Below the pieces are notes generated by a model. That model was not told where the DNA came from. It did not search any database and worked only from the letters and a program-made list of their open reading frames with translations. Below are positions 1 to 64,000 of a DNA stretch of 64,000 nt, piece by piece. A program made the position numbers and the translations under genes. Location of the stretch: IMG/VR virus record IMGVR_UViG_3300026521_000471, positions 62,001-126,000 of that record. The stretch is one strand, 5' to 3'. Positions within the stretch are counted from its first letter, which is position 1, and every line of letters starts with the position of its first letter.

Positions 1-2
1 TA

Positions 3-554
3 TCTGAACAAATAGATTATCTTAAAAAACAGTTTGAAGATAGAAGTAAGAAGTTTAAGAATTCAACATATGTAAAATTTTTAGGTGAACGAACTATTAA
101 AAATATTGAAACTATACGCACTGCAGAATCTATTGCCAAAAGAAAATTAGAGGTACTAAAAAATAAAAATTTAATCAAGCGACCTATAGCTTTTTTTGAA
201 AGAGCCGCAACATTATATCTTGGTAAAACAGGCGAAGATATTATGACCGATATGTATAAATTGGGTTATACAAGTAAAGATATTCATATATTAGCTATCG
301 AATATTTATTCTTTTTACTAAAGGTAGTTAAATTAAATGAGGAAGGTGGACATTATACATCACCAATTTTACCTATTCTAAATGGTGAAGACACTAATAG
401 TCTATCTTATATTGAACCAGATCTTCTTAGACTTATGGCAAATCATATGTTTATTCATACTATAAACATTACAACTGATTATAAATTTGATGACCCAGTT
501 AAAAAAGAAGAAGATCCTATTGAAATTCCTAGTATAGTTTACGTTATGGAATAA
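3..554 (+). CDS. Hypothetical protein, 5'-truncated by the window edge
   Basis: The frame of listed ORF 243..554 stays open back to base 3 (SEQIDYLKKQFEDR...). Confidence 0.65.
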   Translation, partial: SEQIDYLKKQFEDRSKKFKNSTYVKFLGERTIKNIETIRTAESIAKRKLEVLKNKNLIKRPIAFFERAATLYLGKTGEDIMTDMYKLGYTSKDIHILAIEYLFFLLKVVKLNEEGGHYTSPILPILNGEDTNSLSYIEPDLLRLMANHMFIHTINITTDYKFDDPVKKEEDPIEIPSIVYVME

Positions 555-566
555 AAAAGGGTTATA

Positions 567-899
567 ATGATTAATTCAATAGATTTTACAAAAGTACGAC
601 CCAACCAAACATTATACTTGGTTCGATATAGTCAAAAAGAACATCCTGATGTAATTGATATAAAGTTTAAAGGATATGATAAGACAAAGCAAATTATAGA
701 ATATGAGTATGAAACCCCAAAAGGATTAAAACTTAAACGTATTCCAATACGCAAGGCTAATTTCCGTATTTTTATAGATTCTGATGAGATGGCTAGAACA
801 TTATATGATTGCTTTGAAAAACGAGAGATTAAACCGTCTGAAAAATATACTGAAATATTTAATCAAAGTCAAAATAATAGACCAGAAATATGGATATAA
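567..899 (+). CDS. Hypothetical protein, C-terminal PExxI tag (RPEIWI*)
   Basis: ORF track; AAGGG RBS; shared C-terminal motif. Confidence 0.7.
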   Translation: MINSIDFTKVRPNQTLYLVRYSQKEHPDVIDIKFKGYDKTKQIIEYEYETPKGLKLKRIPIRKANFRIFIDSDEMARTLYDCFEKREIKPSEKYTEIFNQSQNNRPEIWI

Positions 900-1198
900 T
901 ACCTGTAAGTTATGATAATGGTATAGGACGATTGTTAGTTTCTATTGAATCTATAACTGGGACATTTGCATATCAAAAAGTTATTAATAGACATATAATA
1001 GAAACGCTTAATTGGTTTTATGATGATATAGCATACACACCCCATAAAATAATTAAGGGATTGATTATAGAAAAAGCAGCACTTGAAAAGAATATTATAT
1101 TATGTCATTCATCAAAATATTATGCAGCTATTCTATTTACTATAAATCATTTAGAAAATAAATTCCCAGTTGAAACATATCCAGAATTATATATTTAA
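890..1198 (+). CDS. Hypothetical protein, C-terminal tag YPELYI*
   Basis: ORF track; overlaps the stop of the previous gene. Confidence 0.7.
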   Translation: MDIIPVSYDNGIGRLLVSIESITGTFAYQKVINRHIIETLNWFYDDIAYTPHKIIKGLIIEKAALEKNIILCHSSKYYAAILFTINHLENKFPVETYPELYI

Positions 1199-1250
1199 TC
1201 TTTTTATAAGGTTTGATTATTTATAATTAATTATAAAGAAGGAGATAGAA

Positions 1251-1427
1251 ATGGACAGAACTAAATATACTGAAGAAATATTTAATGAGATAAAAAAATT
1301 ATCTGAAAGAGATTTACGAGTCGGACAAACCTTTGAAATTATAAGAGGACAGGCTGGAGATTTATTTTCTATGGAAAATTATAAATTGCTTGAACTCTTA
1401 AAAAATCTAAATGCATCCTTTAAATGA
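1251..1427 (+). CDS. Small hypothetical protein (58 aa, MDRTKYTEEIF...)
   Basis: Not in ORF track; AAGGAG RBS and TAAG-N11-TATAAT promoter upstream; stop overlaps the next ATG. Confidence 0.65.
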   Translation: MDRTKYTEEIFNEIKKLSERDLRVGQTFEIIRGQAGDLFSMENYKLLELLKNLNASFK

Positions 1428-2032
1428 TGAAATTAACACTTTCAGAACTTATTAATTTAATTGATGAAAATAACAGTCCATTTTATATTCTTGTAGCCGG
1501 TTCAGTAGGTAGTGGAAAATCTTATTTAGTTAATCAATATTTATCTCATTTAAAATTAATTGATCCGGATATGTTTACAATGCAATTGGGGGATGGGATA
1601 TATGATAGTAAAAATGTTGCTAAATCTATGAGTTTAGTTAAGAAAACAGTAAAAACATATTTAGATGATAAAATATCATTTATTCAACAAGGAACTTCAG
1701 CTAACTTACAATCAACAATTAATAAATTAATATTAGCAAAAGAAAAAGGGTATAATACTGTATTATTTTACGTCGATACCATTCCTGATAAAGCAGAAGA
1801 ATATATTAAAATGAGAGTATCAAATAATGGTCATGGTTCAACAATTACTAAAGATAAAATAAATCGTACTTATGAAGGATCGAATTTTACTTATCGATTT
1901 TTAACTTCTGAAGTTAAAAATGTCTTTTCAATAGAAGAAAAAGAAAGAATTGATGAAATATTGAATAAATTTAAGTTATCCAGAGATAAATTGAGAAGTA
2001 ATTTAGATTATTTTATTAGAATTGAAAATTGA
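1424..2032 (+). CDS. P-loop kinase, zeta-toxin/AAA_33-like
   Basis: Walker A VAGSVGSGKS followed by IDPD, typical of zeta-toxin-like kinases. Confidence 0.7.
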   Translation: MMKLTLSELINLIDENNSPFYILVAGSVGSGKSYLVNQYLSHLKLIDPDMFTMQLGDGIYDSKNVAKSMSLVKKTVKTYLDDKISFIQQGTSANLQSTINKLILAKEKGYNTVLFYVDTIPDKAEEYIKMRVSNNGHGSTITKDKINRTYEGSNFTYRFLTSEVKNVFSIEEKERIDEILNKFKLSRDKLRSNLDYFIRIEN

Positions 2033-2068
2033 ATTATTTTGATATAAATAAAATAAAAAGGATTTTTA

Positions 2069-2500
2069 ATGAGACTTAATAACATTATTAAAACAAGTAA
2101 AAATAATTTAAACGAATCAACTATTGATATAATTGTAGGTAACAAATTATCAGATATAGTAACATCGAATAAAGTACCTAAACACTTTATCAAATTAGAA
2201 AATGAATTAGCAGTAGGTAAATTTGAGGGTGATATATATAACTTATATACATCTTTATATTCTCAGCTTAAAAAATATAAAGGAAACCCATGTATTGTAA
2301 ATTACGTGGATGGAATTGAATTTCAAATTATAGAAATTGATAAATCAGGGCTAAATATCATGACGTATGATTTTTGGGATAATATTAATGAAGTAGGTGA
2401 TGATTTTGAAACCACTAAACCAATATCTGTAAAGCCAGATAAAACTGTAAAACATATAAAAATGCCATTTGATTTTAGTATTATTTCACAATTTTTATAA
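2069..2500 (+). CDS. Hypothetical late protein
   Basis: TATAAATA at 2043-2050; N-terminus MRLNNII...NES. Confidence 0.65.
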   Translation: MRLNNIIKTSKNNLNESTIDIIVGNKLSDIVTSNKVPKHFIKLENELAVGKFEGDIYNLYTSLYSQLKKYKGNPCIVNYVDGIEFQIIEIDKSGLNIMTYDFWDNINEVGDDFETTKPISVKPDKTVKHIKMPFDFSIISQFL

Positions 2501-2572
2501 AATTGTATAATTATTATTAAGGTATGAGATAATTTCAATAACCCTAAAAGATAAATTCAATAGGACTTAATA

Positions 2573-3424
2573 ATGAAAGAAATAAATAAAACTGTTGTAC
2601 GTAAAACCTTCTTAGATTTTGCAAAAGCACACAATTTAACAAATGGGAATTTAATAGACACCCTCAGTAATTATGGGAATATAGATTTCTTTAATAATAT
2701 TACATTATCTATATTAGATAAACCTGCTTTTACTCACGATAAAAATAATTCTAATAATATATCGGCACTTACCTATGTTCCTCATAGTGTTAAAGATAAA
2801 TTTGTGGAGTCTGTCGAGATTATATCATTTAATAATCTCTATCAGGGAATAATACATAATATGGAATTTAATTATGAGAATTACCCAAAATTTTTAAGGT
2901 TATTATTTGAAGTACGTAAAGACCTAAAAAAAGAATATTCCGAAACACACAATAATTTATTTGATACAACTCAAATGCTTATTAAATTATATTTAAATAT
3001 GGTTTATGGAATGATTGATAATGAGCGGTCAATTCTAACATCATCGAATAGCACTCCACGAAGTTATATAACAAAAGTGGGTACTGAAGCTGTATTAACC
3101 ATCGTTTCTTTTTTATTAAATAAATCATATCCAATTTTTTATATTGATACTGATGAAATTCACACCAATAAATTAACAGATGCAGACTTTAATGAATTAG
3201 ATTCACTTATTTCTAAAAACCTAAATAATATCAATACTAGTATAACTACAATCGATCGTGAAAATGAAATAAGAAATGCTTATTACATAGCTAAAAAAAG
3301 GTTCTTAATAGGTAATATGAATAGCAGAGGTATGAAAACACCAGATATCAATGATATTTTAAAAGAGAATAAGAAATTTTTTGGACATAAATATCCGGAT
3401 ATTTTTCCAGAATACCGTATTTGA
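2573..3424 (+). CDS. Family B DNA polymerase palm/finger-like fragment, probably inactive
   Basis: Motif B KLYLNMVYG, motif C YIDTDE; motif A degenerate (ISFNNLYQGII, no catalytic Asp); only 283 aa; ends FPEYRI. Confidence 0.6.
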   Translation: MKEINKTVVRKTFLDFAKAHNLTNGNLIDTLSNYGNIDFFNNITLSILDKPAFTHDKNNSNNISALTYVPHSVKDKFVESVEIISFNNLYQGIIHNMEFNYENYPKFLRLLFEVRKDLKKEYSETHNNLFDTTQMLIKLYLNMVYGMIDNERSILTSSNSTPRSYITKVGTEAVLTIVSFLLNKSYPIFYIDTDEIHTNKLTDADFNELDSLISKNLNNINTSITTIDRENEIRNAYYIAKKRFLIGNMNSRGMKTPDINDILKENKKFFGHKYPDIFPEYRI

Positions 3425-3461
3425 AATAATTTATATAAATAAACTAAAAAAGGAACACCTA

Positions 3462-3773
3462 ATGAAAAAAGAAACGTTAAAATCAATTTTTAATAATATA
3501 GAATTGAATGAAAGAGTTTTAGAGCCTGCAGGTTGGTTACATTTTGATAAAGAGTGTTTAGCACAAGAAAAAATCAAAATTTTAAAGAAATTTAATTTAG
3601 AAGAATTTGAAATTATAAACTTTTTAAATAGTATGCCGAATTCTCGAAATGTTAATGATACTATTAGAAAAATTGGTGCAAAAGGTGGATTAGAAAGATT
3701 CTTAAGATATAATCCAGTAGAAAAAAGTTTAACAAAACAAGTAATAGAACGGATGATTAAAAGAGGTTATTAA
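3462..3773 (+). CDS. Hypothetical late protein
   Basis: ORF track 3381..3773; start moved to ATG 3462 after TATAAATA 3434-3441 and AGGA RBS. Confidence 0.6.
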   Translation: MKKETLKSIFNNIELNERVLEPAGWLHFDKECLAQEKIKILKKFNLEEFEIINFLNSMPNSRNVNDTIRKIGAKGGLERFLRYNPVEKSLTKQVIERMIKRGY

Positions 3774-3829
3774 ATATTATTTAAGCTAAATTTGAATATA
3801 ATTATTTAATAATTTATAAAGGGATTAAT

Positions 3830-5131
3830 ATGGGTGGAAACGCAAGATTTATAGATAGACAAACGGGTAAAGATAAAGGGTTTGCTGAAAAAATTGATTT
3901 AAATAAAATCCCTAGAGATACTATAATCAATGAAGTAACAACTTGTTTATTGTCTATTAATAAAAAAATTAATGAGAAAAAAGGTAATTATTTGTGGCCT
4001 GATATTGAAATCATTAAACAAGGCTATATATTTAATGGTTCCAGTTTTTCATTATTTGATAGAACTATATCAGATGAGGATTTTATTAAATTTAAACCCT
4101 TAGTCGGTGACATTGATGTTACATTTCCAAAAGAATATATGAAAGATTTATGGGATGTTTTAAATGACTTGGAAAATGTTGAACTTTCTAAAAATATTAC
4201 ATATATGGGACATAAAAATTCTACAATTGAACCAAGTAAAGCTGGTAATCTTAATCAAATAAATGCTGTATTTCGATTTGATAATGATGATATATCTACA
4301 TATATACAAATAGACTTTGAAGCCTCTGAATATCATGACAATATGCCAACTGAATGGACAATGTTTTCACATAATTCAGATTGGGAAGATATAAAAAATG
4401 GATTTAAAGGTGTGATGCATAAATTCACTTTAATTAATCTTGCTAGAGCATCTTCAAAAATGACTGATATAAAAGTGGTTACACCGACACAAGTCAAGAA
4501 AATAGAAGATGTAACATCTATTGAATATGCAGACTTTCTAAAACAAAGTAAAAAAAATAAGCTTGCAAAAGTTTCTACTAAAAAAGATTTCATAAACCCC
4601 ACAAATTTAGCTTTTTCTGTTGATAAAGGTGTGCGATTGAAATTCCGTCAATTATTCCATAAAGATGGAGTACCAGCAAAAATCGATAATTTATCGGTTT
4701 TTGTTTTTGTAGCGCCAAATGAATCAAAATATGAAACAGATTTAAAAACCATTTTTAGTTTATTTTTTCATACGGAACCAGAAGCCAATGACCTTATTAA
4801 TTTCAGATCATTTGTAGGTGTAGTTGGGTTAATGAAAAAATATCTAAATCAATCAATCATTGAAGATTTTTTTATTAATCATCTTATCAAAAAATCACTA
4901 TTTGGTGAAGGAGCTCAAGGCTTAGAACGTAATAATCCTACTGAGGATAAAAAAATCAAAACAAATATGATTAATAAATTATATTCTGAATTTGATTATT
5001 TAAAAAAGTTCAATAATGAAGTTGAAGATCTTAAAACCAGATATTATGCAGCTTATAAAATGTATGATGAAACCGAAGGTAAATTTATCTCTAAATCTTT
5101 TTCTCAAATATTCGAATCAGTTAATATATAG
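3830..5131 (+). CDS. Pol-beta-superfamily nucleotidyltransferase-like jumbo-phage protein
   Basis: FNGSS...VGDIDV and QIDFE acidic motifs; MGGNA start typical of this phage family. Confidence 0.55.
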   Translation: MGGNARFIDRQTGKDKGFAEKIDLNKIPRDTIINEVTTCLLSINKKINEKKGNYLWPDIEIIKQGYIFNGSSFSLFDRTISDEDFIKFKPLVGDIDVTFPKEYMKDLWDVLNDLENVELSKNITYMGHKNSTIEPSKAGNLNQINAVFRFDNDDISTYIQIDFEASEYHDNMPTEWTMFSHNSDWEDIKNGFKGVMHKFTLINLARASSKMTDIKVVTPTQVKKIEDVTSIEYADFLKQSKKNKLAKVSTKKDFINPTNLAFSVDKGVRLKFRQLFHKDGVPAKIDNLSVFVFVAPNESKYETDLKTIFSLFFHTEPEANDLINFRSFVGVVGLMKKYLNQSIIEDFFINHLIKKSLFGEGAQGLERNNPTEDKKIKTNMINKLYSEFDYLKKFNNEVEDLKTRYYAAYKMYDETEGKFISKSFSQIFESVNI

Positions 5132-5133
5132 GG

Positions 5134-5141
5134 TATAAATA
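5134..5141 (+). promoter_or_regulatory. T4-type late promoter TATAAATA (representative copy)
   Basis: Same octamer just upstream of RBSs at 2043, 3434, 8113, 10479, 15405, 18696, 19708, 22644, 27524, 54022. Confidence 0.7.
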
Positions 5142-5161
5142 AAAGAAAAAGGAGTCTTTTT

Positions 5162-5398
5162 ATGAAAATCAAAGATTTACTAGAAGGTAGTCGTCCAATA
5201 GTTTCAAAAGTGATATGCTCTGATGGAACTGAAAAAGGTTTTGTATGTAATAAAAAAACATATAATTTCCTACATAATATAGAACAGTCAGATAAAAATT
5301 CTATAACAACTTGGGCTAATAAATATTGTAAAGGTACATGGAAAGTAGAAACAACAAATGATTATGTTGGAGAAGAAAGATATGGAGGGAAAGAATAA
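5162..5398 (+). CDS. Hypothetical late protein (MKIKDLLE N-terminus)
   Basis: ORF track; late promoter and AAGGAG RBS. Confidence 0.7.
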   Translation: MKIKDLLEGSRPIVSKVICSDGTEKGFVCNKKTYNFLHNIEQSDKNSITTWANKYCKGTWKVETTNDYVGEERYGGKE

Positions 5399-5727
5399 TG
5401 TTAAGGGAACAAATATTAAAAGATTTTCCTAGTTGGTCTCCAGAAAAACAACTAGCAGAATTCCAAGGTTATAAATCATTAGGTTCTTTTTCACCTTTCA
5501 CAGAAGATGACTATCTAGTTATGGAAGCAGTAATGAATAATCAAAATGTTGCTATTGAATGTGAGAATGGAGTATGTTCTATTAAAGATATAGAAAATGA
5601 AGTAGAAGAATTTGTAGAAATTAACTATAAAGAATTATTAGAATCGATTTTAAAAGAAATTGAAAATAGCAATGATACAAATTTAATAGAAAATATTGAA
5701 AAAATTATAAATGAAAGGTTACATTAA
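5398..5727 (+). CDS. Hypothetical acidic protein
   Basis: ORF track; TAATG coupling to the upstream gene. Confidence 0.65.
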   Translation: MLREQILKDFPSWSPEKQLAEFQGYKSLGSFSPFTEDDYLVMEAVMNNQNVAIECENGVCSIKDIENEVEEFVEINYKELLESILKEIENSNDTNLIENIEKIINERLH

Positions 5728-5745
5728 GTTTTTATTTTGTATAAT
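5724..5745 (+). promoter_or_regulatory. Host-sigma70-type promoter TTAAG-N11-TATAAT (representative copy)
   Basis: Same spacing at about 3781, 6565, 6837, 8058, 15844, 18581, 18944, 34234, 45511, 51358, 54822. Confidence 0.7.
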
Positions 5746-5779
5746 TAAAATGTTAAAAGGTAGTTTTTAATTTAACAAT

Positions 5780-5851
5780 TAACTTGTAGCTATAATGGTA
5801 GAGCGGAGTGTGAAGTTCCTCGCGATATTGGTTCGATTCCAATCAAGTTAA
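5780..5851 (+). pseudogene. Degenerate tRNA-like cloverleaf (anticodon ambiguous, GUG or UGA)
   Basis: Acceptor TAACTTG/CAAGTTA, D arm GCTA..GGTA-GAGC, T arm ATTGG-TTCGATT-CCAAT; irregular anticodon arm, no CCA. Confidence 0.5.
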
Positions 5852-6210
5852 TGGATGATCTCAGGCTATTAATTTATTTTAATAGGAATCGCAAAGAATC
5901 ATCAAATAATTGTTAAATTTAATCTATATATAATAGACAGTAGTTGCAGGAATTGAATTCTCCTAAGACGACTCAATGTGCTAATAATGAAAGGTTAGCA
6001 GTCGCTATATTCTCTGTAAGTGAGATAAGTATGGAAATAAGTTGGTAAAACCAAATGACACCATAAACATTTAAGAAATGTAGTTTGATAATTAGTATGA
6101 AATAACAACCTACGGTTATCAGAGGGTCATCCGACAGATAATTAAGTTTATCTGACCCGTACCTTGGAATAGGTCTAGCGATATTATATATATTTTATAA
6201 ACTATCTTTA

Positions 6211-6375
6211 AATAATTTTACCGAAGCCTCTCGTTAGGTTGGGGTTCGATTCCCTACGAAAAAGTAGCTCTTTTTCATAACTTGGAGGAACCTAAGTGAT
6301 GCCCGAAGTTGAGGTTCGATTCCTCTGTAAGGGTAGCTCCCTTTGTAATACATGGTGGGCTTCGGTAAAATTATT
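6211..6375 (+). ncRNA. Structured RNA: 18-bp terminal stem enclosing two T-loop + GUAGCUC-hairpin units
   Basis: Perfect IR 6211-6228/6358-6375; two units GG-TTCGATT-CC ... stem-GTAGCTC-stem with compensatory stems. Confidence 0.6.
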
Positions 6376-6419
6376 ACAAACAAAAATAAATAAGTATATC
6401 TTATGATCGAGGTGTACTT

Positions 6420-6557
6420 ATGAAACTAGTAATAATTTTTTTACTCCTTTTGCTTTTTACAGGATGTAAAGAACCTACAAAAGAGGAAAAAGCTAAAAAA
6501 CAAGAACAAGCTAAGTTATTATTAATTCTAGATTCAATAGAAAATCAAAAAAATTAA
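6420..6557 (+). CDS. Small lipoprotein (45 aa)
   Basis: Not in ORF track; GAGG RBS; MKLVIIFLLLLLFTG-C lipobox. Confidence 0.65.
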   Translation: MKLVIIFLLLLLFTGCKEPTKEEKAKKQEQAKLLLILDSIENQKN

Positions 6558-6671
6558 TATAATTTTAAGGTTACTTTTTGTATAATATCAATATAAGTTT
6601 TAGTTTCAACTATTTTAAATAGTAGTTAGAAGATTTAGGTTTAAGAAATTAGACCTTCTACTAAGACTTAT

Positions 6672-6818
6672 AAATTAACTTTTTAGTGTTACCAAATAAA
6701 AAAGATATAGCAGCTTAACTGCCTCTACTTTATAAATGTTAGAACACTCCTTTATTTTTTAGAACTCCTTTGTTGGGTTATTTGAGTTACTAATTTGGTA
6801 GCACTAAAAAGTTAATTT
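6672..6818 (+). ncRNA. Long hairpin RNA with two anti-Shine-Dalgarno CUCCUU motifs in the enclosed region
   Basis: 26-bp IR 6672-6697/6793-6818 with one G.U; CTCCTT at 6747 and 6765. Confidence 0.5.
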
Positions 6819-6865
6819 TAAAAAATTAAGTTTATTTTAAGAACTTTTTTTGTATAATTACTTTA

Positions 6866-7790
6866 TCGAAACTGATACCACTAAGAAATCTTTGGATTTT
6901 TTAATGGTGCTAGTCACCCATAGTATGATATGGATAACGGGGATAGTATCCCCCGAAGACGGATTTGACAATTCCGTGCTACTTAATTGTAGTCAATTCA
7001 TACAAGCTGACACTTAGGTAGGTTTGTTGCCTATCGGATACTGAAATGTGTCCTATTAGTGAAGTATTGGAATCTGCAGACTAACAATCTGCGTATGTGA
7101 GAGCCATTCGGTGTAGCATACAGAAGCTAGGGATAGTGAAAGGTTCATCCAACAATACGAATTAAGAATAGTGAACAGTAGAATAGGTGTTTGAGTGTAA
7201 AAACAAAGGCTGCTATTCAATACAATAGTATGAGTCCATAAGGCTTACTGCTAGAAGTATGGTGGAAATCGAAAGATGGAAGCAAAGGGTGTGTTGTATT
7301 CTGAAGGTCATACTTTGGAGCAACTGAGCAGACACACCCTTGTCATTATCGTATAGCTCAGGGTAGAGCGTTTTCATTTTAAGGAAAAGGTCGAAGAGTC
7401 GAATCTTCTACGGAAATATTAAAACGGAAAGTTCTGCTCCCTATGTAAAAGGTCGAAAGACCCGACGAAAATAGCCTAATCGCTGACAGTTTAACTGAAT
7501 TGGCGACAATTAGTACCTCCCAAGGGGAAAGTTGTTTGATAGGATGCAGCATTTATTGGGGTAGCTCCTCATTAACGGCCTGTAAGAAGGACGGAAGAAT
7601 GTTGATAATCGAGTAGTCACATAGTAGAGAGGAAATGCTACCTCTGTAAAAAACAAAGCGGCTATGGGAATCAACTATAATGTACTGGGGACAGTAGTTA
7701 TAGTGGATAAGGAGAGAACCTTTTATGGGGACATAATTGGATAATGCTCTGAATGGATTTCTACTAAAAGGTGTAATCTCAACCTTTTAA
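6866..7790 (+). ncRNA. GOLLD-like giant ornate RNA
   Basis: About 900 nt ORF-free, GC-enriched, hairpin-dense region after promoter 6837-6858; GTGTG..TGTATTCT..AGCAACTGAG..ACAC, CGAGTAGT and 3' GTAATCTCA hairpin resemble GOLLD as I recall it; next to tRNAs, with an embedded tRNA. Ends approximate. Confidence 0.7.
7347..7416 (+). tRNA. Degenerate tRNA-Lys(UUU)-like element embedded in the GOLLD-like RNA
   Basis: TAGCTCAGGGTAGAGC D arm, TTTTC-ATTTTAA-GGAAA anticodon arm, aberrant T loop (GTCGAAT), no CCA. Confidence 0.55.
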
Positions 7791-7937
7791 AATAAAATTT
7801 TAATGAGAAAGAATTATAGATAAAGATTACATCGTAATTTTTGAAACAATTGACAGGAACCCGTTCGATTCGTGGTTTTGGAAGCTGGTGCCACTTTAAG
7901 TCTTTATTGCTTCTATCTTTCTCATTAAAATTTTATT
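7791..7937 (+). ncRNA. Structured RNA closed by a perfect 22-bp stem, apical GTTCGATTC T-loop
   Basis: IR 7791-7812/7916-7937. Confidence 0.5.
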
Positions 7938-8057
7938 TAAATATAGTTTAATACAATTTTTATTAATTGAAAATATCTATTCAATTAAGTTTGAGGTGAA
8001 ATAGAAGATTGAGTGAAAGTCTCATATTTAAATAAAATTTAAATTTTTAAGTGTAAA

Positions 8058-8097
8058 TTAAGAAAAATTATTGTATAATTACAGTAATTAAAAAGAA
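8058..8097 (+). promoter_or_regulatory. Promoter of tRNA array 1
   Basis: TTAAG-N11-TATAAT; 8068-8097 is identical over 30 nt to 18591-18620. Confidence 0.7.
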
Positions 8098-8151
8098 AAA
8101 AATAAAAAGTGATATAAATAAAATCACAAAATAAAAATAAGGAGAACGGTT

Positions 8152-8241
8152 ATGAAAATAGTATCAATATTTAACAATTATTTAAACATATTTTATTCGG
8201 CACTAATATCGTACTCTTCTTATTTTAGAGTCTTTCACTAA
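8152..8241 (+). CDS. Leader peptide A (29 aa, MKIVSIFNNYLNIFYSALISYSSYFRVFH)
   Basis: AAGGAG RBS; Ser x5, Tyr x4, Phe x4, Ile x4 (all ATA), one TTA, matching the downstream tRNAs. Confidence 0.8.
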   Translation: MKIVSIFNNYLNIFYSALISYSSYFRVFH

Positions 8242-8330
8242 GAGATAAATTCATTTTTATCCCTTAGTGAAGAACTTAGGGATAAATTGAAAATCTTTCA
8301 AAAATCCCCTATTTTCTTTACAAATTACTT
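8236..8330 (+). promoter_or_regulatory. Attenuator-like switch A
   Basis: Box 1 CACTAAGAGATAAA (8236-8249) and arm 3 (8275-8286) both pair with arm 2 TTTATCCCTTAGTG (8256-8269); C-rich, G-poor tract follows. Confidence 0.7.
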
Positions 8331-8331
8331 T

Positions 8332-8422
8332 GGAGAGTTGGCAGAGTTGGTCGATTGCACCGGTCTTGAAAACCGGCGACGTGTAACAGCGTCCGAGAGT
8401 TCGAATCTCTCACTCTCCACCA
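8332..8422 (+). tRNA. tRNA-Ser(UGA)
   Basis: Type II cloverleaf, CCGGT-CTTGAAA-ACCGG, encoded CCA. Confidence 0.95.
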
Positions 8423-8426
8423 TTTT

Positions 8427-8511
8427 GGAAGCGTAGTCAAGTGGTCAACGACGGCAGACTGTAAATCTGCTCCCTATGGGTTCGGTGGTTCAAATCCACC
8501 CGCTTCCACCA
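8427..8511 (+). tRNA. tRNA-Tyr(GUA)
   Basis: GCAGA-CTGTAAA-TCTGC, V arm, CCA. Confidence 0.95.
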
Positions 8512-8570
8512 TAGAAAAAAATAAAAAATTAAGTTAATCTAAAGGATTAATTTGGTATAATAACTTTATA

Positions 8571-8743
8571 AATTGATTGAAATATGAAAACTTGAAAACG
8601 GATTAAACTGTGGTGGTTTATGATGTGGCGAAGTTGTAAACAAAAGAGCCCGGACCATTAGTAAAAGACTAACCATCTTTGAAAGTGGTACGGAAGCTGT
8701 TTGGATGAAGACGGGTACTAAAGTTTTCATTTTTCAGTCAATT
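8571..8743 (+). ncRNA. Structured RNA domain closed by a ~23-bp stem, abutting the permuted tRNA
   Basis: IR 8571-8593/8721-8743 with G.U on the + strand; GC-enriched multibranch interior. Confidence 0.5.
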
Positions 8744-8776
8744 GATTGAGAATTAAACTAAGAAAATACATCGAAG

Positions 8777-8869
8777 TAAAACCGCTGACATATTGTCTTG
8801 TTGGTTCGAGTCCAACCTTCCCCACCAGTTTATATGGGTGAAGTGGTGAAATTGGTAAACACGGCGGAT
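8777..8869 (+). tRNA. Circularly permuted tRNA, best reconstructed as Leu(UAA): 3' half 8777-8827, spacer, 5' half 8836-8869
   Basis: 3' half has V arm, T arm and CTTCCCC-A-CCA; the downstream 5' half GGG(T)GAAG-TG-GTG-AAATTGGTAAA-CAC-GGCGGAT complements both acceptor and anticodon stems; flanks 8744-8772 and 8867-8901 pair. Confidence 0.65.
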
Positions 8870-8920
8870 GATAAAATATTTCTTAGGATTCAATCTCAAT
8901 CAGGTCTGAAATAAAAAAGC

Positions 8921-8997
8921 GGACAATTAACTCAGTTGGTTAGAGTCACCGCCTCATAAGCGGGAGGTCGCTGGTTCGAGTCCAGCATTGTCCACCA
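8921..8997 (+). tRNA. tRNA(CAU), probably Ile2 (lysidine type, reads AUA)
   Basis: CTCATAA loop, GTCGCTGGTTCGAGTCCAGCA Ile2-like T arm, CCA; leader A uses ATA four times. Confidence 0.85.
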
Positions 8998-9673
8998 TCA
9001 ATACAAAAGTATCATTCAAAATCATTTTAATTTCACGCTCCTTTAAAACTATTAAATTATTAACAACGTCCCATTTTGCTTTATCTCTTTCTCGTTCATA
9101 TCCTTTAACTTCAATAAATATATTTAAATCGGGAATATAAAAATCTGGAAAATATAAGTGTTTTCTTCCTTTCCATTCATATTCAAATGGTTCTGTATCT
9201 CTAATATAGTTAATATCATGTTCCACTAAATATTTTGCTACTATCACTTCCCATGTTCCATGAAATTTATCTCCATTAAATTCAATTATTTTTACTCTAC
9301 CACAAACGTTATTAGCAGAATAACTATCTGGATTATTACGAACCATATCTCTCATTCGTTCTGATTGTTCAATTTTATACTTAGTACTTTTCATATATGC
9401 TTGAAAATTATCTGACATAAAGCCTTGAGGTTCCCAACCATTAATTTCCATATTATGATGTTTGGTCCAATAATGATTTCTAAATTGACCAATAGTTTTA
9501 AAATGTTTATCGCATTTATTACAAATATACTGATTATTATCTATATTAAGAAATTTATCTGACAACATATCTCTTTGATTTTTTTCACAAGCTTTTGTAC
9601 CTATATGACTTTTTAATTTAGTTAAAGAACTAAACTCTTTTCCACAATCAGAACATATTTTTGAGTCATTCAT
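8954..9673 (-). mobile_element. Free-standing homing endonuclease-like gene (C2H2 zinc fingers + PD-(D/E)XK domain)
   Basis: CSDC..H, CNKC..H..H fingers; YFPDFYIPDLNIFIEVKG nuclease motif; antisense insertion in the tRNA cluster. Confidence 0.7.
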
Positions 9674-9702
9674 TAGTCTTCCCTTTTTTGTATAATTTAA
9701 TT

Positions 9703-9768
9703 AGAAGGACAGCAACTCATACTTCCCGAGTTGTTTCTTAATTGGTGCAAACAATTAAGATTACTTCT
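9703..9768 (+). ncRNA. Conserved three-way-junction RNA antisense to an endonuclease 5' UTR (copy 1)
   Basis: AGAAG-GACAG-[stem]-TT-TCTTAA[stem]TTAAGA-TTA-CTTCT, repeated with covariation at 28593-28655; TGTATAAT just upstream. Confidence 0.6.
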
Positions 9769-10265
9769 TTATTACTCTTATTTATACTTATTTTTAATCA
9801 ATTTTAGAAACTTTCTAATATTTTCAAAGGAATTTAAGTTTATTTTAATATATATTATTGTATAATATTATAAATAAAAAGGTTATTAAAAATTATATTA
9901 GCCCACCATTAAAATAATTGATTGCTTAAAGATTTCTTTGAAATTTTTCAGCAGTTAATAGAAATATTAACTTTAGCAAATGAGCCCAAGTATCACCCGA
10001 AGCTATTAAGTAGGGATTGCCTCTCCATTGGAAGATGGCTTGGGAGCCGATTTAAACCGAAGTACAACTCTGTACAAGGACAGTTTTAAAACTGGTGGTT
10101 ATGTGCTTTATTCCTAAAAGCAATGAGTAAAAATTAAGCGTGAAAAATAAAACTCAAAAATAAGGACAGAAAGATGAATTTTACATTTAGTAAGTCCTAC
10201 TATAAATCAGTCTAATTCAATAGGGTTTGTAGTAGGACGTTAATATAATAACAGAAAACTACAAA

Positions 10266-10341
10266 CCCGTTGAAGCTAACTAAGTAGAAGCGCTGGTCTG
10301 AAAAACCAGAGGAGTTGGAGCGTTACCAACCAGCGGGACCA
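10266..10341 (+). tRNA. Non-canonical tRNA-Phe(GAA)
   Basis: Full cloverleaf and CCA, CTGGT-CTGAAAA-ACCAG; no GG in the D loop, T loop AGCGTTA. Confidence 0.75.
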
Positions 10342-10352
10342 TTTTAATTAAT

Positions 10353-10430
10353 GGGACCGTCGAATATCCGGTGACTGTTCGTTGGACTGAAAATCCAAAG
10401 GTAGAGGTTCGACTCCTCTCGGTCCCACCA
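10353..10430 (+). tRNA. tRNA-Phe(GAA)
   Basis: TTGGA-CTGAAAA-TCCAA, T loop TTCGACT, CCA. Confidence 0.9.
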
Positions 10431-10507
10431 TTTAATTTCTTCATTATTACTATAAATATAAAAATCACTCCGATAATCTATAAATAAAAATAAAAAAGAG
10501 ATTAATT

Positions 10508-10798
10508 ATGACTTTAAAAGAATTTAATTATAATGGCTTTGGAGAAGATGATCATCTTAATCCTGATGGAAGTAGAAAACCCTGGCCTCATAAAAGAAAA
10601 GTAGATCCTAATGAGGAAAAAAGAAATAATATTGAATCCGAAATAAAAAAGCTAGAAACTCAATTAACTCGATTAAATAGAAAAATATCAAATACTAAAA
10701 ATCCAAAACAAAAATTTGCTTTAACCAATGATAGACGAGCACCTCTTATAGCAAAGATCCAAAACTTAAAATCAGAATTAAAAAAAATTGTAAAATAA
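10508..10798 (+). CDS. Hypothetical basic coiled-coil late protein
   Basis: ORF track; TATAAATA at 10479. Confidence 0.65.
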   Translation: MTLKEFNYNGFGEDDHLNPDGSRKPWPHKRKVDPNEEKRNNIESEIKKLETQLTRLNRKISNTKNPKQKFALTNDRRAPLIAKIQNLKSELKKIVK

Positions 10799-10816
10799 AA
10801 CCAAAAAGGTTTTATT

Positions 10817-11527
10817 ATGAAAATTGGATTTACAGCAAGCTCATTCGACTTACTCCATGCTGGACATATAGTAATGCTTAAAGAGAGTAAGGAAAATTGC
10901 GATTATTTAATAGTGGGTTTAAATGTCAATCCACATAAAAATGGTCGTTACCCAGTACAAAATGTAGTAGAAAGATATGCTCAATTAGAAGCAGTTAAAT
11001 ATATTGACAAAATTATTCCATACAATTCAGAATCCGAATTAGTAGATTTATTAACTTTATACAAAATAGATATAAGATTCATAGGTGAAGATTATAGAGA
11101 TAAGTCATTTACTGGAGATCACTTACCAATAGAAATTTTCTATAATTCTAGACAACACCGATTTAGTTCATCAGGTTTAAAAAAAGAAGTAGTTAAAAAT
11201 CAAGAAACACCATCTTTAGTAGGTGAAGTTATAAAGGACAATGACACTTATACTTTAATTGACAATACAGAATTAAAAAATTTAGTTGTTTCATCTACGG
11301 TTCTAAAACCATCGCAACATACTAGAGGGCATAAACATGAAGGAATTGAAGAAGTTTATATTTTTCAATCTGGCTTTGGGCGTATTGAAGTGGGTGATGA
11401 GATTAAAGAAGTTAAGGCTGGAGATACAATAATTATTCCAGATGGTCAATTTCATAAAGTTTATAATGATTCTAGTACTGAGGATTTCTCATTTATCGCC
11501 ATATTTAATGATAAACGTAGTCACTAA
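10817..11527 (+). CDS. TagD-like cytidylyltransferase fused to a cupin domain
   Basis: FDLLHAGH (HxGH) and FSSS motifs; C-terminal cupin GHKH..EEVY...IPDGQFHKV. Confidence 0.8.
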   Translation: MKIGFTASSFDLLHAGHIVMLKESKENCDYLIVGLNVNPHKNGRYPVQNVVERYAQLEAVKYIDKIIPYNSESELVDLLTLYKIDIRFIGEDYRDKSFTGDHLPIEIFYNSRQHRFSSSGLKKEVVKNQETPSLVGEVIKDNDTYTLIDNTELKNLVVSSTVLKPSQHTRGHKHEGIEEVYIFQSGFGRIEVGDEIKEVKAGDTIIIPDGQFHKVYNDSSTEDFSFIAIFNDKRSH

Positions 11528-11828
11528 AAAATAATTTTTAAAATTATAAATAATGTATAATAATAATTATAATTTATAATATGAATGGATCTTTTTGAAA
11601 TTGTTTTTCCTATAATTTAATATAACCAAGACGAATAACTGTTTTATATTTTAAGTTATATTTAAAATTTATTTTGTATAATTCTTATTATAGTTTTATT
11701 TGAAACATTTCTAGTGTTTCGATCGACTAAATAGTAAGTCACCCATTTTTAATGGGAAATTATGAGTGCAATTCTCTATCGGAACAAAAAAAATAAAATA
11801 TGTTGAGAAATCAACAAGGAGATTTGTT

Positions 11829-12593
11829 ATGAACAAAACTAAATTAATAATTGTGGGTTTAGTTACAGCTTTAATACTAAGTGGTTGTGGTGATTCAACG
11901 AAGAGCAATATAGATGAAAATTATGTGGTGAAGGTCTCAAGAGGACCAGTTTATGGTGCCGAAGTTAAGGATAGTGCAGACCCTGCTAATATAGCAGTTG
12001 AGATTGAAGGAACTAACACATATCGATTTGCTGTCTCAGAAGACGAAATTGTGCTACCAGTTACTGCTAATGGTGGATTTATTGACGTAAATAACGATGG
12101 AAAAATCGAAGCCGGTGTAGATATGAAATTAAATATGGAGTTGCGTTCTTATACTGAAAACTTAACACCAATTACGACTTATTTGGCAACTGAAGCAAAT
12201 AATACAATAAGAGATGCGAAATTAGATAGTCTTACAAAGTTAGTAAATAATTCAATAGATGACATAAACGTTTCTGATACTGATTTACTTAAAGCAACAG
12301 AAGATGCTTCAACAGAGGCACAATTAGTTATCAATGCGGTTTACAGTAAAATAATTGAAGCTCAAAATTCAAACAGTTCTTTGGAGTTAGATACTGATTC
12401 AGCACAAGCAGACCTAATAGGGAAACTTACGGATTTATCAAATCGTTTGAATACATTCGATGATAATTTAACAGACGCAGAAATTGCTGTAGAACTTGAA
12501 AAGCAAACTATGACTGAGTTAGACATCGATCCTATTTTAGAGGCCGACTTAAATCTAACAACAGAACTTAACATTACAGATATTAGTAGTTAA
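11829..12593 (+). CDS. Host-like lipoprotein
   Basis: Start moved to MNKTKLIIVGLVTALILSG-C lipobox; EF-hand-like DVNNDG. Confidence 0.7.
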   Translation: MNKTKLIIVGLVTALILSGCGDSTKSNIDENYVVKVSRGPVYGAEVKDSADPANIAVEIEGTNTYRFAVSEDEIVLPVTANGGFIDVNNDGKIEAGVDMKLNMELRSYTENLTPITTYLATEANNTIRDAKLDSLTKLVNNSIDDINVSDTDLLKATEDASTEAQLVINAVYSKIIEAQNSNSSLELDTDSAQADLIGKLTDLSNRLNTFDDNLTDAEIAVELEKQTMTELDIDPILEADLNLTTELNITDISS

Positions 12594-12611
12594 ATTTATT
12601 TTAATTCAAAG

Positions 12612-12631
12612 GGAGAGTAATCATACTCTCC
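12612..12631 (+). terminator. Hairpin after the lipoprotein gene (possible terminator)
   Basis: GGAGAGT-AATCAT-ACTCTCC. Confidence 0.5.
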
Positions 12632-12645
12632 TCACCCTCTTTTAT

Positions 12646-12685
12646 GGAAGTGTAACCGAGAGTTCGAATCTCTCCACTTCCACCA
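12646..12685 (+). ncRNA. 40-nt tRNA minihelix (acceptor stem + T arm + ACCA)
   Basis: GGAAGTG-TAACC-GAGAG-TTCGAAT-CTCTC-CACTTCC-A-CCA; all 12 bp perfect. Confidence 0.7.
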
Positions 12686-13025
12686 TTCTAATTTTTTATC
12701 AAATCAATTAATTTCTAAAATTATAAATAATGTATAATAATATTTAAAAGGGTTTTCGTGTACAAAAGCGATATGATAACTCTTACTAAATATGCTATGG
12801 AATTGGTTTAGTTGGGCTAAGGATAAAGGAAGGTTATAATGGAATACCATTATTATCAAATCTAATTGTAATAGCTCCTACGCAGATTTATTACAAAAAT
12901 TTGCTGAGAAGATATCACGAAAACAAACAACTATATTAAAATTGAAGATTGATTTGTTTAAAGTATCAGCCATCTTTGGTGAAGATACCCGTTGATAATT
13001 CTATACACCACATTAAGGAAAATAT

Positions 13026-15212
13026 ATGAAATGGAATATTAATAAAAAATTAAAAGCCATGACAATCATTCCGAGTATAATAATGATATTTGGATTTGGT
13101 TATCTGGTTTATACCGATTATAATGAATATCGAGATTTAGTTGTTTTAGAAAAAACAGTTAAAATCGATACACATATTAATCATTTAGTGCATTTCTTGC
13201 AACAAGAAAGAGGAGCTAGTGCTGGATACGTAGCATCCAATGGTAAAAAATTTAAAAATCAACTATCTGAAATTCGTAAAAAAACTGATACAAAATTCAC
13301 TATCTTAGAGAAAGCATTAAAAGGTAACAGAAATCATTTTACATTAGAAATGTCTAGAAAAATAGATGAGGCACTTCAAATGTATAACGAACTTTCCGTT
13401 ATGCGAAGTAGTATTGATAATTTAACAATAACCGTTCCAGAAACTGTTAAATACTTTAGTTCCATGAATGCAACCTTTTTAGATTTTATTAAACTAAGTA
13501 AAGATTTATCTAATGATAATGAATTTTCAAAACAACTTTCAGTAATTACAGCTATTAGTGCTACAAAAGAATTAGCAGGTAAAGAAAGAGCTGTTATGAC
13601 AAGTGTTTTTGCTAAAGATAAATTTATAGATGGTTTCTATGCACAATTTAAAACTTTAGTAGCATTACAGAAAAGTTATATGGAAAGTTTTAGATTACTT
13701 GCAACTCCAACAGCAATTAAAATTCTTAATGAAATATCTTCTACTTCTCCTTTTTTAGACGTTGAAGAAATGCGAAAGATTGCAATGGAACGAAATAAAG
13801 ATGGGGCTTTTGGTGTTGACTCGGTAAGATGGTTTGATACTATGACTAAAAAAATAAATGGTATGGAACAAATCGAACATAAATTAGAAAATATTCTTCT
13901 AGATGAAATTGATAGTCAAATGAAATATTTATTGTCGATGGTTATTACAATGTTTATCCTTGCAGTCTTAATTACATCTAGTTTAACTTATGCAGGGTAT
14001 AAATTTAATAAATTTTTAATCGATAGAGTGAACAAGATGAATATTATTTTAGAAGATTCTATTAATACTCATAGCTATGATGAACAATTATTAATTTCTA
14101 ATGATGATGAATTATCAAAGATAGAAAATGCAATTAATAAAATGTTTGTGAGTTTAACTGAAGCTGCAGAGGCTAGAAGAATTTCGGATATTGAAATAAA
14201 GAAAAAAGCTGAAGAAACTGCAAAACTATTAGCAAGAAATAATATGAATCTTAAACTGAATAAACTAATGAGTACGCATACAACCGATAACCTAAATGAT
14301 ATTAAAGATGGGCTGAGTGATGGGACTGAAGAATTAGAAAAAATTAATGAAATTAATGATAAAGCCCAAGATAATTTTAATTCTGTTATTGCGGCTAAAA
14401 ATACTATGGTTACTACTTTAGAAACCGTTTCTGAAGGAATGAATTCTACAACAGAAAGAGCGGAACAATTAGAAGAATCTGTTAATGAAATTGCAAGCAT
14501 TATTGGTTTAATCAAAGATATTTCTGAACAAACAAACTTACTTGCACTTAATGCAGCTATTGAAGCAGCAAGAGCGGGTGAGCATGGACGAGGTTTTGCC
14601 GTGGTTGCTGATGAAGTTCGTAAACTAGCTGAGAGAACAGCTGTTGCAACTAAGAATGTAGAAGCGAGTATTAATATCGTTAAACAAAATACTTCTGAAA
14701 TGAATGAAAGTACTGAACAAATGACAGAAAGTATTAAAGATGCTCAAGAGGTATCTCATACTCTAGATGTAGAATTAGACACCTTAATATCTATCAATAG
14801 AAATAATACTGTTAGAAATAATATGATTAGTGAAGATATTCTTGTTACCCTTACTAAATTAGAACATGTTATTTTTAAAATAATGGGTTATAATAGCGTT
14901 TTAGAAGAATGTACAAAATGTGAACCTGTCACTCATGAAGCTTGTAGATTTGGACAATGGTATAAAACTGAGGGAAAAAATAGATATAGTAAAAATTCAT
15001 CTTTTAGAAGTATCGAAATACCGCATAAAGAAGTCCACGAAAATGTTAGAAAAGCCGTTGAATTAATAGGCAAAAAAGATGATGATACTATTATTCGATA
15101 CTTTGAGATCGTAGAAGTAAATTCTAAAAAATTATTTGATCTTTTGACAAGAATAGTTAAAGAAGAAAATGATAAAATGGTTCTGGAGATTAATGATGGA
15201 AAAAATAAATAA
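13026..15212 (+). CDS. Methyl-accepting chemotaxis protein with NIT sensor and C-terminal CZB domain
   Basis: [17 protein letters not shown] (NIT)-TM-HAMP; [35 protein letters not shown] signalling tip; [16 protein letters not shown]. Confidence 0.9.
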
Positions 15213-15387
15213 ACCACAGTTAGAAGATTTTAACTTATTAATTCAAAGCGAAGAGGGAATCAATGCCCTTTTCGATTATGTTCGACATTTAGATAAACAA
15301 CACGCTCAAGATAAAAGAGAGATAAAATATTTAAACGATTATATTGAAAAGCTAGAAGCTACAATTAGTAAATTAAGAAAAAGATAA
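15193..15387 (+). CDS. Small coiled-coil protein
   Basis: ORF track 15169; GGAG RBS favours ATG 15193. Confidence 0.55.
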
Positions 15388-15431
15388 TTTAATTTATTTA
15401 AAATTATAAATAAGAATAAAGGAGATGTATT

Positions 15432-15824
15432 ATGAAAGTACAAAATATTATACCAATATACCAACAACCAAAAATAGAAGATATGGTTGGACAACAAAAA
15501 CAGGAATACCCAAAACCTAGTGTTCCGCCTGAATTACCAAATGAAAACCCAGTAGAATCTCAAGATAAAAAAGAAGATTCTACTAATACAACTCCATCTT
15601 TAACAGATGGACAAACTTTAGCAGTAAAAGCTAATTCAGTTCAAGGTAAAATAGATGCTTATGCTGCTGGAACAGGAATAGATAGAAATGATAATACGCC
15701 TGATTTATCTAATAATCAATTCCAACGAACAATAGACGATCTTAATCAATATAGAGAAATTCAAGATAAAGTTCAGAAACAAAATGGTATCAAAGAATAT
15801 CAATCTATTTTGGGAATGAATTGA
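15432..15824 (+). CDS. Hypothetical late protein
   Basis: TATAAATA 15405, AAGGAG RBS. Confidence 0.7.
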   Translation: MKVQNIIPIYQQPKIEDMVGQQKQEYPKPSVPPELPNENPVESQDKKEDSTNTTPSLTDGQTLAVKANSVQGKIDAYAAGTGIDRNDNTPDLSNNQFQRTIDDLNQYREIQDKVQKQNGIKEYQSILGMN

Positions 15825-15859
15825 TATATTTTTTAAGGTTTTTTTAAGGTTTTTTTATG

Positions 15860-17050
15860 TATAATTTCCTAAGTAAGTTACTAATATTTAGTGTAATTCG
15901 GATATGATTCCATCTTACTATAAAAATCAAAGTTTCACAAAGATCGGGCTTTGTAGGTTAATTAGTTTTGCCTTAGAATAGGTGATCTTTATCGTCAGTA
16001 TATCCATTATATCGATAGTAGAGCGAAAGCGTAGAAGCTGATATAAAGGTGCGATGCCACACAATTAGAATAGTATTAAAGTTGCTACTACCTCAGGACG
16101 AGCAGTTTGATTCTGATGGGTTCGAGTCCCATGATTGAGGAAGGAAGGTTAAGTTCGAGTCTTAACAGTAGCAACTTTTAATTTATTTAAGTTAAGTGTA
16201 TTACTTAGTTTAATTAAATTAAAACATCGGGAAATATTGGTATGGAATCCAATGGTGAATAAATTATTTTTTTCATTTCGACTAAGAACCAGTAGGAAGG
16301 TCACCCGAAATAGTTTAGCAGTTAAAGGTAGATTTGAAACTGTTAAGTAATATTAGCAATTGCAAGCCAATATGAAAATTTAATGGATTAAATAATGAAT
16401 TGAGGGCTTTCTTTGGGTTCTGCAGCGAAAAAGAAAGAACGGTTGCAAACACGTAAAAATGTTGGGAATAATATAATAGTATATTAAATATGCCGACTGG
16501 ATACCGTCTCAGTATGAGCTTAACTCAATTCATTATTTAGTCTATTATAAATAAATTAGTAGCTTCAAGAAATTAAGTTTGATAGTAAAAGCAAATTCTT
16601 TTTAGAATTGAGTGTTAGTGCAAGTCTAACCTAGTTGAATTTATAATAGACATTTTAATCATTTTATAAAGATTACCCTAACCGATAAGGAAATTAGTAC
16701 TAGCCTTATTCGTACAGTTGTACTTATATAATAATTACCTATACGTAAAAAATTGATTTTGGTGATGGATAAGAATTATAATACTAAAGAACCGTTTGAA
16801 CCAATAATCAGAAGAACTGTCTCTCTGAGCAATGGGTAATCTTTATAAGGTGATTAGACTCCATAATTTTTCGTTTTTAGATTACCTCCGAAGGGGTTTA
16901 AAAAATTATGCCTTTTCACCGGTTTTAAATACCATTGGCAGTCGGAGATTGATAAAAAAGTATTGCTTTTTTATTAAGGTTTGTAAGTGAACTAATCAGA
17001 CGTAGAATTTAAGAGTAAGATAATTTCAAGCTATTAAATGACAACCATAA
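15860..17050 (+). ncRNA. ORF-free array of tandem stem-closed structured RNA modules
   Basis: Promoter 15844-15865; perfect IRs 16078-16089/16167-16178, 16390-16404/16524-16538, 16540-16552/16639-16651, 16664-16678/16834-16848. Confidence 0.55.
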
Positions 17051-17135
17051 AATTAAGTGAGTTTTTGGTCTCACTTAAAAATACTTTTTGACTTTATTGT
17101 ATAATAATATATAATCTAATAATAAAGGAATATAT

Positions 17136-17882
17136 ATGTCATATGATTGGTCTAAATACTCTGCATCATCCGATTCTAAAACTCTTAATAGTACAAATCA
17201 ACCAACACTTAAAGAACTTCGAGAAGCATTAATACGACCTTTAGGCGAAAGTATTAATGAAGCAATTGAAGAACATGTATCTACTGCAATGGCAAAAATC
17301 ATTACAGGTAATAATAACGCTGACTCAGCTTTAAGTAACTCTTTGAATAATCAATTAAAAGTTAATGAATCATCATTAGAAAATATATTAAAAAATAATG
17401 AAATATCATTAGAAGCACGAATTAAAAAAACCACAGAAATTATTACTGGTATATTAGTAGGAATATATGATGAAGATATAATAGAAGATACCTTAAAATC
17501 TATCGATATTAATAACTTAACATCAATTAATGATAATTGGGATGGTTTAGAAAAGGGTGCGTCATTTATGAAAAATGACATAAAAAGAAATTCTAATTTT
17601 ACCATGGATAATGGGACGGAACATAATCCAGTAGATCCATTGATTGAATTAACAAGAGCCGTAAAAAGTCTAGTTGTGCAACATACTTGGATGTCAGTAA
17701 AATCTGATAAACAGGCTAGCAATATGGGTGTTGCTGTAGATGGTGTTGTTTCTGAAGCCTTTTACAATGATGCAAAAGCCGCAAATAGAAAAGTAGCAGA
17801 AGATACAGTTCATCAGATTTTAAATTTAGATGGTACACATGATGATGACGGAATTTATCCAAATAATCAGGGATTTGAATAA
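17136..17882 (+). CDS. Hypothetical protein
   Basis: ORF track; AAGGA RBS; coupled to the PAAR gene. Confidence 0.75.
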   Translation: MSYDWSKYSASSDSKTLNSTNQPTLKELREALIRPLGESINEAIEEHVSTAMAKIITGNNNADSALSNSLNNQLKVNESSLENILKNNEISLEARIKKTTEIITGILVGIYDEDIIEDTLKSIDINNLTSINDNWDGLEKGASFMKNDIKRNSNFTMDNGTEHNPVDPLIELTRAVKSLVVQHTWMSVKSDKQASNMGVAVDGVVSEAFYNDAKAANRKVAEDTVHQILNLDGTHDDDGIYPNNQGFE

Positions 17883-18178
17883 TGGGTACTTTAGCGGGTA
17901 GAGTCCCAGATTTAAATACAGGTCACCCACCTTGTTTTACACCTACCGTAGCTATTACAGGTTCTCCAACAGTATTTGCAAATTCATTACCAGCTCATAG
18001 AATGGTTGATTTACATATCCCACATCCTTGTCCTGGAATACCACCACATCCAGTATTTCAAGCGATAGGATGTTCGAGAGTATATGTAAATTCATTAATG
18101 TGGGCTGGAGTTGGACATCCTCAATTATGTCTATCTTTATTATTAACCGGTTCACCGACAGTATTTGTATGTATTTAA
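17882..18178 (+). CDS. PAAR-repeat tail-spike tip protein (T4 gp5.4-like)
   Basis: GH..C.PT..ITGSPTVFANSLPAHRM.D...PH.C and terminal TGSPTVF repeat. Confidence 0.85.
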   Translation: MGTLAGRVPDLNTGHPPCFTPTVAITGSPTVFANSLPAHRMVDLHIPHPCPGIPPHPVFQAIGCSRVYVNSLMWAGVGHPQLCLSLLLTGSPTVFVCI

Positions 18179-18191
18179 AGGAGAGAAATAA

Positions 18192-18578
18192 ATGGACTTA
18201 ACACAAGATGAAATGACAAAATTAAAAAAATTATTAAAAAGTATAAAGTCAATCGAGTCGTCAAATAATATAGATACTATCACGTTTAATAAAACGGTAG
18301 TACTAGAATCTGAAGATAACTTTATAACAATCGCAAATGGTTTTGCAATAACTCAAGCTAAGCAAGTACACCTAAATCCTTTTGAGACTAAAAAAGATAT
18401 AACAGATTCACTTTTGACGTTAGAAAGTCTAGAGTTTAAGAAAAAAATTGTTGAATCTATTGTTTCAAAATTAAATATTATTGCGTCTATAGATGAAATA
18501 GAAGGGATTGTTTCTGGTAGAATTGATATTAATGATTTAATTGATATTGAATCGTTAAAACAATCACAGTTAAGTTAA
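18192..18578 (+). CDS. Hypothetical protein
   Basis: ORF track; AAGGAG RBS. Confidence 0.7.
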   Translation: MDLTQDEMTKLKKLLKSIKSIESSNNIDTITFNKTVVLESEDNFITIANGFAITQAKQVHLNPFETKKDITDSLLTLESLEFKKKIVESIVSKLNIIASIDEIEGIVSGRIDINDLIDIESLKQSQLS

Positions 18579-18580
18579 TT

Positions 18581-18620
18581 TTAAGAACATTTATTGTATA
18601 ATTACAGTAATTAAAAAGAA
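18581..18620 (+). promoter_or_regulatory. Promoter of tRNA array 2
   Basis: TTAAG-N11-TATAAT; 30 nt identical to the array-1 promoter. Confidence 0.7.
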
Positions 18621-18733
18621 TTTAACATTTTTTAAAAAGAATTTCAAAATTTTAGCTAATTTAAGGTTAAAAAAAGAAAACTTTTTGTATAATGTTATAA
18701 ATAAAAATAAAAATTAAATCAAGGAGAATAGTA

Positions 18734-18841
18734 ATGAAAACTATTACACTACAAAATAAAAATATTACTACTATTCATAATGCCAATAAACCGGCGGTCC
18801 TTGAAATTATTAAACAAGAACAGGATAAACAGATTCTGTAA
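18734..18841 (+). CDS. Leader peptide B (35 aa, MKTITLQNKNITTIHNANKPAVLEIIKQEQDKQIL)
   Basis: AAGGAG RBS; 33 of 34 non-Met residues are amino acids served by array-2 tRNAs; Ile only ATT, Leu only CTN. Confidence 0.8.
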   Translation: MKTITLQNKNITTIHNANKPAVLEIIKQEQDKQIL

Positions 18842-18935
18842 GAGATAATTAATCTTATCTTTTACAGAATTGGTTTTCTGTGAGAGATAAGATATTCTAA
18901 ATATCTATTCTCCCACAAAACCTTTTCAATTTTTA
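18834..18935 (+). promoter_or_regulatory. Attenuator-like switch B
   Basis: Box 1 (18834-18848) and arm 3 (18876-18893) both complement arm 2 (18852-18869); C-rich tract follows. Confidence 0.75.
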
Positions 18936-18990
18936 ATATTATTTTAAGATAATTAATTGTATAATTCACTATATCAATTAAGGATTTAAA

Positions 18991-19113
18991 ATGGTTTACT
19001 TTATAACTAGTATTCTGATTCCATCAGTAGTACTTTTAGGTTTAATGTATGTTGTGTATCATCAATATGGTGAAATGAAATACAAAAGTGAAAAACGAAA
19101 AAATAAAAATTAA
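18991..19113 (+). CDS. Small membrane protein (40 aa)
   Basis: Own promoter at about 18944, AAGGA RBS, one hydrophobic helix and a basic tail. Confidence 0.55.
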   Translation: MVYFITSILIPSVVLLGLMYVVYHQYGEMKYKSEKRKNKN

Positions 19114-19225
19114 GGAACGAGTCAATGAAAGACAAGAGCGACAAGTGTCGTAAAACAATTCAAACTCTGTTTTCTTAAATAGTCATTAAAAGTGATTGTT
19201 TAGGATGCGGAGTATAAACTATTCC

Positions 19226-19302
19226 GTATCCGTAACTCAACTGGATAGAGTATTCGGCTTTTAACCGAAAGGTTGTGAGTTCAAGTCTCACCGGATACAC
19301 CA
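19226..19302 (+). tRNA. tRNA-Lys(UUU) copy 1
   Basis: TTCGG-CTTTTAA-CCGAA, CCA; D loop carries A20. Confidence 0.9.
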
Positions 19303-19304
19303 TT

Positions 19305-19380
19305 GGGTGTATAGCTCAGTTGGTAGAGCACATCACTTTTAATGATGGGGTCTAGGGTTCAAATCCCTATGCACCCACCA
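19305..19380 (+). tRNA. tRNA-Lys(UUU) copy 2
   Basis: CATCA-CTTTTAA-TGATG, CCA. Confidence 0.93.
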
Positions 19381-19464
19381 ATGTAGCATTTTACTAAGAA
19401 GATTAGATTCTTTTTATTAAAGTGTTATTGTTAGGACGCTAACATAACTCTTAGGAGTATTTTT

Positions 19465-19539
19465 ATAGTAGTAATAACCTTTGTCGGTTTCTCCTTACTA
19501 AGGAAATGAGTTCGAGTCTCATTAAAGGCTTACTACTAT
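19465..19539 (+). ncRNA. D-armless tRNA-like element in a long closing stem
   Basis: ATAGTAGTAA/TTACTACTAT stem, CCTTT/AAAGG, anticodon-like hairpin and T arm TGAG-TTCGAGT-CTCA. Confidence 0.45.
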
Positions 19540-19599
19540 ATCAAAAAGTAATAGCGTGGAGTAATTAACCACAAAATTATATACTCCGATTTTAAATAT

Positions 19600-19675
19600 T
19601 GCGGAGTGGAGCAGTTGGTAGCTCGCTGGGCTCATAACCCGGAGGTCATTGGTTCAAGTCCAATCTCCGCCACCA
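19600..19675 (+). tRNA. Initiator tRNA-fMet(CAU)
   Basis: 1:72 mismatch (U.C), three G-C pairs closing the anticodon loop, CCA. Confidence 0.93.
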
Positions 19676-19719
19676 AATTTTAAAAATTAGATTTTTTTAA
19701 CAATGTGTATAAATAGATT

Positions 19720-20008
19720 ATATATACATTTTTAAGAGAATTAAAGATGGAAATTACATCGAATTATTGGAAATTAGGAAACAACTTTCCATTGATTTTA
19801 TCTCTTACAACCGAGAAAAAGCCATAAATTGAGTGGTGTTGTAAAACTAAGAGTTGTCTAAGTTACCTGAAAGAATGGTTATTAAATAGATGCACCCAGT
19901 AAGAAAGTGCCGGGCATCAACTAAACTTAATATTATTAATTTAATATGAATGACAAACGGGCGGAGTATGGTATAAACAGGGCAGCTCAAAATTTATAAA
20001 TGTATATG
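19720..20008 (+). ncRNA. Unidentified structured RNA between fMet and Ala tRNAs
   Basis: Late promoter 19708; terminal stem 19722-19731/19998-20007; several internal hairpins; no convincing ORF. Confidence 0.4.
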
Positions 20009-20013
20009 AAAAT

Positions 20014-20089
20014 GGGGCATTAGCTCATCTGGGAGAGCGCTACCCTTGCAAGGTAGAGGCGAACGGTTCGAGTCCGTTATGCTCCACCA
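20014..20089 (+). tRNA. tRNA-Ala(UGC)
   Basis: G3.U70, CTTGCAA loop, CCA. Confidence 0.95.
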
Positions 20090-20171
20090 TTTTTAAAAAT
20101 TTATTAAAGCTTTTAATAAAAGTTTTAACAAGTTTTTACTTGAAAATAAAAATTAAATTAAGGAAATTAGT

Positions 20172-20330
20172 ATGAGAACAATTAATACAATTACAACTAC
20201 TGTAAATACACTTATTAATAACACTATTGATACTCATGCAAATGATATTATTAATATTCATACTAATGAACAAATTCTGGATATTCAGCCGAATATTCAA
20301 GAAGATGAGCAGGAACCAATCTTTCTGTAA
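20172..20330 (+). CDS. Leader peptide C (52 aa, MRTINTITTTVNTLINNTIDTHANDIINIHTNEQILDIQPNIQEDEQEPIFL)
   Basis: AAGGA RBS; 47 of 51 non-Met codons are Ile/Thr/Asn/Asp/Gln/Glu/Leu(CTN)/His/Pro, the downstream tRNA set; no Lys, ATA or TTA. Confidence 0.85.
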   Translation: MRTINTITTTVNTLINNTIDTHANDIINIHTNEQILDIQPNIQEDEQEPIFL

Positions 20331-20430
20331 GAGATAACTTAAACTTTATCCCTTACAGAGAGATTTGTAGGGGATAAAAGAAACAAACTTTCCACTTTCT
20401 TTTCTCAATCCTTTACAAACTCTCTAAATT
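20324..20430 (+). promoter_or_regulatory. Attenuator-like switch C
   Basis: Box 1 (20324-20337) and arm 3 (20364-20377) both complement arm 2 (20345-20359); long G-free C/T-rich tract follows. Confidence 0.75.
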
Positions 20431-20435
20431 ATTAT

Positions 20436-20519
20436 TGTGATATGCGCCGAATGGTAAGGTAGCCGACTGTTAATCGGTCGAGAGAAATCTCATTGCTGGT
20501 TCGAATCCAGCTATCACAG
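20436..20519 (+). tRNA. tRNA-Asn(GUU) with an unusual long variable arm
   Basis: GCCGA-CTGTTAA-TCGGT, V hairpin GAGA-GAAA-TCTC, G73; followed by CC then the next tRNA. Confidence 0.85.
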
Positions 20520-20521
20520 CC

Positions 20522-20598
20522 CGTCCCTTAGCTCAGTTGGTTAGAGCGTTCCGCTGATAACGGAGAGGTCGGAAGTTCAAATCTTCCAGGGACGACCA
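20522..20598 (+). tRNA. tRNA-Ile(GAU)
   Basis: TTCCG-CTGATAA-CGGAG, CCA. Confidence 0.95.
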
Positions 20599-20612
20599 TA
20601 AAAATTAAATAC

Positions 20613-20689
20613 GGTCTGTTAGTTCAGTTGGTTAGAACGCAACCCTGTCAAGGTTGAGGTCACCGGTTCGAGTCCGGTACAGATCGCCA
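20613..20689 (+). tRNA. tRNA-Asp(GUC) copy 1
   Basis: CAACC-CTGTCAA-GGTTG, G73, CCA. Confidence 0.95.
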
Positions 20690-20693
20690 TTAC

Positions 20694-20767
20694 TGAGGTA
20701 TCGTCTAGTGGTAGGACATCTGGTTTTGGTCCAGAGAGCGGGGGTTCGAACCCCTCTACCTCGTCCA
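20694..20767 (+). tRNA. tRNA-Gln(UUG) copy 1
   Basis: TCTGG-TTTTGGT-CCAGA, CCA. Confidence 0.93.
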
Positions 20768-20780
20768 TTGTGTATTTTGC

Positions 20781-20851
20781 TGGGCTATCGTCTAGTGGCA
20801 GGACTCCGTCTTTTGGCGGCGGTAACATAGGTTCGAATCCTATTAGCCCAT
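20781..20851 (+). tRNA. tRNA-Gln(UUG) copy 2
   Basis: CCGTC-TTTTGGC-GGCGG; no encoded CCA. Confidence 0.9.
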
Positions 20852-20895
20852 CAAAGTACATTGTACTTTTATCAATGAAGATATAAAAATAAAAC

Positions 20896-20970
20896 GGCTC
20901 CATGGAGAAGTGGTTATCTCATCGCTCTTTCACAGCGAAATCTCGGGTTCAAATCCCGATGGAGTCACCA
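20896..20970 (+). tRNA. tRNA-Glu(UUC) copy 1
   Basis: TCGCT-CTTTCAC-AGCGA, CCA. Confidence 0.95.
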
Positions 20971-20979
20971 AATTTAATT

Positions 20980-21062
20980 GCCGAAATGGTGGAATTGGTA
21001 GACACGCTAGACTTAGGATCTAGTGCTTTTGCGTGAGAGTTCGAGTCTCTCTTTCGGCACCA
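20980..21062 (+). tRNA. tRNA-Leu(UAG)
   Basis: CTAGA-CTTAGGA-TCTAG, V arm, CCA. Confidence 0.95.
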
Positions 21063-21132
21063 TTATATCAATTTATTGATGAAGCCTTAATTTAAATATT
21101 AAAGTTTCACAAATAAATTGTTACGAGCTTTA

Positions 21133-21232
21133 GAATCGCACATAGGATACGCGGCCTATGTAGCAGAAGTACCCACTTTAAGGAGGGAGATAGATTTCAA
21201 GGGATTGAAATTGAATATCCAGAATGCGATTC
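21133..21232 (+). ncRNA. Unidentified multibranch RNA inside tRNA array 2
   Basis: Closing stem GAATCGCA/TGCGATTC with three internal hairpins. Confidence 0.45.
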
Positions 21233-21242
21233 ATTAAAAAAT

Positions 21243-21319
21243 GTCGATGTATATCAACTGGTTAGATTGCCACCCTGTCAAGGTGGAGGTTGTGGGTTCG
21301 AGTCCCATCATTGACGCCA
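21243..21319 (+). tRNA. tRNA-Asp(GUC) copy 2
   Basis: CCACC-CTGTCAA-GGTGG, G73, CCA. Confidence 0.92.
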
Positions 21320-21322
21320 AAT

Positions 21323-21397
21323 GCTTCGTTCGACTATCGGCTAGGTCATTAGGTTTTCATCCTAAAAAGAGGGGTTCGATTCCCCTACGAAGTACCA
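21323..21397 (+). tRNA. tRNA-Glu(UUC) copy 2
   Basis: TTAGG-TTTTCAT-CCTAA, CCA. Confidence 0.92.
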
Positions 21398-21410
21398 TTT
21401 TTTATTATAA

Positions 21411-21488
21411 CGGGGTGTGGGAAAGTTTGGTTAATCCGCTACTTTTGGGAAGTAGAAATCCTCAGTTCGAGTCTGAGCACCCCGACCA
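21411..21488 (+). tRNA. tRNA-Pro(UGG)
   Basis: C1-G72, TTTGGGA loop, CCA. Confidence 0.93.
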
Positions 21489-21501
21489 TTTACATATCAA
21501 T

Positions 21502-21577
21502 GCCGATTTAGCTCAGTTGGTAGAGCAACTCACTTGTAATGAGTAGGCCTGGAGTTCAAATCTTCAAATCGGCACCA
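21502..21577 (+). tRNA. tRNA-Thr(UGU)
   Basis: ACTCA-CTTGTAA-TGAGT, CCA. Confidence 0.95.
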
Positions 21578-21595
21578 CTTCTAATTGTTAAATAT

Positions 21596-21673
21596 GGTAG
21601 TAGTAGCTCAGTTGGTTAGAGCGACGGTTTGTGGCACCGTAGGTCGTGGGTTCGAATCCCATCTATTACCCCA
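21596..21673 (+). tRNA. tRNA-His(GUG)
   Basis: G-1:C73, ACGGT-TTGTGGC-ACCGT, CCA. Confidence 0.95.
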
Positions 21674-21675
21674 TT

Positions 21676-21762
21676 GTCGATATGGTGAAATTGGTAAACA
21701 CACTACCTTGAGGGGGTAGCGCCTATTAAGGTTTGAGAGTTCGAATCTCTCTATCGACACCA
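21676..21762 (+). tRNA. tRNA-Leu(GAG)
   Basis: CTACC-TTGAGGG-GGTAG, V arm, CCA. Confidence 0.95.
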
Positions 21763-21833
21763 TCTTTTAATTCTCCTTTCAATCAAATTTCATTAAATCT
21801 TAGAATAAATAAAAATAAAAAAAGAGGTTTCAA

Positions 21834-22076
21834 ATGAATCTTAAATCAATTATCGAATCATCTTATGAAGATAGAGTTTGTGAATGCAATAATATTTCCA
21901 GAGGTGAGTTATTAAAGCAATCTTCATTCAATCAAGCATTAACAGCAAAAGAAGTAATAGAATCTTTAGTGAAAAAAGGATGTGGATGCTGTTTAAAAAA
22001 TAAAGACGATTGGGAAAATTCTTCATGTAGAGAAAAAAAAGAATTAGTTATTCATTACTCAGATATAATCAGATAA
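21834..22076 (+). CDS. BFD-like [2Fe-2S]-binding protein
   Basis: VCECNNIS...GCGCC pattern. Confidence 0.65.
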   Translation: MNLKSIIESSYEDRVCECNNISRGELLKQSSFNQALTAKEVIESLVKKGCGCCLKNKDDWENSSCREKKELVIHYSDIIR

Positions 22077-22146
22077 TATATTAAAATCATTTATAAATAA
22101 TATTGATTTGTTTTACAAATTACTATTTTATAAATGGAGAAAATTT

Positions 22147-22596
22147 ATGTATAATTTTGGAAAAAGAAGTAGAAGCAGACTTGACACTTGTCACCCAGAC
22201 TTAATTAAGATTATGGAAGAAGCTATTAAAGTTTTTGACTTTTCTGTTTTGGAAGGCATTAGAACTACTGAAAAACAACAAGAATATTTTGAAACAGGTA
22301 GAAGTAAATTAGATGGCATTCATAAACTATCTAAACATCAAGACCATGGAGATGGTTTATCTCATGCAATCGATATTATGCCTTATAAAAAAGGGACAAA
22401 TGCTTTTAGTGGAAAAGAGAAAGATAAAGCAAGGTTTTATTTCTTGGCAGGATTGATTAAAGGTATTACTTATAGACTTTTAGAAGAAGGAAAAATTTCA
22501 CATACTATTAGATGGGGTGGAGATTGGGATTCCGATGATATCTTTAATGATCAAAATTTTGATGATTTACCTCACTTTGAGTTAAAAGCTATTTAA
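22147..22596 (+). CDS. Endolysin, M15 L-Ala-D-Glu peptidase family
   Basis: EGIRT..Q, SKH, HAIDI, WGGDW, DLPHFEL; start moved to ATG 22147. Confidence 0.88.
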   Translation: MYNFGKRSRSRLDTCHPDLIKIMEEAIKVFDFSVLEGIRTTEKQQEYFETGRSKLDGIHKLSKHQDHGDGLSHAIDIMPYKKGTNAFSGKEKDKARFYFLAGLIKGITYRLLEEGKISHTIRWGGDWDSDDIFNDQNFDDLPHFELKAI

Positions 22597-22683
22597 TATA
22601 AGAAATTTACCTACTCTTTGACTAAATTTAATATAAAATTAAGTATAAATAAATTAAAATTAAATTAAAAAAGAGCAGGTAAT

Positions 22684-22980
22684 ATGTACAAATTTAAACC
22701 CTCCCCTCTTGTTGAAAAACTATACGAAGAAATTAACAAATCAATAAATTCATCATCAGAAATAGAATCTTATATTGTAGATGGTATAATCAGCGGATTA
22801 TTATTAGAATATATGGAAGCAACTAGTAAAAATCAAGAATTTAATGGATTTGGTTCTCTTAATGCCGATGACTTTGATAAACTTGTGGGTTTAATTGATG
22901 AAGAAAATGCACCTTTTGAGGACATAACGCCGATTGAAGAAGTATTAGGTAATATAGATAGCTTTGAAAATGAGGATTAA
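22684..22980 (+). CDS. Hypothetical acidic late protein
   Basis: ORF track; TATAAATA 22644. Confidence 0.65.
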   Translation: MYKFKPSPLVEKLYEEINKSINSSSEIESYIVDGIISGLLLEYMEATSKNQEFNGFGSLNADDFDKLVGLIDEENAPFEDITPIEEVLGNIDSFENED

Positions 22981-22983
22981 TAT

Positions 22984-25131
22984 ATGCAACTGAAAGATTT
23001 ATTATGTGAAAAAATCACTCCAACTGATAAAGATATTATCGATTGTGTTACAGCTGTTGGTATAAAAGGTATGTATTTAAATGCCACCGATAAAAAAGAG
23101 TTACCAAAAAATAATAAAGTTTTAAATTCCTATAATAAAATACAAAATGATTTTATGTTCATTATGAAAAAATTTACTACATTGACTAAATTTTATTTTA
23201 GAGAATCAGATAAAACAATGAAAGGTAATACTGAGAAAGCAGCACAATATCTATTATTAAATAAAGATAAATATAACACAATTAAATCAACATATGACTT
23301 TATTGAAAAGAGTATTAAAACATTTAAAAGTAATACTAAAAAGATAAAAAAAATTATTAATAATTCTAGGAAATCTAAAAATGAAAAACTACTTTTAGAT
23401 TTAGATATTCTGGAATCTAAATTAACTAAAACATTAAGTTTAATAAATTATACAGAAAGAACTTTGGATAATGTGAAATCTGTTTTAGATTTAGTAGAAA
23501 AACCTAATTTCCAATCAGCATTCGGAATTGTTACAACTTTAAAAGCCAAAAATAAAGTTTTAACTGAAAATGCTATGCTTGACATAAGTATCCCGAATCT
23601 AGATAAAGTTGTAACCAATGATGAAAAATTAGAAACTTTTTTATTAGATTATTATCGAATAGAAGAAAAATTTGATGGGACAAAACTGACGTTATGGCGA
23701 AATAGCAATGAATGGGAAGAAGATTATCGTAAAAATTGGGTAGTTTCATTTAAAAACCAAATTTTATATCCAGCTGAATTTGACAAGATTGATAGAAATA
23801 TTATTAAAAAATATTCATTAGGTATTTCACAATATGCATTTATTCATGATCACCTTAAAAGATTTCATAAAAATACTAAAGATATACCAACAAATACTGA
23901 ATTCTTTATAGAATTTATACAAAATAAATTAACCACTACTAGAGATTATAAAAAACAACATGATCTATTTCTTATTGCTTATTCACCTGCTAAGGGAAGT
24001 ATTGAGGGTGGCATGCTAAAGACCTCCCCTATTGGGTTTTTTCAGCAGGATTTAAATATATTTAGTGAAATCTTATCTTTAAAAATGCCTCCCGTAGTTT
24101 TTCATGGACAAATAAATTCTGAAGAAAATTTTACGAAAGGCATTAAAAATAATAATCTTATGAATGCTTGGATTAGTAATAAACATTTATTTGAGAAAAA
24201 TAAATATGATACTATTAAGAAAACATTATTATCATTTGAATCTATATTAGGTGGAAAAACTGAGGGAGTAGTACTTCATTCTTCTAGTGGCACAATGTTT
24301 AAATTTCTACAAGATGACCAACATGATAAAAGTGTAAGATTTGCTAAAAAATTAAGATTTCAAAATAGCAAAGAAATTGAAGAAAAATATTGGTCTGAAA
24401 TTTATATTTTAGCTAAGGAAAATATAGACAATATAGAAAATCTTAATAGTAATAATTATGAAATAAATCTTAGTAAAATAGTTAAAGCTATTTATAGTAT
24501 TAAAGATAATAGAATTAAAAGTCTTTTTACCTTTAAATTTAAAGCCATGAAAAAAGAAGATAAATTGACTGATGATAAGGCTTTAATACAAAAGATTAGA
24601 GATGATTTGCATTTAACATCAAAACAATTACTTATGGATAAGCTTCCTGAAAATCAGAACGCACTTTTTATTGGGAAATTAAGAGTACCTACTAAAGCTC
24701 ATACTGATATTATTAGAAAAGCTATAGACAAGTATAATCATGTGATTATTTGTATTGTGAAAGCCAAAAAAGATAATAAACTGTCTTTAAACTTAGAATA
24801 TCAAAAAAAGATTCTAAAAAGATTATTTGGTGAAAAAGTAACTATTATTGAACATAGTACTGGAAACTTAACTTCAATTATAAATAAATCACCAAAAAGA
24901 ATTAAATTCTTATTAACCGGTACTGATAGAATTGAAAGTTATAAAGGTCAGTTAAAAAGACATCCTCAGATCAATATGATTGAAATAGAAAGGGATGAAG
25001 AATCAGTTGATAATATTTCAGCCACAAAAACAATAGATTATATTAGAAATAATAATATAAGTGGTTTTAAGGAAATGGTGGATATAGAAATATGGGATGA
25101 ATTTGAGAATATAAGAGAGGTGTTAAAATGA
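22984..25131 (+). CDS. ATP-dependent ligase-like nucleotidyltransferase fused to an HxGH cytidyltransferase-like domain
   Basis: Motif I IEEKFDGTK, EFFIEF, EGVVL, FKF; C-terminal GKLRVPTKAH...GTDR. Confidence 0.65.
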   Translation: MQLKDLLCEKITPTDKDIIDCVTAVGIKGMYLNATDKKELPKNNKVLNSYNKIQNDFMFIMKKFTTLTKFYFRESDKTMKGNTEKAAQYLLLNKDKYNTIKSTYDFIEKSIKTFKSNTKKIKKIINNSRKSKNEKLLLDLDILESKLTKTLSLINYTERTLDNVKSVLDLVEKPNFQSAFGIVTTLKAKNKVLTENAMLDISIPNLDKVVTNDEKLETFLLDYYRIEEKFDGTKLTLWRNSNEWEEDYRKNWVVSFKNQILYPAEFDKIDRNIIKKYSLGISQYAFIHDHLKRFHKNTKDIPTNTEFFIEFIQNKLTTTRDYKKQHDLFLIAYSPAKGSIEGGMLKTSPIGFFQQDLNIFSEILSLKMPPVVFHGQINSEENFTKGIKNNNLMNAWISNKHLFEKNKYDTIKKTLLSFESILGGKTEGVVLHSSSGTMFKFLQDDQHDKSVRFAKKLRFQNSKEIEEKYWSEIYILAKENIDNIENLNSNNYEINLSKIVKAIYSIKDNRIKSLFTFKFKAMKKEDKLTDDKALIQKIRDDLHLTSKQLLMDKLPENQNALFIGKLRVPTKAHTDIIRKAIDKYNHVIICIVKAKKDNKLSLNLEYQKKILKRLFGEKVTIIEHSTGNLTSIINKSPKRIKFLLTGTDRIESYKGQLKRHPQINMIEIERDEESVDNISATKTIDYIRNNNISGFKEMVDIEIWDEFENIREVLK

Positions 25132-26732
25132 AAATTTCCGATTTAAAAGGATTAAAAAAAGATGATAAACTTCGTTTTTTACAATCTGTGGATATTGAAA
25201 AATTAGATGATGAAATTTTAAAGAAATTATCTAATGATGCGGCAATCGACGTCCGTTTAAAAATAGCTCGTAAATGCCCTTCATCGAAAATTTTATTAGA
25301 TATGATGTTTAATAAAAAAAATTGGAAACCTCATATTATATCAGAAATTTATATGAATAAAGCATTTACTATTGAAAATAAGATAGAGTTTATTAAGTCT
25401 AAAAAATGGCAGGAGAACTTATTTCCATTTCACCAAGTAAAATTTGATTTGGTTAGAGATCTAAACAATCCTGAATCAAACGACGATTTTATTGATTTAA
25501 TTATATCTTTTTTAGAAGAAGATCCGGAAGGAACTCCTATAAATTTTGTACGTAATGCTATATATGGGACTTCAAAAGAAGAATTATTAAAGATTATAAA
25601 CCTAACAATGATGAAAAAAGACAATTATTTAAATTTATTTTTAGGACATTCCCATGTAATAAATCTATTATCTGTAAAGGAATTAAGAAATCTATTTAGT
25701 AAATATGCTGATAATAGTATAACTTTTATTCACTTTGAAAGTCCATTTTATAGATCAATTATAAATGATGAGATTTTTAAGAAACTATTAAAAAATAGTG
25801 ATTATATAGGTCAAAATAGTTTTAGTTTAATTAGTTTAGATTCTAAAATTGTATTCTTTAATAATCCTGATATTTCTCAATATATCTATGATGATATATT
25901 AAATGAATATATTAATGCCGATATTAAACTGCGCATGGCTATTGGTTCTAAAAAATATAATGAAATAGTTAAATATATTAAATTAACAGAAGATACTAAT
26001 AAAAAGGTTATTAACTTTGCTTTAGAATTGAAAAAACTAGATGCTGATTTAGCTAACACAATATGGTTTTCTTATATATCAAATGAAACGGCTATTTTCA
26101 AATTGGTAAAAGACAATCTTAAATTTTTTAATAATAGTGCTAGAAATCTAGCCTTTTTATCAGATAATAAATCCTTTAAAGATGATGAAGTAAATGAACT
26201 TGTAGATGAAGCTATAAATAATTCGGATAACCCTACTGAAAAGACTTTATCGCTTTTTAAACATATGCTAATAAATGGTGAGGCTCCTAGAAATGACTTA
26301 ATAAATAAAGTATGGGAGATTATAAAAGATACAAAAGTTGAAAGAGAAGATAGTGTAAATAGTGATGACCCAATAACAAATATTTTTAAACGATTTTTTA
26401 ATACTTCTGCAACAAAAAATAGTTATGGGCAAAAAGCTAAAGTACCAAAAGAAATTCAAATTGAAAAAGCTTTAGAATATTATATGAAATTTATGATTCC
26501 AGATTGGTTAGTTTACTCTGATGATTTACCAGAAGAATTATGGGAAGAAATCTTAGACCATCCAAAATTAAAAGATTTGATTGTTGCACCTCATAGTTCA
26601 GACTTTTTTATTTCATTAAAGGAACAAATTTTAACTGGTAAGTATCAAGCAAAATTCGGTATGAAATATTATGAACAAACAAATGATGAAAGATATATAC
26701 CTGAAGAAGTAAAAAATATATTTTTATTTTAA
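25128..26732 (+). CDS. Helical-repeat hypothetical protein (possibly virion-associated)
   Basis: LRV-like repeat near the N-terminus; C-terminal RYIPEEVKNIFLF. Confidence 0.6.
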   Translation: MKISDLKGLKKDDKLRFLQSVDIEKLDDEILKKLSNDAAIDVRLKIARKCPSSKILLDMMFNKKNWKPHIISEIYMNKAFTIENKIEFIKSKKWQENLFPFHQVKFDLVRDLNNPESNDDFIDLIISFLEEDPEGTPINFVRNAIYGTSKEELLKIINLTMMKKDNYLNLFLGHSHVINLLSVKELRNLFSKYADNSITFIHFESPFYRSIINDEIFKKLLKNSDYIGQNSFSLISLDSKIVFFNNPDISQYIYDDILNEYINADIKLRMAIGSKKYNEIVKYIKLTEDTNKKVINFALELKKLDADLANTIWFSYISNETAIFKLVKDNLKFFNNSARNLAFLSDNKSFKDDEVNELVDEAINNSDNPTEKTLSLFKHMLINGEAPRNDLINKVWEIIKDTKVEREDSVNSDDPITNIFKRFFNTSATKNSYGQKAKVPKEIQIEKALEYYMKFMIPDWLVYSDDLPEELWEEILDHPKLKDLIVAPHSSDFFISLKEQILTGKYQAKFGMKYYEQTNDERYIPEEVKNIFLF

Positions 26733-26770
26733 ATATATATTGTATAAATATAAACAAAAGGAGAAATAAT

Positions 26771-27532
26771 TTGAAAAAAATAATATTACTAATGTTGCTA
26801 GGAGGCTTATTATTTTCAGCTACATTACCAAAAACATTTTCTAGTGCAAAAAACATGTCGGTTAGATTATATAGCACGTACCATTTAAAAACATTTTATA
26901 CTGATAGCAATATGAGTTTAGCTGCTAAGATTCACCAAAAAAAATTCCCGTATAAATCAACTGTTGATTTATATTTAAAATTAGATAACTCGCCGTATAA
27001 AGGAACAAAATATGTTTCGAGAGGTCAAAAAATTGAATGGGAACATATTACTCCAGCATCATGGTTTGTAACATCAGATCCAGCGATTAAAGAAGCTTGG
27101 GATAATGGCGATCCTAAATGTACCACATCATCTGGTAAAAAATATAAAGGTAGAAAATGTGCTGAAAAAGTTTCAAAACTCTTTAATTTAATGGAGTCGG
27201 ATATGTATAATTTAGTACCTGTGATAGGTGCTCTAAATGCTATGAGAAGCGATAAGCCATATGGCATTATAGATGGAGAGATACGTGAATTTGGTGAAAC
27301 ATTAGACGTAGAAATTAATAAAGATAAAATTGAAATTATGCCTAGTAGAAGAGGTGATGTAGCGAGAGTTTTATTATATATGCATAAAAGATATGGAGTT
27401 ATATTCCCTGACCATAATAATACCGTCTTAATGTTAAATCAATGGGATTTAGATGATCCAATGAGTCCATGGGAAAAAGAAAAAAATAATATTTTAAATA
27501 AAACTTACGGTACGGATTTTATATATAAATAA
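26771..27532 (+). CDS. endA: Secreted endonuclease I (EndA/Dns family)
   Basis: Signal peptide; IEWEHITPAS, DMYNLVPVIGALNAMRS, RGDVARVLLYM. Confidence 0.85.
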   Translation: MKKIILLMLLGGLLFSATLPKTFSSAKNMSVRLYSTYHLKTFYTDSNMSLAAKIHQKKFPYKSTVDLYLKLDNSPYKGTKYVSRGQKIEWEHITPASWFVTSDPAIKEAWDNGDPKCTTSSGKKYKGRKCAEKVSKLFNLMESDMYNLVPVIGALNAMRSDKPYGIIDGEIREFGETLDVEINKDKIEIMPSRRGDVARVLLYMHKRYGVIFPDHNNTVLMLNQWDLDDPMSPWEKEKNNILNKTYGTDFIYK

Positions 27533-27550
27533 TAATAAACTCAAGGGAAG

Positions 27551-27919
27551 ATGATGACTATACACGAAATGAATGAAGAATTAAATGAAATGATTACAAT
27601 GAAAGATATAAAAAATAAAGCTAAAGATACATTAGATGCTGCTAAACAATTTGGTAAAGATACAAAGAGAGAAGTAATAGAAACGGCTAAGATGATAAAG
27701 GTTGCGAAAGATGCTCTTAAACACGCATTATCAAAGGGTATTACTGAAAAGCCATCAAAAGAGGAAATTTTGAATGCTAAGAATCAGTTAAAAGATATTG
27801 GTAAAATAACTGCATTATTACCTTTATTTGCAGCACCAGGTGGGGGTTTAGCTATTGCAGCATTATTTAAGTTAGCTGAAAAAAATGGATATAAACTTGC
27901 ACCATCAAAATCATTTTAA
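27551..27919 (+). CDS. Hypothetical late protein
   Basis: ORF track; TATAAATA 27524. Confidence 0.65.
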   Translation: MMTIHEMNEELNEMITMKDIKNKAKDTLDAAKQFGKDTKREVIETAKMIKVAKDALKHALSKGITEKPSKEEILNAKNQLKDIGKITALLPLFAAPGGGLAIAALFKLAEKNGYKLAPSKSF

Positions 27920-27960
27920 TTTTGTATAATAATATATAGAATTTAAAACATGGAGTAAAT

Positions 27961-28251
27961 ATGAAAATATTACAAAAATGGTGGAATGTTATTAAAAGCT
28001 GGTTAAGTCTTTCCGATGAAAGTAGTACACCTCCTAAAAAAGCGAAAACTAAATCTAAAAAGAAAGTGAAAAAAGATGATTATTTAACTATGATTCTAGA
28101 AGCAAAGAAAACAGAAGATGAAGTTGGTAAAAGAAGATATATGTCAAGATTAGCCAACAATCTTACAAAAGCTATTGCATCAAATGATTCATCAGCAATA
28201 GATATAGCTGAAAAACGTATTAGAAACTATCTAAATAAAAGAAAGAAGTAA
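27961..28251 (+). CDS. Hypothetical basic protein
   Basis: ORF track; GGAG RBS. Confidence 0.65.
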   Translation: MKILQKWWNVIKSWLSLSDESSTPPKKAKTKSKKKVKKDDYLTMILEAKKTEDEVGKRRYMSRLANNLTKAIASNDSSAIDIAEKRIRNYLNKRKK

Positions 28252-28265
28252 TTTTCTTTCTTCTC

Positions 28266-28562
28266 TTACAACTCTCTTATTTCCCAACCTTTTAGTTTTC
28301 TCTTTGAAGCATAAATTACAAAACTATTATCATTCATTTTAAAAGCAGCATACAATAGTTTATTATTATCAGAATGAATCTTCATTAATAATAAATGTGC
28401 TATCATGTGTTCTTCTGGAAATAATGCAACTTTGTTATTATTAGCATCTGTACCATCAATACATTTTGGAATTATGTGATGTACTTCTCTGTATTCGGAT
28501 TTAAGGATACTTCTATTTTGAGCTTTTGAGATAAGTTTCTCGTAATGGAGTTTGTAGTTCAT
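28266..28562 (-). mobile_element. HNH homing endonuclease (short or truncated)
   Basis: MNYKLHYEKLI..EVHHIIPKC..G.D..NN.V.L..EEH..AH.LL; start moved to ATG 28562. Confidence 0.75.
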
Positions 28563-28592
28563 TTTGTCAACCTTTAATTGTATAATTATTGA

Positions 28593-28655
28593 AGAAGGAC
28601 AGTTAGGAGTCAACCCCTAATTTCTTAACTATTCGTAGTAGTTAAGATTACTTCT
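28593..28655 (+). ncRNA. Conserved three-way-junction RNA (copy 2)
   Basis: Same junction sequence as 9703-9768 with different, still pairing stems. Confidence 0.6.
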
Positions 28656-28755
28656 CTTTCTACTATTCTTTATACTCCAAAACTACTAAATTACTTAACT
28701 TTCCAAAAAAAAATTGTAAAATAAAATATATTTAATATAAACATAAGGTCAAAAA

Positions 28756-29358
28756 ATGATAATCAGAAAACTATTTAAATTTGAAGGTGCACATATTGTG
28801 AGAAATTGTTCATCAGTAAGATGTAAGAAATCAATCCACGGACACAGCTATGTTGTTGAAGTATTTTTCACAGCAAAGGGTTTTGATAATGGACAAATGT
28901 TATTAGACTTTGGTTTAATGAAAGGAACTATCAAAGATATAGTTGATTCTTTCGACCATGCTTATTCTATGTGGAATAAAGAGAGTGATGAATTCCAAAA
29001 ATTTATGATGGAAAATTCAGATAGATATATTACTATGCCAGTATCACCAAGTGCAGAAGCATACTCACTAATGTTATTATTTATTATTGATAGAATTGTT
29101 AAAGCGACTGAATTTAATAATGGCGAACAAGGTGTGGAGGTATCAAGTGTCAGGGTTGCAGAAACTGTAACCGGTTGGGCTGAGTCTTTTAGAGATGATT
29201 TAGATTGGGTAGATTTTAAGTTAGAAGATATAGTATTTTCAGATGGAGTTAAAGCTGAATGGAATAACCCAGAAATGTATGATAAATTAATATCGTTTCA
29301 TTCTGATAGTTCTTTACCTAAACCATTTATAAACTCACCGGTAGAACAGCAGGTTTAA
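28756..29358 (+). CDS. queD: 6-carboxy-5,6,7,8-tetrahydropterin synthase QueD (long, Campylobacterota-like form)
   Basis: FKFEGAH..RNC...C...IHGHSY, DFG, FDH, PSAE, ET motifs. Confidence 0.9.
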   Translation: MIIRKLFKFEGAHIVRNCSSVRCKKSIHGHSYVVEVFFTAKGFDNGQMLLDFGLMKGTIKDIVDSFDHAYSMWNKESDEFQKFMMENSDRYITMPVSPSAEAYSLMLLFIIDRIVKATEFNNGEQGVEVSSVRVAETVTGWAESFRDDLDWVDFKLEDIVFSDGVKAEWNNPEMYDKLISFHSDSSLPKPFINSPVEQQV

Positions 29359-29505
29359 CAATGTTTTGTGAAATCTGTAAGTGAGGTGAGAATTGTTATA
29401 ATAGTACTAAGGAATACCTAAGAGTACATTGTAACTTTCACAGCCAATCTTTTCCAGAAAAACATAATTGAGTAGATTTAAAGAAAAGAAGATAAAGGGG
29501 GGGTA

Positions 29506-29820
29506 ATGAACGAATTTATAATTACTGATATTCGCACTCAGATGGATTATAATGAAATGTCGTTTAATGGCTATACTCAAATAGATGGTATGGGTGTACC
29601 ATCTGTTGAATTAACTCTTAGACCAAGAATACCAGATACAGAACTTTTAAGAAAACTTTCAAATATTGTTCAAGCCGGGCGAACAGTTATTCTCAATGAT
29701 GCAGAATATCATTCATTATTGGGCGAATTCAAAGATGAATTTATTATTTTTATGAACGAAAAATATCCTGAAAAAGTATTAGCAAAACCTGAATCATGGG
29801 ATAAGTTAATAAATTTTTAA
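29506..29820 (+). CDS. Hypothetical protein
   Basis: ORF track; subterminal YPEKVL. Confidence 0.6.
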   Translation: MNEFIITDIRTQMDYNEMSFNGYTQIDGMGVPSVELTLRPRIPDTELLRKLSNIVQAGRTVILNDAEYHSLLGEFKDEFIIFMNEKYPEKVLAKPESWDKLINF

Positions 29821-29863
29821 GTAAGATTATATTATAATTGATTAATATTTAAAAAGGGACAAT

Positions 29864-30457
29864 ATGAATATAAAATCTGAACTTAAAAAGAATCAAAATA
29901 AATTTCTACCATTTTTGACATTACCTACTATACTATTTGCTTTAATTACAGCTATAGCTATATCAATTCTTACATTTCTTGTCGGGCAAGTATTATGGTT
30001 TAAGTTACTTTTTATAATTCTCTCAATAATAGGTGTGCTTGTTTATGTTTATGATAACAATAGAGATAAAAAAGATAAGTCCTATACTCTTAAACAAGGG
30101 TGGACATATACAATCCTTGTACTTATTTTTTTAGAAATGCCACTATATTTGATCGCAAATCAAGAACATACTCTACCTATATCAGTAATATCGGAAATTA
30201 AAACTAAAAAAGGTGATAAAGTAGATCCAAATTGCGAAAGCAACTGCAAATATAAAAAAATCAAATATTTAAAGCTTAGTCTTTATAACAGAGAAAATAA
30301 TGAGCAACTGGGTTATAGAACATTTGATTCTTTAGATGATCCAAGAAGTACTATTTATGATGGTATTGTTTCAAAACACATATACTTTGATTATATACCG
30401 TTTTTAGTTTTTGAAGAAAAATTTAATTACATTTATAAAGATAAATTAAATGACTGA
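29864..30457 (+). CDS. Membrane protein
   Basis: Three hydrophobic segments. Confidence 0.65.
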   Translation: MNIKSELKKNQNKFLPFLTLPTILFALITAIAISILTFLVGQVLWFKLLFIILSIIGVLVYVYDNNRDKKDKSYTLKQGWTYTILVLIFLEMPLYLIANQEHTLPISVISEIKTKKGDKVDPNCESNCKYKKIKYLKLSLYNRENNEQLGYRTFDSLDDPRSTIYDGIVSKHIYFDYIPFLVFEEKFNYIYKDKLND

Positions 30458-30833
30458 AGATGATTTCAATAATCTAAAAATTGGTGATATTGTTTATAAC
30501 TATAAAACTGTAAATCCTAAATATTTAGGGTCTATTAATGCAGCAGTTATAAAAAAAAGAGTTATTTCAATAAACTTGAAAAATGGCAAAAGAGTTATTG
30601 GTTTAGAACACGGCGGCATTATTATGAAAGCATTTTTGAATAGATTTGAAACCGACAAAAATACACTAATTTATCTAAAACTTAAAGACATAAAAAGAAA
30701 ATTATTTAACTTGAAACAAAGTCAAAATAAAGATGTCGTAACAATACGAGCTGTTGAATATAAATTAGAGAAAATTTTAAATCAAAAAAATGTTAAAAAA
30801 GTTTTAGATTTATACCCAGAAATCTTAATATAG
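30450..30833 (+). CDS. Hypothetical protein, C-terminal tag YPEILI*
   Basis: ORF track. Confidence 0.65.
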   Translation: MTEDDFNNLKIGDIVYNYKTVNPKYLGSINAAVIKKRVISINLKNGKRVIGLEHGGIIMKAFLNRFETDKNTLIYLKLKDIKRKLFNLKQSQNKDVVTIRAVEYKLEKILNQKNVKKVLDLYPEILI

Positions 30834-30843
30834 GAGCACTACA

Positions 30844-31080
30844 ATGAAAATTAAAATAAAAGATGAAATGGATGATATTAGATTAAAAGTTTCTCATCAA
30901 GAACTTTTATTAATTCTTGATGCTTTAGAAGAATATGATTATGACAAAGTTGATATTGAAGAAATAAACTATAAACTATTTGACAAGGATGAATTTCTTG
31001 ATAATGATAGTCTTGGCAAACAATTATATAGAATGATCAAAAAAATTCGCTGTAAAATAGAAGATATTAATCCTTGGTAA
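30844..31080 (+). CDS. Hypothetical protein
   Basis: ORF track; AGGAG RBS. Confidence 0.65.
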   Translation: MKIKIKDEMDDIRLKVSHQELLLILDALEEYDYDKVDIEEINYKLFDKDEFLDNDSLGKQLYRMIKKIRCKIEDINPW

Positions 31081-31090
31081 TATAAACAAA

Positions 31091-31618
31091 ATGAGATTTT
31101 ATACTGGTATTGGATCGAGAGAAACCCCACAAGAAATTTTAGAATATATGAAAAGTATATCAACTCGTCTTAGATTACTTGGTTATATTCTAAGAAGTGG
31201 TGGAGCCGATGGTGCTGATAAAGCATTTGAATCAAATGCAAAAAGACTTAAAGAGATTTACCTGCCCTGGAAAGGTTTTAATAACAATGATAGTGATTTA
31301 TACAATATCGATAATAACGCATTAGAATTAGCTTCCCATTTACATCCTGGATGGGATTATTTGAAACAAGGTGCTAGAAAACTTATGGCGAGAAATTGTT
31401 ACCAAGTTTTAGGTGCAGATTTAGAAACACCCTCCGATTTTGTTATTTGTTGGACTCCAGATGGTTGTGAAACTCATAAAGATAGGAAAAACAAAACTGG
31501 TGGTACAGGTCAAGCAATTTCTTTAGCAAATTTAGCCGAAATTAGAGTATATAATTTATTTAATGATGAATCTATTGATGAATTAGAAAACTTATTATCT
31601 AAATTGGAAAATCAATGA
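31091..31618 (+). CDS. SLOG-superfamily (DprA/YspA-like) protein
   Basis: YTGIGSRETP, LRSGGADGAD, GGT..A motifs. Confidence 0.75.
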   Translation: MRFYTGIGSRETPQEILEYMKSISTRLRLLGYILRSGGADGADKAFESNAKRLKEIYLPWKGFNNNDSDLYNIDNNALELASHLHPGWDYLKQGARKLMARNCYQVLGADLETPSDFVICWTPDGCETHKDRKNKTGGTGQAISLANLAEIRVYNLFNDESIDELENLLSKLENQ

Positions 31619-31863
31619 AACAATTTATAGGTTACAACGGTAAGGTTGTTGAAGTAGAATCTATCTGTGGCTATTATAATAGAACTATGAGTGTCGAACT
31701 TAAAGATGGTACAAGAATATCTGGTATTAATACTATCTATCATTGTGATAGAAATGGAAAATCGTTATCAACCAATGAATATTTAAATTGGAATGATGAT
31801 TTTTTCCCATATGAAAATGGGATATTTAAAAGTGAAAGGTTAAAGAAAAATGAAAGAAATTAA
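31615..31863 (+). CDS. Hypothetical protein
   Basis: ORF track; ATGA overlap. Confidence 0.6.
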   Translation: MKQFIGYNGKVVEVESICGYYNRTMSVELKDGTRISGINTIYHCDRNGKSLSTNEYLNWNDDFFPYENGIFKSERLKKNERN

Positions 31864-32050
31864 GAGAGTGTCATTTAGAATCTTAGAAAAAGAAGGAACA
31901 GATATGGATCCGTACATATCAGATGAAATTGAAGATATCATGGATACGTATAGAATAAAAGAAAAAAATATTATTAATATAACCGAAAACAAAATTGGCG
32001 AAACATACCATATTTCAATTTATTATCGCAAAAAGTTTAAGGCTAAATAA
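31850..32050 (+). CDS. Hypothetical protein
   Basis: ORF track. Confidence 0.55.
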   Translation: MKEIKRVSFRILEKEGTDMDPYISDEIEDIMDTYRIKEKNIINITENKIGETYHISIYYRKKFKAK

Positions 32051-32086
32051 ATGTTAATATTTGTATAATTAAGGAAAGGATTAAAT

Positions 32087-32353
32087 ATGTCTAAATTTAT
32101 TATTCATAGAAAAGACAATATCTTGGAAATTGTTGATAAAGATATACGTTTAAAATTTTATGGAAATGTAGTTAATAGTTTTTGTAATTATATAAAAGAT
32201 AGCAAAATTGTTAATACAGCTTTTACAAATGAACAATGGATTGCATCAAATAAAATTAATAAACATTATGAGAATGAAATAACTCTTAAACGAAAAGATA
32301 AAATAATAACATTTTATAGCTCTCAGATACCTGATGGCTTGAACTATTTTTAA
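32087..32353 (+). CDS. Hypothetical protein
   Basis: ORF track; AAGGA RBS. Confidence 0.6.
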   Translation: MSKFIIHRKDNILEIVDKDIRLKFYGNVVNSFCNYIKDSKIVNTAFTNEQWIASNKINKHYENEITLKRKDKIITFYSSQIPDGLNYF

Positions 32354-32363
32354 AAGGAAAGAA

Positions 32364-34214
32364 ATGAGAACAAACTATAATTTAGAAATTAGAAAAAATT
32401 ATATAGATAAGGAAGTTACGGTTTCGGGGTGGGTTAATTCAATCCGTGACCATGGTGGCGTTTACTTTATTGATTTAAGAGATACTTCCGGTATTGTACA
32501 AATTGTTGCAAATCCAACTTCTTTAACAGAAGATGAATATGAAAAGTATCACGCTTTAAGAGATGAGTGGGTAATTGAAGTTACTGGTAAAGTTAGACTT
32601 CGTGGAGAAGGTCTTGAAAATCCAAAATTATTAACTGGTGAAATTGAAATTGTTGCAGAAGATTTAAAAATTCTAAGTAAAGCAAAAACATTACCGTTCC
32701 AACCTGGAGACGAATCTGTTAATGATGATTTAAAGCTTAAATACAGATATTTGGATATGAGAGATAACAAACTGCAGGATACTCTTACTAAAAGAAGTGA
32801 TATGGCGTTTAATATCAGAGTTGCTCTGCATAACGAATTAGATTATGCGGAAATCGAAACTCCAATCTTAATGAAGTCATCTGAAGGTGGAGCAGAAGAA
32901 GTATATGCCACTTCTAAACTATTTCCTGGAGAATTCTATTCACTGCCACAATCACCACAATTATATAAACAGTTACTTATGATTGGTGGGAGAGAAAAGT
33001 ATTATTCATTTGCAAAATGCTTTAGAGCTGAAAGTGCTCGTAAAGATAGAAACATCGAATTCACACAAATAGATATGGAACGATCTTTTTCAGATAGAAA
33101 TGGTATTTTAAAAGATGTTACTAAAGTTTTAACTGCAGCTTTTGAAACAACCAATGTCGATTTTGATAAAATTAATAATGATGTTAGAGAAACAGTCCGG
33201 TGGCTTGATAGTATTAGTATTGAAGGTGAAATTGATTCTTCAGCTGATATTTTAATTCCTATGATCAAATACAATGACGCATTAAACTACTTCGGTAGTG
33301 ATAAGCCGGATTTACGTTTCAAAATGTCATTGATTGAAGCTAAGAAACTTTTTATTAATACTGATTTTACGGTTTTTAAAGATATTGCTAAAAAGGATAA
33401 TACAGTTGTTAAAGCTTTAGTGGCTAAAAATGCAGACTATCCAGACAAACTATCTAAAAAGAAAATTAAAGATTTAGAAAAATTTGTTAGTGAATTTGGA
33501 GCTAAAGGTTTAGCTTATTTTCAAATGAAAGAAGAAGGCCTAAAAGGTCCTTTAACTAAATTTCTAAAACAAGTGGATTTAGATTTAATCCAAATTGAAT
33601 GTGAATTAGAAGTAGGTGATATTGTTTTCTTTGGAGCAGGTGATAAAGATACCGTTTTAGATTACATGGGTCGACTAAGAATTAAAATAGCAGAAGAGTT
33701 AAATTTAATTAATGATAAATTCATACCATTATTTGTTACTGATTTTCCTATGTTTGAAAAAGGTAAAGACGGCACAATTAAAGCTATGCACCATCCATTT
33801 ACAGCACCTATAATGGAATCTTATACAAATTATTTAAATGATGAATGTGACCTTACAGAAATTCTTACTGATAGTTATGATCTTGTTTTAAATGGTGTGG
33901 AATTAGGTGGTGGTTCAGTAAGAATTTATGATGAAGAGTTACAAGAAAATATATTTAAGATTATGGGGCTTACTGATGAGGAAATAAAAGAAAAATTTGG
34001 TTTCTTTACAGAGGCTTTACAGTATGGTACTCCGCCACATTGTGGATTTGCTTTTGGTTTTGATAGATTAGTTTCACTATTATTAAAAAAAGAAACTATT
34101 AGAGAAGTAATAGCATTTCCTAAAAATCAAAGTGGTCTATGTCCTATGTCTGAATCACCAAATAAACCGGATGTTAATCAATTAAAAGAATTAGGTTTAA
34201 GAATAAAATCTTAA
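32364..34214 (+). CDS. aspS: Aspartyl-tRNA synthetase, bacterial type, probably non-discriminating (Asp/Asn)
   Basis: RDHGG..FIDLRD OB fold, LPQSPQLYKQLLM, CFRAE, EFTQIDME, GAD insert, PPHCGFAFGFDRL. Confidence 0.97.
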   Translation: MRTNYNLEIRKNYIDKEVTVSGWVNSIRDHGGVYFIDLRDTSGIVQIVANPTSLTEDEYEKYHALRDEWVIEVTGKVRLRGEGLENPKLLTGEIEIVAEDLKILSKAKTLPFQPGDESVNDDLKLKYRYLDMRDNKLQDTLTKRSDMAFNIRVALHNELDYAEIETPILMKSSEGGAEEVYATSKLFPGEFYSLPQSPQLYKQLLMIGGREKYYSFAKCFRAESARKDRNIEFTQIDMERSFSDRNGILKDVTKVLTAAFETTNVDFDKINNDVRETVRWLDSISIEGEIDSSADILIPMIKYNDALNYFGSDKPDLRFKMSLIEAKKLFINTDFTVFKDIAKKDNTVVKALVAKNADYPDKLSKKKIKDLEKFVSEFGAKGLAYFQMKEEGLKGPLTKFLKQVDLDLIQIECELEVGDIVFFGAGDKDTVLDYMGRLRIKIAEELNLINDKFIPLFVTDFPMFEKGKDGTIKAMHHPFTAPIMESYTNYLNDECDLTEILTDSYDLVLNGVELGGGSVRIYDEELQENIFKIMGLTDEEIKEKFGFFTEALQYGTPPHCGFAFGFDRLVSLLLKKETIREVIAFPKNQSGLCPMSESPNKPDVNQLKELGLRIKS

Positions 34215-34276
34215 AACATATATTAAAGTTTTTTTAAGACTCTTCTTATTATAATATGTAATAAGGAGTCTTAAAA

Positions 34277-34870
34277 ATGACAATTATACAAGCAACTCGA
34301 CAAATTATTAGAATTTATATACCAATTATAGAAGATGCATTTATCAAATCAACTAAAAAGTCAAAAACTAAAAATTTATTTATAATTCTATCAATGTGCC
34401 ATACTATTTTAGATAATACTTATGATGAAGATATAAATCAAACCAAAAATAAAATGACTGATGATAAAATTAGTAGATGGTTGGGTTTTATACAAGGTAT
34501 TATGAAAGTTTATAATATTTTAGATATTGAAACTGAAAGAAATACAACCAGAGCATTATTTCATAAAGTTTATAGCGATAATAATATCGAAAAACCTATA
34601 TCGATTACAGCTAAATTTAATGATATAATATTCCATATTGTAGATATGCAAGATTTTAATAATCGATGTGTTAAAAAGTATAATGTTAGATCTTATAAAG
34701 AACTTTCTAAGGACAAATTATTAAAAATTTGTTTTAAAATTATGAAGAAAAGTAAACCCAGAGTTTACAAAATGTTAAAAAAATTAAACTATACTTATGA
34801 GTTTAGAACTGAAAATCCAAACATATATTCATTTGTTTTTATCAATCCAAGGTTAAAAAATGATTCTTGA
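34277..34870 (+). CDS. Hypothetical protein
   Basis: ORF track; KISRWLGFIQG motif. Confidence 0.7.
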   Translation: MTIIQATRQIIRIYIPIIEDAFIKSTKKSKTKNLFIILSMCHTILDNTYDEDINQTKNKMTDDKISRWLGFIQGIMKVYNILDIETERNTTRALFHKVYSDNNIEKPISITAKFNDIIFHIVDMQDFNNRCVKKYNVRSYKELSKDKLLKICFKIMKKSKPRVYKMLKKLNYTYEFRTENPNIYSFVFINPRLKNDS

Positions 34871-35138
34871 TGAATTTATCGATTATATAAATCTAGGTTT
34901 TTATTTTAAAGCTCATGAACTACTCGAAGAAAACTTATGGATAAAAAATGATAAGAGTAAGAAGAATTTATATTATAAGGGTTTGGTCAATGCTGCCGTT
35001 GCAATGGAACTTATTAAAAGAGGGAAAATAGAACAAGGGAAAAAAGTCTGGAAAACATATTTAAAATACAAAATAGATTCCTTCTATGAATTAAACTTTA
35101 GAGTTGAAAGAGCATATGAAAAACTTACTAAATTTTAA
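34860..35138 (+). CDS. DUF309-like protein
   Basis: YFKAHELLE..W and YKGLVNAAVA motifs. Confidence 0.7.
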   Translation: MILDEFIDYINLGFYFKAHELLEENLWIKNDKSKKNLYYKGLVNAAVAMELIKRGKIEQGKKVWKTYLKYKIDSFYELNFRVERAYEKLTKF

Positions 35139-35349
35139 AAACTTAAAATGGTTAGCATCAATTATAGGATTTATAGGAGCTATGACTATCGCACTTAATA
35201 CACCATATTCTAAATATGCTTTTATGATGTTTATTATATCATCAACCATATGGATAATAGCAGGTTATAAAGTTCGTGATTGGGCATTAGTATTTCTTAA
35301 TATTGGCTTTTTTATAGTCGATATTATTGGTTTATGGAGGTGGTTTTAA
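35116..35349 (+). CDS. Small three-TM membrane protein
   Basis: Hydrophobic; start moved to ATG 35116. Confidence 0.6.
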   Translation: MKNLLNFKNLKWLASIIGFIGAMTIALNTPYSKYAFMMFIISSTIWIIAGYKVRDWALVFLNIGFFIVDIIGLWRWF

Positions 35350-35829
35350 ATGGGAAAAGGTAATTATAATGGTAAACCTCACGAAATGGTTATGTTCTTT
35401 TTAAATAAAGACTTTGACATTGATTGTGATTTATCACCTTTTATCAAACAAAATAATATTTTTATTAGTACTATTAAATACCAAAATTACAAATTTATTT
35501 TTGAAACCAAACATTTTAATATCAATATTCTAGCCGAAGAGATAATAGAAAAACTTTCAGAGTTAAATATAAAAGACTTTCAATATAAAATTATTTACGA
35601 TAATGCTCTAAGACGAGATGCTATTTCTGTCTTATATGAAAAAATCAACCATAAAAATTTTGATATTGACATCGGATTTACTTATTTTAACCCCTATCTA
35701 TCAGAATATAGTATTTTAATTTCAATAAACGGTCATAAATCTACTTATAAAACAGGTAAATTAAATGAACCCCATATTATGAATATAGGACACCTTTATA
35801 TGAATTTATTTCCCGAATATACTATCTAA
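35350..35829 (+). CDS. Hypothetical protein, C-terminal tag FPEYTI*
   Basis: ORF track. Confidence 0.65.
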   Translation: MGKGNYNGKPHEMVMFFLNKDFDIDCDLSPFIKQNNIFISTIKYQNYKFIFETKHFNINILAEEIIEKLSELNIKDFQYKIIYDNALRRDAISVLYEKINHKNFDIDIGFTYFNPYLSEYSILISINGHKSTYKTGKLNEPHIMNIGHLYMNLFPEYTI

Positions 35830-35867
35830 TTTTTGTATAATTAATATAAAAATGTTAAGGAAACTGT

Positions 35868-37421
35868 ATGGCTAAAACTAAATTAGTAAATGGTGTTAAA
35901 CTTGATTATGTTGCCGGTTCTTTTGCCAGTTTTGCCAAAATTAATAATTCTAATAAAGAACTGAAAGAAGAAAATATTAAAGATTATATAGGACTTATGA
36001 AATTTATAGAAGGTAAGCTCAAGGGTTATATAAATGTTAGCACTTTATTTAATGCTTATCAAGAAGAAGGGGATGGTCGATCTATAAAAGAACATAATAA
36101 TTTTGGTTATGATAAAGTTTATGCTGATTCTGGTGGATTACAAGTCCTTACAGCAGGTAAAACTATCAATGATGAAGTTAAAGAAAAAGTTTATACAGTC
36201 CAAGCTAAATATTCAGACTATGCTATGACATTTGATGAAATGCCTATAATGATAGCTAAAGACTTAGGTAAAAAATCAAAAATCGGCGATTATGGACAAG
36301 TCTTTGTTGATGAGTTAGTAGAGAAAAATGCGGAATTATCTGCAATGCATATTCAAAAACAAATAGATATGTTTGAATCATTAAATACATCCACTAAAAT
36401 TTTACCAATCATACATGGATATGACATTGATTCATATTTACGTTATGCTAAATCTATTTTTAATAACCTAGATCATATAGGACATCATATTCAAGGGATG
36501 TCTATTGCATCGTTAAGTGGTCATGCGGATAATAAAGTGGGGATAATGAAAGTATTTGACTTTGTGCCAAAGATATTAAATAGTGGTGAGATTAATCCTC
36601 AATATTTAGAACATATTCATTTACTAGGTGTTGCATCTTCACAAAGAATAATACCTATTATTATGATGATTAAAAAAGGATTATTACCAATTAAAACACT
36701 TTCATTTGATAGCACCGCAATAACAAAAGCATACACATTTGGTAGAGCATATCAGACCATAGAAGAATATAAAAATCCGAGGGACTTTAGTACAGAAGTA
36801 ACATTAAAAAGTTATAAAAATAAAGAGTTTCCAAACATAAAACAATTATATCAGAGTATGTATGATACGTTTAAAGATTATGAAAATTTTATGTTTGATG
36901 ATTGGGAAGATATAGCAAAACATTCACCAAATAATGGCGATAAACGGGCTTTAAAAGATCAATATTTGGAAGAAGGCTTAGAATATCAAAGAAAATACTT
37001 ACAGCAAGTAAGGATAGCTAATCTATATCATCATTATACTTATGTTTCCATGCTAGAAGGCTATATTGACGATGAACTTAGTATAACAGAATTGTTTGGT
37101 TATAATAAAACTGTTGAAACTATGATGCAATCATTTGAGAGTGTAAACACACTTGAAGAATTATCAGAAATGTGCGAATATTTTTATAATTTTGCTAAAG
37201 TCGGTCGAACAGATTTAAGAATTAAAAAAGTAAAAACGGTTAAAGAGTTTAAAGAAAAATATGAAGAAGAAGGTATTGATGTATATGCGGAATTAGGTAT
37301 CGACAAAGACGTTGAAATCCTAAGTGAAGAATTAAAAAAACCTTGGATTAAATCTTCAATAAAAAGAGCAAAAGGGGAAGATTATCCTCATGGTGAGGAA
37401 CCAACCAATGCACTTTTTTAA
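35868..37421 (+). CDS. TGT-fold guanine transglycosylase paralog 1 (DpdA-like)
   Basis: YADSGGLQ, FDEMP, HIHLLG, SFDST; ends TNALF*. Confidence 0.8.
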   Translation: MAKTKLVNGVKLDYVAGSFASFAKINNSNKELKEENIKDYIGLMKFIEGKLKGYINVSTLFNAYQEEGDGRSIKEHNNFGYDKVYADSGGLQVLTAGKTINDEVKEKVYTVQAKYSDYAMTFDEMPIMIAKDLGKKSKIGDYGQVFVDELVEKNAELSAMHIQKQIDMFESLNTSTKILPIIHGYDIDSYLRYAKSIFNNLDHIGHHIQGMSIASLSGHADNKVGIMKVFDFVPKILNSGEINPQYLEHIHLLGVASSQRIIPIIMMIKKGLLPIKTLSFDSTAITKAYTFGRAYQTIEEYKNPRDFSTEVTLKSYKNKEFPNIKQLYQSMYDTFKDYENFMFDDWEDIAKHSPNNGDKRALKDQYLEEGLEYQRKYLQQVRIANLYHHYTYVSMLEGYIDDELSITELFGYNKTVETMMQSFESVNTLEELSEMCEYFYNFAKVGRTDLRIKKVKTVKEFKEKYEEEGIDVYAELGIDKDVEILSEELKKPWIKSSIKRAKGEDYPHGEEPTNALF

Positions 37422-37785
37422 TAAAATTAAATCATTTATAAAAGGATTAGAATTAACTAAATTCGATAAAATCTTCTTTATAGGATATATTAGTTTATGG
37501 ATATATTATTTATTTAGTGGAATGAGTTATTTAACTGCTGGCGGTATATTATTAATTCTTGGAGCATGGCTAGTTTTTAAAGGTGAAATTTTTGTTGCAA
37601 CTTTAAACTATGTTATAGCCGATATAATGTGGGTTTTAAATGCTATTAATATAGGTGATAATGAAGGTACTATTTTCATTATAATTGGTATGCTTTTAGG
37701 TATTGCAGCAACTTATAAAATGCAAATTGGATCTTTAGCAAAATCATTAAAAATAGAAAAAAATTGTAAAATAAAACTAAAATAA
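37408..37785 (+). CDS. Membrane protein
   Basis: Multiple hydrophobic segments; start moved to ATG 37408. Confidence 0.6.
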   Translation: MHFFNKIKSFIKGLELTKFDKIFFIGYISLWIYYLFSGMSYLTAGGILLILGAWLVFKGEIFVATLNYVIADIMWVLNAINIGDNEGTIFIIIGMLLGIAATYKMQIGSLAKSLKIEKNCKIKLK

Positions 37786-37797
37786 AAAAGGATTAAT

Positions 37798-38562
37798 ATG
37801 ATACCTATTATGGAAATGTTTGGCCCAACTATACAAGGTGAGGGTGCAAGAAGTGGTGTAATTTCATATTTTTTAAGAGTTGGTGGGTGTAATTTTACTT
37901 GTAAAGGTTTTGGTGTGGCATATACCGATCCTGATGGCAATGAAAAGTTTGGATGTGATAGTTATTATGCCGTTGACCAAAAATTTAAGAAGTCATGGGA
38001 TTTTTTAAACTATAAAGAAATTGTTAATAAAATGAATATAATTCTGAATAAAGGGGCTCATGGTATTTTTAAACCTGATATAATTATAACCGGTGGAGAA
38101 CCACTAATGTATTGGAATAATGAAGACTTTCAAAACGTATTAATTTACTATATATCAAGAGGTTATAAAATCACGATTGAAACTAATGGTAGTATTGATA
38201 TTGATTTCACAAAAGATTATCAAAAAGAAATTATGTTTTCTATGTCGGTTAAATTAAAAAATAGTGGTGAAGCAGAACATAGAAGAATTAATATAAAAAA
38301 TCTTACTAATATACTTGAAAATTCTAAATATAGTTATTTTAAATTTGTTATTGGTAATGATATGAATGATGTAGAAAAAGAAATTATAGATATTTTAGAC
38401 AGCATTCCATATTATACTGATGTTTTTGTAATGCCTATGGGAGAAACTACCGATGGGATTGAAAAACACGCTTTAAAAACTGCTGAATTAGCTATTAAAA
38501 ATAATTGGAAATATAGCGATAGATTACATATTAGATTATGGAATGATAAACCGGGTGTTTAG
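37798..38562 (+). CDS. queE: 7-carboxy-7-deazaguanine synthase QueE (radical SAM)
   Basis: EMFGPTIQGEG, FLRVGGCNFTC...CDS, ITGGEP, IETNG, RLHIRLW. Confidence 0.92.
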   Translation: MIPIMEMFGPTIQGEGARSGVISYFLRVGGCNFTCKGFGVAYTDPDGNEKFGCDSYYAVDQKFKKSWDFLNYKEIVNKMNIILNKGAHGIFKPDIIITGGEPLMYWNNEDFQNVLIYYISRGYKITIETNGSIDIDFTKDYQKEIMFSMSVKLKNSGEAEHRRINIKNLTNILENSKYSYFKFVIGNDMNDVEKEIIDILDSIPYYTDVFVMPMGETTDGIEKHALKTAELAIKNNWKYSDRLHIRLWNDKPGV

Positions 38563-38579
38563 ATTTAAGAGGAAAATAT

Positions 38580-39929
38580 ATGAGTAAATTTAAAAATACA
38601 GAACTAATTGTCGATTATGTTCTTTCAGGATTCGGAGCTTCATTTCGATTAGGCTCACCAAATGAAGCTTACGCTAGAGGTGTTGCAGAAGAATTATTTA
38701 GTTCTACTAAATTTTTAGAATCAGAAACTAGAGGCGATAATATTGAAATGAGTGCATTGTTTAATGCATATACAGAAGATAGAATGGCGGAACAGTTAAA
38801 TGGGTTTAATCTTAATTTAAGAGATCTATATACTGGGGGTATGTATGTTGATTCTGGAGGATTACAGGTTTTAACACAAGGCAAAACTATCGATGAAGAA
38901 ATGAGAAAAAAAATATATAAAACTCAGGCTTCATATGGTGATTTTGCTATGAGTTTTGATGTTATTCCTTCTGAATTTGTAAATGGCGAAAAAATATATT
39001 TTCCGGAGCGAGTAGCTGATGCGGGAACACAAGCTGGAAAAAATTTAATTGAACAAATTAAAGCATTTAAAGAATACAATACCTCTTGTAAAATCATGCC
39101 AATCATTCAAGGATTAGGTGAAAGTGACATGGATTTATATGCTAATAATATGTTTAGCCAACTATCTAAAGATGAATTGGATTATATCACAAGTGTCGCT
39201 TTTGGTGGTGGTACAAGTGGTTTTGAATTTTTAAATAGAATGATGAATGCTCATCATTCAAAAATTTTATCACAAAAAATGAATCATGTGCATTTACTAG
39301 GGATTACAGGCTTTTCTAGACTATTACCGCCTATTATTGCAGCAATGAATGGAATTCTTCCAGATGTTAATAGAATTTCTTTTGATAGTACAACAATATC
39401 AAAGACTTATGTATTAGGGATGGTATGGCCAGAAGTTGAGGATGTTATTTCTGGTAATGTTAAAGCTGGTGCAAGTACATCGTTAGGCAAAGTAAGAAAT
39501 AAAACTGTTGAAGCTCATTATGAAAAAATGTGGAATTGGTGGAAAAAAAATCCTAATAATATTTTTGATGGTGTTGAAGATCTTTTAGAACATTCCGTAT
39601 ATAACTCTAAAGGTTTTACAACTGGATACCAACAAACAGAAAATTTATCATTAGAAGATGGAATCAAAACAATTACCCAAAAGCATGTTTTTGTATATTA
39701 TAACACATATAATTTTATCAATATTTTAAAAGGATATATAAAAGGCGAGGTACCATTATCCAACTTGTTAGGTAAGAATCAAAAAGGTATTTTCTTATTT
39801 GAACAATTAGAGAGTATTACTGATGTAAACGATTATAATGAGTGGTTTATAGATGTTAAAAAACATATAAAGATTGATGTTCCATCTGTTGGTTCAGATA
39901 AAGGACAATCAACAAATATTTTATTTTAG
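38580..39929 (+). CDS. TGT-fold transglycosylase paralog 2
   Basis: LFNAYTE, YVDSGGLQ, FDVIP, HVHLLG, SFDST; ends TNILF*. Confidence 0.8.
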   Translation: MSKFKNTELIVDYVLSGFGASFRLGSPNEAYARGVAEELFSSTKFLESETRGDNIEMSALFNAYTEDRMAEQLNGFNLNLRDLYTGGMYVDSGGLQVLTQGKTIDEEMRKKIYKTQASYGDFAMSFDVIPSEFVNGEKIYFPERVADAGTQAGKNLIEQIKAFKEYNTSCKIMPIIQGLGESDMDLYANNMFSQLSKDELDYITSVAFGGGTSGFEFLNRMMNAHHSKILSQKMNHVHLLGITGFSRLLPPIIAAMNGILPDVNRISFDSTTISKTYVLGMVWPEVEDVISGNVKAGASTSLGKVRNKTVEAHYEKMWNWWKKNPNNIFDGVEDLLEHSVYNSKGFTTGYQQTENLSLEDGIKTITQKHVFVYYNTYNFINILKGYIKGEVPLSNLLGKNQKGIFLFEQLESITDVNDYNEWFIDVKKHIKIDVPSVGSDKGQSTNILF

Positions 39930-41519
39930 GTGATATTGATGGCTACAAGTAAAAAACAAATAAATGGTATTACTTTAGATTATGTTTCTGGTTCATTACG
40001 ACCTTTCTTAAAAATAGGTTCTGGTAGTACAGATGCTATAAAGCATGAGGGAGTTGAAGATTTTAAGAAACTACTAGATTGGTCTCAAACACATTTAAAA
40101 GGTTACTTTGTACTATCAACACTTTTTAATGCGTTTCAAGAAGAAAAAGATGGTAAAGTATTAAAAGAAGAAAACAAACTTAATCATGACGCAATTTATG
40201 CCGATTCTGGTGGATTACAAGTCCTCACTAGAGGATTAGAAATTACAGATGATATTAAATTGAAAGTATATGATACTCAAGCTAAATATTGTGATTTTGC
40301 CATGACATTCGATGAAATGCCTTTAAAAGTTATAGAAAATCAAGATCAATTTGGTAAATCAATTATTGATAATAACAGGGTTGTTCATATCAAAGAAATG
40401 GTAGGTATATCTGCAAAAAATTCAGCAGCACATATTCAACAGCAAATTGATGTATTTGAAAAACTTAAGACGAATACAAAAATATTACCTATTGTACATG
40501 GTTTTAGTGAAGAAACATATATCGAATACGCCGAAACAATTATGAAAAACTTACATAATATTAAGGAACATATCCAAGGTATGGCTATTGCTTCATTATC
40601 AGCATCAGCGGATAATAAGGTAGGTATAATGAAAGTTTTTGATTATGTACCAACTCTTATGAATGCTAAAGAGATAAAAGAAGAGTATAGACAACATGTC
40701 CACTTACTAGGAGTAGCTTCATATCAAAGAATAATTCCAGTTATGATGATGGCTAAAAAGGGTATTTTTGATACCGTTAAAAGAATTTCATTTGATAGTA
40801 CTGCACTTACAAAATCATATACATTTGGGCGTGTATATGCTAGTGTTGAAGAAATGAAAAATCCTAAAGATTATGAACCTCTTTTATCATTAAATCATTG
40901 GAAAGATCCTCATTCAAAAAATATTAGACAATTTTATAATAACGTACACAATTTACTCAAAGACTACCCCGATTATATTTTTGAAGATGTTGAAGATTTG
41001 ATGAACCATTCACAAAATAATGGTGAGAAATTAAAAGTTAGTGAACAATTTAAAAAATATGGAACTGAATATGAAAGAAAATATCTGGCTCAAGTGAGAT
41101 ATAATAGCATTTATAATATGATTCAGTATTTAAGTGTTATTGAAGCTTATTTAGAAGATGAACTGGCTGTAGCTGATATATTCTCATATAATGGGACAGT
41201 AAGATTTATGTTTGAAACCTTTGAGCATAATGCACATACAAAAGAAGATTTTAAAGAGATGTGTAACTATTTTTATACAACGGCTACAACAGGAAGAACG
41301 AACCTCAATTATATAATAATGGACACTTTAGAAGAATTTGAAAAAAGTGAATATGGAAATAATCCCGATGTAAAATCGGACCCATTAGCCGAATTAGGAG
41401 TAGGGGAAGTACCAAAACATGAAAAAGGGTATGTTCGACCAGATCTTTTAGCTCGACGAGCTAAAAGAGCACCTAGAGATTTTAAAGAAGATGGAAATCC
41501 ATCAGATTCTCTTTTTTAA
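39930..41519 (+). CDS. TGT-fold transglycosylase paralog 3
   Basis: YADSGGLQ, FDEMP, HVHLLG, SFDST; closest to paralog 1; ends SDSLF*. Confidence 0.8.
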   Translation: MILMATSKKQINGITLDYVSGSLRPFLKIGSGSTDAIKHEGVEDFKKLLDWSQTHLKGYFVLSTLFNAFQEEKDGKVLKEENKLNHDAIYADSGGLQVLTRGLEITDDIKLKVYDTQAKYCDFAMTFDEMPLKVIENQDQFGKSIIDNNRVVHIKEMVGISAKNSAAHIQQQIDVFEKLKTNTKILPIVHGFSEETYIEYAETIMKNLHNIKEHIQGMAIASLSASADNKVGIMKVFDYVPTLMNAKEIKEEYRQHVHLLGVASYQRIIPVMMMAKKGIFDTVKRISFDSTALTKSYTFGRVYASVEEMKNPKDYEPLLSLNHWKDPHSKNIRQFYNNVHNLLKDYPDYIFEDVEDLMNHSQNNGEKLKVSEQFKKYGTEYERKYLAQVRYNSIYNMIQYLSVIEAYLEDELAVADIFSYNGTVRFMFETFEHNAHTKEDFKEMCNYFYTTATTGRTNLNYIIMDTLEEFEKSEYGNNPDVKSDPLAELGVGEVPKHEKGYVRPDLLARRAKRAPRDFKEDGNPSDSLF

Positions 41520-41559
41520 AAATGTAAAATTAATATAAAATATTAAAAAAAGGATATAT

Positions 41560-42594
41560 ATGAAAATAGCTATTATTGGTGCTGGATGGTATGGATGTCA
41601 TATAGCTTCAATTTTAAAATCGTACGCTGTTGATATAACTATTTTTGAACAAGAAGATGATATTTTTAAACATGCATCATCAAAAAATCAAAATAGACTT
41701 CATTTGGGTTTTCATTATCCTAGATCTTCAATAACACGACTGCAGTCAAAACAGGGTTTTAAAAATTTTAAAAAAGAGTATGATTTTTGTTGTAGTCCTA
41801 TAAGTAAAAATTTCTATGCAGTAGATAATCAACGATCTTTAATAGACTTTGAAACATTTAAAATTATTATGGAACACGATCTGGATTTTAAAATAAAAGA
41901 TAATACGGACAGACTACAAAACTTATCTGGATTAATTAATACTAAGGAAGAAGTTATTAATTTTGATATTGCCATAGAACACTTTAAAGAATTATTGTCA
42001 GGCGATTTAAGATTAAACTGTAAAATTGAAAATGCAGATATTCAAAATTGTGATGATTATGTCCAAATTAAAGATGAAAATTTTGATTATTTAATCAACT
42101 GTACTTGGGCTACTTTTAGAAATAATTTCAATATTGACGCTTTTTATGAATCATGTATTGTTTTACTTTATAAAACATCACATCACGAAAATGATTTCGC
42201 TATAACTATTATGGATGGTGAATTTGTATCTCTATTTCCATATACTGAAAACGGGGTGTACACACTCACATCTGTAAAAAATACAGTTCTAAAAAGAGAT
42301 AAAAGTTATAAAAAAATTATAGATTTTCAAAATAATTTATCGGATGATTTTATACAAGAAATTATTAAAAAAATGGAAGCTGAAATGATATATTATTATC
42401 CAGATTTTTTAATAGATTTTGAATTTAAAGACTATTTTCTTACAACAAAAAGTAAACTTAATGTACAAACTGATTCTCGTGAAGTGGTAGTAAAACATAA
42501 TAATCGAGAGATTTTTGTATTTTCTGGAAAAATAGATACTATCTTTGAAGCTGAAAAAGAAATTTTAAAAATACTAGGATTAAAAAATGAATAA
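41560..42594 (+). CDS. FAD-dependent oxidoreductase (DAO-like)
   Basis: IAIIGAGWYG, ASSKNQNRLHLGFHYPRS, SGKID. Confidence 0.85.
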   Translation: MKIAIIGAGWYGCHIASILKSYAVDITIFEQEDDIFKHASSKNQNRLHLGFHYPRSSITRLQSKQGFKNFKKEYDFCCSPISKNFYAVDNQRSLIDFETFKIIMEHDLDFKIKDNTDRLQNLSGLINTKEEVINFDIAIEHFKELLSGDLRLNCKIENADIQNCDDYVQIKDENFDYLINCTWATFRNNFNIDAFYESCIVLLYKTSHHENDFAITIMDGEFVSLFPYTENGVYTLTSVKNTVLKRDKSYKKIIDFQNNLSDDFIQEIIKKMEAEMIYYYPDFLIDFEFKDYFLTTKSKLNVQTDSREVVVKHNNREIFVFSGKIDTIFEAEKEILKILGLKNE

Positions 42595-43255
42595 TAAAAT
42601 ATGTATCATTGGCGGTACCTCCAATATTTCAAAATCATTTATAAAAATGGTTGAAAATAATTTTGATATTATAACGGTTGGTAAAAGCTCTAATAATGAT
42701 ATTGAATTTGATATTAATAATGGAAATTTTAATAATATTAATAAAATACCTTTAAATTGTTCGTATTATTTAATTGCTGCAGGCATATTATACCCAAAAA
42801 AGATTATCGAACAAACAAATAATGAGATTTTAAATAGTATATCTTTAAATCTTTTATTTCCGACTTATTTAATTGAACAGATATTAGATATTAATGAAGA
42901 TGTAAGAATTGTAGTGGTTGGTTCTGAATCGGGTAAAAAAGGTTCATATGACACAACTTACTTTTTAAGTAAAGCAGCTTTAAAATCTTATATACAAGAA
43001 AAACATATTAAATCTAAAAACCAATCACTAAATATGATTGCTCCATCGGTTATACTGGATACAAAAATGACACAAGATCGGGACGATTTAGAAGAAGTAT
43101 TAGAAAGAGCAAAAGATTTACCAAAAGAAAGATATTTAATGAGTGAAGAAGTCGCTAAACTTATTTATTATTTATTTTTTGAGGATTCAGGGTATATTAA
43201 TAACGAAGTTATTAATATGAATGGTGGTAAATTTGCAAGAATGAATTACAGATAA
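42587..43255 (+). CDS. Short-chain dehydrogenase/reductase
   Basis: IIGGTSNIS Rossmann, S and YxxxK (YFLSK). Confidence 0.8.
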   Translation: MNNKICIIGGTSNISKSFIKMVENNFDIITVGKSSNNDIEFDINNGNFNNINKIPLNCSYYLIAAGILYPKKIIEQTNNEILNSISLNLLFPTYLIEQILDINEDVRIVVVGSESGKKGSYDTTYFLSKAALKSYIQEKHIKSKNQSLNMIAPSVILDTKMTQDRDDLEEVLERAKDLPKERYLMSEEVAKLIYYLFFEDSGYINNEVINMNGGKFARMNYR

Positions 43256-43265
43256 GGAAAGGGAT

Positions 43266-44705
43266 ATGAAACAATATAAAAAACGAATAGCATTTATTAT
43301 ATCATCACAACATTTTATAATACATGGTGGTATAGGAACATTTGCACGAGCTTTCGTAGATATGTGCAATGATTTAGATTATAAAGTCGACTATATAATG
43401 GATAAAGCTCCGGCTAATAAAGATTTAGAAGAATACATACTTAAAAATAATGGAAATATTTTATACCCTCACAAAGACTTGTCTTATAAAGGTCATAATG
43501 CAAGGTTTGTTTTCTCAGATAGTATGAATTTAGAAAAAACTATAAACTTTAGGGATTCGTTTTTACAATCATTTAAGAATGCAATTTATGATGTTATCAT
43601 CATAAATTCTAATGATGCTATATTACCAATATTAATAACCGGGATTCAGAGTATTGCACCGACAATAGTATATTCTCATAGTGGTGAACTAGTTTTTGTA
43701 AATGAAAAACATGATCCAGTCTTTAAAAAGTCTGTAGTCGAAATTTATAAACAATTAATGTGTTTGGATGATATTATAATCGGAACTCATAGTGACCATA
43801 ATAAAGCTATCATAGAAAATAACTTTCCAGATATAAATGTCAAAACATTACCTTTAAGGATAGCTGATAAGGGGTTATTAGACTCCATAGATCCGAATAT
43901 TGAAAAAAATGGCGTGTTATTTGTAGGTCGTTATGAACCAAGAAAAAATCCCGACACATTTTTAAAAGGTGTTTCTGAAGCAGGACTAAAAATCTTAATA
44001 ATGACAAATGATAACGGGGCTAAAAAATTTGAAGCTAAACTTTTAGCTTTAGGTTATGAAAAATTTAATGAAAGAAAAAATGATCCACTGCAAAATGATG
44101 GAAAAGTATATGAAATAAAATTTGGTATATTTGGAAAAGAAAAAGAAGCTTTCATGAATAAAGCTAGGCTTTCTTTCCAACCTGCTATTTTAGAATCATA
44201 TGCATATAGTACAGTTGAAGCATTACATTGTTGTAGAACCGTAGTACTTGATGAATATTCGTGGGGTAAAAATTTCAAAGGGTTAGCATATTTTACAAAT
44301 AAAAAGACAATGAGTGAAGATTTAAAACGTTGGCATGATGAAGATTATGATATGGAACAGCAATTAGAAAAAATGCGAAAAATTTATAATGATGGTGCGC
44401 AGTATTGGACAGATATATTTGAAGAATATTCCGCTTTAAATTTAAACCCTAAAAAAGTAACAAAAACTAAGTTATACAAATTATTGGATGAACAGAAGGA
44501 TTTTGTATCCATTTCATATATACTTGAAACGCTACTAAATAGAGATTTAAATTGGATAGCTATTGATGATGCTGAAATTTTTTATAAAATTATTAATGAA
44601 TTGGATATTGTTCATACTGATAAAGAAACTTTTATAGCATTAAAAAATAAAAAATTCAAATTTAATATATCGGACGAAGTTGATGGTTCCGAATTATTAT
44701 TTTAA
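43266..44705 (+). CDS. GT-B glycosyltransferase
   Basis: HGGIGTF, LFVGRYEPRKN, ESYAYSTVEAL; ends SELLF*. Confidence 0.8.
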   Translation: MKQYKKRIAFIISSQHFIIHGGIGTFARAFVDMCNDLDYKVDYIMDKAPANKDLEEYILKNNGNILYPHKDLSYKGHNARFVFSDSMNLEKTINFRDSFLQSFKNAIYDVIIINSNDAILPILITGIQSIAPTIVYSHSGELVFVNEKHDPVFKKSVVEIYKQLMCLDDIIIGTHSDHNKAIIENNFPDINVKTLPLRIADKGLLDSIDPNIEKNGVLFVGRYEPRKNPDTFLKGVSEAGLKILIMTNDNGAKKFEAKLLALGYEKFNERKNDPLQNDGKVYEIKFGIFGKEKEAFMNKARLSFQPAILESYAYSTVEALHCCRTVVLDEYSWGKNFKGLAYFTNKKTMSEDLKRWHDEDYDMEQQLEKMRKIYNDGAQYWTDIFEEYSALNLNPKKVTKTKLYKLLDEQKDFVSISYILETLLNRDLNWIAIDDAEIFYKIINELDIVHTDKETFIALKNKKFKFNISDEVDGSELLF

Positions 44706-44743
44706 AATGATATTTGTATAATACATATAAAAAGGTTAAAAAA

Positions 44744-45493
44744 ATGAAAATATACCAAATCGAAATAACAAATGCATGTCAATTTAGATGTGATTACTGC
44801 CCTAGAACAACAGCTATGACTAGAAAAGTAGGCTCTATGTCTAATGAAACGATTAACAGAATAGCTGATGTACTAACTAGTGATTCAATTCGACTTCACC
44901 ACTATGGCGAAAGTTTAATTGAGTTGGATAAAACTCTTTATGCGATTAAAGCATTAAAAAATAAAAACCCAGAATTGGTTATAGAATTAAATACAAATGG
45001 TGAGTACTTAACCCCAGAAACGACAGATAAACTATTTGAGGCCGGCCTTTCAAAAGTTAATTTATCATATCATTTCCCACCAAGTATTAAACACTTAAAA
45101 AATATTGATCCAAAATATAGAGAACGAATTGAAGTTATGAAAATAGCCCACTTATCTGAAATTGAAAAGTATAAAAATGAGTTAAAAGAAGTAAAAGAAA
45201 TAGGATACAAAGTAATCTTAAAACAATTAAGAGACTTAGGTCAAGTTAATGCAGATAGTGCAGGAAAAGGTAATGCATGGAAAGAATGTTCTTTTATAAA
45301 AAATAATGAATTCGTAGTATTATGGGATGGACGTATTGTCACTTGTTGCGAAGTATTTGATGGTGAACCAGAAGAAATACTAGGATCAATTTTTGATGAC
45401 TCTTTACCAGAAAAAAATAAATATATTTCTAAATGTGCTACTTGTATGGGTTATGGAAATGGCGATATTGAAACTGAAAAAATAAATATTTAA
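44744..45493 (+). CDS. Radical SAM protein with SPASM/Twitch-like C-terminus
   Basis: EITNACQFRCDYC, HHYGES, C..WDG..VTCC...C..C; start moved to ATG 44744. Confidence 0.85.
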   Translation: MKIYQIEITNACQFRCDYCPRTTAMTRKVGSMSNETINRIADVLTSDSIRLHHYGESLIELDKTLYAIKALKNKNPELVIELNTNGEYLTPETTDKLFEAGLSKVNLSYHFPPSIKHLKNIDPKYRERIEVMKIAHLSEIEKYKNELKEVKEIGYKVILKQLRDLGQVNADSAGKGNAWKECSFIKNNEFVVLWDGRIVTCCEVFDGEPEEILGSIFDDSLPEKNKYISKCATCMGYGNGDIETEKINI

Positions 45494-45554
45494 GGGTCTA
45501 TTAAGGTATTACTACTTATAATATTTAATACCATTATAAGGAGGTTCATACCAT

Positions 45555-48035
45555 ATGAACGCAGATTTAGAAAAAACACATAGTACCTTACCAGCACACC
45601 CTGTTGGGCAGGCTATAACTACGAAAACCAAAGTAATAGAATTTGCTGAAAAAATCGTAAATTCTCAACTAGGAGAAATTACTGGCGCATTCATAGATAC
45701 CGATACAATGCACCTTTGTTTAAAATATTCAAGTAGTAAAACTGCTCTCACAGCAAAAATGAATAATAAAAAAGAAGATATTTTAACCCCTATTTTCTTA
45801 AAAGCAAAAGGTAAAAATATTCAAGATTATACCTTTAATGTAATTCTAAACTCATCCGATAGTTCAACAAAAATACGTACAGATGCAGCATTAATTGAAC
45901 ATGGAATATTATATGCTATTGAATCAAAATTTTCTGAATCCATTTCAGAAAAAAAGATTATTGATCTATTGAATGAACTTCGTAATAAACACTTGAAAAG
46001 TTTTTATACAGCTTTAAAAGATGACAAACTATATCTTAATTTAGTAAAACAAAATTACATGCCTGTAACAGATATTATAATGACTGGCAAAATAATAGAA
46101 AACCCAATATTACTTGAAGCTTATGCTGATGAAGCATATATAAGTGAGATGGATATTCTGGATATTATAGAAAAATTTGGTCACTATATGCGCTCATACA
46201 AAATGAAACTCAAAGAGGGTGTTAATATCAATGATGATATATTTGATGATAAATCAAAAATGGTAAAGCCACAATTTGTAGAATTTGAATATATATCAGA
46301 CCACCTATATAATTTATTTGATGTAGAAATTGCTGCTAGAATCGATACATCTTCTACCGAACCAATAAGTGCTATTACTCATATGAAATTAGAAAAAGCA
46401 TTTGAAATGATTGGACAAAATGGTAATGTTGAAGATGGTCTAGGTAATAATAGAGCGAAGAAAAAGTGGAATGATCCGGCTAGAATTGGTTTATTTTATG
46501 ATCAACTAAACACTTATATAAATGAAATGGAATCAGGGTCATTTAATCATCATGCCCGTCACGATGCGTACGTAACAGCGACAAAACAACGTACTCTACT
46601 CTATAGACATTTTGAAGAACATATAACTAAAGATTTTGAGATAGATAAAGTTAGTGGTAAGTTGAAAGAAGTAAAAGTTAAATCAATTACTCCTTCAAAC
46701 ACTAAACTTATAATTAGTTCAGGGAATATAACTGTTGCTAATTCGCAGCATTTAGTTGAAAATAGATTACTCATAAAACAGTTGGCTTATTATTTTATCG
46801 AAACATCAATATATGGCAAATTTCATTATAATCCATGGGAACGTGATGAATTAATTAAAGAAGTTTATGATTGCAATAAAGGTTTGATTGATAAAGTTTT
46901 AGATAGATTTAAAGAACATTTTTTATCAAAAAAATTCAAAGATACTGATAAATCAAAAATAAAAGAGATGATTGAAAGATGGGGCGATGATAGAATCCCT
47001 GTAAGATTTGTAACTGAAGAGGGTGATATAATCAACCAATTTATAACTTCATCAAATACAGGTTTATCGGCTACAAAAAACCAAGAAATACTAGCTCCAT
47101 ATAAAACAGAGCAAAATACTATTAGAAGTATTATAGCCGATTATCAGATTGATAATAAAAATATTTCATTAGCATTAACACATAGTGATATTAGAAAAAT
47201 TTCTGCTAAGTTAAATTATAATGAAAATATAATAACATTAGTTAATCTTATATCTGATAATCCTCTGTATTGGGATGATGAACAGAAAAAAACAAAAATC
47301 GATTCTATGAACACAGTTGATTGTACTTATACAGTATCACTCACTAAAAAAATGGCTAAATCCTTTGCCCAATTATTTATTAAGGGTGATGATAAACTTC
47401 AAGATAACTTGTTAAAGTATGAAAAACTTATAGAGACAGAATTGGCTAAAGACGACTACGATGAATTGATACTAAAATCATTTGAAAATAGCGTCGCCGA
47501 TTTAAAAAGCCAATTAGAAGGACATTACAGTCATCATAGACTATTCCATTTGAAAAAATATGCCCACCTACAATTAGAAGCTATTATTAAGGTCATTAAT
47601 GTTTTTGAAAAAGTATATAAAATGGACCAATATAATGAACGTATGAGAGATTTGACAATTGCAAGCAACGATAATACTGTGTTAGTTTCAGAACACGACT
47701 ATACTAAAGGTCGCTTGGTCGGTTTATTCTTTAATGCTTTAAAAATATTAAAAACTAAAAAAGCCAATTATTGGCATGATGAAGATGAAATGATTCGATA
47801 TTTTAAATTGTTTATAGAAACCCTAGAAGATGTCCGATTATTATATAGAAATATTAATGGCGACATTGTAACGGTAACAAAATTATTCAAAGAGACCATA
47901 TATCCTAAGAATATAGATACCAACAATAGTAATATTGTATTATCTACCTTTAAAGTATCAGTAACCGATCTTACAGATAATATTATAAAAGTGTTTAAAT
48001 CGAAAATAATAAATACTAATCAAAATAATGTATAA
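45555..48035 (+). CDS. Large hypothetical protein (826 aa)
   Basis: Long ORF with its own promoter; no motif I can assign firmly. Confidence 0.75.
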   Translation: MNADLEKTHSTLPAHPVGQAITTKTKVIEFAEKIVNSQLGEITGAFIDTDTMHLCLKYSSSKTALTAKMNNKKEDILTPIFLKAKGKNIQDYTFNVILNSSDSSTKIRTDAALIEHGILYAIESKFSESISEKKIIDLLNELRNKHLKSFYTALKDDKLYLNLVKQNYMPVTDIIMTGKIIENPILLEAYADEAYISEMDILDIIEKFGHYMRSYKMKLKEGVNINDDIFDDKSKMVKPQFVEFEYISDHLYNLFDVEIAARIDTSSTEPISAITHMKLEKAFEMIGQNGNVEDGLGNNRAKKKWNDPARIGLFYDQLNTYINEMESGSFNHHARHDAYVTATKQRTLLYRHFEEHITKDFEIDKVSGKLKEVKVKSITPSNTKLIISSGNITVANSQHLVENRLLIKQLAYYFIETSIYGKFHYNPWERDELIKEVYDCNKGLIDKVLDRFKEHFLSKKFKDTDKSKIKEMIERWGDDRIPVRFVTEEGDIINQFITSSNTGLSATKNQEILAPYKTEQNTIRSIIADYQIDNKNISLALTHSDIRKISAKLNYNENIITLVNLISDNPLYWDDEQKKTKIDSMNTVDCTYTVSLTKKMAKSFAQLFIKGDDKLQDNLLKYEKLIETELAKDDYDELILKSFENSVADLKSQLEGHYSHHRLFHLKKYAHLQLEAIIKVINVFEKVYKMDQYNERMRDLTIASNDNTVLVSEHDYTKGRLVGLFFNALKILKTKKANYWHDEDEMIRYFKLFIETLEDVRLLYRNINGDIVTVTKLFKETIYPKNIDTNNSNIVLSTFKVSVTDLTDNIIKVFKSKIINTNQNNV

Positions 48036-48059
48036 TTATTAATAAAAAGGATAACTGAT

Positions 48060-48413
48060 ATGGCTGTTAAGCAATTAAATAATTTTGTATGGATTACAAC
48101 GAGTTTTGAGGGGTTTCATAAATACCCCGATGCTCCTGAAGAGGTTTCATTTTTAAAAGAAAGACACAGACATATATTCAAACTTAAAATTTGGATTGAA
48201 GTATTTCATAATGATAGAGACATTGAATTTATTCTTTTTAAAAGATTTATTGATTCATTAATAGTTGAAAATGAAATGGATTATAAATCATGTGAAATGA
48301 TTTCTGATGATCTCGCAAATTGGATTAATGAAAAATTTCCAAAGCGGACTATAAAAATTGAAGTTTCTGAAGATGGAGAAAATGGCTCTTATAAAGAATA
48401 TGAAGCTATATAG
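48060..48413 (+). CDS. QueD-like T-fold protein
   Basis: FEGFH.YP.AP, HRHIF, DRDIEF, SCEM, SEDGENG phage QueD-paralog pattern. Confidence 0.75.
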   Translation: MAVKQLNNFVWITTSFEGFHKYPDAPEEVSFLKERHRHIFKLKIWIEVFHNDRDIEFILFKRFIDSLIVENEMDYKSCEMISDDLANWINEKFPKRTIKIEVSEDGENGSYKEYEAI

Positions 48414-48421
48414 GTTTAGAC

Positions 48422-49510
48422 ATGAAAAATATTTTTTTAGTTGATATTGAATATATACCAACCCGTTATTCTTCACAATGGAAAGAATGGATTCCAGAAG
48501 AAATTAATAAATCCGAGTTATTAAATTGTGTTGTAATAGATGGTCCGGATAACAAAGATTATGAAACAACCCCTGGTGGGTTTTTCAATTTCTTTGAAAC
48601 TAATTTATATAAAATGGTGCAAGGGCAAAAAATAGCAAAACTCTTTATGGAAGATAAAGTCAATGATGGTGATATATTCTTATTTACTGATGGTTGGCAT
48701 CCTGCAGTAATATCTTTAAGACAAATGATAAATCTCTCTAAGAAAAAAATTAAAATGATGGGTATGTTTCATGCTGGGGCTTATGACCCAGCAGATATAT
48801 TGGGACAAACTTGCAGAGATAATTTTTTAAATATTGAATTAGGTTACTTAGATTGCTTAGATACGGCTATATTTGCTACTAAATTTAGTAAACAACTTAT
48901 GCTTGACAATCTTATTATTGATGATGTGAAAAAAAATGAATTAGATAAAAAAATGGTAGTGACAGGTTTCCCATATAATTTTGATCATTTATATCAAAGT
49001 AAAAATAAATCTAACAATATTTTATTTCCTCACAGAATAAGTCCAGAAAAACATATTGAACTTTTTAGAAAAAAAGATAAAATATCAGAACAATACAACA
49101 CTATTGAGGAATTACTTCCCAATTTTGAAGCAATTGTTACTTTAGAAATAACAAAAAATAAAGATGAGTTTCATGAATTATTAGCTAACTCAAAATATAG
49201 TGTTAGTTTCGCAGATCAAGAAACTTGGGGCATTTCAGTATTTGAATCATTAATGAGTGGATGCTTGCCAATTATACCAAATAAATTAAGTTATAATGAA
49301 ATGTATTCAGATGAACTTAAATATGATCCATATGATGAAAATGGTAATGAAGATATATATAACTGGCCTATAAAAGTTAAAAAAGTTATTGACCGTTTAG
49401 AACAATTAACACTAGAAGATAAACAAAAAATAATAGATAAAAATATAAAATATTTAAAAGAATATTATTGTACTTTTGAGTATATTTTAGATTTACTAAT
49501 TATAGGATAG
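48422..49510 (+). CDS. Glycosyltransferase (commonly paired with the QueD-like gene in phages)
   Basis: TRYSSQW, DGWHP, HAGAYDP, FPHRISPEK, QETWGIS..E. Confidence 0.8.
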   Translation: MKNIFLVDIEYIPTRYSSQWKEWIPEEINKSELLNCVVIDGPDNKDYETTPGGFFNFFETNLYKMVQGQKIAKLFMEDKVNDGDIFLFTDGWHPAVISLRQMINLSKKKIKMMGMFHAGAYDPADILGQTCRDNFLNIELGYLDCLDTAIFATKFSKQLMLDNLIIDDVKKNELDKKMVVTGFPYNFDHLYQSKNKSNNILFPHRISPEKHIELFRKKDKISEQYNTIEELLPNFEAIVTLEITKNKDEFHELLANSKYSVSFADQETWGISVFESLMSGCLPIIPNKLSYNEMYSDELKYDPYDENGNEDIYNWPIKVKKVIDRLEQLTLEDKQKIIDKNIKYLKEYYCTFEYILDLLIIG

Positions 49511-49803
49511 AGTCCATCTAATTTCAAAGTTAAATTCAAGACTATTATCGAATACAGGATATGAATTTAACTTAATTTTTATTAAATTCCTTTTGCAACG
49601 TCTATTTAGATTTAACTCCATTAAATCTAATTTTTAATAGCTTTATAATTCACCCCCCACTTATTTTCTTATAAATATTTTTTAATATTTCTACTATTTT
49701 ATCATAATATCATTTATCATATTAAAATAGGATTTTGACTTTTTTTGTATAATATTATCTATACAAATTCACTCAATAAAAGAGTTACCAAGGATAAAAA
49801 ATT

Positions 49804-51350
49804 ATGACACAAAATAATATTTCAAATATTAAATCTACTATCGAGAATGATCCAAAAGGATTGAAATTAGAGCTTGTAATTTCGGGCATACCTTAGGCTA
49901 CTTTAAATTAAGAAGTCAGCACGATGATTTATTTAGAATTACAGCATTATCTTTACGAAAATGCCTAGACTATATTGAAGAAAAATTACCAGGCAATGTT
50001 TTATTACAGGGTCTATTCAATGCATACACAGAGGAAGTCATGGCTCGTAGAGCAAGTGAAGAATCAATTAATGTACCGTTCAAATCTATCTTCCCACATG
50101 GATTGCATGCTGATTCAGGTGGTTTACAAATGGTTACTTTAGGTAAGGGTACTGTTGAAAAAGAAGATAGACTTAAAATCTATGAAACACAAAGTAAGTA
50201 TGCTGATTATGCTATGAGCTTTGATGAAATTCCTGCAGTATTTATTGATGATGTTAAATACTATATGCAAAGTCTAATTGAAGAAAAAGGTATTGAGTCA
50301 GGTAATAATCTCAGGGAACAATTTGATTATTTTGCTACAACCGATTCAACTTGTAGAATTGTACCCATCGTACAAGGTTGGGGGATAAAAGACACAAATA
50401 CATTCGCTAAAGGATTATTTGCACAATTTACTGATGAAGAAAAAAGCAAAATGGATATTTTTGCTTCGGGTTTCCAAAGTACATCTGTTTATGCATCGGC
50501 GAAAAGGGCATTCGACTTATACAGAGTTGAGTCAATACCTGAAAATGCTAAACAACATCTGCACCTTTTAGGGGTAACAGGTTTTAAAAGGTTAATACCT
50601 ATTTTGATACTAATCAAAAATAATATGACTGAGGGTTTAAAATCTCTATCATTTGATTCGGTTACACTTTCTATGAGTTATGTTATGGGTGGCACTGTTC
50701 CTTCTGTTGATGATTTTAAAAATGGTAAGGGCAAAATAAAATTAGGTAAAAAACGTAATAAAGATGTGGATGCTTATTGGCAAGAAATTTTTGATTTTTG
50801 GAAAGACGATCCAGAATTCCCTTTTGATGATTTAAATGATATGATGGAACATAGCTATTATAATTCAAATGGATTAACTAGTGGTTACCAACAATATGAG
50901 CATTTTTTACAAGCTGATGAAGATGGCAATTTTACTAAAAAAAATAAAAAAATAGCTGATTTTCATTTTGCTAAAGTATTGAAGCAAGAGCAGTATTATA
51001 TTTTATATCAAGTTCATAATTATGTACAAATATTAGAATCCTTTTTAGAAGATGATATTAAACTTGAGCATATTTTTAAAGGTAAAGATCTAGTATTATT
51101 CCAAGCTTTAGAAAAAGTTACAACTGATGATGATTTTAATGATTGGTATGAATACCTTAAAAAATCTACAGGTTTTTCAATTTTAACTATGAATTCTGAA
51201 GCAAAATCATCAGAGGAAACAACTAATTTATTATTTGATGACTCAAATAACGAACCTATAAAAGAAAGAAAAAAACAACCATCTAGAGTAGCTAAAAAAC
51301 CGACTAAAGTAGAAGAAGATAATATTGATGCTATGAATGATTTATTTTAA
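49804..51350 (+). CDS. TGT-fold transglycosylase paralog 4, with a -1 frameshift near 49885-49893
   Basis: 49804-49896 encodes LELVISG and the 50040 frame extends upstream through LFNAYTEE, both conserved in the paralogs; HADSGGLQ, FDEIP, HLHLLG, SFDS; ends MNDLF*. Confidence 0.75.
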
Positions 51351-51405
51351 TTATTATTTAAGGGAATTCTTCTTATAATAGATTTAATTATACTAAAGGA
51401 TTTAA

Positions 51406-51726
51406 ATGAATTTTTATATTGAATTTTATAAACGTGTTGATGAAAGAGTTAATCATACATTAACAGGATTTTTACTTTTACTCGAAAGTATTTTATTAGG
51501 AATAATTTTATATTTTACAATTTTTACAAGTGATACAAATGCATGGGTACTAACTTTTATTATAGCATGGCTTATGTCATTACTTATTAATGTTACTCTA
51601 TTTGGTGTGTTTGTAATGATTAAGCATTTTTTAAAATGGATTAATACCGATTTAAAAAATGCTATAAATGAAACTCATGCGTCATTTGGTACTATACCTA
51701 GTAAACATGGTAGAATTAAATTTTAA
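51406..51726 (+). CDS. Two-TM membrane protein
   Basis: Hydrophobic segments; own promoter at 51358. Confidence 0.6.
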   Translation: MNFYIEFYKRVDERVNHTLTGFLLLLESILLGIILYFTIFTSDTNAWVLTFIIAWLMSLLINVTLFGVFVMIKHFLKWINTDLKNAINETHASFGTIPSKHGRIKF

Positions 51727-51733
51727 ATTATAA

Positions 51734-52018
51734 ATGAAATATCTTATAATAGAAGAGACCTTATTAATTGCCAAAGTTGAGAAAATATCTCATGGGTTTA
51801 ATTCTACAAGTGTAGTATATAGAAATCCAATTTCCGATAAAGTTTCAGAAACTACTTGGCCTACATATCATGCTAAAAAAATATTATTTGAAACATTTAT
51901 TGATGCAATAGCATATATTATAAAACATTTAGATAAGACATCTAATCTTGAGTTTAAACAACGAGTATTTGAGTATGAGTATATTCTATTAAACAACTAT
52001 CCGGAGAAATTATTATGA
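51734..52018 (+). CDS. Hypothetical protein, C-terminal tag YPEKLL*
   Basis: ORF track. Confidence 0.65.
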   Translation: MKYLIIEETLLIAKVEKISHGFNSTSVVYRNPISDKVSETTWPTYHAKKILFETFIDAIAYIIKHLDKTSNLEFKQRVFEYEYILLNNYPEKLL

Positions 52019-52542
52019 AATATACACAAAAAGGCCTAATGCGCTTTTTTAGAGATAATGAGGTATCTGAAATTGAGGTCTTTATAAGTTATGTTGGAGA
52101 TTATAGAAAAAATGGACGTAAAACTATATCGACCTTGTTTACTATTATCAATCCTCAAAAAATTATTATTAAAGAATCTATTTTCGGAAAAATACTATTT
52201 GATGATATTGATGATGAAGATACTAGTAAAGCCTCTGCTCTTTTTGGATTTGATATAAATCGCAGTAATAATCCATTATATCCTAATGATGGTAGCATTA
52301 TTAATAATTTTGATACTCACTCAGATATATTAGATATAAATAATAATAAATTCGATTTTGATGGAGATTTAATTAATAGAATTTTCTTCTTCACAAAAAA
52401 AGAGGAAGCAGAAATACACTTCGTTAAGTTACTTAATCATTACCTTAAAGGGGTTGGGTTAAGCGAAGCATTATCAGAAAGAGATAAAATTTTAAATAAA
52501 TTAAAGGATACAAATCCCGAAAAGATTTTAGAATTGATTTAA
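52015..52542 (+). CDS. Hypothetical protein (ends NPEKILELI*)
   Basis: ORF track; ATGA overlap. Confidence 0.65.
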   Translation: MKYTQKGLMRFFRDNEVSEIEVFISYVGDYRKNGRKTISTLFTIINPQKIIIKESIFGKILFDDIDDEDTSKASALFGFDINRSNNPLYPNDGSIINNFDTHSDILDINNNKFDFDGDLINRIFFFTKKEEAEIHFVKLLNHYLKGVGLSEALSERDKILNKLKDTNPEKILELI

Positions 52543-52640
52543 GTTATCTTTAAATAGATTTTTTGTATAATAAATAAAACAAAATTCATACTGTTATTGG
52601 ATTCAACTAAAGTTGAAAGGAATAACAAAGGAGAACACTT

Positions 52641-54005
52641 ATGATTAATTTTAAAACACTTCAAACTGATTTCTATCAGATTTCAATGGCTTTCGCTTAT
52701 GTACTTTCAAATAAAGCAAATGTAACAACTGGTTTTGAGGGCTTTGTAAGAAATGTAAAAGCGGCTGTAAACCCAAACAGAGATTTTTATATCTTTAGTG
52801 GAGAGCAGGAAGTAAAAGACTACATCGAAACTGTAAAAAAAGAAATCAGAGACCCACAATTCATAGAAACTTTTATTGAGCTTATAGAACCTAAAATAAC
52901 TGCTAAGAATAAAGAGGATCTTATTCAAGAATTTAGAGAAAAATGGAAAACTCTTGATTTTGATTTTGAGTATAACGTAGTTGCAGAAGGCTCTATTGTA
53001 TTTCCTTTTGTACCTGTTTTTCAATATAAAGGACCTAAAATTTGGGGGCAACTTATTGAAACTTATGTTACAAATATTTACAACGGTAAAACAGCATTTG
53101 CTACTCTTAAAAAACTTAAAGAAGAAGATAAAGCATTTGTAACAGATAGTGAATTTATTTTCATTAAAGGTATTATGGAAAATAATCCTTTTGCTATAAA
53201 TGAATACACTAAAAATCTTGAGAGAACTGCTGAGGAATTTAGAAAGTCAACAGATAAAATCCTTCTTGAAGCAGCATTTAGAAGAGCACCAACAAAAATT
53301 ATAGCAGATGTAGCATCTAATGTAGCTATTAGTAAAGGTTGGGATGGTACTTCAAATGTTTCAAATGTTCTTAATGGTATGATTACAGCTGATAAAGTTG
53401 GTGGTACAATGGCTCATGCTTTTGTAATGAGTTTTGAAAATGAAAGAGATGCCTTTAAAGCATGGGATAGAATCTTTCCTGGAACAACAATGCTTATCGA
53501 TACTTATGACGTTGAAAATGCAGCAAAAATGATTAAAGAGATGGTTGATAACGGTGAGATAACTAAACCGAACGATCTTAGAATTGATAGTGACCCTATT
53601 GATGATTACTGTAAACTCGTTTACGATATTTTTGATAATGCTATTGGTATCTTTGTAAGTGGCGATATGGACACAGAAAAATTTGAAATCCTAGATGGAC
53701 AAAATATTCCATATAGTAAAGCTATGGCTGGAACAAAATATGTTTATGAAAACTATATCGCATCAAAACTTAATAGTGGTTTTGTTTACAAAATCGTAGA
53801 GTACATTAATGAGGATGGGAAAACTATTAGACCTGAGAAAAAAGCAAATGGGAAATCAAATTACCCTGGACTTAAAATGGTAAGTTATGATGAGTTTAGA
53901 AATATTCTTACTATTTGGAATAATACAGATAAAGGACAGTTTGGGTTTTCAGGAATGAGTAAAATCAAACCAGATTCAAAAGTTGAATTCAAAACTTCTT
54001 CATAA
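52641..54005 (+). CDS. pncB: Nicotinate (or nicotinamide) phosphoribosyltransferase
   Basis: LQTDFYQISM, FRRA, GTMAHAFV, LIDTYD, LRIDS, SGD motifs. Confidence 0.8.
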   Translation: MINFKTLQTDFYQISMAFAYVLSNKANVTTGFEGFVRNVKAAVNPNRDFYIFSGEQEVKDYIETVKKEIRDPQFIETFIELIEPKITAKNKEDLIQEFREKWKTLDFDFEYNVVAEGSIVFPFVPVFQYKGPKIWGQLIETYVTNIYNGKTAFATLKKLKEEDKAFVTDSEFIFIKGIMENNPFAINEYTKNLERTAEEFRKSTDKILLEAAFRRAPTKIIADVASNVAISKGWDGTSNVSNVLNGMITADKVGGTMAHAFVMSFENERDAFKAWDRIFPGTTMLIDTYDVENAAKMIKEMVDNGEITKPNDLRIDSDPIDDYCKLVYDIFDNAIGIFVSGDMDTEKFEILDGQNIPYSKAMAGTKYVYENYIASKLNSGFVYKIVEYINEDGKTIRPEKKANGKSNYPGLKMVSYDEFRNILTIWNNTDKGQFGFSGMSKIKPDSKVEFKTSS

Positions 54006-54055
54006 AAAAATACCACTTCTTTATAAATATTAACATATAGAGAGGTGGGTCAAAT

Positions 54056-54805
54056 ATGTTAGCAAAAGTTACAAAAAAAGTAAAAAATTTCATTCAAAAT
54101 CTAGAAGTTGTTTCTCCTAAAGACTACAACAAATACTTTAATGACATTGCATTTGATATGGGTATAGAAACAAGCGAATTTGATTGTGATATGTCTAATG
54201 CTATTGATAAACATCGTGACACTTTAGAAGAAAATACATCTCTTGCTATAAATGCTATTAATACTCGTGATGTAAAAGCTCTAGAACTTGTAAACGATAA
54301 TATGAGTAAATTAAAAAAAGAAATTATAGAACTTAAAGAATTAGTATATAAAGACGAATTAACTCAAGTATATAATAGAAAATATATTACTGATAATATA
54401 TTATCTGGAGATTATTTTAAAATTAATGGTCTTATGGTTATTCTTGACATGAATAATCTTAAAAAAATCAATGATACCATTGGACATGTAGCTGGAGATA
54501 AGGCTATAATCTATCTTTCTAAAGAACTAAAGAATTTAACAGAAAATACTATTAGATTTGGAGGAGATGAATTTCTATTATTTTTTGATGACATTGATTT
54601 AGAAGATTGCTTCTTAAAACTACATAAATTACGTGAAAAAATAAGTACCAAAATATTTCGCTTTAAAGGTGTTGAATTTAATATTAGTTTTGCTTTCGCT
54701 GCTATAGCTATCGACCCATCAAAAAAATTCAAAGAAACTCTTGAAATTGTAGATAATGAAATGTATAAAGATAAAGAAAGAGTTAAAAATATGTTAAACA
54801 AATAA
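54056..54805 (+). CDS. Diguanylate cyclase (coiled coil + GGDEF)
   Basis: DELTQVYNR, D..NLKKINDTIGHVAGD, RFGGDEF, ADxxMY-like VDNEMYKDK. Confidence 0.9.
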   Translation: MLAKVTKKVKNFIQNLEVVSPKDYNKYFNDIAFDMGIETSEFDCDMSNAIDKHRDTLEENTSLAINAINTRDVKALELVNDNMSKLKKEIIELKELVYKDELTQVYNRKYITDNILSGDYFKINGLMVILDMNNLKKINDTIGHVAGDKAIIYLSKELKNLTENTIRFGGDEFLLFFDDIDLEDCFLKLHKLREKISTKIFRFKGVEFNISFAFAAIAIDPSKKFKETLEIVDNEMYKDKERVKNMLNK

Positions 54806-54860
54806 AAAAAATAATTTTATTTTAAGTTCTTCTTTGGTATAATCTTTAGAAGGATTTAAA

Positions 54861-55691
54861 ATGAATATACACTTTACAAATAAAAGTCTTTTTTACGATT
54901 TAAATAAACAATCAATAGCAACAGTAAAAGTTGGATCTCATATGTATGGTCTAAATAATGAACGTAGTGATATAGATTATCTATCAATTTATATAGAACC
55001 TATTAAAAATAGAGATAGTTTTATGTGGACTCATCACCAACTACAATTTAAAGACGATAAGATAGATTATAATTTTTCATCAATCCAAACTTTTATAAGA
55101 AATACTTTAACAGGTGATGCTACAATCAATTTTGAAGTAATTCATTCCAAAGATTTACTTCAAACTGATTTAGCATGGCTTTATGAATATAAAGATTTTT
55201 TTATAAATTACAATATAATTAAAAGTTATTTAGGATTAGCTAAACGAGATTTAAAATATTGGAATAAAGATACAAAAAATGCTAAATTTCATAATGGAGA
55301 ATCCAATAAAAAATTATCTCATTTTGTTAGAGGTGTTTTATTTGCTAAACTACTACTAGAAGATAATTTTGATTTTAATTTAGAAATTAAACATACTTTT
55401 TCAGAATTTAAATATAATGATTTAGAATTATTATCAAGAATAAAAAATGGTTCATTAGATTTTTCATTTGATTATCTTATATCGATTATTAGTTCATATA
55501 TGGAACAACTAAGAATTTTAAATAATAAAAAATTAGAAGAAGGAGCAATCCATAGATATATGAAAACCGATATTTTAGCAAAATTAGATATAGAGATCCA
55601 AAAAACAGTTGAAAAATTAGATACCGAGATCAATTTTTTAGATTATGATGATTTATTTTATAAAGCGTTAGAAGAAGGGGTTGAGTATTGA
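54861..55691 (+). CDS. Predicted nucleotidyltransferase
   Basis: VGSHMYGLN..RSDIDY motif. Confidence 0.8.
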   Translation: MNIHFTNKSLFYDLNKQSIATVKVGSHMYGLNNERSDIDYLSIYIEPIKNRDSFMWTHHQLQFKDDKIDYNFSSIQTFIRNTLTGDATINFEVIHSKDLLQTDLAWLYEYKDFFINYNIIKSYLGLAKRDLKYWNKDTKNAKFHNGESNKKLSHFVRGVLFAKLLLEDNFDFNLEIKHTFSEFKYNDLELLSRIKNGSLDFSFDYLISIISSYMEQLRILNNKKLEEGAIHRYMKTDILAKLDIEIQKTVEKLDTEINFLDYDDLFYKALEEGVEY

Positions 55692-56287
55692 AAGAGTTAA
55701 TTAAAGCAACTAAAAAATTTGATAATTTCTTAAAAATGCAATTATATGTCATTTTTATAATCAGTATGAGTTGGTCTTTGATACTACCTTTAATAACTAA
55801 ATTACAAGGATTACTTTGGGCTACTAGTATTATTTCTATTTTTTTAATATTGACTAAATTAACAGCTTTTATAGCTCCAAGATTTAAAAATATTAAATTG
55901 CATTTAGCATATAGAAATCTAATTATATTAGATGGACTTTATCTTCTAAGTCTTTCAACATATTTTATAAGCCCGTTGTTATTCTTGTATGTTGAAGGTG
56001 TATTAATGTTAATCTATACAATTATAATGTCGGTTTTTGGTATTAGATATGATGCCTTTTTAATGAAAAAATACGATATTACTACTTTTGAAAACGTTCA
56101 ATATGCTGAACGTATTTCAATGGCAACAGCATCAATCATAGGTTATTCTATTGTTGTACTATTAGATCTGTTTACAAATAGTATTTCAACAGTTTTATAC
56201 GTTTTCATTATAATTTTATTAATCAATCTATTGATGCAGATTTACAATTATATATTTTATTGGAAAAGGTTGAATATTGGAAATTAA
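55688..56287 (+). CDS. Multi-TM membrane protein (MFS-like half)
   Basis: About six hydrophobic segments. Confidence 0.65.
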   Translation: MKELIKATKKFDNFLKMQLYVIFIISMSWSLILPLITKLQGLLWATSIISIFLILTKLTAFIAPRFKNIKLHLAYRNLIILDGLYLLSLSTYFISPLLFLYVEGVLMLIYTIIMSVFGIRYDAFLMKKYDITTFENVQYAERISMATASIIGYSIVVLLDLFTNSISTVLYVFIIILLINLLMQIYNYIFYWKRLNIGN

Positions 56288-56591
56288 AGTTGGTAATATA
56301 AAATACGTAGTTAATAAAGACAAATATATTATAGCTAAAGTATATGTTTCGGAAATACTTGATGATGCTATTGTAGTACAAAATATAATTGAAGAAGATC
56401 TATGCCCGGCATTACTAAGAATACCAAATACACATAAAAATATAATATTTGATACTTATCACAATGCTAAAATTATGTTTGGTGCTCTCATCTTTAAAGA
56501 GGGGAAAAATATAAATGCCAAAATTGATTATAAATCATTTGATTCATTTGTAAAATATACAGAAAGATTTAGCCCAGAGCTATTAATTTAG
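56277..56591 (+). CDS. Hypothetical protein, C-terminal tag SPELLI*
   Basis: ORF track. Confidence 0.6.
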   Translation: MEIKVGNIKYVVNKDKYIIAKVYVSEILDDAIVVQNIIEEDLCPALLRIPNTHKNIIFDTYHNAKIMFGALIFKEGKNINAKIDYKSFDSFVKYTERFSPELLI

Positions 56592-56600
56592 GAGATAACA

Positions 56601-57095
56601 ATGAATTGTATAGGATTATTTGGTACTTGCGGTAACAGTAAATGGAGAGATAGTTTCATTAAAGATTTTAAAGAACGAGATATTGAATGTTTTAACCCTT
56701 TAGTAGAAGATTGGAAACCAGAAGACGCTGTAATTGAAGCAGAACATTTAGCTAATGATAGCATTTTATTATTCCCAATAACAAAAGAAACGTACGGTGT
56801 AGGATCATTATCTGAAGTAGGTTTTGGAATATTAAACGCTATAAAAATAGATGATAGACGTGATTTCATAGTTATGATCGAAAGTGAATTAGATGATGAA
56901 TTAATGAAAGATAAAGAAAGAGCTAAAGAAAGTTTAAGAGCAAGAGCATTAGTTTTAGAACATCTTAAAAAACATAATTTTTCCAACGTGTATCTTGTTG
57001 ATACATTTGATGAAATGGCAAATGCTGCTAGAGTTCTATATCGAGCGAATTCTATTCGATCACAAATGGATAAATTTTCAATTAAAAATAAATAA
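56601..57095 (+). CDS. Nucleoside 2-deoxyribosyltransferase-like protein
   Basis: IGLFGTC...WR...FNP.V.DW...E...SLSEVG pattern. Confidence 0.7.
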   Translation: MNCIGLFGTCGNSKWRDSFIKDFKERDIECFNPLVEDWKPEDAVIEAEHLANDSILLFPITKETYGVGSLSEVGFGILNAIKIDDRRDFIVMIESELDDELMKDKERAKESLRARALVLEHLKKHNFSNVYLVDTFDEMANAARVLYRANSIRSQMDKFSIKNK

Positions 57096-57135
57096 TTGTA
57101 ATAAATAATTCTAGAATATAAACTAGGATTATTAA

Positions 57136-57513
57136 ATGACATTAACACAATTAAACGAATTTAACTTATTTGGTAATAAGAACAAAGAACTTAAATTTAA
57201 AAAACAAGGTGACTTTATTGAATTTGATTTGAGTGATAATAGATTCAAAAAAGATAGTATCAAATTTATTAAAATACGTAAACGAGATGGTTATCCAAAT
57301 TTAGTAGGGCAATACAGAGCATTTATTAGAGCTAGAGGTCATGTATTCAAAGTTATAGACCCAAATTTTGATAACTTAATTCGAGAAATTATAAGAACCC
57401 TAAAAGATTTAAGAATAATGGCTAAAAGTAGTAGAACAGAAACAGCACCAGCAGATATTCCATATATAGAAGTAAAAGACTTTAAAGGAATTAAAGCTTA
57501 CCTTGATAAATAA
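57136..57513 (+). CDS. Hypothetical protein
   Basis: ORF track. Confidence 0.65.
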   Translation: MTLTQLNEFNLFGNKNKELKFKKQGDFIEFDLSDNRFKKDSIKFIKIRKRDGYPNLVGQYRAFIRARGHVFKVIDPNFDNLIREIIRTLKDLRIMAKSSRTETAPADIPYIEVKDFKGIKAYLDK

Positions 57514-57660
57514 TGTTAATTTTAGATATTATGACATATACAATCTTATTTATACCCATAGTATATTTGATAATTACTAAGGGTACAGATCATTCATTTA
57601 TGGATAAGATTATAAACCTCCGACGTTAAAATTGTAAAATACCTTAAAAAGGTATAAATT

Positions 57661-58059
57661 TTGACAACAACAGATATTTTTTTAAACCCCTTAGAAGAAA
57701 AGTTTTATAAATCAGGATTTGAATATTATAAAGAAGTAGGACATATCGATAATGAGATTTTAGAACCTCTTTCAGAATTAAATTCTATTAATGGCTTAGC
57801 TTCATTATATTCATGCCAATCTCATCCAGAAAAAAACATTAATAGCAGTTATTTAATAATAAAATTTTCGGAAGAATTAACATACCCCATCACAAATGCT
57901 ATTTACGATATTAAAGAAAAATATAACTTGGAAATAGAATGGTATAACTCATGCTACTATAATTTTGAAACATCATATTTCATTGATAATGTTGTGATTA
58001 TTAGAGGTGGAACTGATTATAGATATTTTCAAGCTCTTTCTAATTTAATAATTGACTGA
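57661..58059 (+). CDS. Hypothetical protein (YSCQSH motif)
   Basis: ORF track; TTG start. Confidence 0.6.
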   Translation: MTTTDIFLNPLEEKFYKSGFEYYKEVGHIDNEILEPLSELNSINGLASLYSCQSHPEKNINSSYLIIKFSEELTYPITNAIYDIKEKYNLEIEWYNSCYYNFETSYFIDNVVIIRGGTDYRYFQALSNLIID

Positions 58060-58082
58060 TTTTTTTGTAAAATAAATTAAAA

Positions 58083-58343
58083 ATGAATAAAAGGATAGAA
58101 TTAATGGCTAAAGAAAATAATACTGAAGAGGTTATGAAAGTACAGATTTTTAATAATGTGTATGATTACAATCAATTATCAGACGACACAAAAAAAATGT
58201 TTATTTTACAGGATGATATAAGACGAGATTTAGCGTTTCATCACGCTAGAGCAGATGCAGCTCTAATGCATATTAGACAAAATTTAGAAGATTTAATTAA
58301 AAATGAAACCCCAATCGGTACAGTTGATAAAGGAGAAAAATAA
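58083..58343 (+). CDS. Hypothetical protein
   Basis: ORF track. Confidence 0.6.
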   Translation: MNKRIELMAKENNTEEVMKVQIFNNVYDYNQLSDDTKKMFILQDDIRRDLAFHHARADAALMHIRQNLEDLIKNETPIGTVDKGEK

Positions 58344-58669
58344 TGAGTAAAGTAAGAAAAGTTTATAAACTAATAGATAAATCGGTTATTTTAGGAACAG
58401 AATTAGAATCATCTGAATCTACAATAACTGTTGGTACACCAGTAAGTTTAACACAAGTCGTTAATCCACAAACAGGAGAACCGGAGATCGCATTTTTACC
58501 AATGGATTTAATATTCGCTGATGTTCAAGATTCAAAAAATCATGTAACATTAAAACAATCTCATATTATGTGGGAAAAAGATATGGCTGATTTTCCAGCT
58601 TATGATGCAAACTATGTACAAACAACAACTGGTATTGAGCCTGTTACATCTGGTATAATTAAGGGGTAA
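58343..58669 (+). CDS. Hypothetical protein, possible Sm-like fold
   Basis: Beta-rich pattern resembling Sm-like proteins of T4-like phages (recall only). Confidence 0.5.
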   Translation: MSKVRKVYKLIDKSVILGTELESSESTITVGTPVSLTQVVNPQTGEPEIAFLPMDLIFADVQDSKNHVTLKQSHIMWEKDMADFPAYDANYVQTTTGIEPVTSGIIKG

Positions 58670-58672
58670 GTT

Positions 58673-58891
58673 ATGGTATTAACATTAGACGAAGCAAAAG
58701 CACATATTCAATATTATAAAGTTGCACATCCAAATCATTTTAAAGATATTGGTGGTGAAAATATAACTGATGAAAAAATTGAAGAAGCTCTTAGAATTAC
58801 TGAGGTTATTGCCGGTGGACTACCACAATCTGAAGATGAGATTTTTATAAATGAGTTAAAAAGAATTTGTAATGACACTCAACGAAGCTAA
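58673..58891 (+). CDS. Hypothetical protein (paralog of the next gene)
   Basis: TLDEAK..Y..P..F / TLNEAK..Y..P..IF similarity. Confidence 0.6.
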   Translation: MVLTLDEAKAHIQYYKVAHPNHFKDIGGENITDEKIEEALRITEVIAGGLPQSEDEIFINELKRICNDTQRS

Positions 58892-59126
58892 GCAATTTTA
58901 TAGTAAATTTAAATCAAATTATCCTGAGAAAATATTTTCATTATCTGCAAATATTGAATTATCAGATGATAAATTGGATACAGCTATTTTTTTAGCTGAA
59001 CAATTTTGGTTAAGTGAAAATATATCAGAAGAATCGGCATTTGAAAAAGCATTAAATTTCTTAATTAAAGAATCAAGGAACGATACAAATGAAGAAACTA
59101 AAAGAGATCGAATTCAAAACAACTAA
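58872..59126 (+). CDS. Hypothetical protein
   Basis: ORF track. Confidence 0.6.
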   Translation: MTLNEAKQFYSKFKSNYPEKIFSLSANIELSDDKLDTAIFLAEQFWLSENISEESAFEKALNFLIKESRNDTNEETKRDRIQNN

Positions 59127-59206
59127 TGTAGAATCTTTTATTGAAGAATGTAGGACTTTAAAAATAAACTATGTAGGCATTATGAATTATTTAAGGACAG
59201 AGCATA

Positions 59207-59722
59207 ATGGATAAATTAACAGAACAATATCGACAAACAGATTCTCATTTTTATTTTTGGAATACTATATATTCGCAATGGTACACATCAAAAAATCAAA
59301 TCAATGATAATGGTGTAAGCTATCCAAATGCTGAGAAATATATGATGGTTGCAAAAGCTAAACATTTCGATGATGATAAAATATTAGAAAAAATGTTAAA
59401 AACTGATAACCCAAAGGAAGTTAAAGCACTTGGTAGAAGGGTTAAAAATTTTAACGATGAAAGTTGGGATAAAGTTAAGGAAGATATTGTTACCAAAGCA
59501 AATTACCTTAAATTTAAACAAAACTCAGATTTATTAAAGATACTCATGGAACATAAAGATTTAATTCTTGTAGAGGCTTCACCAGTTGATAAAATTTGGG
59601 GTATTGGTTTACATTTTTCCGATAATAAAGTACTGGATGAATCAAAATGGCGTGGAAAAAATCTACTAGGAAAATGTATAATGAAAGCTAGAGATTTAAT
59701 ATTAAAAGAAGAGGAAAAATAA
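59207..59722 (+). CDS. NADAR-family protein (YbiA-like)
   Basis: SQWY, AEKYMM..KA, LGR.V.NF, W, KF.QN, LVEASP.D.IWGIG, G.NLLG. Confidence 0.9.
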   Translation: MDKLTEQYRQTDSHFYFWNTIYSQWYTSKNQINDNGVSYPNAEKYMMVAKAKHFDDDKILEKMLKTDNPKEVKALGRRVKNFNDESWDKVKEDIVTKANYLKFKQNSDLLKILMEHKDLILVEASPVDKIWGIGLHFSDNKVLDESKWRGKNLLGKCIMKARDLILKEEEK

Positions 59723-59725
59723 AAT

Positions 59726-61351
59726 ATGAGTAAAAAGAAAATTAAAGATTTAATTATTGGCACGGAAGCTAGAGATGCATTAGCACAAGGAGTAGAATCA
59801 GTTGTTAATGCAGTTGGTACTACACTTGGACCAAAAGGTCAAAATGTATTAATTGATAGTGGACATCCTATGGCACCTTCAACAATCACAAAGGACGGTG
59901 TAACAGTTATTAGAAATCTTCAGTTATCAGATTATACAGAAAATTTAGCAGTAAAAATTCTAAGACAAGCATCAGAAAAAACTGTTGATGAGTGCGGTGA
60001 CGGTACAACTACTACTGCTATTTTGGGTGGAGCAATTTATACAGAAGGCCTTAAGCATTTAGCAAGTGGAGCTAATCCCGTTATGATTAAAAGAGGTATT
60101 GATAAAGTAGTTAGTAAACTAATTGAATCTCTTGATAATATTAAAGTTGATGTGACTACTGATGATCAAATTAGAAATGTCGCGACAATTTCTGCTAATG
60201 GTGATGAAGAAATTGGTAGTCTAATTGTTCAAGCTATGGATAAAGTTGGGAAAGATGGAGTTATTACTGTTGAAAATGGTAAATCTATGAATGATGAATT
60301 AGAAACAACTGATGGAATGAAAATTGATAGAGGATTTGCTAGTGCATACTTTGTTACTAATCCTGAAAAAAATATCGCTGAATTACAAAATCCATTAATT
60401 CTTGTTACTGATTATGAATTCCAAACAGCAAATGATGTTGTTCCACTTTTAGAAGCAGCACATAGTAAATCAAGACCATTATTAATTATCTCTGAAGGTG
60501 GAAGTGCAGAAGCATTACAAACTCTAATCGTTAATAAATTGAAAGGTGTTATTTCTGTTTGTGCTATTGATGCACCTGGTTTTGGTGCTAGAAAAAAAGA
60601 ATATCTAAAAGATATTGCTGCAATGGTAGGAGCTGAGTTCGTATCTGCTGATTTAGATATTTCTATTGAACAAATTACAGCCGATATGATGGGTTCATGT
60701 GAAAAAGCGATTATATCAAAATTTGATACAACATTAGTAAATAGTCAACCTAGAGGAACATCAAAAGATGATAGATTAGCGGAGTTACAAGGTCAAATCA
60801 AAGTTGCTGATAATCAATATGATATTGAATTTTATAAAGAACGTATTGCTAAAATGACTGGCGGTGTAGCTGTTATTCGAGTTGGTGGTGCTTCAGAAAC
60901 AGAAGTTGAAGAGAAAAAAGATAGGGTCGATGATGCTCTTGGTGCTACTCATGCAGCAGTTGAAAGTGGTATTGTAATTGGCGGTGGATGTGCATTATTA
61001 CATGCTGCCGAAAGTGTAAATGTTAAAGATTTAAATATTGCTAATTCTGATGAAGCTGCGGGTGTACAAATTATATTAGAAGCTATCAAACAACCACTTA
61101 AATTAATTGTTGAAAATGGTGGAGGAAGTGGAGATTTTGTATCTGAAACTGTTATTAGAAATACTGATATAGAAGGGTATGGATTTAATGCAGCGACTGA
61201 AGAGTATGGCGACCTTTTTGAAATGGGTATTATTGACCCAGTAAAAGTAACAAAATCAGCTCTTAAAAATGCTGCATCAGTTGCTACATTACTACTAACA
61301 TCAAAAACTATCTTAATGAAACAAAATCAAGCAACAGCTGTTCATGGCTAA
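59726..61351 (+). CDS. groEL: Chaperonin GroEL
   Basis: TLGPKG, ITKDGVTV, GDGTTT, APGFG, GGG, GIIDP. Confidence 0.97.
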   Translation: MSKKKIKDLIIGTEARDALAQGVESVVNAVGTTLGPKGQNVLIDSGHPMAPSTITKDGVTVIRNLQLSDYTENLAVKILRQASEKTVDECGDGTTTTAILGGAIYTEGLKHLASGANPVMIKRGIDKVVSKLIESLDNIKVDVTTDDQIRNVATISANGDEEIGSLIVQAMDKVGKDGVITVENGKSMNDELETTDGMKIDRGFASAYFVTNPEKNIAELQNPLILVTDYEFQTANDVVPLLEAAHSKSRPLLIISEGGSAEALQTLIVNKLKGVISVCAIDAPGFGARKKEYLKDIAAMVGAEFVSADLDISIEQITADMMGSCEKAIISKFDTTLVNSQPRGTSKDDRLAELQGQIKVADNQYDIEFYKERIAKMTGGVAVIRVGGASETEVEEKKDRVDDALGATHAAVESGIVIGGGCALLHAAESVNVKDLNIANSDEAAGVQIILEAIKQPLKLIVENGGGSGDFVSETVIRNTDIEGYGFNAATEEYGDLFEMGIIDPVKVTKSALKNAASVATLLLTSKTILMKQNQATAVHG

Positions 61352-61378
61352 TAATTAATTTTTATTTAATAATCCTTT

Positions 61379-61834
61379 TTGTATAATAATATAAAAGGAT
61401 TATTAATGACTATAATTGAAATGCTTGAAACTCCAGAAAAATATATTCCACACGGCGATTATTGCTATTATAACAACACCAACTGTCCATTTTGGGAATT
61501 AAAAAGTGGTGAATATCCTCCACAAGAAGATGGATATTGTCATTACTTACACGAATCTGATTGGGATTATAATGAACGGTCTAAAGCTGAAATTGTTTAT
61601 GCTAAAAATCCAGATCTAATAGGTACAAATGTAAATGACTACTTTGATGATGATATTGACCCAATATCAGGAAAGAAAACACATTTCCCAGTAAGTTTAT
61701 TATTCGATCAAGTAAAAAGTTGTAATGTAAATATGGATGGTTATGACGATACTATTATTATTCAATATGATTCTGATACAGGTGAAAAAAATGAAATTTC
61801 CATAGGAGATTTAAAAAAGACTAACAATGCTTAA
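61379..61834 (+). CDS. Hypothetical Cys-containing protein
   Basis: IPHGDYCY..CPFW..YC..VKSC pattern; true start may be 61406. Confidence 0.65.
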   Translation: MYNNIKGLLMTIIEMLETPEKYIPHGDYCYYNNTNCPFWELKSGEYPPQEDGYCHYLHESDWDYNERSKAEIVYAKNPDLIGTNVNDYFDDDIDPISGKKTHFPVSLLFDQVKSCNVNMDGYDDTIIIQYDSDTGEKNEISIGDLKKTNNA

Positions 61835-62228
61835 AATAGAAACTTCAACAAATAAATCGTCTAAATCTATGTTTATAAAAGGGATTATCCACTTTACGGA
61901 TAATGAATTAAATTTTGAAGTTCTACAAGAAGAATTCTTTTTTAATTTCTTGGAAAAGAATGGGGAATTCTTATCCCAATCCGATTTTGATATTCGCCTT
62001 GAATACGATTTAAAAGAGTTTGAGTGGGATATTAATCCTAAAGAAGATGAAGTGTACGGAGTGCTATGGGAATTTAAATTACACTCTAACAAATCTTGGA
62101 CGGATTGTGGTTATGAATATGATAGTGAGATAGAAACTATTAATTTAACTTTTGATCTTTTTGACTTAGAAGCTACTAATAGGGTTTTAAATGATGAAAG
62201 ATATTTTAGCTTTGAAGGAGATAATTGA
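61827..62228 (+). CDS. Hypothetical acidic protein
   Basis: ORF track. Confidence 0.6.
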   Translation: MLKIETSTNKSSKSMFIKGIIHFTDNELNFEVLQEEFFFNFLEKNGEFLSQSDFDIRLEYDLKEFEWDINPKEDEVYGVLWEFKLHSNKSWTDCGYEYDSEIETINLTFDLFDLEATNRVLNDERYFSFEGDN

Positions 62229-62668
62229 TGATATGCCCAATTTGTAATAAAGGTAAGGCATTACCAAATGAAAAACAACCTCAGCCTGGAACACATGCTT
62301 ATACCATAGTTTATGATTGTGGTACAAAGATTGATTATGCTTATGGGTATGATGATTATGAAGAAGTTACAGTTAAATGTACCGATAAAAAAACCAATTC
62401 AAATGAAAAACCAAAACCACAAGAAAAAAATAATAAATTATCTTCAATAATATTTGAACACAAAGGTTTATTTCCGGAATCGGATATACATTTAGTTCAT
62501 AAAGTTTTAGGATTTATGGTTGAAGCTATTGAAGATGCCCCTAAAAATAAAAGAGATATTCAATCTTTAAATGGTTCGGAGTTAATGAAAGAAGTTATGA
62601 AAAAAGGTAAAGGATCACTCAATCCAAACACAGTTGAAAAAATTATTAAATTTATTAAGGAGATATAA
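62225..62668 (+). CDS. Zinc-ribbon protein with a GatB/YqeY-like C-terminal tail
   Basis: CPIC..C..C N-terminus; LMKEVMKKGKGSLNP resembles the GatB VMKxxKGKANP tail. Confidence 0.5.
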   Translation: MMICPICNKGKALPNEKQPQPGTHAYTIVYDCGTKIDYAYGYDDYEEVTVKCTDKKTNSNEKPKPQEKNNKLSSIIFEHKGLFPESDIHLVHKVLGFMVEAIEDAPKNKRDIQSLNGSELMKEVMKKGKGSLNPNTVEKIIKFIKEI

Positions 62669-62670
62669 TA

Positions 62671-63192
62671 ATGAAATTAAAAGACTTAATCAATGAAGAA
62701 AAAGAAACTAAAGGGACTTATGCAGGTGTATTACTTAGTCAAGACGATGAAGATAAAATCATCTCAATAGTGAAAGAAATGGGAATACCTAATCCTATTC
62801 CTCGAAAAGATATTCATATTACACTTTTGTATAGTAGAAAGGTACTACCAGATTATAAACCAAATGAAAATTTAGATATTTGGGCATATCCGACTGAATT
62901 TCATATTTTTAATGGTGGTAATGGTAAAGATATTCTTGTATTAAAGATTGACTCTCCTGATTTAGTTAAAAGACATAAAGAGTTGATGAAAGAACATGAA
63001 GCTACTTATGATTTCCCAGAATATATCCCACATATCACATTAAGTTATGATTTAGAAGATTATTTAAATACAGAAGATGATAGACTTAAAGCCATTAATG
63101 AAAAATTTAAAAGTTTATTACCTAAAGAGTTTCATTTAGTTAGAGAATACGTAGAAGATTTAAATTTAGATTGGGAGAATAGTAATGACTGA
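62671..63192 (+). CDS. 2H phosphoesterase, T4 gp57B/Acb1 (anti-CBASS)-like
   Basis: Two HxT motifs (HITLLYS, PHITLSY) in about 170 aa with the T4 57B-like layout. Confidence 0.75.
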   Translation: MKLKDLINEEKETKGTYAGVLLSQDDEDKIISIVKEMGIPNPIPRKDIHITLLYSRKVLPDYKPNENLDIWAYPTEFHIFNGGNGKDILVLKIDSPDLVKRHKELMKEHEATYDFPEYIPHITLSYDLEDYLNTEDDRLKAINEKFKSLLPKEFHLVREYVEDLNLDWENSND

Positions 63193-64000
63193 AAATCTGT
63201 TAAATTATATTAAAGAGTTATCACTTAATGATAAAAAAACTTTAATTCAAAAAGTCACTAAGCTATTTGAAGAAGGTGGTGAACTTTCTAAAGTAGTTTT
63301 ACCATTTGAAGGAGCTTATGCTACAAATCATAGAGTAGTAAACAAACAAAAGATTCTTGAAGAATGTGCTGATGTTTTTCTAGTAAACCAAAGTATAATG
63401 TATAGTGCCGGGTTTACTGATGAAGAATTCAATGATATGGTTTTAAAGAAAGCTCAAGTATGGAATGGATTACAAGTTAAAGAAGATAGAGCATTAGCAA
63501 AAAGTGATTTGATGCCTTATGAAATTCATATTACAGTTAATGCTGAAAATGGCATTGATATAGAACAATATAAAAAAGATTGTAAATTTATCGGTGTTAA
63601 ACCTATTGTACTTGATTTACAAGATAAATCCGGTGAACCTGTTATGGATGATGTAATGACTTCATCTAAAATTGTTGGTAATAATGGTGAAGCATTTGAA
63701 GAAATGAAAAGAATTTCTAATCATCTAACTTCACTAGGTTATAATGTAATTAGAGAAAAGATTGAAGCCAGTTATTGGCATACTAAAGCACCTTTTAAAA
63801 TTGATGGCGATACAAAAATGCCAGAGGGATGCTATTTTGAATGCCACCTAAACGTTTCTTGTACAGATGAAAAATTACCTCTACTATCAACTATAGCAAA
63901 AAATACAAATTGTCATCTTTCAAAAAATAAATTTAAAGTATTTGATGATGGAAGCTTTACAATTATGATGACTTATCGAAGCTATGACCAAATGTTTGAA
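63185..64000 (+). CDS. MazG-like pyrophosphohydrolase fusion protein, 3'-truncated by the window edge
   Basis: Not in ORF track (no stop in the window); KLFEEGGEL...EECADV motifs, then a second domain (YEIHITV). Confidence 0.7.
   Translation, partial: MTENLLNYIKELSLNDKKTLIQKVTKLFEEGGELSKVVLPFEGAYATNHRVVNKQKILEECADVFLVNQSIMYSAGFTDEEFNDMVLKKAQVWNGLQVKEDRALAKSDLMPYEIHITVNAENGIDIEQYKKDCKFIGVKPIVLDLQDKSGEPVMDDVMTSSKIVGNNGEAFEEMKRISNHLTSLGYNVIREKIEASYWHTKAPFKIDGDTKMPEGCYFECHLNVSCTDEKLPLLSTIAKNTNCHLSKNKFKVFDDGSFTIMMTYRSYDQMFE

Follow-up and report, generated by a model that had tools for sequence, protein, structure and literature searches.

Ribosome-mediated transcription attenuators control amino-acid operons of enterobacteria, including trp, his, leu, thr, ilvGMEDA and pheA. 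In these systems a short translated leader, rich in control codons, precedes mutually exclusive helices (1:2, 2:3 and 3:4) and a hairpin with a U run located before the regulated genes; the thr and ilv leaders sense more than one amino acid. The pheST operon, which encodes phenylalanyl-tRNA synthetase, applies the same principle to a gene of the translation apparatus, with a Phe-rich leader that senses the cognate charged tRNA. T-box riboswitches are cis-acting leader RNAs that also choose between terminator and antiterminator according to tRNA status but bind uncharged tRNA directly and need no ORF. In the mgtA/mgtCBR, corA and tnaC leaders, translation of a short ORF selects between alternative stem-loops that expose or hide a Rho entry site, codon content (e.g. 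the Pro codons of mgtP) tunes the response, and the regulated genes encode transporters or catabolic functions. The PeSL (promoter-early stem-loop) cassettes of T4-type phages are repeated promoter and stem-loop modules around small ORFs in plastic genome regions, described as recombination and regulatory modules with no relation between the codons of the ORFs and the neighbouring genes.

A locus with features of a leader-peptide attenuator was found before tRNA genes in a 64,000-nucleotide stretch (hereafter the window; positions 62,001 to 126,000 of the IMG/VR virus record IMGVR_UViG_3300026521_000471). The original prediction, made from the sequence alone, was that a 35-residue leader (leader B) surveys the entire second tRNA array of the window through a bistable RNA element. 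The observation on which it rests is confirmed, while the interpretation is supported only in part. Unlike in all described attenuators of this type, the genes downstream are not amino-acid biosynthesis or aminoacyl-tRNA synthetase genes but tRNA genes, together with a small ORF cassette, up to 11-12 amino-acid classes are represented in one leader, and the stems are long and AU-rich. By contrast with pheST, which regulates a synthetase and a single amino acid in a bacterial chromosome, the regulated product here would be the tRNA itself, such that the loop would close directly on the sensed molecule. No T-box or other Rfam cis-regulator was found at 18550-22150 or 5700-10550, either at the gathering threshold or at E <= 1. 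Literature searches for prior descriptions of such control of tRNA genes found none. The features of the locus and of its two paralogues in the window are as follows.

18685..18693, + strand: promoter-like extended -10 motif TTGTATAAT, about 40 nt before the leader start; a second copy lies at 18594-18602.
18721..18727, + strand: Shine-Dalgarno sequence AAGGAGA, 6 nt before the ATG.
18734..18841, + strand: leader ORF B, 35 codons.
18827..18848, + strand: arm 1, which holds the last four codons and the TAA stop (18839-18841); its core is 18832-18848.
18852..18876, + strand: arm 2, which pairs either with arm 1 (17-22 bp) or with arm 3 (18 bp).
18876..18893, + strand: arm 3, a near-copy of arm 1, which pairs with arm 2 or, as the 5' half of the second hairpin, with arm 4.
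18872..18934, + strand: the 3:4 hairpin (18872-18922) followed by the U-rich run TTTTCAATTTTT (18923-18934), a candidate terminator.
18957..19113, + strand: variable cassette of a promoter-like TTGTATAAT (18957-18965) and a 40-aa hydrophobic small ORF (18991-19113).
19126..19179, + strand: conserved 17-codon mini-ORF (4 Lys) with its own AAGGAA site, directly before the two tRNA-Lys genes.
19226..21762, + strand: tRNA array 2, namely Lys, Lys, CAU tRNA with initiator features, Ala, [leader C], Asn, Ile, Asp, Gln, Gln, Glu, Leu(UAG), Asp, Glu, Pro, Thr, His, Leu(GAG).
20172..20418, + strand: paralogous unit C inside the array, with a 52-codon leader (20172-20330, no Lys) whose stop is in arm 1, a 1:2 helix at 20319-20364 and a 3:4 hairpin at 20365-20418.
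8071..8318, + strand: paralogous unit A before tRNA-Ser/Tyr, with TTGTATAAT at 8071, a 29-codon Ser/Tyr/Phe/ATA-rich leader at 8152-8241, a 1:2 helix at 8228-8277, a 3:4 hairpin at 8279-8308 and a U run at 8309-8318.

The TTGTATAAT motif occurs 21 times in the window against 3.75 expected, 20 of them on the + strand, and at leader B it is part of a 34-nt repeat at 18570, 18661 and 18933. The AAGGAGA/AAGGAAA spacing is the same in all family members. ARAGORN and Rfam place 17 tRNAs at 19226-21762, which cover all but one of the amino-acid classes of the leader. The codon counts agree with the original prediction: Lys AAA x5, Ile ATT x6, Thr x4, Asn x4, Gln x4, Leu CTA/CTT/CTG, Ala x2, Glu x2, one each of His, Pro and Asp, and a single Val as the only unserved codon, with no Ser, Tyr, Phe, ATA or TTA. 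The further claim that array 1 serves ATA and TTA was not confirmed. Array 1 has Ser(UGA), Tyr, three Phe and one CAU tRNA (at 8921), whose identity (Met or Ile2) could not be settled from annotated relatives, and no Leu(UAA) tRNA was found.

The served classes make up 0.60 of the codons in the long ORFs of the window, so that 33 served of the 34 non-start codons gives a binomial p of 8e-7. None of 13,074 34-codon windows in long ORFs reaches 33 (maximum 31), and the best of 154 other small ORFs has p = 0.034. The match is specific to the reading frame, with 33/34 in frame against 15/33 and 13/33 out of frame. Of the paralogues, C has 47 of 51 codons read by the tRNAs downstream of it (p = 3e-13), and no long-ORF window or other small ORF equals B or C. 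A has 13/28 in Ser-TCN/Tyr/Phe/Met, or 17/28 if ATA is counted, but its composition alone is not exceptional among T-rich small ORFs, where the null reaches p = 9e-6. The partition extends to the codon level: A uses ATA for all 4 Ile codons whereas B and C use ATT/ATC for 17 of 17, and all 6 Leu codons in B and C are CTN, although TTA is 60% of Leu codons genome-wide.

About 20 further units were found in related uncultured vent-phage contigs (designated L followed by a number), and the leaders mirror the tRNAs downstream of them and not those upstream. Codons served only by upstream tRNAs number 0-2 per leader against 8-11 expected. The trend is exemplified by Lys, the most used amino acid in this genome (9.9%): the seven C-type leaders, which lie downstream of the Lys and Ala tRNAs, have 1 Lys in 373 codons against 36.9 expected, while the B-type leaders have 31 in 219. 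The L044/L247 contig has a Lys/Ala/Gln/His-rich leader before Lys, Ala, His, His, Gln, Gln, a His/Gln-rich leader (13 of 39 codons) directly before His, His, Gln, Gln, and a Ser/Tyr/Phe-rich leader before Ser, Tyr, CAU, Phe, Phe. In L250 the B-type leader has 43/43 codons served and the C-type leader 48/51. The B-type leader of L178 has 3 Val codons and its array has tRNA-Val; however, no tRNA-Val is visible for the 5 Val codons in L232/L196, although these contigs are truncated. Orthologues of leader B in L219, L207, L232/L196, L178 and L250 are 31-44 aa long and 37-83% identical, and all end in arm 1. Across the family the leaders vary from 29 to 60 aa and fall to 37-56% identity, yet every one stays open despite indels and ends inside arm 1; one copy with a 1-nt deletion ends at the next TAA of arm 1.

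Searches of GenBank phages returned no close relative of the window, only tRNA hits, and a protein search of IMG/VR with the 715-aa neighbouring gene returned only the window's own contig. Two scans of IMG/VR with the arm motif gave only the window's own units plus chance hits without tRNAs. Synteny through the neighbouring peptidase gene was mostly not conserved: L040-L043 and L046-L049 had no comparable units, and L095-097, L166, L172 and Enterococcus phage EFDG1 showed nothing convincing.

The leader B stop codon lies inside a three- to four-arm RNA element that folds far better than shuffled sequences (z = -6.4 and -7.4). The 1:2 helix has 17 contiguous pairs (18832-18848 with 18855-18871), extending to 22 pairs with one mismatch, and the 2:3 helix has 18 pairs (18852-18869 with 18876-18893) with two G.U pairs. 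As the original prediction held, B has the cleanest bistable element. With arm 1 masked, all seven B-type units flip in silico from 1:2 plus 3:4 to 2:3, whereas for the A and C types 3:4 stays the thermodynamic optimum. A global MAFFT alignment of all units misaligned arm 3, so structure tests were done per type. Changes in the arms keep pairing (CAC.TAAG/CTTA.GTG in type A against CTG.TAAG/CTTA.CAG in types B and C), there are 3 compensatory pairs in C-type 1:2 and 3:4, and the apical stems of 3:4 differ in sequence but are kept, including in every B-type relative. Covariation support for 2:3 is weak, as the arms are almost invariant: 12 of 15 pairs never vary and the shuffle control was not exceeded. 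The 3:4 hairpin of B appears in the minimum-energy folds but is long and AU-rich with internal loops, and a consensus terminator scan flagged 1:2 and not 3:4. A-type units have a GGGAU/AUCCC stem plus U run, and most B-type units also have hairpin-plus-U-run ends, while C-type units, L194 and the L247 A-type unit lack a U run after 3:4.

Coverage of the locus by RNA-library sequence was examined in Logan metatranscriptome contigs. These cover the 3' half of the leader plus the switch (18774-18933) and cross 18935, so that the absence of any transcript across this position, which had been set beforehand as an outcome that would refute the prediction, was not observed. One contig ends at 18933. 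The contigs carry no strand information and could include DNA carry-over, given that structural genes reach depth 8 in the same run.

An unbiased scan for small ORFs enriched in the classes of the downstream tRNAs ranked the leaders first in every positive locus and also found leader ORFs in unrelated, cultured phages. CcrColossus, Karma, CcrBL10, CcrSC and the Brevundimonas phages carry a leader ORF before the Val/Ile/Gln/Asn/Arg array. In its 14-codon control segment 10-13 codons are served, while the rest of the ORF is at background, and it is followed by an annotated rho-independent terminator, whose 3' arm is repeated inside the ORF as an antiterminator. Here the control codons sit on arm 1, exactly as in the geometry of the amino-acid operons. 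Karma gp083 has 38/44 codons served, before the Pro/Thr/Lys/Leu/Ala/Ser tRNAs.

Taken together, the best explanation is that leader B is a translated sensor ORF joined to a ribosome-sensitive RNA switch, i.e. a leader-peptide attenuator in front of a phage tRNA operon. In this view, transcription would start at a promoter with the TTGTATAAT motif, and a ribosome loaded at the strong ribosome-binding site would read 35 codons that are almost only those decoded by the downstream tRNAs. A ribosome on the last roughly 8 codons or on the stop codon would keep arm 1 single-stranded, arm 2 would then pair with arm 3, the 3:4 hairpin with its U run could not form and RNA polymerase would read on towards the tRNA genes. 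If no ribosome were there when arm 3 emerges, because none had loaded or one was held up earlier in the ORF, 1:2 and 3:4 would form and transcription would stop or pause. The output would therefore report how well the codons served by the array are being decoded, and units A and C would do the same for their own tRNA sets. The analysis itself establishes the ORF, its frame-specific codon set, the downstream-only polarity, the alternative helices and their conservation, and an independent analogue in cultured phages; translation of the ORF, termination at 3:4, the coupling between them and any dependence of read-through on translation or charged-tRNA supply are inferred. The net sign, i.e. whether slow decoding would raise or lower tRNA transcription, is not resolved by the geometry, as served codons fill the whole ORF but only the last roughly 8 can mask arm 1. 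This geometry, with the stop codon inside arm 1 and served codons spread over the whole ORF, differs from the trp-type layout that the original prediction implied, and the classical logic in which a stall gives read-through does not follow from it. Attenuation by these alternative helices is held with moderate confidence, whereas a cis-regulatory link between the leader and its downstream tRNAs, by whatever read-out, is considered likely.

A different read-out of the same sensor ORF is possible, though less likely than attenuation. The C-rich, G-poor arm 4 would be exposed only in the 2:3 state and could act as a Rho entry site, or the 17-22 bp helices, which are long enough for RNase III, could be processing sites that separate the leader from the tRNA precursor. 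The absence of a U run after 3:4 in several family members and the C/U-rich character of arm 4 and its 3' flank are consistent with this, and a Rho read-out would make stalls anywhere in the ORF turn the operon on, which fits the spread of served codons. On the other hand, A-type and most B-type units do have hairpin-plus-U-run ends, and the idea rests on sequence features alone, for an unknown host with unknown Rho and RNase III. It is unlikely that the units are instead PeSL-type mobile cassettes, spread and homogenised by recombination, with passenger ORFs. Three paralogous copies have near-identical arms and similar upstream regions, the promoter-like motif and hairpins are repeated, the region between switch B and the first tRNA differs among relatives, and relatives sharing the neighbouring peptidase gene carry T4-type genes. 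In addition, arms 1 and 3, and arms 2 and 4, are homologous, and a tandemly duplicated hairpin would give 2:3 complementarity automatically. However, the arm motif occurs only at the three tRNA-linked units in the 64 kb, and this reading gives no reason for frame-specific codon sets that follow the downstream tRNAs, for leaders of quite different sequence (His/Gln; Lys/Ala/Gln/His) obeying the same rule, for ORFs of 29-60 codons all ending in arm 1, or for the unrelated Caulobacter-phage leaders with classical terminators.

That the ORFs encode ordinary small phage proteins, which resemble the tRNA set only because phage tRNAs track phage codon usage, is very unlikely. Phage tRNA sets generally follow phage codon usage, the B set already covers 60% of codons, small ORFs are common in phage tRNA regions and the neighbouring 40-aa ORF looks like a membrane peptide. 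Yet Lys is essentially absent from the C-type leaders, no real protein window approaches these values, the peptides keep their composition but not their sequence or length, and no homologues exist beyond the family. Chance is the least probable reading of all: the ORF was chosen after inspection, A-rich sequence favours Lys, Asn, Thr, Ile and Gln codons, and an AT-rich, G-poor spacer could happen to be open in one frame, but the match is frame-specific, is replicated in about 20 orthologous or paralogous units of changing sequence, and was recovered independently by the unbiased scan. In-frame read-through of the TAA to the TGA in arm 3 of unit B, 42 nt apart, was considered and rejected because units A and C and the relatives lack it.

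Why phages carry tRNA genes, and how these are expressed, is an open question, for which current ideas include codon-usage compensation and replacement of host tRNAs degraded or cleaved by defence nucleases. It is somewhat more likely than not that phages autoregulate their tRNA supply with multi-codon leader-peptide attenuators, a previously unrecognised regulatory class in which the sensed molecules (charged tRNAs) are the products of the regulated genes. On this reading the class has arisen at least twice, in a clade of about 220-260 kb vent and marine phages with a conserved four-arm switch and in the cultured Caulobacter and Brevundimonas giant phages with classical terminators, and the nested leaders (B over the whole array, C over its distal part) would give hierarchical control of sub-arrays. 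Such a sensor would show that phages measure decoding capacity codon class by codon class and adjust tRNA output, turning the question into a testable circuit. It would also extend leader-peptide attenuation from amino-acid metabolism to stable-RNA genes, with up to a dozen amino-acid classes read by one leader. A small ORF enriched for the downstream tRNA classes is a simple computable signature for such elements, and the Caulobacter-phage analogue offers an immediate experimental system.

The promoter-like site and small ORF between switch B and the first tRNA are present, as originally described, but the suggestion that they are a later insertion bypassing the control needs to be qualified. 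They are not private to this genome and form a variable cassette, which four relatives have and four lack: it sits at the same offset in L219, L207 and L231 and is absent from L232/L196, L178 and L250, a distribution that does not distinguish gain from loss. In one run the RNA-library contig over 18948-19275 has a depth of 93.6, against 14.8 for 18774-18933, i.e. about 6 times deeper downstream of the promoter-like site than over the switch. This fits a bypass promoter, which may supply most tRNA-Lys transcripts, but does not prove one. Variants of the Lys-containing mini-ORF at 19126-19179 occur in L219, L207, L178 and L250.

The window is part of a 224-kb uncultured phage contig (IMG/VR UViG 3300026521_000471), which is found in hydrothermal-vent and epibiont metagenomes, has a GC content of 27% and carries nearly all of its genes on the + strand. 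The features of the element before the second tRNA array (unit B) are as follows.

About 40 nt before the leader start: TTGTATAAT, a promoter-like motif.
6 nt before the ATG: AAGGAGA.
18734-18841: ORF of 35 codons.
18839-18841: stop codon, inside the 5′ arm (arm 1) of the first hairpin.
18832-18848 with 18855-18871: 17-bp hairpin (arms 1 and 2; helix 1:2), which extends to 22 bp.
18876-18893: arm 3, a near-copy of arm 1, with which arm 2 can instead pair over 18 bp, including two G.U pairs (helix 2:3).
18872-18922: second, imperfect hairpin (3:4), of which arm 3 is also the 5′ half, followed by TTTTCAATTTTT.

The TTGTATAAT motif occurs 21 times in the window against 3.75 expected, with 20 of the occurrences on the + strand. 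The region folds much better than shuffled controls (z = -6.4 and -7.4). The observation made in the original prediction holds, and all of the codon counts it gave for this ORF are correct.

The codon classes read by the 17 tRNAs of 19226-21762 make up 0.60 of codons in the long ORFs of the window, such that 33 of 34 codons in the leader gives p = 8e-7. In the other two frames the same DNA gives 15/33 and 13/33. No 34-codon window of any long ORF reaches 33 (maximum 31 among 13,074 windows) and the best of 154 other small ORFs has p = 0.034.

The arm motif recurs at 20323 (+) and 20345 (-), and more weakly at 8234, which led to the identification of two paralogous units. Unit C (20172-20330, 52 codons) lies inside the array, after the Lys, Lys, CAU and Ala tRNAs and before those for Asn, Ile, Asp, Gln, Gln, Glu, Leu, Asp, Glu, Pro, Thr, His and Leu. 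Of its 51 codons, 47 are read by those downstream tRNAs (p = 3e-13), and the nine amino acids that occur at least twice in it are exactly the nine of the downstream tRNAs. It has no Lys, although Lys is the commonest amino acid of this genome (9.9%). Unit A (8152-8241, 29 codons) precedes tRNA-Ser(UGA), Tyr, a CAU tRNA and Phe, and is rich in Ser-TCN, Tyr and Phe, although on composition alone it is not exceptional among T-rich small ORFs. All four of its Ile codons are ATA, whereas B and C use ATT/ATC 17 times out of 17, and all six Leu codons of B and C are CTN, although TTA is 60% of Leu codons genome-wide. Types A and B/C differ by a compensated change in the helix, CAC.TAAG with CTTA.GTG against CTG.TAAG with CTTA.CAG.

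The CAU tRNA at 19600-19675 has initiator features (a 1-72 mismatch and three G-C pairs at the foot of the anticodon stem). The one at 8921-8997 does not and could be elongator Met or a lysidine-type Ile tRNA, which matters for the four ATA codons of leader A. A third tRNA-Phe(GAA), at 10266-10341 (+), was missed by ARAGORN at default settings but was found by Rfam and by ARAGORN at a lower threshold. Between the CAU tRNA and tRNA-Ala of the second array, a 26-codon ORF (19747-19827, +) with an upstream promoter-like site is conserved in the related contig L219; it contains a chance-like arm-2 motif but no switch.

A three-arm pattern scan of JGI metagenome contigs gave 74 loci, about 13 of which carry an in-frame small ORF that ends at the TAA of arm 1, with same-strand tRNAs 90-400 nt downstream. 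Synteny and protein searches added L044/L247, a 261-kb contig with 38% GC, and a further related contig, L250. The correspondence between leader codons and downstream tRNAs holds throughout. A-type leaders are Ser/Tyr/Phe-rich (75 of 152 codons against 24 expected) and precede Ser and Tyr tRNAs. B-type leaders precede Lys, Lys and Ala tRNAs and the rest of the array, and have 3 codons for Ser, Tyr, Phe, Gly, Arg, Cys or Trp in 219, against 55 expected. C-type leaders have 1 Lys in 373 codons, against 36.9 expected. In L250 the B-type leader has 43 of 43 codons served and the C-type leader 48 of 51. The L044/L247 contig has leaders of different sequence that obey the same rule: one is Lys/Ala/Gln/His-rich and precedes Lys, Ala, His, His, Gln, Gln, while another has 13 His or Gln codons in 39, without Lys, and lies directly before His, His, Gln, Gln. 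A release-factor-like gene (PCRF and RF-1 domains) lies inside the tRNA array of this contig (L044:5900-6602, equivalent to L247:15413-16115) and is called as two overlapping ORFs, which suggests a frameshift or a sequencing break.

Peptide identity to the window copies falls to 37-56% and lengths range from 29 to 60 aa, yet every ORF stays open and ends in arm 1; one copy with a 1-nt deletion simply ends at the next TAA of arm 1. What is conserved is composition and reading frame, not peptide sequence. In a more distant relative (L095:11355-11427), a 7-codon mini-ORF with a ribosome-binding site is followed by GGGATAAC/GTTATCCC hairpins that resemble arms 2-4, directly before tRNA-Pro, and may be a reduced form of the element.

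Arms 1-3 are almost invariant across the family. This is expected if each arm must satisfy two partners, but it leaves little covariation with which to test 2:3, as 12 of 15 pairs never vary. The changes that exist keep pairing: one-sided transitions occur in B-type 2:3, three compensatory pairs occur in C-type 1:2 and 3:4, and the apical stems of 3:4 differ in sequence but are kept. Arms 1 and 3, and arms 2 and 4, are homologous, and tandem hairpin copies would give 2:3 complementarity by themselves. With arm 1 masked, all seven B-type units flip in silico from 1:2 plus 3:4 to 2:3, while most A and C units keep 3:4 thermodynamically. B is therefore indeed the cleanest switch, as the original prediction had claimed. 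A U run follows 3:4 in A-type and most B-type units, but not in C-type units, in the related L194 or in the L247 A-type unit.

Downstream of the switch, the TTGTATAAT at 18957 and a 40-aa hydrophobic ORF lie at the same offset in the related contigs L219, L207 and L231. They are missing from L232/L196, L178 and L250, which have other sequence there. All share a Lys-rich mini-ORF just before tRNA-Lys. In the window this mini-ORF (19126-19179, +) has 17 codons, 4 of them Lys, and its own AAGGAA site, and lies directly before the two tRNA-Lys genes; it is conserved in L219, L207, L178 and L250. A hairpin at about 19203-19232 overlaps the 5′ acceptor strand of tRNA-Lys.

Three metatranscriptome runs (X6, X10 and X11) hold exact contigs over this region.

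X6: 18774-18933 at depth 14.8, and 18948-19275 at depth 93.6.
X10: 18891-19041 and 19083-19258.
X11: 18887-19037 and 19074-19378.

RNA-library molecules thus cover the switch and cross 18935, so that the original prediction is not refuted by a lack of transcripts crossing this position, although the contigs are unstranded and DNA carry-over is not excluded. One contig ends in the U run, and the region after the internal promoter-like site is about 6-fold deeper.

An unbiased scan of ATG ORFs of 12-70 codons ending within 450 nt of a tRNA, scored for enrichment of the downstream tRNA classes, ranked the known leaders first in the window, L250 and L247. It also flagged ORFs in the cultured Caulobacter phage CcrColossus, whereas Enterococcus phage EFDG1 and several other loci showed nothing comparable. 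In CcrColossus, Karma, CcrBL10, CcrSC and two Brevundimonas phages there is a conserved leader before the Val/Ile/Gln/Asn/Arg array. Its 14-codon control segment has 10-13 served codons (p about 1e-5 each), while the rest of the ORF is at background. It is followed by an annotated rho-independent terminator, the 3′ arm of which is repeated inside the ORF, which is the textbook antiterminator layout. Karma gp083 has 38 of 44 codons served before the Pro/Thr/Lys/Leu/Ala/Ser tRNAs, and is again followed by an annotated terminator. The loci in these cultured giant phages, with this classical attenuator geometry, are as follows.

L251:8172-8335 and L251:1288-1407: Caulobacter phage CcrColossus (NC_019406.1).
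L256:92-321 and L256:2493-2649: Karma.
L253, L254, L255 and L257: further sequences from this group of Caulobacter and Brevundimonas phages.

The best explanation is a leader-peptide attenuator in front of phage tRNA operons. The original prediction, that the leader surveys the entire second tRNA array through a switch controlled by its translation, is partly supported. The analysis itself shows the ORF, the frame-specific and polar correspondence between codons and tRNAs, the alternative helices, their conservation and a convergent system elsewhere, while translation of the leader, termination at 3:4 and the coupling between the two are inferred. No prior description of such elements was found in the literature searched.

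Two readings of the direction of control follow from the geometry. As the stop codon lies in arm 1, a ribosome on the last roughly 8 codons or on the stop codon would favour 2:3 and read-through, while a ribosome held up earlier, or absent, would favour 1:2 plus 3:4. Slow decoding of the 3′-terminal codons would then raise tRNA transcription, which is the classical homeostatic logic; alternatively, the whole ORF would act as an arrival-time sensor that licenses transcription only when served codons are decoded well. A Rho or processing read-out is a serious variant of this explanation.

Other features of the window are as follows.

7284-7785 (+): strong but sub-threshold match to GOLLD RNA (RF02032; 110.7 bits against a gathering score of 150, E = 2e-29), enclosing a tRNA-like element at 7347-7416 that Rfam calls but ARAGORN does not.
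5962-6062: weak RAGATH-33 hit.
8954-9673 (-): the only sizeable minus-strand ORF, encoding a C2H2 zinc-finger plus DUF7487 protein (homing-endonuclease-like), antisense within tRNA array 1, with its 3′ end overlapping the CAU tRNA.
13026-15212 (+): phage-encoded chemoreceptor-like protein with NIT, MCP-signalling and CZB zinc-binding domains.
32364-34214 (+): full-length class II aspartyl-tRNA-synthetase-like gene (tRNA-synt_2, GAD and OB anticodon-binding domains), in the same phage that carries two tRNA-Asp genes.
17882-18178 (+): PAAR-motif protein (spike tip) just upstream of the leader region, such that the leader and tRNA block lies between a structural module and a peptidase M15-like gene (22108-22596).

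Follow-up and report, generated by a model that had tools for sequence, protein, structure and literature searches.

The stretch analysed here, a window of 64,000 nucleotides (positions 62,001 to 126,000) of the 224-kb viral contig IMGVR_UViG_3300026521_000471, is AT-rich (about 28% GC), carries all its genes on the + strand and encodes, among others, an MCP-type chemoreceptor, an AspRS and a GroEL. GenBank holds no cultured relative, and its phages contain nothing similar either to the element described below or to an 826-aa protein of the window. Within the second of the window's tRNA arrays, ARAGORN and Rfam identify tRNA genes in the order Lys, Lys, Met, Ala, followed by a short open reading frame (leader C) and then by 13 further tRNA genes: Asn, Ile, Asp, Gln, Gln, Glu, Leu(UAG), Asp, Glu, Pro, Thr, His and Leu(GAG). 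The Met tRNA has initiator-like features, namely three G:C pairs in the anticodon stem and a 1-72 mismatch, as read from the sequence. Leader C comprises 52 codons and is preceded, seven bases before the ATG, by a good Shine-Dalgarno sequence, which aligns with the AAGGAG of two paralogous elements elsewhere in the window (A and B). Coordinates of all features are given in the table.

Positions of leader C, its paralogues and associated features within the 64-kb window
Feature	Position	Strand	Description
Upstream hairpin	20094..20138	+	A/U-rich hairpin directly after tRNA-Ala
Shine-Dalgarno sequence of leader C	20160..20165	+	AAGGAA
Leader C ORF	20172..20330	+	52 codons plus TAA
Segment 1 of C	20319..20337	+	Last three sense codons, stop codon (20328-20330) and 7 more bases
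Segment 2 of C	20346..20364	+	Pairs with segment 1, or through 20345-20359 with segment 3
Segment 3 of C	20364..20383	+	Degenerate copy of segment 1; pairs with segment 2 (15 bp, -19.5 kcal/mol) or with segment 4
Segment 4 of C	20396..20419	+	3' arm of hairpin 3:4 (20364-20419); followed by ACTCTCTAAATTATTATT
Downstream tRNA genes	20436..21762	+	13 tRNA genes whose codons make up leader C
Paralogue B	18686..18934	+	Promoter TGTATAAT 18686-18693; ORF 18734-18841 (5 Lys, 2 Ala); segments 18833-18848 / 18855-18870 / 18872-18893 / 18903-18922; U-run TTTTCAATTTTT 18923-18934
Promoter downstream of B	18958-18965		TGTATAAT, followed by a 40-codon ORF before the Lys tRNAs
Paralogue A	8072..8319	+	Promoter TGTATAAT 8072-8079; ORF 8152-8241 (5 Ser UCN, 4 Tyr); segments 8230-8248 / 8257-8275 / 8275-8292 / 8297-8311; U-run TTTTCTTT 8312-8319; then tRNA-Ser 8332 and tRNA-Tyr 8427

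A sequence-only reading of this locus had proposed that leader C is an internal second checkpoint, without an obvious promoter of its own, whose codons match only the tRNAs further downstream, and had reported that 47 of its 51 codons belong to that set. This observation is confirmed. The codon counts are exactly as reported: Ile 11 (ATT 10, ATC 1), Thr 9, Asn 8, Asp 4, Gln 4, Glu 4, Leu 3 (all CTN), His 2 and Pro 2, with the remaining four codons specifying Arg, Val, Ala and Phe; there is no Lys, no ATA and no TTA or TTG. To establish whether such a composition might arise by chance, we derived background codon usage from 56 + strand genes (14,967 codons), in which Lys accounts for 9.9% of codons, ATA for 35% of Ile, and TTA plus TTG for 68% of Leu. 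Codons read by the 13 downstream tRNAs make up 43.6% of codons in genes, against 47/51 in leader C (P=3e-13), and the best of 12,055 sliding 51-codon stretches of real genes has 36. The absence of Lys alone has a probability of 0.005, and the joint absence of Lys, ATA and TTR one of 2e-5. The repeated promoter of this phage (extended -10 TGTATAAT) is indeed absent in front of C.

Leader C is not a singleton. The motif CTGTAAGAGATAA, which contains the stop codon, recurs in the window, and alignment reveals three paralogous elements that share an A-rich 5' UTR with its Shine-Dalgarno sequence and the region from the last codons onward, whereas the ORF bodies differ in length (29, 35 and 52 codons in A, B and C) and in sequence. 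A covariance model built on the RNA switch described below finds only these three copies in 64 kb, all inside tRNA arrays. Their codon content differs in step with their neighbours. A, which stands directly before tRNA-Ser(UGA) and tRNA-Tyr, has 9/28 Ser(UCN) or Tyr codons against 8.6% in genes (P=4e-4). In B, 33/34 codons fall in the set of the whole of array 2 (P=9e-7), and B adds Lys and Ala to the repertoire, whereas C has no Lys, with Ala only among its four out-of-set codons. No stretch of the same length in real genes reaches any of these values. Synonymous choices are the most telling, because amino-acid composition cannot explain them: B and C together have 0 ATA among 17 Ile codons (P=6e-4) and 0 TTR among 6 Leu codons (P=1e-3), while A uses ATA for all 4 of its Ile codons. 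The tRNAs present are Ile(GAU), Leu(UAG) and Leu(GAG). In addition, G-ending, wobble-read codons are about twice as frequent in the leaders as in genes (11% against 5.4%), which fits a design for sensitivity.

We next asked whether relatives exist. Exact-pattern scans for the stop-codon hairpin were largely unproductive: in IMG/VR only the source contig was a real hit, the other 20-odd being chance matches, and all of the 120 hits in genome contigs were chance, the only one next to a tRNA being the rpsI terminator of a Rickettsiaceae MAG. The metagenome scan yielded at least two contigs of a related phage (L084 and L087). Searches with the leader C peptide, and then with a profile of four leaders, gave 13 further homologues (P0002-P0014), on contigs numbered L300-L316 and L318-L320, and a profile of B-type leaders added only two more. 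In contrast, relatives found through the neighbouring endolysin-like gene share only that gene, without synteny or tRNAs, one of them being a bacterial contig with a tmRNA, and a search with the protein encoded at 17136-17882 found only the source contig. In total, relatives of the element occur in at least five other uncultured phage lineages. A-type elements stand before Ser, Tyr and Ser tRNAs; B-type elements before Lys, Lys, Ala, with or without Val and Met; C-type elements directly before the Asn/Ile/Glu/Gln/Asp/Pro/Thr/His/Leu(CUN) block. AAGGAA or AAGGAG lies 7-8 bases before the ATG in all 19 leaders.

One alternative might be that these are small-protein genes, cassettes of promoter, small ORF and terminator encoding functional micro-peptides, whose codon match merely reflects tuning of a highly expressed gene to the tRNAs the phage supplies. 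Some motifs are indeed kept among C-type peptides (NTIDTH, DEQEPIFL), the gene callers of several projects called these ORFs, and most copies have their own promoter and a terminator-like hairpin. However, across ten distinct C-type leaders, compared with the column majority, we find 78 non-synonymous against 16 synonymous variant codon types, along with frequent indels in low-complexity runs, so that amino-acid identity is not conserved. What is conserved is the codon set: 86-96% of codons in these leaders lie within it, and 69 of the 78 non-synonymous variants (88%) remain in it, against 48% expected from single-base neighbours (P=6e-14). Lys is absent from 9 of the 10 leaders and occurs once, at position 2, in the other; ATA occurs once and TTR twice in 514 codons. 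The A, B and C peptides share no common motif, the conserved C-terminal motif coincides with segment 1 of the RNA helix described below, and no Pfam or PHROG family matches the peptides. General tuning to phage tRNAs would moreover not exclude Lys from C, because the phage carries two tRNA-Lys, nor use ATA in A but ATT in B and C. We therefore regard this alternative as unlikely; that the peptide might prove to be a conserved functional protein had been named beforehand as a refuting condition, and it is not one.

Leader content also varies with gene content. B-type leaders in arrays that contain tRNA-Val(UAC) (L087, L309, L310) have 3, 5 and 5 Val codons, whereas those in arrays without it (window, L306, L308, L300) have 1, 0, 1 and 0, that is, 13/105 against 2/143 (Fisher P=6e-4). 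P0020, a leader from a further array in which no tRNA-Val was detected (L312), also has none. Note that this comparison rests on one clade split and hence counts as a single evolutionary contrast. There is also a counter-example: the L309 lineage keeps 7 Thr codons, yet a dedicated search found no tRNA-Thr downstream.

The region 20090-20435 folds far better than shuffled sequence (z=-8.0). In each element the last three sense codons, the stop codon and 7 further bases form segment 1, which is followed, after a loop of 6-12 bases, by segment 2; segment 3 is a degenerate copy of segment 1, and segment 4 closes a long hairpin with segment 3. Helix 1:2, assessed over 18 sequences, is 95% paired (slid controls give about 45%) and has 6 pairs with compensatory changes, values reached by 0 of 500 shuffles. 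All 17 complete elements show three competing, mutually exclusive helices, with 1:2 at -15 to -21, 2:3 at -13 to -24 and 3:4 at -11 to -22 kcal/mol. Between types, segments 1, 2 and 3 change together, CACTAAG/CTTAGTG/ACTTAGG in A against CTGTAAG/CTTACAG/TGTAGGG in C, so that both 1:2 and 2:3 are maintained. Within the C type, 2:3 is nearly invariant (96.6% paired), while 3:4 is 92% paired with 3 compensatory pairs. In A and in most B copies, 3:4 is followed at once by a U-run. In every C-type copy, regardless of lineage, the tail has no U-run, and a consensus scan reports no + strand terminator-like site in 20090-20435; termination at 20345-20430, where the sequence-only reading required a termination or processing site, is thus not shown for C.

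Given these hairpins, one might suspect an RNA-only element, in which the ORF is incidental and the helices act as processing, stability or insulator signals of the pre-tRNA transcripts, for example as RNase III/E sites or as plain terminators between units. The hairpins are the most conserved parts, more so than the ORF body; C, lacking a U-run, ends 16 bases before a tRNA, where processing must occur; and other repeated non-coding motifs exist between tRNAs in relatives. Yet an open frame of 28-58 codons in 28% GC DNA is kept in every copy, with a strong Shine-Dalgarno sequence at the right spacing and the stop codon at an invariant column of helix 1:2, and the codon set is under selection and differs between A, B and C in step with the neighbouring tRNAs. 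An RNA-only role explains none of these features, and we consider it improbable.

A further possibility is that leader C, in this genome, is a relic: a once autonomous unit that lost its promoter, and possibly its terminator tail, when it became fused behind tRNA-Ala, and that no longer regulates anything. In the L087, L309, L320 and L318 lineages the C-type leader does have its own TGTATAAT or TGTAAAAT promoter, and in L087, L309 and L310 a ~173-aa gene lies between the upstream tRNAs and the leader. However, in the window and in L306, L300, L315 and L313 the leader follows tRNA-Ala by about 85 bases and the upstream stretch, which includes the A/U-rich hairpin and carries no TGTATAAT, is conserved. 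The leaders of these five distinct lineages differ at 4-37% of residues yet keep 42-48 of 48-51 codons in the set and all three helices. Promoter-bearing C-type copies lack the U-run too, so that its absence is a property of the type rather than decay. A relic thus also seems unlikely. Transcription of C must come from upstream, or from an unrecognised promoter in the conserved stretch 20094-20160. Nested control within one operon, as the sequence-only reading inferred, is therefore plausible and conserved in five lineages, but unproven, and it is not a defining feature of the family. Nor can the leader be the only control, since a further promoter and a small ORF lie between B's terminator and the Lys tRNAs and a promoter-like GGTATAAT follows the A-type terminator in L084; control is layered at best.

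How might such a switch operate? The only evident effector is a ribosome translating the ORF. Constrained folds show that with the A site six codons before the stop, helix 1:2 is intact, whereas with the A site on the last ~3 codons or on the stop, segment 1 is unwound to its very end and segment 2 is freed. In B the minimum-energy fold then flips to 2:3. In A and C, 3:4 remains the full-length optimum, so that 2:3 would have to win kinetically, because it is made first, as is also the case in trp. Most sensor codons lie further upstream, and stalls there would leave 1:2 intact. We therefore rejected a trp-like reading in which a stall at any sensor codon masks segment 1: that starvation opens the switch does not follow from the geometry. 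Overall, the interpretation offered by the sequence-only reading is partly supported, in that a leader-peptide type sensor with position-aware codon content, rather than a protein gene, is well supported, whereas termination at C, starvation-induced opening and true nesting are not established.

We suggest that leader C is one member of a family of ribosome-operated RNA switches in front of blocks of tRNA genes in a group of uncultured giant phages. In this view, the ORF acts as a track made from the codons that the downstream tRNAs read, so that the time a ribosome needs to cross it would report the supply of exactly those charged tRNAs. Without a ribosome, 1:2 would form first and leave segment 3 free to pair with 4, which in A and B would be an intrinsic terminator in front of the tRNAs; a ribosome at the ORF end would allow 2:3 to form and so preclude 3:4. 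The outcome would then depend on whether a ribosome occupies the ORF end during the second or so in which segments 3 and 4 are transcribed and, because sensor codons fill the whole ORF, what is measured is probably cumulative transit time. For C itself, without a U-run, the output may be weak termination, pausing, or altered processing of the precursor 16 bases before the first tRNA. Our analysis demonstrates the ORF, its codon set, selection on that set, the three helices with their covariation, and the exclusive association with tRNA arrays, whereas translation of the ORF, transcription as the output, its response to charged-tRNA supply and the sign of control are inferred from sequence. We put a probability of about 0.65 on a translation-sensing switch that controls the downstream tRNAs.

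Within that reading we are about evenly divided as to sign. Under a licensing scenario, a ribosome that arrives in time turns the switch on, while one stalled far upstream leaves it off. Under a homeostatic scenario, a tightly coupled, fast ribosome has terminated and left, 1:2 re-forms and the switch is off; a moderately delayed ribosome is in place and the switch is on; and a severe stall again leaves it off. The architecture favours the former and the biology of phage tRNAs the latter. More speculatively, and in our view slightly less likely than not, these phages may carry a modular, reprogrammable family of codon-track sensors, each tRNA sub-operon being governed by a leader whose repertoire is rewritten over evolutionary time to mirror the tRNA genes behind it (Val codons appearing with tRNA-Val, Lys and Ala codons only upstream of the Lys and Ala tRNAs), with the cumulative transit time of one ribosome, rather than a stall at one site, setting read-through. 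This would be the first tRNA-gene homeostat operated by ribosome-mediated attenuation, and a timing mechanism distinct from the trp paradigm.

Current ideas on why phages carry tRNA genes, an open question along with how they dose them, invoke codon compensation, replacement of a decaying host pool, and escape from tRNA-cleaving defences, none of which comes with a known regulatory circuit. A leader whose codons are exactly those of the tRNAs it precedes would mean that the phage measures decoding capacity codon by codon and adjusts its own tRNA supply, an idea that the element renders directly testable with simple reporters. It would extend leader-peptide attenuation from amino-acid metabolism to stable-RNA genes and offer a natural, modular sensor of the supply of chosen tRNAs. 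Searches of part of the literature found no description of leader-peptide control of tRNA genes, in phages or in cells.

The closest parallels are the leader-peptide transcription attenuators of enterobacterial amino-acid operons (trpL, hisL, thrL, leuL, pheL and the multivalent ilvL). As there, we find a short ORF with a functional-looking ribosome-binding site, enriched in sensor codons, including rare ones, and segments 1-4 with mutually exclusive 1:2, 2:3 and 3:4 helices, along with, in A and in most B copies, a hairpin plus U-run in front of the putatively regulated genes; like ilvL and thrL, the element would sense several amino acids at once. However, the genes in question are tRNAs rather than biosynthetic enzymes, and the sensor codons fill the whole ORF (up to nine amino acids and 47 of 51 codons) instead of clustering on segment 1. 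The stop codon lies inside segment 1 and segment 2 starts 16-22 bases after it, so that a terminating ribosome would free segment 2, whereas in trp it covers it, and the C type lacks a U-tract. The pheST attenuator of E. coli (pheM leader) likewise applies leader-peptide attenuation to a component of the translation apparatus for the same amino acid, but it controls a synthetase rather than tRNA genes, uses a single amino acid and has classical geometry; the possibility that E. coli tRNA-Phe genes have a Phe-rich leader was rejected because pheV has a promoter directly upstream and no leader ORF. T-box riboswitches serve a similar purpose, tying gene expression to the state of a particular tRNA through an antiterminator/terminator choice, but a T-box binds the uncharged tRNA directly and has no ORF, and neither a T-box nor any other Rfam cis-regulatory family matches here (only tRNA matches and weak chance hits in 17000-23000 at E<=1, and nothing at gathering scores). 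Finally, if the licensing scenario holds, the element would resemble translation-coupled antitermination of the pyrBI leader type, where a ribosome keeping pace with the polymerase prevents the terminator from forming; in pyrBI, however, the signal is polymerase pausing at low UTP and the ribosome covers the terminator itself, whereas here an intermediate helix, 2:3, would do the work and the signal would be decoding speed.

The sequence just upstream of leader A resembles GOLLD, a large non-coding RNA, with a score of 110.7 bits (E=4e-29) that nonetheless falls below the Rfam gathering score of 150. A tRNA-like gene is embedded in this GOLLD-like element, which is about 71% conserved in the related phage (contig L084). 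A second region without an ORF, about 250 nt in length, follows a phage-type promoter (TGGTATAAT) and ends in a tRNA-like T-arm, acceptor and CCA; its 3' part is likewise conserved in L084, and a comparable T-arm/acceptor fragment elsewhere in the window gives a weak hit to the tmRNA model. A repeated promoter module, with TTAAG..TTTTAAGAA upstream elements plus an extended -10 TGTATAAT, is found at about 18 sites in the window, and this looks like the phage's early promoter consensus.

Features of the window and of related contigs, with their positions
Sequence	Position	Feature
Window	7284-7785 (conserved block 7049-7951)	GOLLD-like large non-coding RNA
L084	913-1402	GOLLD-like large non-coding RNA
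Window	7347-7416	tRNA-like gene embedded in the GOLLD-like RNA
Window	8516-8830	Phage-type promoter and region without an ORF
Window	around 8790-8827	tRNA-like T-arm, acceptor and CCA
Window	12646-12685	T-arm/acceptor fragment
Window	5705-54856 (e.g. 6826, 8047, 9834, 18570, 18661, 18927, 52539)	Repeated promoter module
Window	20436-20520	First tRNA after leader C
Window	19835-20000	Conserved non-coding element
L300	1768-1925	Conserved non-coding element
L087	1641-1800	Conserved non-coding element
Window	19470-19535	tRNA remnant
Window	10266-10338, 10353-10427	Tandem tRNA-Phe(GAA) genes
Window	5779-5852	Further tRNA-Phe gene
L309	4100-4150, 4310-4360, 4860-4910	Repeated motif between tRNAs
Window	13026-15212, 32364-34214, 59726-61351	NIT-MCP-CZB chemoreceptor, bacterial-type aspartyl-tRNA synthetase and GroEL
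Window	35868-37421, 38580-39929, 39930-41519, 50040-51350	Four paralogous genes
L030	19661-20009	tmRNA with tag

Reading the sequence directly, we find that the first tRNA after leader C has an Asn anticodon (GUU) but a long, Ser/Leu/Tyr-like variable arm, with G as its discriminator base. Versions of 83-88 nt occur in the related contigs L306, L313, L315 and L319, whereas L300 and L309 have normal tRNA-Asn genes of 74-76 nt. Between the second tRNA-Lys and tRNA-fMet lies a tRNA remnant, in which an intact-looking T-arm is joined to a degenerate remainder, and this is where relatives carry tRNA-Val or an HNH endonuclease gene. The window also holds three tRNA-Phe genes, of which two are in tandem; the first of this pair is divergent and is missed by ARAGORN.

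A conserved non-coding element of about 170 nt, with strongly conserved blocks, is found upstream of tRNA-Ala (upstream of tRNA-Val in L087, a contig of a related phage), although it has no Rfam match and only a weak consensus fold. Another repeated motif, of about 50 nt (..CCTTTACGTGGTT..GTATAAGTAAGAATTTTATTCTGAAACTA..), sits in three gaps between tRNAs of the related phage represented by L309.

Among the protein-coding genes of the phage, the chemoreceptor is also present in its relative L306. The four paralogous genes share DNA blocks that are 60-80% identical (families D2, D4, D7, D10 and D14), and two of them had no Pfam match when tested. Finally, L030, a contig that shares only the endolysin-like gene (71% identity), carries a tmRNA with tag ANTTNYRPALAVA and a GroEL. 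The tag resembles those of Campylobacterota, which is a weak hint to the host group.

Follow-up and report, generated by a model that had tools for sequence, protein, structure and literature searches.

A putative 7-deazaguanine DNA-modification island with six diverged DpdA2-like paralogs in an uncultivated giant phage from hydrothermal vents

The window analyzed here is a stretch of 64,000 nucleotides (positions 62,001 to 126,000 of IMG/VR record IMGVR_UViG_3300026521_000471), belonging to a 224-kb contig of an uncultivated jumbo phage from hydrothermal vents. Unless stated otherwise, positions are those of the window. The following genes were found at the locus or near it:
28756-29358 (+), QueD (6-carboxytetrahydropterin synthase family), 200 aa
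35868-37421 (+), DpdA2-like paralog P1, 517 aa, clade A
37390-37785 (+), 131-aa hydrophobic protein conserved beside QueE
37798-38562 (+), QueE (7-carboxy-7-deazaguanine synthase, radical SAM)
38580-39929 (+), DpdA2-like paralog P2, 449 aa, clade B
39930-41519 (+), DpdA2-like paralog P3, 529 aa, clade A, with a GTG start abutting the P2 stop (gap of 0 nt)
41560-42594 (+), FAD/NAD(P)-binding oxidoreductase (DAO family), specific to this genome
42587-43255 (+), short-chain dehydrogenase/reductase (SDR; FabG / glucose-ribitol-dehydrogenase-like), specific to this genome
43266-44705 (+), glycosyltransferase GT1a, 479 aa, with a C-terminal ...ELLF tail
44714-45493 (+), small BtrN-like radical SAM enzyme (rSAM) with a SPASM/twitch-like C-terminus
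45555-48035 (+), 826-aa ORFan, specific to this genome
48060-48413 (+), DpdL homologue (QueD paralog; proposed CDG decarboxylase)
48422-49510 (+), predicted GT4-fold glycosyltransferase GT1b
49804-51350 (+), DpdA2-like paralog P4, clade B, split by a 2-nt frameshift (ATG at 49804, in-frame TAG at 49894-49896, main ORF 50040-51350)
63185-64000 (+), MazG-like pyrophosphatase, 315 aa, running past the window end
The window also encodes 22 tRNAs, including Tyr-GTA, Asn-GTT, Asp-GTC (two copies) and His-GTG.

An earlier note, made from the sequence alone, had described four paralogs with the DSGGLQ and (S)FDS motifs of TGT/DpdA, interleaved with tailoring genes. This observation is real and was even understated. 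The four ORFs exist on the + strand, each carries DSGGLQ and SFDS (at residues 87 and 279 in P1), and a six-frame scan found the motif nowhere else in the window. They are true paralogs, as all four hit phrog_10773 at E 1e-39 to 1e-61 (1e-51 for P1, 4e-61 for P3) and are 26-48% identical to one another. However, the genome has six paralogs and not four. P5 and P6 lie just outside the window, at genome positions 126668-127999 and 128012-129322, immediately downstream of the MazG-like gene. The latter was identified by phrog_1247 (E 2.5e-39) and an Atlas score of 0.97, and its homologue in the related locus L103 sits between the rSAM and GT1b genes. All six paralogs keep the three active-site Asp motifs. 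The interleaved genes are also as described in the note, except that its QueD-like protein is a DpdL homologue, and the 131-aa ORF is a small hydrophobic protein and not QueD-like. The note reported FolE and QueC missing from the window; FolE, FolE2 and QueC are in fact absent from the whole contig, which CheckV rates 85% complete. FolE is present in 70 of 74 related loci. As the contig is only 85% complete, this pathway census could change.

The paralogs did not match Pfam TGT or any entry in PDB sequence searches, and thus their link to TGT rests on fold and motifs. Their N-terminal ~300 aa are about 31% identical (E 2e-26; 30.6% for P3 by tblastn) to VPFG_00171 (YP_008125322) of Vibrio phage nt-1, named DpdA2 in PMC6884629. 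The DpdA2 enzymes of phages nt-1 and VH7D insert preQ0, preQ1 and CDG into DNA in E. coli (PMC10516641). The paralogs align over their full length with both, and DSGGLQ, FD, HxLG and SxDS are invariant. An AF2 model of P2 (pLDDT 91.8) gave only TGTs, at probability 1.0, as top Foldseek hits, and comparison with Z. mobilis TGT gave a VIA Z of 19.9 over 307 residues. The family is DpdA2 and not DpdA3, the Campylobacter-phage type.

One DpdA per phage, as the note stated, is indeed the rule: all 71 isolate genomes with a hit have it at a single place, and all 74 other IMG/VR loci have one copy within +/-10 kb. The ten paralogs of this phage and a 306-kb relative form one clade (support 96/88), which contains the cross-phage pairs P2/G001 and P4/G001 (G001 being a sister phage), and the same orthogroups occur in the related loci L101 and L103. 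Orthologues of P1 were found in G001 (57%) and L101 (53%), of P2 in G001, L101 and L103, and of P3 in L101 (77%) and L103 (68%). Each orthogroup keeps its own version of a loop that aligns with the TGT specificity loop, distinct between orthogroups and conserved within each one; P1, for example, carries the clade A loop IASLSGHADNKVG and IHG. This equivalence is inferred from motif order and the known features of Z. mobilis TGT, and not from a residue-level structural alignment. Ancient duplications and orthogroup-specific loops support functional divergence of the paralogs.

In P4, the N-terminal 30 codons lie in another frame: the G001 orthologue reads ...SGVPGYFKL where this genome reads ...SGIP-TAG and then resumes GYFKL. 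Contigs from two other studies have the same sequence, whereas the orthologues are intact. Thus, not all copies need be functional. This frameshift, found in three samples, is one argument for the possibility that the copies are redundant duplicates, kept for dosage or drifting towards loss, and that the sugar and redox genes are unrelated cargo, for example for host surface glycans. In the same direction, FAD, SDR, GT1a and the 826-aa ORFan are absent from the closest relatives, and PHROGs class such GTs and FabG-like genes as auxiliary metabolic genes. We consider this reading unlikely. The duplications predate the split of at least four phages, and the orthologues stay 48-78% identical with all motifs intact, which is not what drift produces. 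Also, GT1b, DpdL and rSAM are conserved inside the island in relatives, GT1b tracks DpdL across 35 unrelated loci, and GT1a shares the DpdA2 tail and has its only homologue inside another DpdA2 module.

Regarding base synthesis, QueD matched Pfam PTPS at 69 bits, while TIGR03367 QueD was its best NCBIfam hit but below the cut-off; the HGH motif is present, but the Cys lies one residue out of register with CxxxHGH. QueE matched phrog_2076 'QueE-like' at E 5e-56, and its five best NCBIfam hits are all QueE models, below their equivalog cut-offs. QueE is present in 65 of the 74 DpdA2 loci. The 131-aa protein had no family hit, but homologues lie next to QueE in G001, L101, L103 and a further locus, L050. 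The DpdL homologue is 38.5% identical to CGPG_00067 of phage phiST, named DpdL in PMC10516641, carries the signature LxxxHRHxF as LKERHRHIF, and matched phrog_17812 at E 8e-27. DpdL is present in 47 of the 74 loci and QueC in 16, with no overlap. Its decarboxylase role is only a published proposal that failed heterologous testing, as DpdL plus DpdA of phage ACP17 alone gave no dDG in E. coli.

The AF2 model of GT1b (pLDDT 90.3) hit BshA, MshA and glycogen synthase in Foldseek (E 1e-11, TM 0.6-0.67), and E-x7-E (E267, E275), R205 and K210 are conserved in the family. It was found in 35 of the 74 loci, all of them DpdL-positive, and a homologue is adjacent to DpdA2 in phages ACP17, X1 and PA5oct. 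GT1a matched Pfam Glycos_transf_1 at 27.6 bits, above the cut-off of 26.4; its one homologue (35% identity) lies between DpdA2 and DpdL in locus L044. The rSAM enzyme matched Pfam Radical_SAM at 54.8 bits and SPASM at 20.6 bits, just under the cut-off, and its best PDB sequence match is BtrN (E 1.3e-6). Orthologues at 62-67% lie inside the islands of L101 and L103, making it core to this lineage. The FAD oxidoreductase matched Pfam DAO (31.8 bits) and NAD_binding_8, without any PDB sequence match or homologue in related loci. The SDR matched Pfam adh_short_C2, phrog_3142, and FabG and acetoacetyl-CoA reductase in the PDB (E 1e-9). The 826-aa ORFan had no Pfam, PHROG or NCBIfam hit, no relative in IMG/VR, only its own cluster among 1.84 billion representatives, and Atlas scores below 0.9. 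As FAD, SDR and the 826-aa gene are absent from the closest relatives, their link to the modification is unproven.

The C-terminal tails gave additional information. Of 302 ORFs, 8 end in LF (1.4 expected), six being the paralogs and one GT1a. The L044 homologue of GT1a ends in ...SLEGLFE, and most DpdA2 proteins end in SLExLF-type tails, whereas GT1b and DpdL do not. These tails resemble the clamp-binding peptide of the T4 polymerase gp43, which ends in ...SLDFLFG, although no clamp or clamp loader was found on the contig.

Our data indicate that the phage encodes QueD and QueE, enough to make 7-carboxy-7-deazaguanine (CDG) from host-supplied dihydroneopterin triphosphate, together with DpdL, which the literature proposes converts CDG to 7-deazaguanine, a GT4-fold glycosyltransferase, a BtrN-like rSAM enzyme, and six TGT-fold paralogs of the DpdA2 family. 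This much we regard as established by the analysis; what follows, including all activities, substrates and DNA chemistry, is inferred from sequence and predicted structure. We hypothesize, with moderate confidence, that each paralog is a DNA guanine transglycosylase which exchanges G for the phage-made deazapurine after replication, and that the paralogs, born from ancient duplications in this lineage, have been kept because they divide the work. G001 keeps the same orthogroups although it would make a different base through QueC and ArcS-like genes, which argues against each paralog being tied to one product of the DpdL/GT pathway. We therefore favor different DNA contexts (motif or structure) as the main axis of specialization, which would result in a much higher density of substitution than one low-efficiency DpdA2 could achieve. 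In this view, the cassette between the paralogs sets the chemistry. Here, DpdL plus GT4 plus rSAM, whose DpdL-GT4 core recurs beside single DpdA2 genes in many phages, most likely yields a sugar-bearing or otherwise extended deazaguanine and not plain dDG, even though a plain 7-deazaguanine has no obvious handle for a sugar. The tails on the DpdA2 proteins and GT1a, lacking in DpdL, GT1b and rSAM, suggest that the first set works on DNA tethered to a common hub, possibly the sliding clamp, and the second set on the free base or a precursor. Taken together, this suggests a denser and probably sugar-decorated version of a known anti-restriction DNA modification.

The interpretation in the earlier note is thus only partly supported. 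TGT-fold, DpdA-type enzymes with intact motifs in a genuine deazaguanine island are confirmed, and its idea of a glycosylated or otherwise new deazaguanine gains real support from the recurrent association of the GT4-fold enzyme with DpdA2 and DpdL in many unrelated phages. The reading it put first, that the paralogs differ mainly in the base inserted (for example CDG, DG or a glycosylated base) and that the genome carries several G replacements, remains possible but is less favored. The variable segment lies where TGT reads the 7-substituent, and clade A has His where clade B has Gln in the I-x-Q/H-G motif. The same difference separates nt-1 DpdA2 (H; inserts preQ0 and not preQ1) from VH7D DpdA2 (Q; prefers preQ1), and DpdA2 enzymes are reported to be promiscuous. 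However, this correlation rests on only two tested enzymes, and G001 keeps orthologues of P1, P2, P3 (tentatively assigned) and P4, including their loops, with QueC, a GATase-like protein and two DUF5591 proteins, and lacks DpdL and the GT.

It is also conceivable, although unlikely, that clade A and clade B members pair into hetero-oligomers. TGT enzymes are dimers, and the eukaryotic enzyme, QTRT1/QTRT2, is a heterodimer of paralogs; PDB 7owz and 7b2i were among our fold hits. A clade B gene directly abuts a clade A gene in all four phages (P2-P3 here, in L101 and in L103; P2-P1 and a tentative P3-P4 in G001). Nevertheless, all six paralogs keep every catalytic motif, unlike a non-catalytic partner subunit, and P5 and P6 are both clade B and adjacent to each other. 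One complex prediction gave no answer and counts neither way.

A role on phage or host GUN tRNAs, also raised in the note, appears doubtful, and nothing found here supports tRNA as a substrate. The window does encode GUN tRNAs, a complete AspRS lies just upstream of the island, as in L103, and the fold is that of tRNA-guanine transglycosylase. However, the nearest tested relatives act on DNA, no conserved Cys/His zinc-site pattern appears among the invariant columns, Pfam TGT is not matched, every paralog carries the polymerase-like tail, and no Q-specific genes (QueA/G/H type) were seen among the annotated island genes.

The closest systems are the DpdA2 systems of the Vibrio phages nt-1 and VH7D (Straboviridae), which share the protein family over its full length (about 22-31% identity), the invariant DSGGLQ, FDE, HxLG and SxDS motifs, and the location among queuosine-precursor genes. 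Those phages have one copy, plus FolE, QueC and QueF or ArcS, and very low substitution (about 0.1% of G), whereas this phage has six diverged copies, no FolE or QueC, and DpdL, GT4 and rSAM instead, its paralogs forming a clade separate from all other sampled DpdA2. In Acidovorax phage ACP17, Xanthomonas phage X1 and Pseudomonas jumbo phage PA5oct, homologues of DpdA2, the GT4-fold enzyme, DpdL and QueE lie side by side near the replication genes, also without QueC. They have a single transglycosylase, no BtrN-like rSAM, and usually FolE. PA5oct DNA resists restriction as if G is modified in GA/GG motifs, by an unidentified chemistry (PMC12191111), and the GT is not discussed in the DpdL paper, where 'glycosyl' does not occur. 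The Cellulophaga phage phiST dDG system has QueD, QueE, DpdL and a MazG-like gene, no QueC, and full replacement of G by 7-deazaguanine, but a single transglycosylase, DpdA3, with no detectable profile similarity to our family, and no GT. The Campylobacter phage CP220-type dADG genomes belong to low-GC phages in which the pathway stops at CDG and substitution is complete; they use DpdA3, not DpdA2, and no DNA or protein match to any Campylobacter phage was found. The analogy to Campylobacter phages made in the note is by composition only. Finally, in the T4 glucosyl-hydroxymethylcytosine system the modified base is a pyrimidine made at the nucleotide level, but it shares with the proposed pathway the post-replicative transfer of a sugar to a modified base in DNA by GT-B-fold enzymes, and the C-terminal peptide of gp43 resembles the tails of the DpdA2 proteins and GT1a.

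The sequence under study consists of bases 62001-126000 of a single IMG/VR viral contig of 224,467 bp, which is linear and rated 85% complete by CheckV. Its GC content is about 28%, almost all genes are on one strand, and the window holds 22 tRNA genes. Near-identical sequences were found in hydrothermal-vent, epibiont and biofilm metagenomes from at least five studies, whereas no isolate phage matched at the DNA level, as a megablast search of the island against 50,697 phage records returned nothing. The features to which we refer by window coordinates are the following.

25128-26732, an unannotated 534-aa protein
26771-27532, an Endonuclease I family nuclease (83 bits), a little upstream of QueD, which might degrade unmodified host DNA
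28756-29358, QueD
32364-34214, an aspartyl-tRNA synthetase (AspRS), just upstream of the island
35868-37421, DpdA2-like paralog P1
37390-37785, a 131-aa hydrophobic protein that overlaps the end of P1 and precedes QueE
38580-39929, DpdA2-like paralog P2
39930-41519, DpdA2-like paralog P3
43266-44705, glycosyltransferase GT1a
44714-45493, a radical SAM enzyme
48060-48413, a 117-aa DpdL homologue, followed by glycosyltransferase GT1b
49652, a poly-C run in the 293-nt spacer upstream of P4
49804-50040, the N-terminal region of DpdA2-like paralog P4 containing a frameshift, with a TAG at 49894-49896; main P4 ORF at 50040-51350
52641-54005, a nicotinate phosphoribosyltransferase-like protein
54056-61351 (genome 116056-123351), a GGDEF diguanylate cyclase, an RlaP-family nucleotidyltransferase and a GroEL-type chaperonin, downstream of the island
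63185-64000 (running on to genome 126132), a MazG-like pyrophosphatase directly upstream of paralogs P5 and P6

The observation made in the earlier note, that four paralogs carrying the motifs DSGGLQ and SFDS lie among deazaguanine and tailoring genes, was correct and proved richer than described. All four ORFs exist and carry both motifs, and a six-frame scan found the motif nowhere else in the window. They are homologous to each other (26-48% identity), and all four matched one PHROG of unknown function at E 1e-39 to 1e-61. However, a search of the whole contig showed six paralogs, as P5 and P6 lie side by side 650 bp beyond the right edge of the window. The interleaved QueE, FAD oxidoreductase, SDR, two glycosyltransferases and radical SAM/SPASM enzyme, as well as the upstream QueD, were all confirmed by family models, although the SPASM match of the radical SAM enzyme was below its cut-off. 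For QueE, the best matches were phrog_2076 (E 5e-56) and five NCBIfam models that are all QueE, each below its equivalog cut-off, and Pfam recognized Radical_SAM and Fer4_12. In QueD, the Cys lies one residue out of register with the CxxxHGH signature (CKKSIHGH) and the protein has a C-terminal extension of about 80 aa, so that it may or may not be a standard QueD. Intergenic gaps from P1 to GT1b run from -32 to 61 nt, which looks operon-like. The absence of FolE and QueC from the window, pointed out in the note, extends to the whole contig, where FolE, FolE2, QueC and the ArcS core domain were all absent. The one weak QueC-like signal, at genome 174110, is an NAD synthase (genome 173966-174919, L010:3966-4919 in the fetched segment), which forms with the nicotinate phosphoribosyltransferase-like protein an NAD salvage pair; a second radical SAM protein lies just upstream of it (L010:3065-3961).

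None of the paralogs reached the Pfam TGT model (PF01702), nor did any other part of the contig. Pfam and NCBIfam scans, a phmmer search and a profile search of PDB sequences with 50 sequences all failed to reach TGT, and only fold comparison did. Nevertheless, tblastn placed their first ~300 residues at about 31% identity (E 1e-23 to 5e-32) on single genes of 71 isolate phages. In Vibrio phage nt-1, the matched gene is VPFG_00171 (YP_008125322; E 2e-26 and 30.6% identity), lying between FolE and QueC, and in VH7D it is CF80_gp012, lying between FolE and QueF. YP_008125322 is named as the founder of the DpdA2 subfamily (PMC6884629), and the DpdA2 of VH7D and nt-1 were shown to put preQ1, preQ0 and CDG into DNA in E. 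coli (PMC10516641). The six paralogs align with both proteins over the full length, with DSGGLQ, FD, HxLG and SxDS invariant, and the same columns are invariant in a 50-member family alignment.

A model of P2, built on 46 relatives in an alignment without any rows from GenBank records, had a pLDDT of 91.8. Its top solved-structure matches were all tRNA-guanine transglycosylases (Foldseek probability 1.0 to TGT and QTRT1; VIA Z 19.9 over 307 residues, rmsd 4.4). In Z. mobilis TGT, DSGG holds Asp102, FDE holds Asp156, and FDS corresponds to the nucleophile Asp280, and by this equivalence the catalytic and base-binding Asp are retained in all six paralogs. No Cys appeared among the invariant or near-invariant columns of 46-50 family members, and the zinc-binding CxCxxC...H subdomain of canonical TGT was therefore not found. 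Also, the family showed no detectable similarity to DpdA3, the type of phiST and Campylobacter phages (hhalign probability of 1.6% to phiST CGPG_00065). We therefore assign the paralogs to DpdA2 in the broad sense, and not to canonical TGT or DpdA3. A complex prediction for P2 with P3 gave a score of 0.00 without controls, which is no evidence either way.

Each of the 71 isolate genomes with a match has exactly one place. Among 80 IMG/VR loci fetched with +/-10 kb flanks, only one other contig, of 306 kb and hereafter G001, has more than one copy, with four copies clustered at its end. Homologues of the radical SAM enzyme led to two further fragments of related phages with the same array, L101/L102 and L103. 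In a maximum-likelihood tree, the ten paralogs of this phage and G001 form one clade (support 96/88), with a single-copy contig (L050) as sister; together with L050 they form the sister group of all other sampled DpdA2, under a midpoint root and with no outgroup. Inside the clade, P2 and P4 each pair with a G001 gene (100/99), P1 and P3 group with two G001 genes, and P5 and P6 branch within clade B. BLAST assigned the L101 and L103 genes to the same orthogroups at 53-78% identity. Thus, the duplications predate the divergence of at least four phages, and the copies have been kept.

Conservation in these relatives extends to neighboring genes. The 131-aa hydrophobic protein, which has no family match, is conserved beside QueE in G001, L050, L101 and L103, and could be a small membrane component, for example for precursor uptake. 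The AspRS is a complete bacterial-type enzyme (anticodon-binding OB fold, class II core, GAD insert) conserved at the same place in L103, but it is 40-43% identical to many bacterial phyla and gave no host signal. RlaP and GroEL are syntenic in L101. The homologue of the MazG-like pyrophosphatase sits between the radical SAM enzyme and GT1b in L103, and phiST has a MazG-like gene next to DpdL; this protein may trim the dGTP or modified-nucleotide pool.

Paralog P4 differs from the others by a lesion in its N-terminal part. Upstream of the ATG at 50040, the N-terminal block of the family continues in frame with no start codon, and a separate ATG at 49804 opens 30 codons of family-like N-terminus that end at the TAG at 49894-49896. 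The intact G001 orthologue reads ...SGVPGYFKL, where our sequence reads ...SGIP, then TA, then GYFKL, which amounts to two extra bases. Contigs from two other studies cover this point with no indel, the only length polymorphism nearby being the poly-C run at 49652, which varies between samples (one base more in X4, one base less in X3). The lesion is therefore real in the population, whereas the orthologues in G001, L101 and L103 are intact. It could reflect a recent pseudogene, an N-terminally truncated product starting at 50040, or recoding, although we could not see a slippery site that would fit programmed recoding. Metatranscriptome contigs match parts of DpdL, GT1b and P4, but DNA carry-over cannot be excluded.

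In order to examine whether the paralogs have diverged in function, 22 sequences were aligned by orthogroup. The catalytic segments are constant, whereas the segment between the I-x-Q-G strand and the HxLG strand differs sharply between orthogroups and is conserved within each one across three or four phages. By motif order, this is where TGT carries its GGLAVG substrate-specificity loop. The P1/P3 clade has a 10-residue insertion (IASLS..ADNKVG) and His in place of Gln in I-x-Q-G, P2 has VAFGGGTSG and, in three of four phages, FDV in place of FDE with the Asp kept, and P4 has ASGFQSTS-like sequences. This is the pattern expected of specialized enzymes under purifying selection. Which property differs could not be resolved from these data. 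Specialization for DNA context is suggested by G001, which keeps the same orthogroups and loops with a different chemistry cassette, and by the motif specificity of individual DpdAs (GA for phage iggy, two motifs for CAjan). Specialization for the inserted base is suggested by the Q/H switch, which also separates the DpdA2 of VH7D (Q, prefers preQ1) from that of nt-1 (H, preQ0 only), though these are only two data points. We favor DNA context, with base choice as the main alternative. The interpretation of the note, which proposed enzymes differing in base, sequence context or substrate together with a glycosylated or otherwise new deazaguanine, is partly supported.

The DpdL homologue is 38.5% identical (E 7e-13) to phiST CGPG_00067, which is named DpdL in PMC10516641, a QueD paralog proposed to decarboxylate CDG to 7-deazaguanine. 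DpdL is recognized by LxxxHRHxF replacing CxxxHGH and occurs in phages with QueD and QueE but no QueC; our protein has LKERHRHIF, and the contig has no QueC. The decarboxylation itself has not been demonstrated in the literature. The next gene, GT1b, gave a model with a pLDDT of 90.3, predicted to adopt a GT-B fold, that matches GT4 retaining glycosyltransferases (BshA, MshA, glycogen synthase; E 1e-11; TM 0.6-0.67). Across 25 family members, the E-x7-E motif is kept as E267 (at least 90% conserved) and E275 (invariant), together with invariant R205 and K210, the basic residues expected to bind the diphosphate in GT4 enzymes. However, GT1b scored only 22.6 bits against the 26.4-bit cut-off of Pfam Glycos_transf_1, which GT1a passed at 27.6 bits.

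These two genes are not peculiar to this phage. Among 74 single-copy DpdA2 loci, 47 have DpdL and 16 have QueC, and none has both (Fisher p about 2e-9, with the caveat that the loci are not independent). The GT is present in 35 loci, all of them DpdL-positive. Among isolates, Acidovorax phage ACP17 has DpdA2-GT-DpdL-QueE in that order, Xanthomonas phage X1 has GT-DpdA2-DpdL-QueE, and PA5oct has a 540-aa gene followed by GT and DpdL with QueE nearby. It was reported that ACP17 DpdL plus DpdA gave no dDG in E. coli and suggested that other enzymes may be needed, with no mention of a glycosyltransferase (PMC10516641). PA5oct DNA resists several restriction enzymes in a pattern that points to a modified G in GA/GG, of unidentified chemistry (PMC12191111). 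The DpdA2-DpdL-GT4 module gives a concrete candidate for the 'missing enzyme' that prevented reconstitution of the DpdL pathway, and for the G modification of PA5oct. We found no report of a glycosylated deazaguanine in DNA, nor of multiple DpdA genes in one phage.

The radical SAM enzyme has orthologues inside the islands of L101 and L103, found through a protein index, whereas a pattern scan of IMG/VR returned no relatives. It scored 54.8 bits for Radical_SAM and 20.6 bits for SPASM, under the 21.5 cut-off of the latter. Its best solved relative is BtrN, a small radical SAM dehydrogenase of an aminocyclitol (E 1.3e-6, but only over the N-terminal 110 residues), which fits sugar tailoring but does not prove it. 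By contrast, the FAD oxidoreductase, SDR, GT1a and an 826-aa ORFan are missing from L101, L103 and G001 and are thus inserts specific to this genome. GT1a has one homologue, lying between DpdA2 and DpdL in another locus (L044), while the FAD oxidoreductase, SDR and ORFan have none; for the ORFan, Atlas features, a scan of IMG/VR and an exhaustive HMMER search all gave nothing. G001 fills the same interval with QueC (185 bits), a weak GATase hit, two DUF5591 proteins (the ArcS core domain, named ArcS2 in PMC10516641) and other genes, and lacks DpdL and the GT on its 306 kb. The G001 cassette also holds an 880-aa protein with a weak GmrSD_N match (L013:16066-18708, in the fetched G001 segment) and a pyrimidine-dimer DNA glycosylase (L013:19167-19646), and L101 also has a Pyr_excise gene next to QueE. 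The paralog array is therefore a stable frame and the chemistry cassette is exchangeable.

Every paralog ends in ...x-L-F after a charged linker that the model leaves disordered. Only 8 of 302 ORFs of this genome end in LF, where 1.4 would be expected: the six paralogs, GT1a (...DGSELLF) and the unannotated 534-aa protein at 25128-26732, the shared tail being of the acidic-x-L-F type. The L044 homologue of GT1a ends in ...SLEGLFE, and most DpdA2 family members end in SLExLF-type tails (X1 ...SLEELFG, ACP17 ...TLDELFE), whereas GT1b and DpdL have no such tail. T4 DNA polymerase (gp43) ends in ...KASLDFLFG, a peptide that tethers it to the gp45 clamp and that the shared tail resembles. We hypothesize that the tail docks the enzymes that work on DNA to a common hub, possibly a sliding clamp, while the untailed enzymes act on the free base. 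No gp45-type clamp or gp44 clamp loader could be recognized on the contig with Pfam PF09116, PF02916 and PF21328, or by BLAST and phmmer with the T4 proteins. Such a tail suggests how post-replicative modification could be coupled to the replication fork. In the most far-reaching view, which our data do not exclude but which we consider unlikely, six specialized guanine-exchange enzymes and a DNA glycosyltransferase would be tethered to the replisome through this tail and would together write a sugar-bearing 7-deazaguanine into essentially every sequence context. This would be the first glycosylated purine in a natural DNA genome, and the same chemistry would also exist, unrecognized, in cultured phages such as ACP17, X1 and PA5oct.

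Our analysis establishes the gene content, the family and fold assignments (the latter from predicted models), the copy number, the phylogeny, the co-occurrence statistics, the tail and the frameshift, while the exchange of G in DNA for preQ0, preQ1 or CDG by DpdA2 and the proposed conversion of CDG to DG by DpdL come from the literature. The remaining steps, including base exchange by the paralogs themselves, are inferred. In this view, host FolE would supply the pterin precursor, QueD and QueE would make CDG, DpdL, GT1b and the radical SAM enzyme would process the base or a precursor, and the DpdA2 paralogs would insert it after replication at different DNA contexts. GT1a may add a further sugar on DNA, and the FAD oxidoreductase, SDR and ORFan are of uncertain relevance.

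Phage 7-deazaguanine DNA is a current topic in restriction and CRISPR evasion, yet DpdA2 enzymes are known only as single, inefficient genes. A conserved array of four to six diverged DpdA2 paralogs with a swappable chemistry cassette offers a natural experiment on how base-exchange enzymes choose DNA sites and on how substitution density is raised. The island belongs among the DpdA-based deazaguanine DNA systems already described in phages, but differs from them in three respects, which are a conserved multi-paralog transglycosylase array, an exchangeable chemistry cassette, and a widespread, unstudied DpdL-GT4 partnership that predicts a new G derivative.

Follow-up and report, generated by a model that had tools for sequence, protein, structure and literature searches.

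Why do unrelated enzymes in the genome of a giant hydrothermal-vent phage, each predicted to modify DNA, end in the same few residues? The window analysed is a 64,000-nt stretch (positions 62,001 to 126,000) of the 224-kb contig IMGVR_UViG_3300026521_000471. A sequence-only reading of it had reported that four TGT paralogs and one glycosyltransferase (GT) end in a shared "LF" motif. It had called the motif convergent and proposed that it docks these enzymes on a T4-type gp45 clamp, coupling base exchange and glycosylation to newly made DNA. The five reported tails are all present in the sequence, so the observation holds, but its count was too low. The interpretation is only partly supported: a convergently shared docking peptide on unrelated enzymes fits the comparative evidence, but the identity of the clamp as gp45 does not follow from it.

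The tagged enzymes

The features are listed in Table 1. Six paralogs, not four, carry the tail, the last two being encoded just past the end of the window. Of the first paralog, only the tail lies inside the range given in the sequence-only reading (37400-51350). The terminal residues follow [ST][NDE]xLF-COOH, except that position 1 is M in paralog 4.

Table 1. Features of the modification cluster (window positions unless marked as genome positions)
Position	Strand	Feature	Supporting data
35868..37421	+	DpdA2-family (TGT-fold) paralog 1, 517 aa, long C-terminal extension	phrog_10773 E=1e-51; DSGGLQ, FDE, HLLGV and SFDS motifs kept; homologous to nt-1, pf16 and Moby DpdA2
37404..37418	+	Terminal TNALF-COOH of paralog 1	Orthologs end PSDGLF, PADSLF or PTNNLF
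37798..38562	+	QueE-like radical-SAM enzyme (7-carboxy-7-deazaguanine synthase), a precursor enzyme without the tag	Pfam Fer4_12 and Radical_SAM; 46% identical to the Campylobacter phage protein annotated as CDG synthase
38580..39929	+	DpdA2-family paralog 2, 449 aa, short tail	phrog_10773 E=7e-51; AlphaFold2 model, TGT as the top fold matches
39912..39926	+	Terminal TNILF-COOH of paralog 2, in a segment predicted to be disordered	Residues 440-449 have pLDDT below 50
39930..41519	+	DpdA2-family paralog 3, 529 aa, long C-terminal extension	phrog_10773 E=4e-61
41502..41516	+	Terminal SDSLF-COOH of paralog 3	Translation
43266..44705	+	GT1-family glycosyltransferase, 479 aa, unrelated to the DpdA2 fold	Pfam PF00534; homologs in T4-like phages lie next to DpdA2
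44688..44702	+	Terminal SELLF-COOH of the GT	Homologs elsewhere end SLESLFA, FSELFG, FDDLFG, NLDAFFG or ISFDDIF
45555-48035		Uncharacterised protein in the middle of the cluster, 826 aa	No family match
49804..51350	+	DpdA2-family paralog 4; main frame 50040-51350 (436 aa), conserved N-terminus in another frame at 49804-49893 (5' frameshift)	phrog_10773 E=2.5e-39; frame analysis against orthologs; same sequence in three DNA assemblies
51219..51236	+	Internal second copy of the tag (TTNLLF), followed by acidic residues and a basic linker	Conserved in orthologs as ASTSLFDED, VMQTIFGDD and similar
51333..51347	+	Terminal MNDLF-COOH of paralog 4	Translation
genome 126668-127999		Further paralog, ends TDVLF	phrog_10773
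genome 128012-129322		Further paralog, ends SNILF	phrog_10773

All six paralogs match phrog_10773 (E=1e-36 to 1e-61), and tblastn searches connect them to the DpdA2 proteins of nt-1, Moby and pf16. The Pfam TGT family itself does not hit, as reported for DpdA2 (PMC6884629), but the top 50 listed Foldseek matches of the paralog 2 model in the PDB are all tRNA-guanine transglycosylases. The catalytic-site motifs (DSGG, FD and the SFDS aspartates) are invariant in all six paralogs and in 43 clade members. DpdA2 of the Vibrio phages nt-1 and VH7D and ArcS2 of nt-1 were shown experimentally to put preQ0/preQ1 and G+ into DNA (PMC6884629, PMC10516641), and DpdA2 and ArcS2 act on DNA in vivo (PMC10516641). 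Insertion of a 7-deazaguanine into DNA by DpdA2 is shown for nt-1 and VH7D only, and for the paralogs described here it is inferred from homology. The sequence-only reading took the tails to argue for DNA rather than tRNA as the substrate. However, the window also encodes all four GUN-anticodon tRNAs, so a tRNA role for some paralog is not excluded. The GT is unrelated to the paralogs and matches Glycos_transf_1 at 27.6 bits against a cut-off of 26.4.

In the whole contig, 9 of 357 ORFs end in LF, where 1.6 are expected from composition. These include 7 of 7 of the six paralogs plus the GT, against 2 of 350 others (Fisher p = 2.6e-13), although this overstates the case because the paralogs are not independent. 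Conservation is the better evidence. The paralogs are ancient and only 26-47% identical, and their linkers are unalignable and differ in length by up to about 70 residues, yet the tag is kept at the extreme C-terminus despite extensions of 50-70 residues. Among 120 database homologs 64 end in LF, and most of the others end in an [ST]L[DE]xFF-type tail. The tag has been duplicated in two lineages. The tail is also predicted to be flexible: in the AlphaFold2 model of paralog 2 (mean pLDDT 90.7), only the last 10 residues fall below pLDDT 50.

Tails in T4-like relatives and in the sister genome

The C-termini of T4/RB69 gp43, gp55 and gp33 (SLDFLFG, SLDFLYEAND, TLDFLL) are the established, interchangeable gp45-binding epitopes and sit on variable linkers (PMC2988020). 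In T4-like phages with a recognisable gp45 clamp, homologs of DpdA2, the GT and ArcS2/DUF5591 carry tails of the class [ST]L[DE]x[FL]F, the class found on the phage's own gp43 DNA polymerase. In 16 T4-like genomes with both genes, the DpdA2 tail belongs to the same motif class as the gp43 tail in about 12 (STLEGFFS and ATLEGFFS; SLEDLFA and TLEDLFS; SLDDLFG and SLEDLFGW). Same-genome pairs score higher than shuffled pairs (16.9 against 14.8, permutation p = 0.04). The correspondence is not universal, as the DpdA2 proteins of nt-1, pf16 and two further T4-like genomes (G009/G017) lack a polymerase-like tail, while nt-1 ArcS2 has one. In one complete T4-like genome (G003), only 3 of 222 ORFs match the tail pattern: gp43, DpdA2 and the adjacent GT. 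DpdA2 and the GT are also the two C-termini most similar to that of gp43 among the other 211 ORFs scored.

Three unrelated enzyme families switch tail class together by lineage, having ..LF-COOH in the clade of this phage. These are DpdA2, GT1 (SLESLFA elsewhere, SELLF here) and ArcS2/DUF5591. In the last family nt-1 VPFG_00169 ends in NSLANFF, while its homolog (36% identity) in the syntenic 306-kb sister genome G019 ends in PSNSLF.

In G019 the same tag is also found on an RNase HII (Pfam E=7e-23, tail TTDILF). Of its close homologs, 27 of 28 keep ..LF. Among more distant homologs 32 of 92 end in Q..LF, at least one of them in a bacterial chromosome context. This is the QL[SD]LF beta-clamp-binding motif type (PMC9690074) of Pol II, Pol IV, UmuC, Hda, MutS and others, which is a pentapeptide with L-F at positions 4-5, often at the very C-terminus. 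All seven local tails share the terminal L-F, but position 1 is S/T/M rather than Q and position 2 is N/D/E rather than hydrophobic. In some members a Q lies two residues further upstream (GQSTNILF; RNase HII NQKTTDILF). The local tails do not fit the T4 class either, as the L-[DE] core is missing and nothing follows the F. Only the S/T, the polar position and the hydrophobic-F ending correspond.

The sequence-only reading had proposed examining the phage's own polymerase, late sigma factor and gp33. No gp45, gp44/62, intact gp43, gp55 or gp33 homolog was found in the 224-kb contig, where the polymerase is seen only as PolB fragments without the tag. In G019 a gp55 homolog is present but does not end in the motif. 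No gp45, gp44/62 or DnaN gene was found in the 224 kb or in the 306 kb of G019, both incomplete records. For gp45 and gp44/62, the searches used Pfam, phmmer, a 17-sequence gp45 HMM over six frames, and hhalign. The same queries hit at 1e-27 to 1e-55 in other T4-like genomes, where gp44 and gp45 were easily found.

Possible docking partners

The explanation favored here, with moderate confidence, is that the tail is a short linear docking peptide on a flexible linker which tethers the enzymes working on DNA itself to the sliding clamp left on newly replicated DNA. In this view the clients are the six DpdA2 paralogs and the GT, plus ArcS2/DUF5591 and RNase HII in the sister genome, and guanine-to-7-deazaguanine exchange and later decoration would follow the replication fork. 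Enzymes that make soluble precursors (QueE, oxidoreductases, radical-SAM enzymes) lack the tag, as this model expects. Against it count the lack of a clamp or clamp-loader gene of either type in the two incomplete contigs, the departure of the local motif from both the bacterial and the T4 consensus, the untagged PolB fragments and G019 gp55, and the T4-like DpdA2 proteins without a polymerase-like tail. What the analysis shows is that the motif exists, is conserved, lies in a predicted disordered tail and occurs on unrelated families, and that these families carry the tail of their own DNA polymerase in T4-like relatives and that of the RNase HII in this clade. That the partner is a clamp, which clamp it is, and binding itself are inferred; one complex prediction gave no verdict. 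A beta/DnaN-type clamp, probably that of the host, is tentatively preferred because the tail has the C-terminal LF of bacterial clamp-binding motifs, because of the Q..LF endings of RNase HII relatives, and because no phage clamp or clamp loader was found. Should this be correct, a distantly T4-like phage would have given up (or never had) the gp45/gp44-62 system and re-tuned the docking peptides of a whole tool-set to ride the host clamp. The change from SLExFF-type to ..LF-COOH tails would then record a clamp switch, and 7-deazaguanine hypermodification in phages would more generally be a clamp-coupled post-replicative process. This broader scenario is possible but rather unlikely on present evidence.

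Docking on a phage-encoded gp45-type clamp, as originally proposed, is less likely but not excluded. The clade is distantly T4-like: G019 encodes homologs of gp55, gp46, gp47, uvsX, the major capsid protein, portal and terminase, and an N-terminal piece of gp43. The local DpdA2 tail is positionally homologous to the gp43-like tails of T4-like DpdA2 proteins, sharing S/T at position -6/-5, a polar or acidic residue at -4 and the hydrophobic-F ending. Against this stand the failed searches for gp45 and its loader, the untagged gp55 of G019, and a strict ..LF-COOH ending resembling bacterial motifs and shared with an RNase HII of bacterial type. Another hub, such as the gp32-like SSB, the helicase, the 826-aa protein or the paralogs themselves as hetero-oligomers, which would give a modification factory independent of the clamp, is improbable. 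Acidic tails ending in an aromatic residue do mediate partner binding by SSB and T7 gp2.5/gp4, the cluster contains the large uncharacterised protein, and TGT enzymes are dimers (PMC6884629). However, tails in T4-like relatives copy the clamp epitope of the polymerase rather than an SSB tail, RNase HII is not part of the modification pathway, and GT and ArcS2 homologs keep such tails in phages that lack the 826-aa protein. A sorting or turnover signal (degron, capsid packaging or compartment targeting) is very unlikely given the specific link to polymerase and RNase HII tails and the restriction of the tag to DNA-acting enzymes, although C-terminal tagging seems to be a habit of this phage. 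An inherited ending without function, coincidental on the GT, can be almost dismissed. Six of the seven carriers are paralogs and F is a common last residue in this AT-rich genome (36 of 357 ORFs), but neutral evolution would predict random C-termini among orthologs, which is not what is seen, and the tag recurs on the GT, ArcS2 and RNase HII families.

The proposed arrangement has the same tool-belt logic as the bacterial beta-clamp-binding motif. It differs from the T4 one in that its clients are DNA-modification enzymes, not polymerase or transcription factors, and from the bacterial one in that the carriers are phage enzymes. A comparable logic is found in eukaryotes, where the PIP box of DNMT1 couples maintenance methylation to replication through PCNA, and in the PIP boxes of archaeal RNase HII and eukaryotic RNase H2B: a DNA-modifying or DNA-processing enzyme is recruited to freshly replicated DNA through a clamp-interaction peptide. 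There the clamp family and motif are different, while here the predicted chemistry is transglycosylation and glycosylation in a virus. No paper describing clamp motifs on DpdA enzymes was found, and the studies of nt-1 and VH7D, as far as they were searched, mention neither the C-terminal tails nor a clamp. In those phages a single DpdA2 is present rather than six.

Other sequence features

The T4-type late promoters assumed in the sequence-only reading were not supported by counts: TATAAATA occurs 27 times against 28 expected by chance. However, 22 of the 27 lie on the coding strand, several sit about 25-30 nt upstream of starts, and the relative does encode a gp55 homolog. An rIIA-like protein also ends in ELF, which counts against the clamp-docking explanation. 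Two other C-terminal tags are shared within the genome. One, ..LPxx(V/L)x(D/N)(L/I/M)F(I/L/V)F, is found on 7 unrelated proteins, and the other, ..(Y/F)PExx(I/L/V), on dozens of small ORFs.

The hypermodification cluster and its C-terminal tails

The window is bases 62001-126000 of a viral contig of 224,467 bp with 27.9% G+C, and near-identical sequence occurs in hydrothermal-vent and epibiont metagenomes. Between 35.8 and 51.4 kb of the window there is a guanine-hypermodification cluster. Four of its ORFs match phrog_10773. The cluster also contains precursor-type enzymes (a QueE-like radical-SAM enzyme, an FAD oxidoreductase, a short-chain dehydrogenase and a radical-SAM/SPASM protein), an 826-aa protein of unknown function and two glycosyltransferase-like ORFs, one of them a GT1 enzyme that matches Pfam PF00534 above the cut-off. 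Two further phrog_10773 paralogs were found just past the window end. The phage therefore has six paralogs, all with intact active-site motifs; these might serve different sequence contexts or different bases.

The family is DpdA2. Its members hit the proteins of phages nt-1, pf16 and Moby. DpdA2 was defined on the nt-1 protein, and phage DpdA2 enzymes insert preQ0/preQ1 into DNA (PMC6884629, PMC10516641). An AlphaFold2 model of paralog 2 (pLDDT 90.7, pTM 0.90) has tRNA-guanine transglycosylases as all of its top 50 listed PDB matches. The DSGG, FD and SFDS motifs of the active site are kept in all six paralogs, although these are only 26-47% identical to each other. In paralog 4 the conserved N-terminus is in a different frame from the rest of the gene, and about two extra bases sit at the junction relative to orthologs. 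The sequence is identical in three DNA assemblies, so this is a real frameshift, a truncated protein starting at 50040, or recoding.

All six paralogs and the GT1 enzyme end in [ST/M][NDE]xLF-COOH. The sequence-only reading had described such tails on four paralogs and one glycosyltransferase, and this observation is confirmed. In the whole contig 9 of 357 ORFs end in LF, against 1.6 expected, and seven of those nine are these enzymes (Fisher p = 2.6e-13, with the caveat that paralogs are not independent). One other protein with such an ending is rIIA-like and terminates in ..NKELF. The linkers before the tag are unalignable and differ by up to about 70 residues, and the last ten residues are the only low-confidence part of the paralog 2 model. 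Among 120 database homologs of paralog 2, 64 end in LF. The internal second copy in paralog 4 is conserved in its orthologs, and another lineage has its own internal copy. The motif is therefore real, is under selection and has the anatomy of a short linear motif. The enzymes expected to work on soluble precursors (QueE, the oxidoreductases, radical-SAM) have no tag, and the second, weak GT-like ORF also lacks it.

Coordinates of the features in the focal contig and in related contigs (L001, L005 and L009 are separately numbered stretches; G019 is the syntenic IMG/VR contig, G003 and G004 are from T4-like phages)
Sequence	Coordinates	Strand	Feature
Window	35868-37421		phrog_10773 ORF, paralog 1
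Window	37798-38562		QueE-like radical-SAM enzyme
Window	38580-39929		phrog_10773 ORF, paralog 2
Window	39930-41519		phrog_10773 ORF, paralog 3
Window	43266-44705		GT1 enzyme
Window	48422-49510		Second, weak GT-like ORF
Window	49804-49893		Conserved N-terminus of paralog 4 (MTQNN...LVISGIP), in a different frame
Window	49851-51350		Frame of the rest of the paralog 4 gene
Window	50040-51350		phrog_10773 ORF, paralog 4
Window	51219-51236		Internal second copy of the tag in paralog 4
Genome	126668-127999 (L005:2668-3999)		DpdA2 paralog, 443 aa, ends TDVLF
Genome	128012-129322 (L005:4012-5322)		DpdA2 paralog, 436 aa, ends SNILF
Window	2573-3424		PolB fragment, motifs B/C
Genome	11479-12120		PolB fragment
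G019	246953-248692; 257123-257830; 40534-41187(-); 23737-23961(-)		Family-B polymerase pieces and short DnaE-like fragments (finger domain, palm)
Window	3830-5131		433-aa protein, tail ..FSQIFESVNI
Window	5779-10430 and 19226-21762		Two tRNA arrays
Window	13026-15212; 54056-54805; 32364-34214; 59726-61351; 52641-54005		Host-like accessory genes (listed in the text in this order)
Window	25128-26732		Protein with the second shared C-terminal tag
Genome	6918-7442; 10238-10996; 158864-159418; 197838-198305; 206338-207081	-	Proteins with the second shared C-terminal tag
Genome	217292-217636	+	Protein with the second shared C-terminal tag
Window	567-899; 890-1198; 51734-52018		Examples of small ORFs ending in the PE-type tail
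L001	8421-10022(-); 12131-13246; 17055-19406		Examples of small ORFs ending in the PE-type tail
Genome	198576-200702 (L009:2576-4702)	-	rIIA-like protein, ends ..NKELF
G003	117268-119881	-	GT homolog immediately adjacent to DpdA2
G004	75187-77763	+	GT homolog immediately adjacent to DpdA2

Tails of homologs in T4-like phages and in the sister contig

The more distant DpdA2 homologs, of the size typical for T4-like phages, do not end in LF but in SLEGFFA, LDKFFV, TLDNFFV, SLEALFGD and similar. T4 gp43 ends SLDFLFG, gp55 ends SLDFLYEAND and gp33 ends TLDFLL. The tails of DpdA2 and gp43 were compared within the same genome for 3 isolates and 13 distinct IMG/VR contigs (a 14th contig, G017, duplicates G009). 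About 12 of the 16 share the motif class, often nearly letter for letter: STLEGFFS/ATLEGFFS, SLEDLFA/TLEDLFS, TLEDFFS/TLEAFFG, DLEDFF/SLDDFF and, in Moby, SLDDLFG/SLEDLFGW. Same-genome pairs score above shuffled pairings (permutation p = 0.04). The exceptions are nt-1, pf16 and G009/G017.

In the complete T4-like genome G003 (162,860 bp, 222 ORFs), where gp44, gp45 and gp62 are readily detected, the tail pattern occurs in exactly three ORFs: the DNA polymerase, DpdA2, and a homolog of the window's GT that sits next to DpdA2. DpdA2 and the GT are also the two C-termini most similar to that of gp43 among the other 211 ORFs scored. GT homologs elsewhere end SLESLFA, FSELFG, FDDLFG or GIDLFNFA. 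In T4-like phages the GT homolog is immediately adjacent to DpdA2 and carries the polymerase-type tail, which hints at an undescribed sugar decoration linked to 7-deazaguanine; the word "glycosyl" does not occur in PMC10516641. A third unrelated family behaves the same way. The ArcS2 of nt-1 (VPFG_00169, DUF5591), which makes dG+ in DNA (PMC10516641), ends NSLANFF, while nt-1 gp43 ends TLESFFG.

Single-protein scans of IMG/VR for close relatives of the GT and of paralog 2 found nothing, and relatives were recovered only with alignment-based scans. The IMG/VR contig G019 (306,333 bp) is syntenic with the focal contig, its 250-306 kb corresponding to focal 5-113 kb. It encodes distant homologs of T4 gp55, gp46, gp47, uvsX and a gp43 N-terminal piece, and of the Campylobacter-phage major capsid protein, portal and terminase. 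The clade is therefore a very large, distantly T4-like phage. Only 49 of 361 G019 ORFs have a BLASTP homolog (E below 1e-5) in the focal contig, and these are mostly co-linear over about 55 kb. The two records, rated about 85% complete, look like overlapping parts of genomes inferred to be well over 400 kb, so the CheckV completeness is probably an overestimate.

In G019 the ..LF tag is on its four DpdA2 paralogs, on its ArcS2/DUF5591 protein (tail PSNSLF, 36% identical to nt-1 ArcS2) and on an RNase HII (Pfam E=7e-23, tail TTDILF). Among the RNase HII homologs, 27 of 28 close ones keep ..[ST][ST][DN]xLF. Among 92 more distant ones, 35 end in LF and 32 carry Q..LF (KALQPSLF, SLQGTLF, PRQSSLF); one of these was checked and sits in an ordinary bacterial chromosome neighbourhood. 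That is the QL[SD]LF beta-clamp-binding motif type (PMC9690074). So three modification-enzyme families switch tail class together between T4-like phages and this clade, and in this clade they share the tail of a replication/repair nuclease of bacterial type.

The candidate clamp and the interpretation of the tails

No clamp or clamp loader was detected in either contig, although both records are incomplete and a phage clamp may lie in unsampled sequence. Pfam searches for the gp45 N and C domains and the three DnaN domains were negative, as were TIGR00663, phmmer searches with T4 and Campylobacter-phage gp45, gp44 and gp62, and hhalign of 179 ORFs of clamp size. A 17-sequence gp45 HMM run against the proteomes and six-frame translations gave a spurious 170-aa ORF as its best hit. 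A PDB sequence search and an ESM Atlas search with the 228-aa ORF next to the SSB gene were also negative. The same gp45 and gp44/62 queries hit strongly in other T4-like genomes. In G019, the ORF in the position where T4 has gene 45, downstream of gp46, turned out to be a DnaE finger-domain fragment.

The family-B polymerase appears only as separate small ORFs tens of kb apart: an N-terminal piece in G019 matching T4 gp43, a piece at about positions 408-490, and a piece with motifs B/C. These and the short DnaE-like fragments in G019 may represent a split polymerase, remnants, or something new. The 433-aa protein was considered as the polymerase thumb carrying the clamp motif, but this was rejected because Campylobacter phage CC_R7 has a homolog of it alongside a full-length polymerase. 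The 114-aa tag-B protein was considered as gp33; it has a similar size and a hydrophobic tail, but no detectable similarity. A complex prediction with two copies of Helicobacter pylori DnaN and the last 35 residues of paralog 2 scored 0.04 against a mark of 0.34, which is no evidence either way, as short peptides and cross-organism pairs seldom pass. A search with the phage chemoreceptor gene, intended to identify the host, gave only distant hits.

The interpretation offered by the sequence-only reading, that the tails tether the modification enzymes to the replication clamp, is partly supported. The analysis itself establishes the tails, their conservation and their joint change between lineages; that they bind a clamp, and which one, is inferred. 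Clamp docking as the mechanism is considered somewhat more likely than not. Given the LF-COOH form, the RNase HII link and the missing loader, a beta-type, probably host, clamp is favoured, but only by inference. That reading had also assumed T4-type late promoters. TATAAATA is not enriched in the window (27 occurrences against 28 expected); it is, however, strongly strand-biased and often about 25-30 nt upstream of start codons, and the premise is therefore plausible but not established. The window encodes 22 tRNAs, including all four GUN-anticodon tRNAs that receive queuosine in cells (Tyr, Asn, two Asp, His). A tRNA substrate for some paralog cannot be excluded, although a DNA-clamp tag on all six would argue for DNA.

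Full-text literature searches found papers on DpdA/DpdA2 and on clamp motifs, but none linking the two. The closest analogues are the T4 gp43/gp55/gp33 epitope, the bacterial clamp-binding motif and, functionally, DNMT1-PCNA and the PIP-box RNase H2 enzymes. The docking principle is already known, whereas the proposed class of clients is new and the motif is lineage-specific. A clamp-docking tail would give a concrete, testable mechanism for how phage DpdA enzymes gain access to duplex DNA and reach high or complete guanine replacement, both so far unexplained: the enzymes would ride the clamp behind the fork. Bacterial DpdA needs the DpdB ATPase, and heterologous expression of phage DpdA2 alone modifies only about 0.1-0.4% of nucleotides (PMC10516641). 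This reading predicts which genes in a modification cluster act on DNA (tagged) and which act on soluble precursors (untagged). It also flags the conserved DpdA2-adjacent glycosyltransferase as a likely DNA-acting enzyme, and so points to a possible undescribed glycosylated deazaguanine. Finally, it would extend the clamp "tool-belt" to DNA hypermodification, as a viral parallel to DNMT1-PCNA.

Other shared tails and accessory genes

A second shared C-terminal tag, ..(L/I/M/R)Pxx(V/L/I)x(D/N/E/T)(L/I/M)F(I/L/V)F-COOH, is present on seven proteins with no mutual similarity and no family match. Related tails are found in G019 on two ankyrin-repeat proteins (LPEKIQNLLF, LPPKISSLLF). It could be another docking or sorting signal. 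In addition, dozens of small ORFs (about 80-130 aa), often in tandem arrays, end in (K/H)(Y/F)PE(I/L/Y)(F/Y/W)(I/L/V)-COOH, which makes I the commonest last residue in the genome (53 of 357). They are probably a large paralogous family.

The two tRNA arrays explain the ORF-free, higher-GC stretches of the window. The window also carries host-like accessory genes: a full chemoreceptor (NIT + MCP signalling + CZB domains), a GGDEF diguanylate cyclase, aspartyl-tRNA synthetase, GroEL and a nicotinate phosphoribosyltransferase-like protein.
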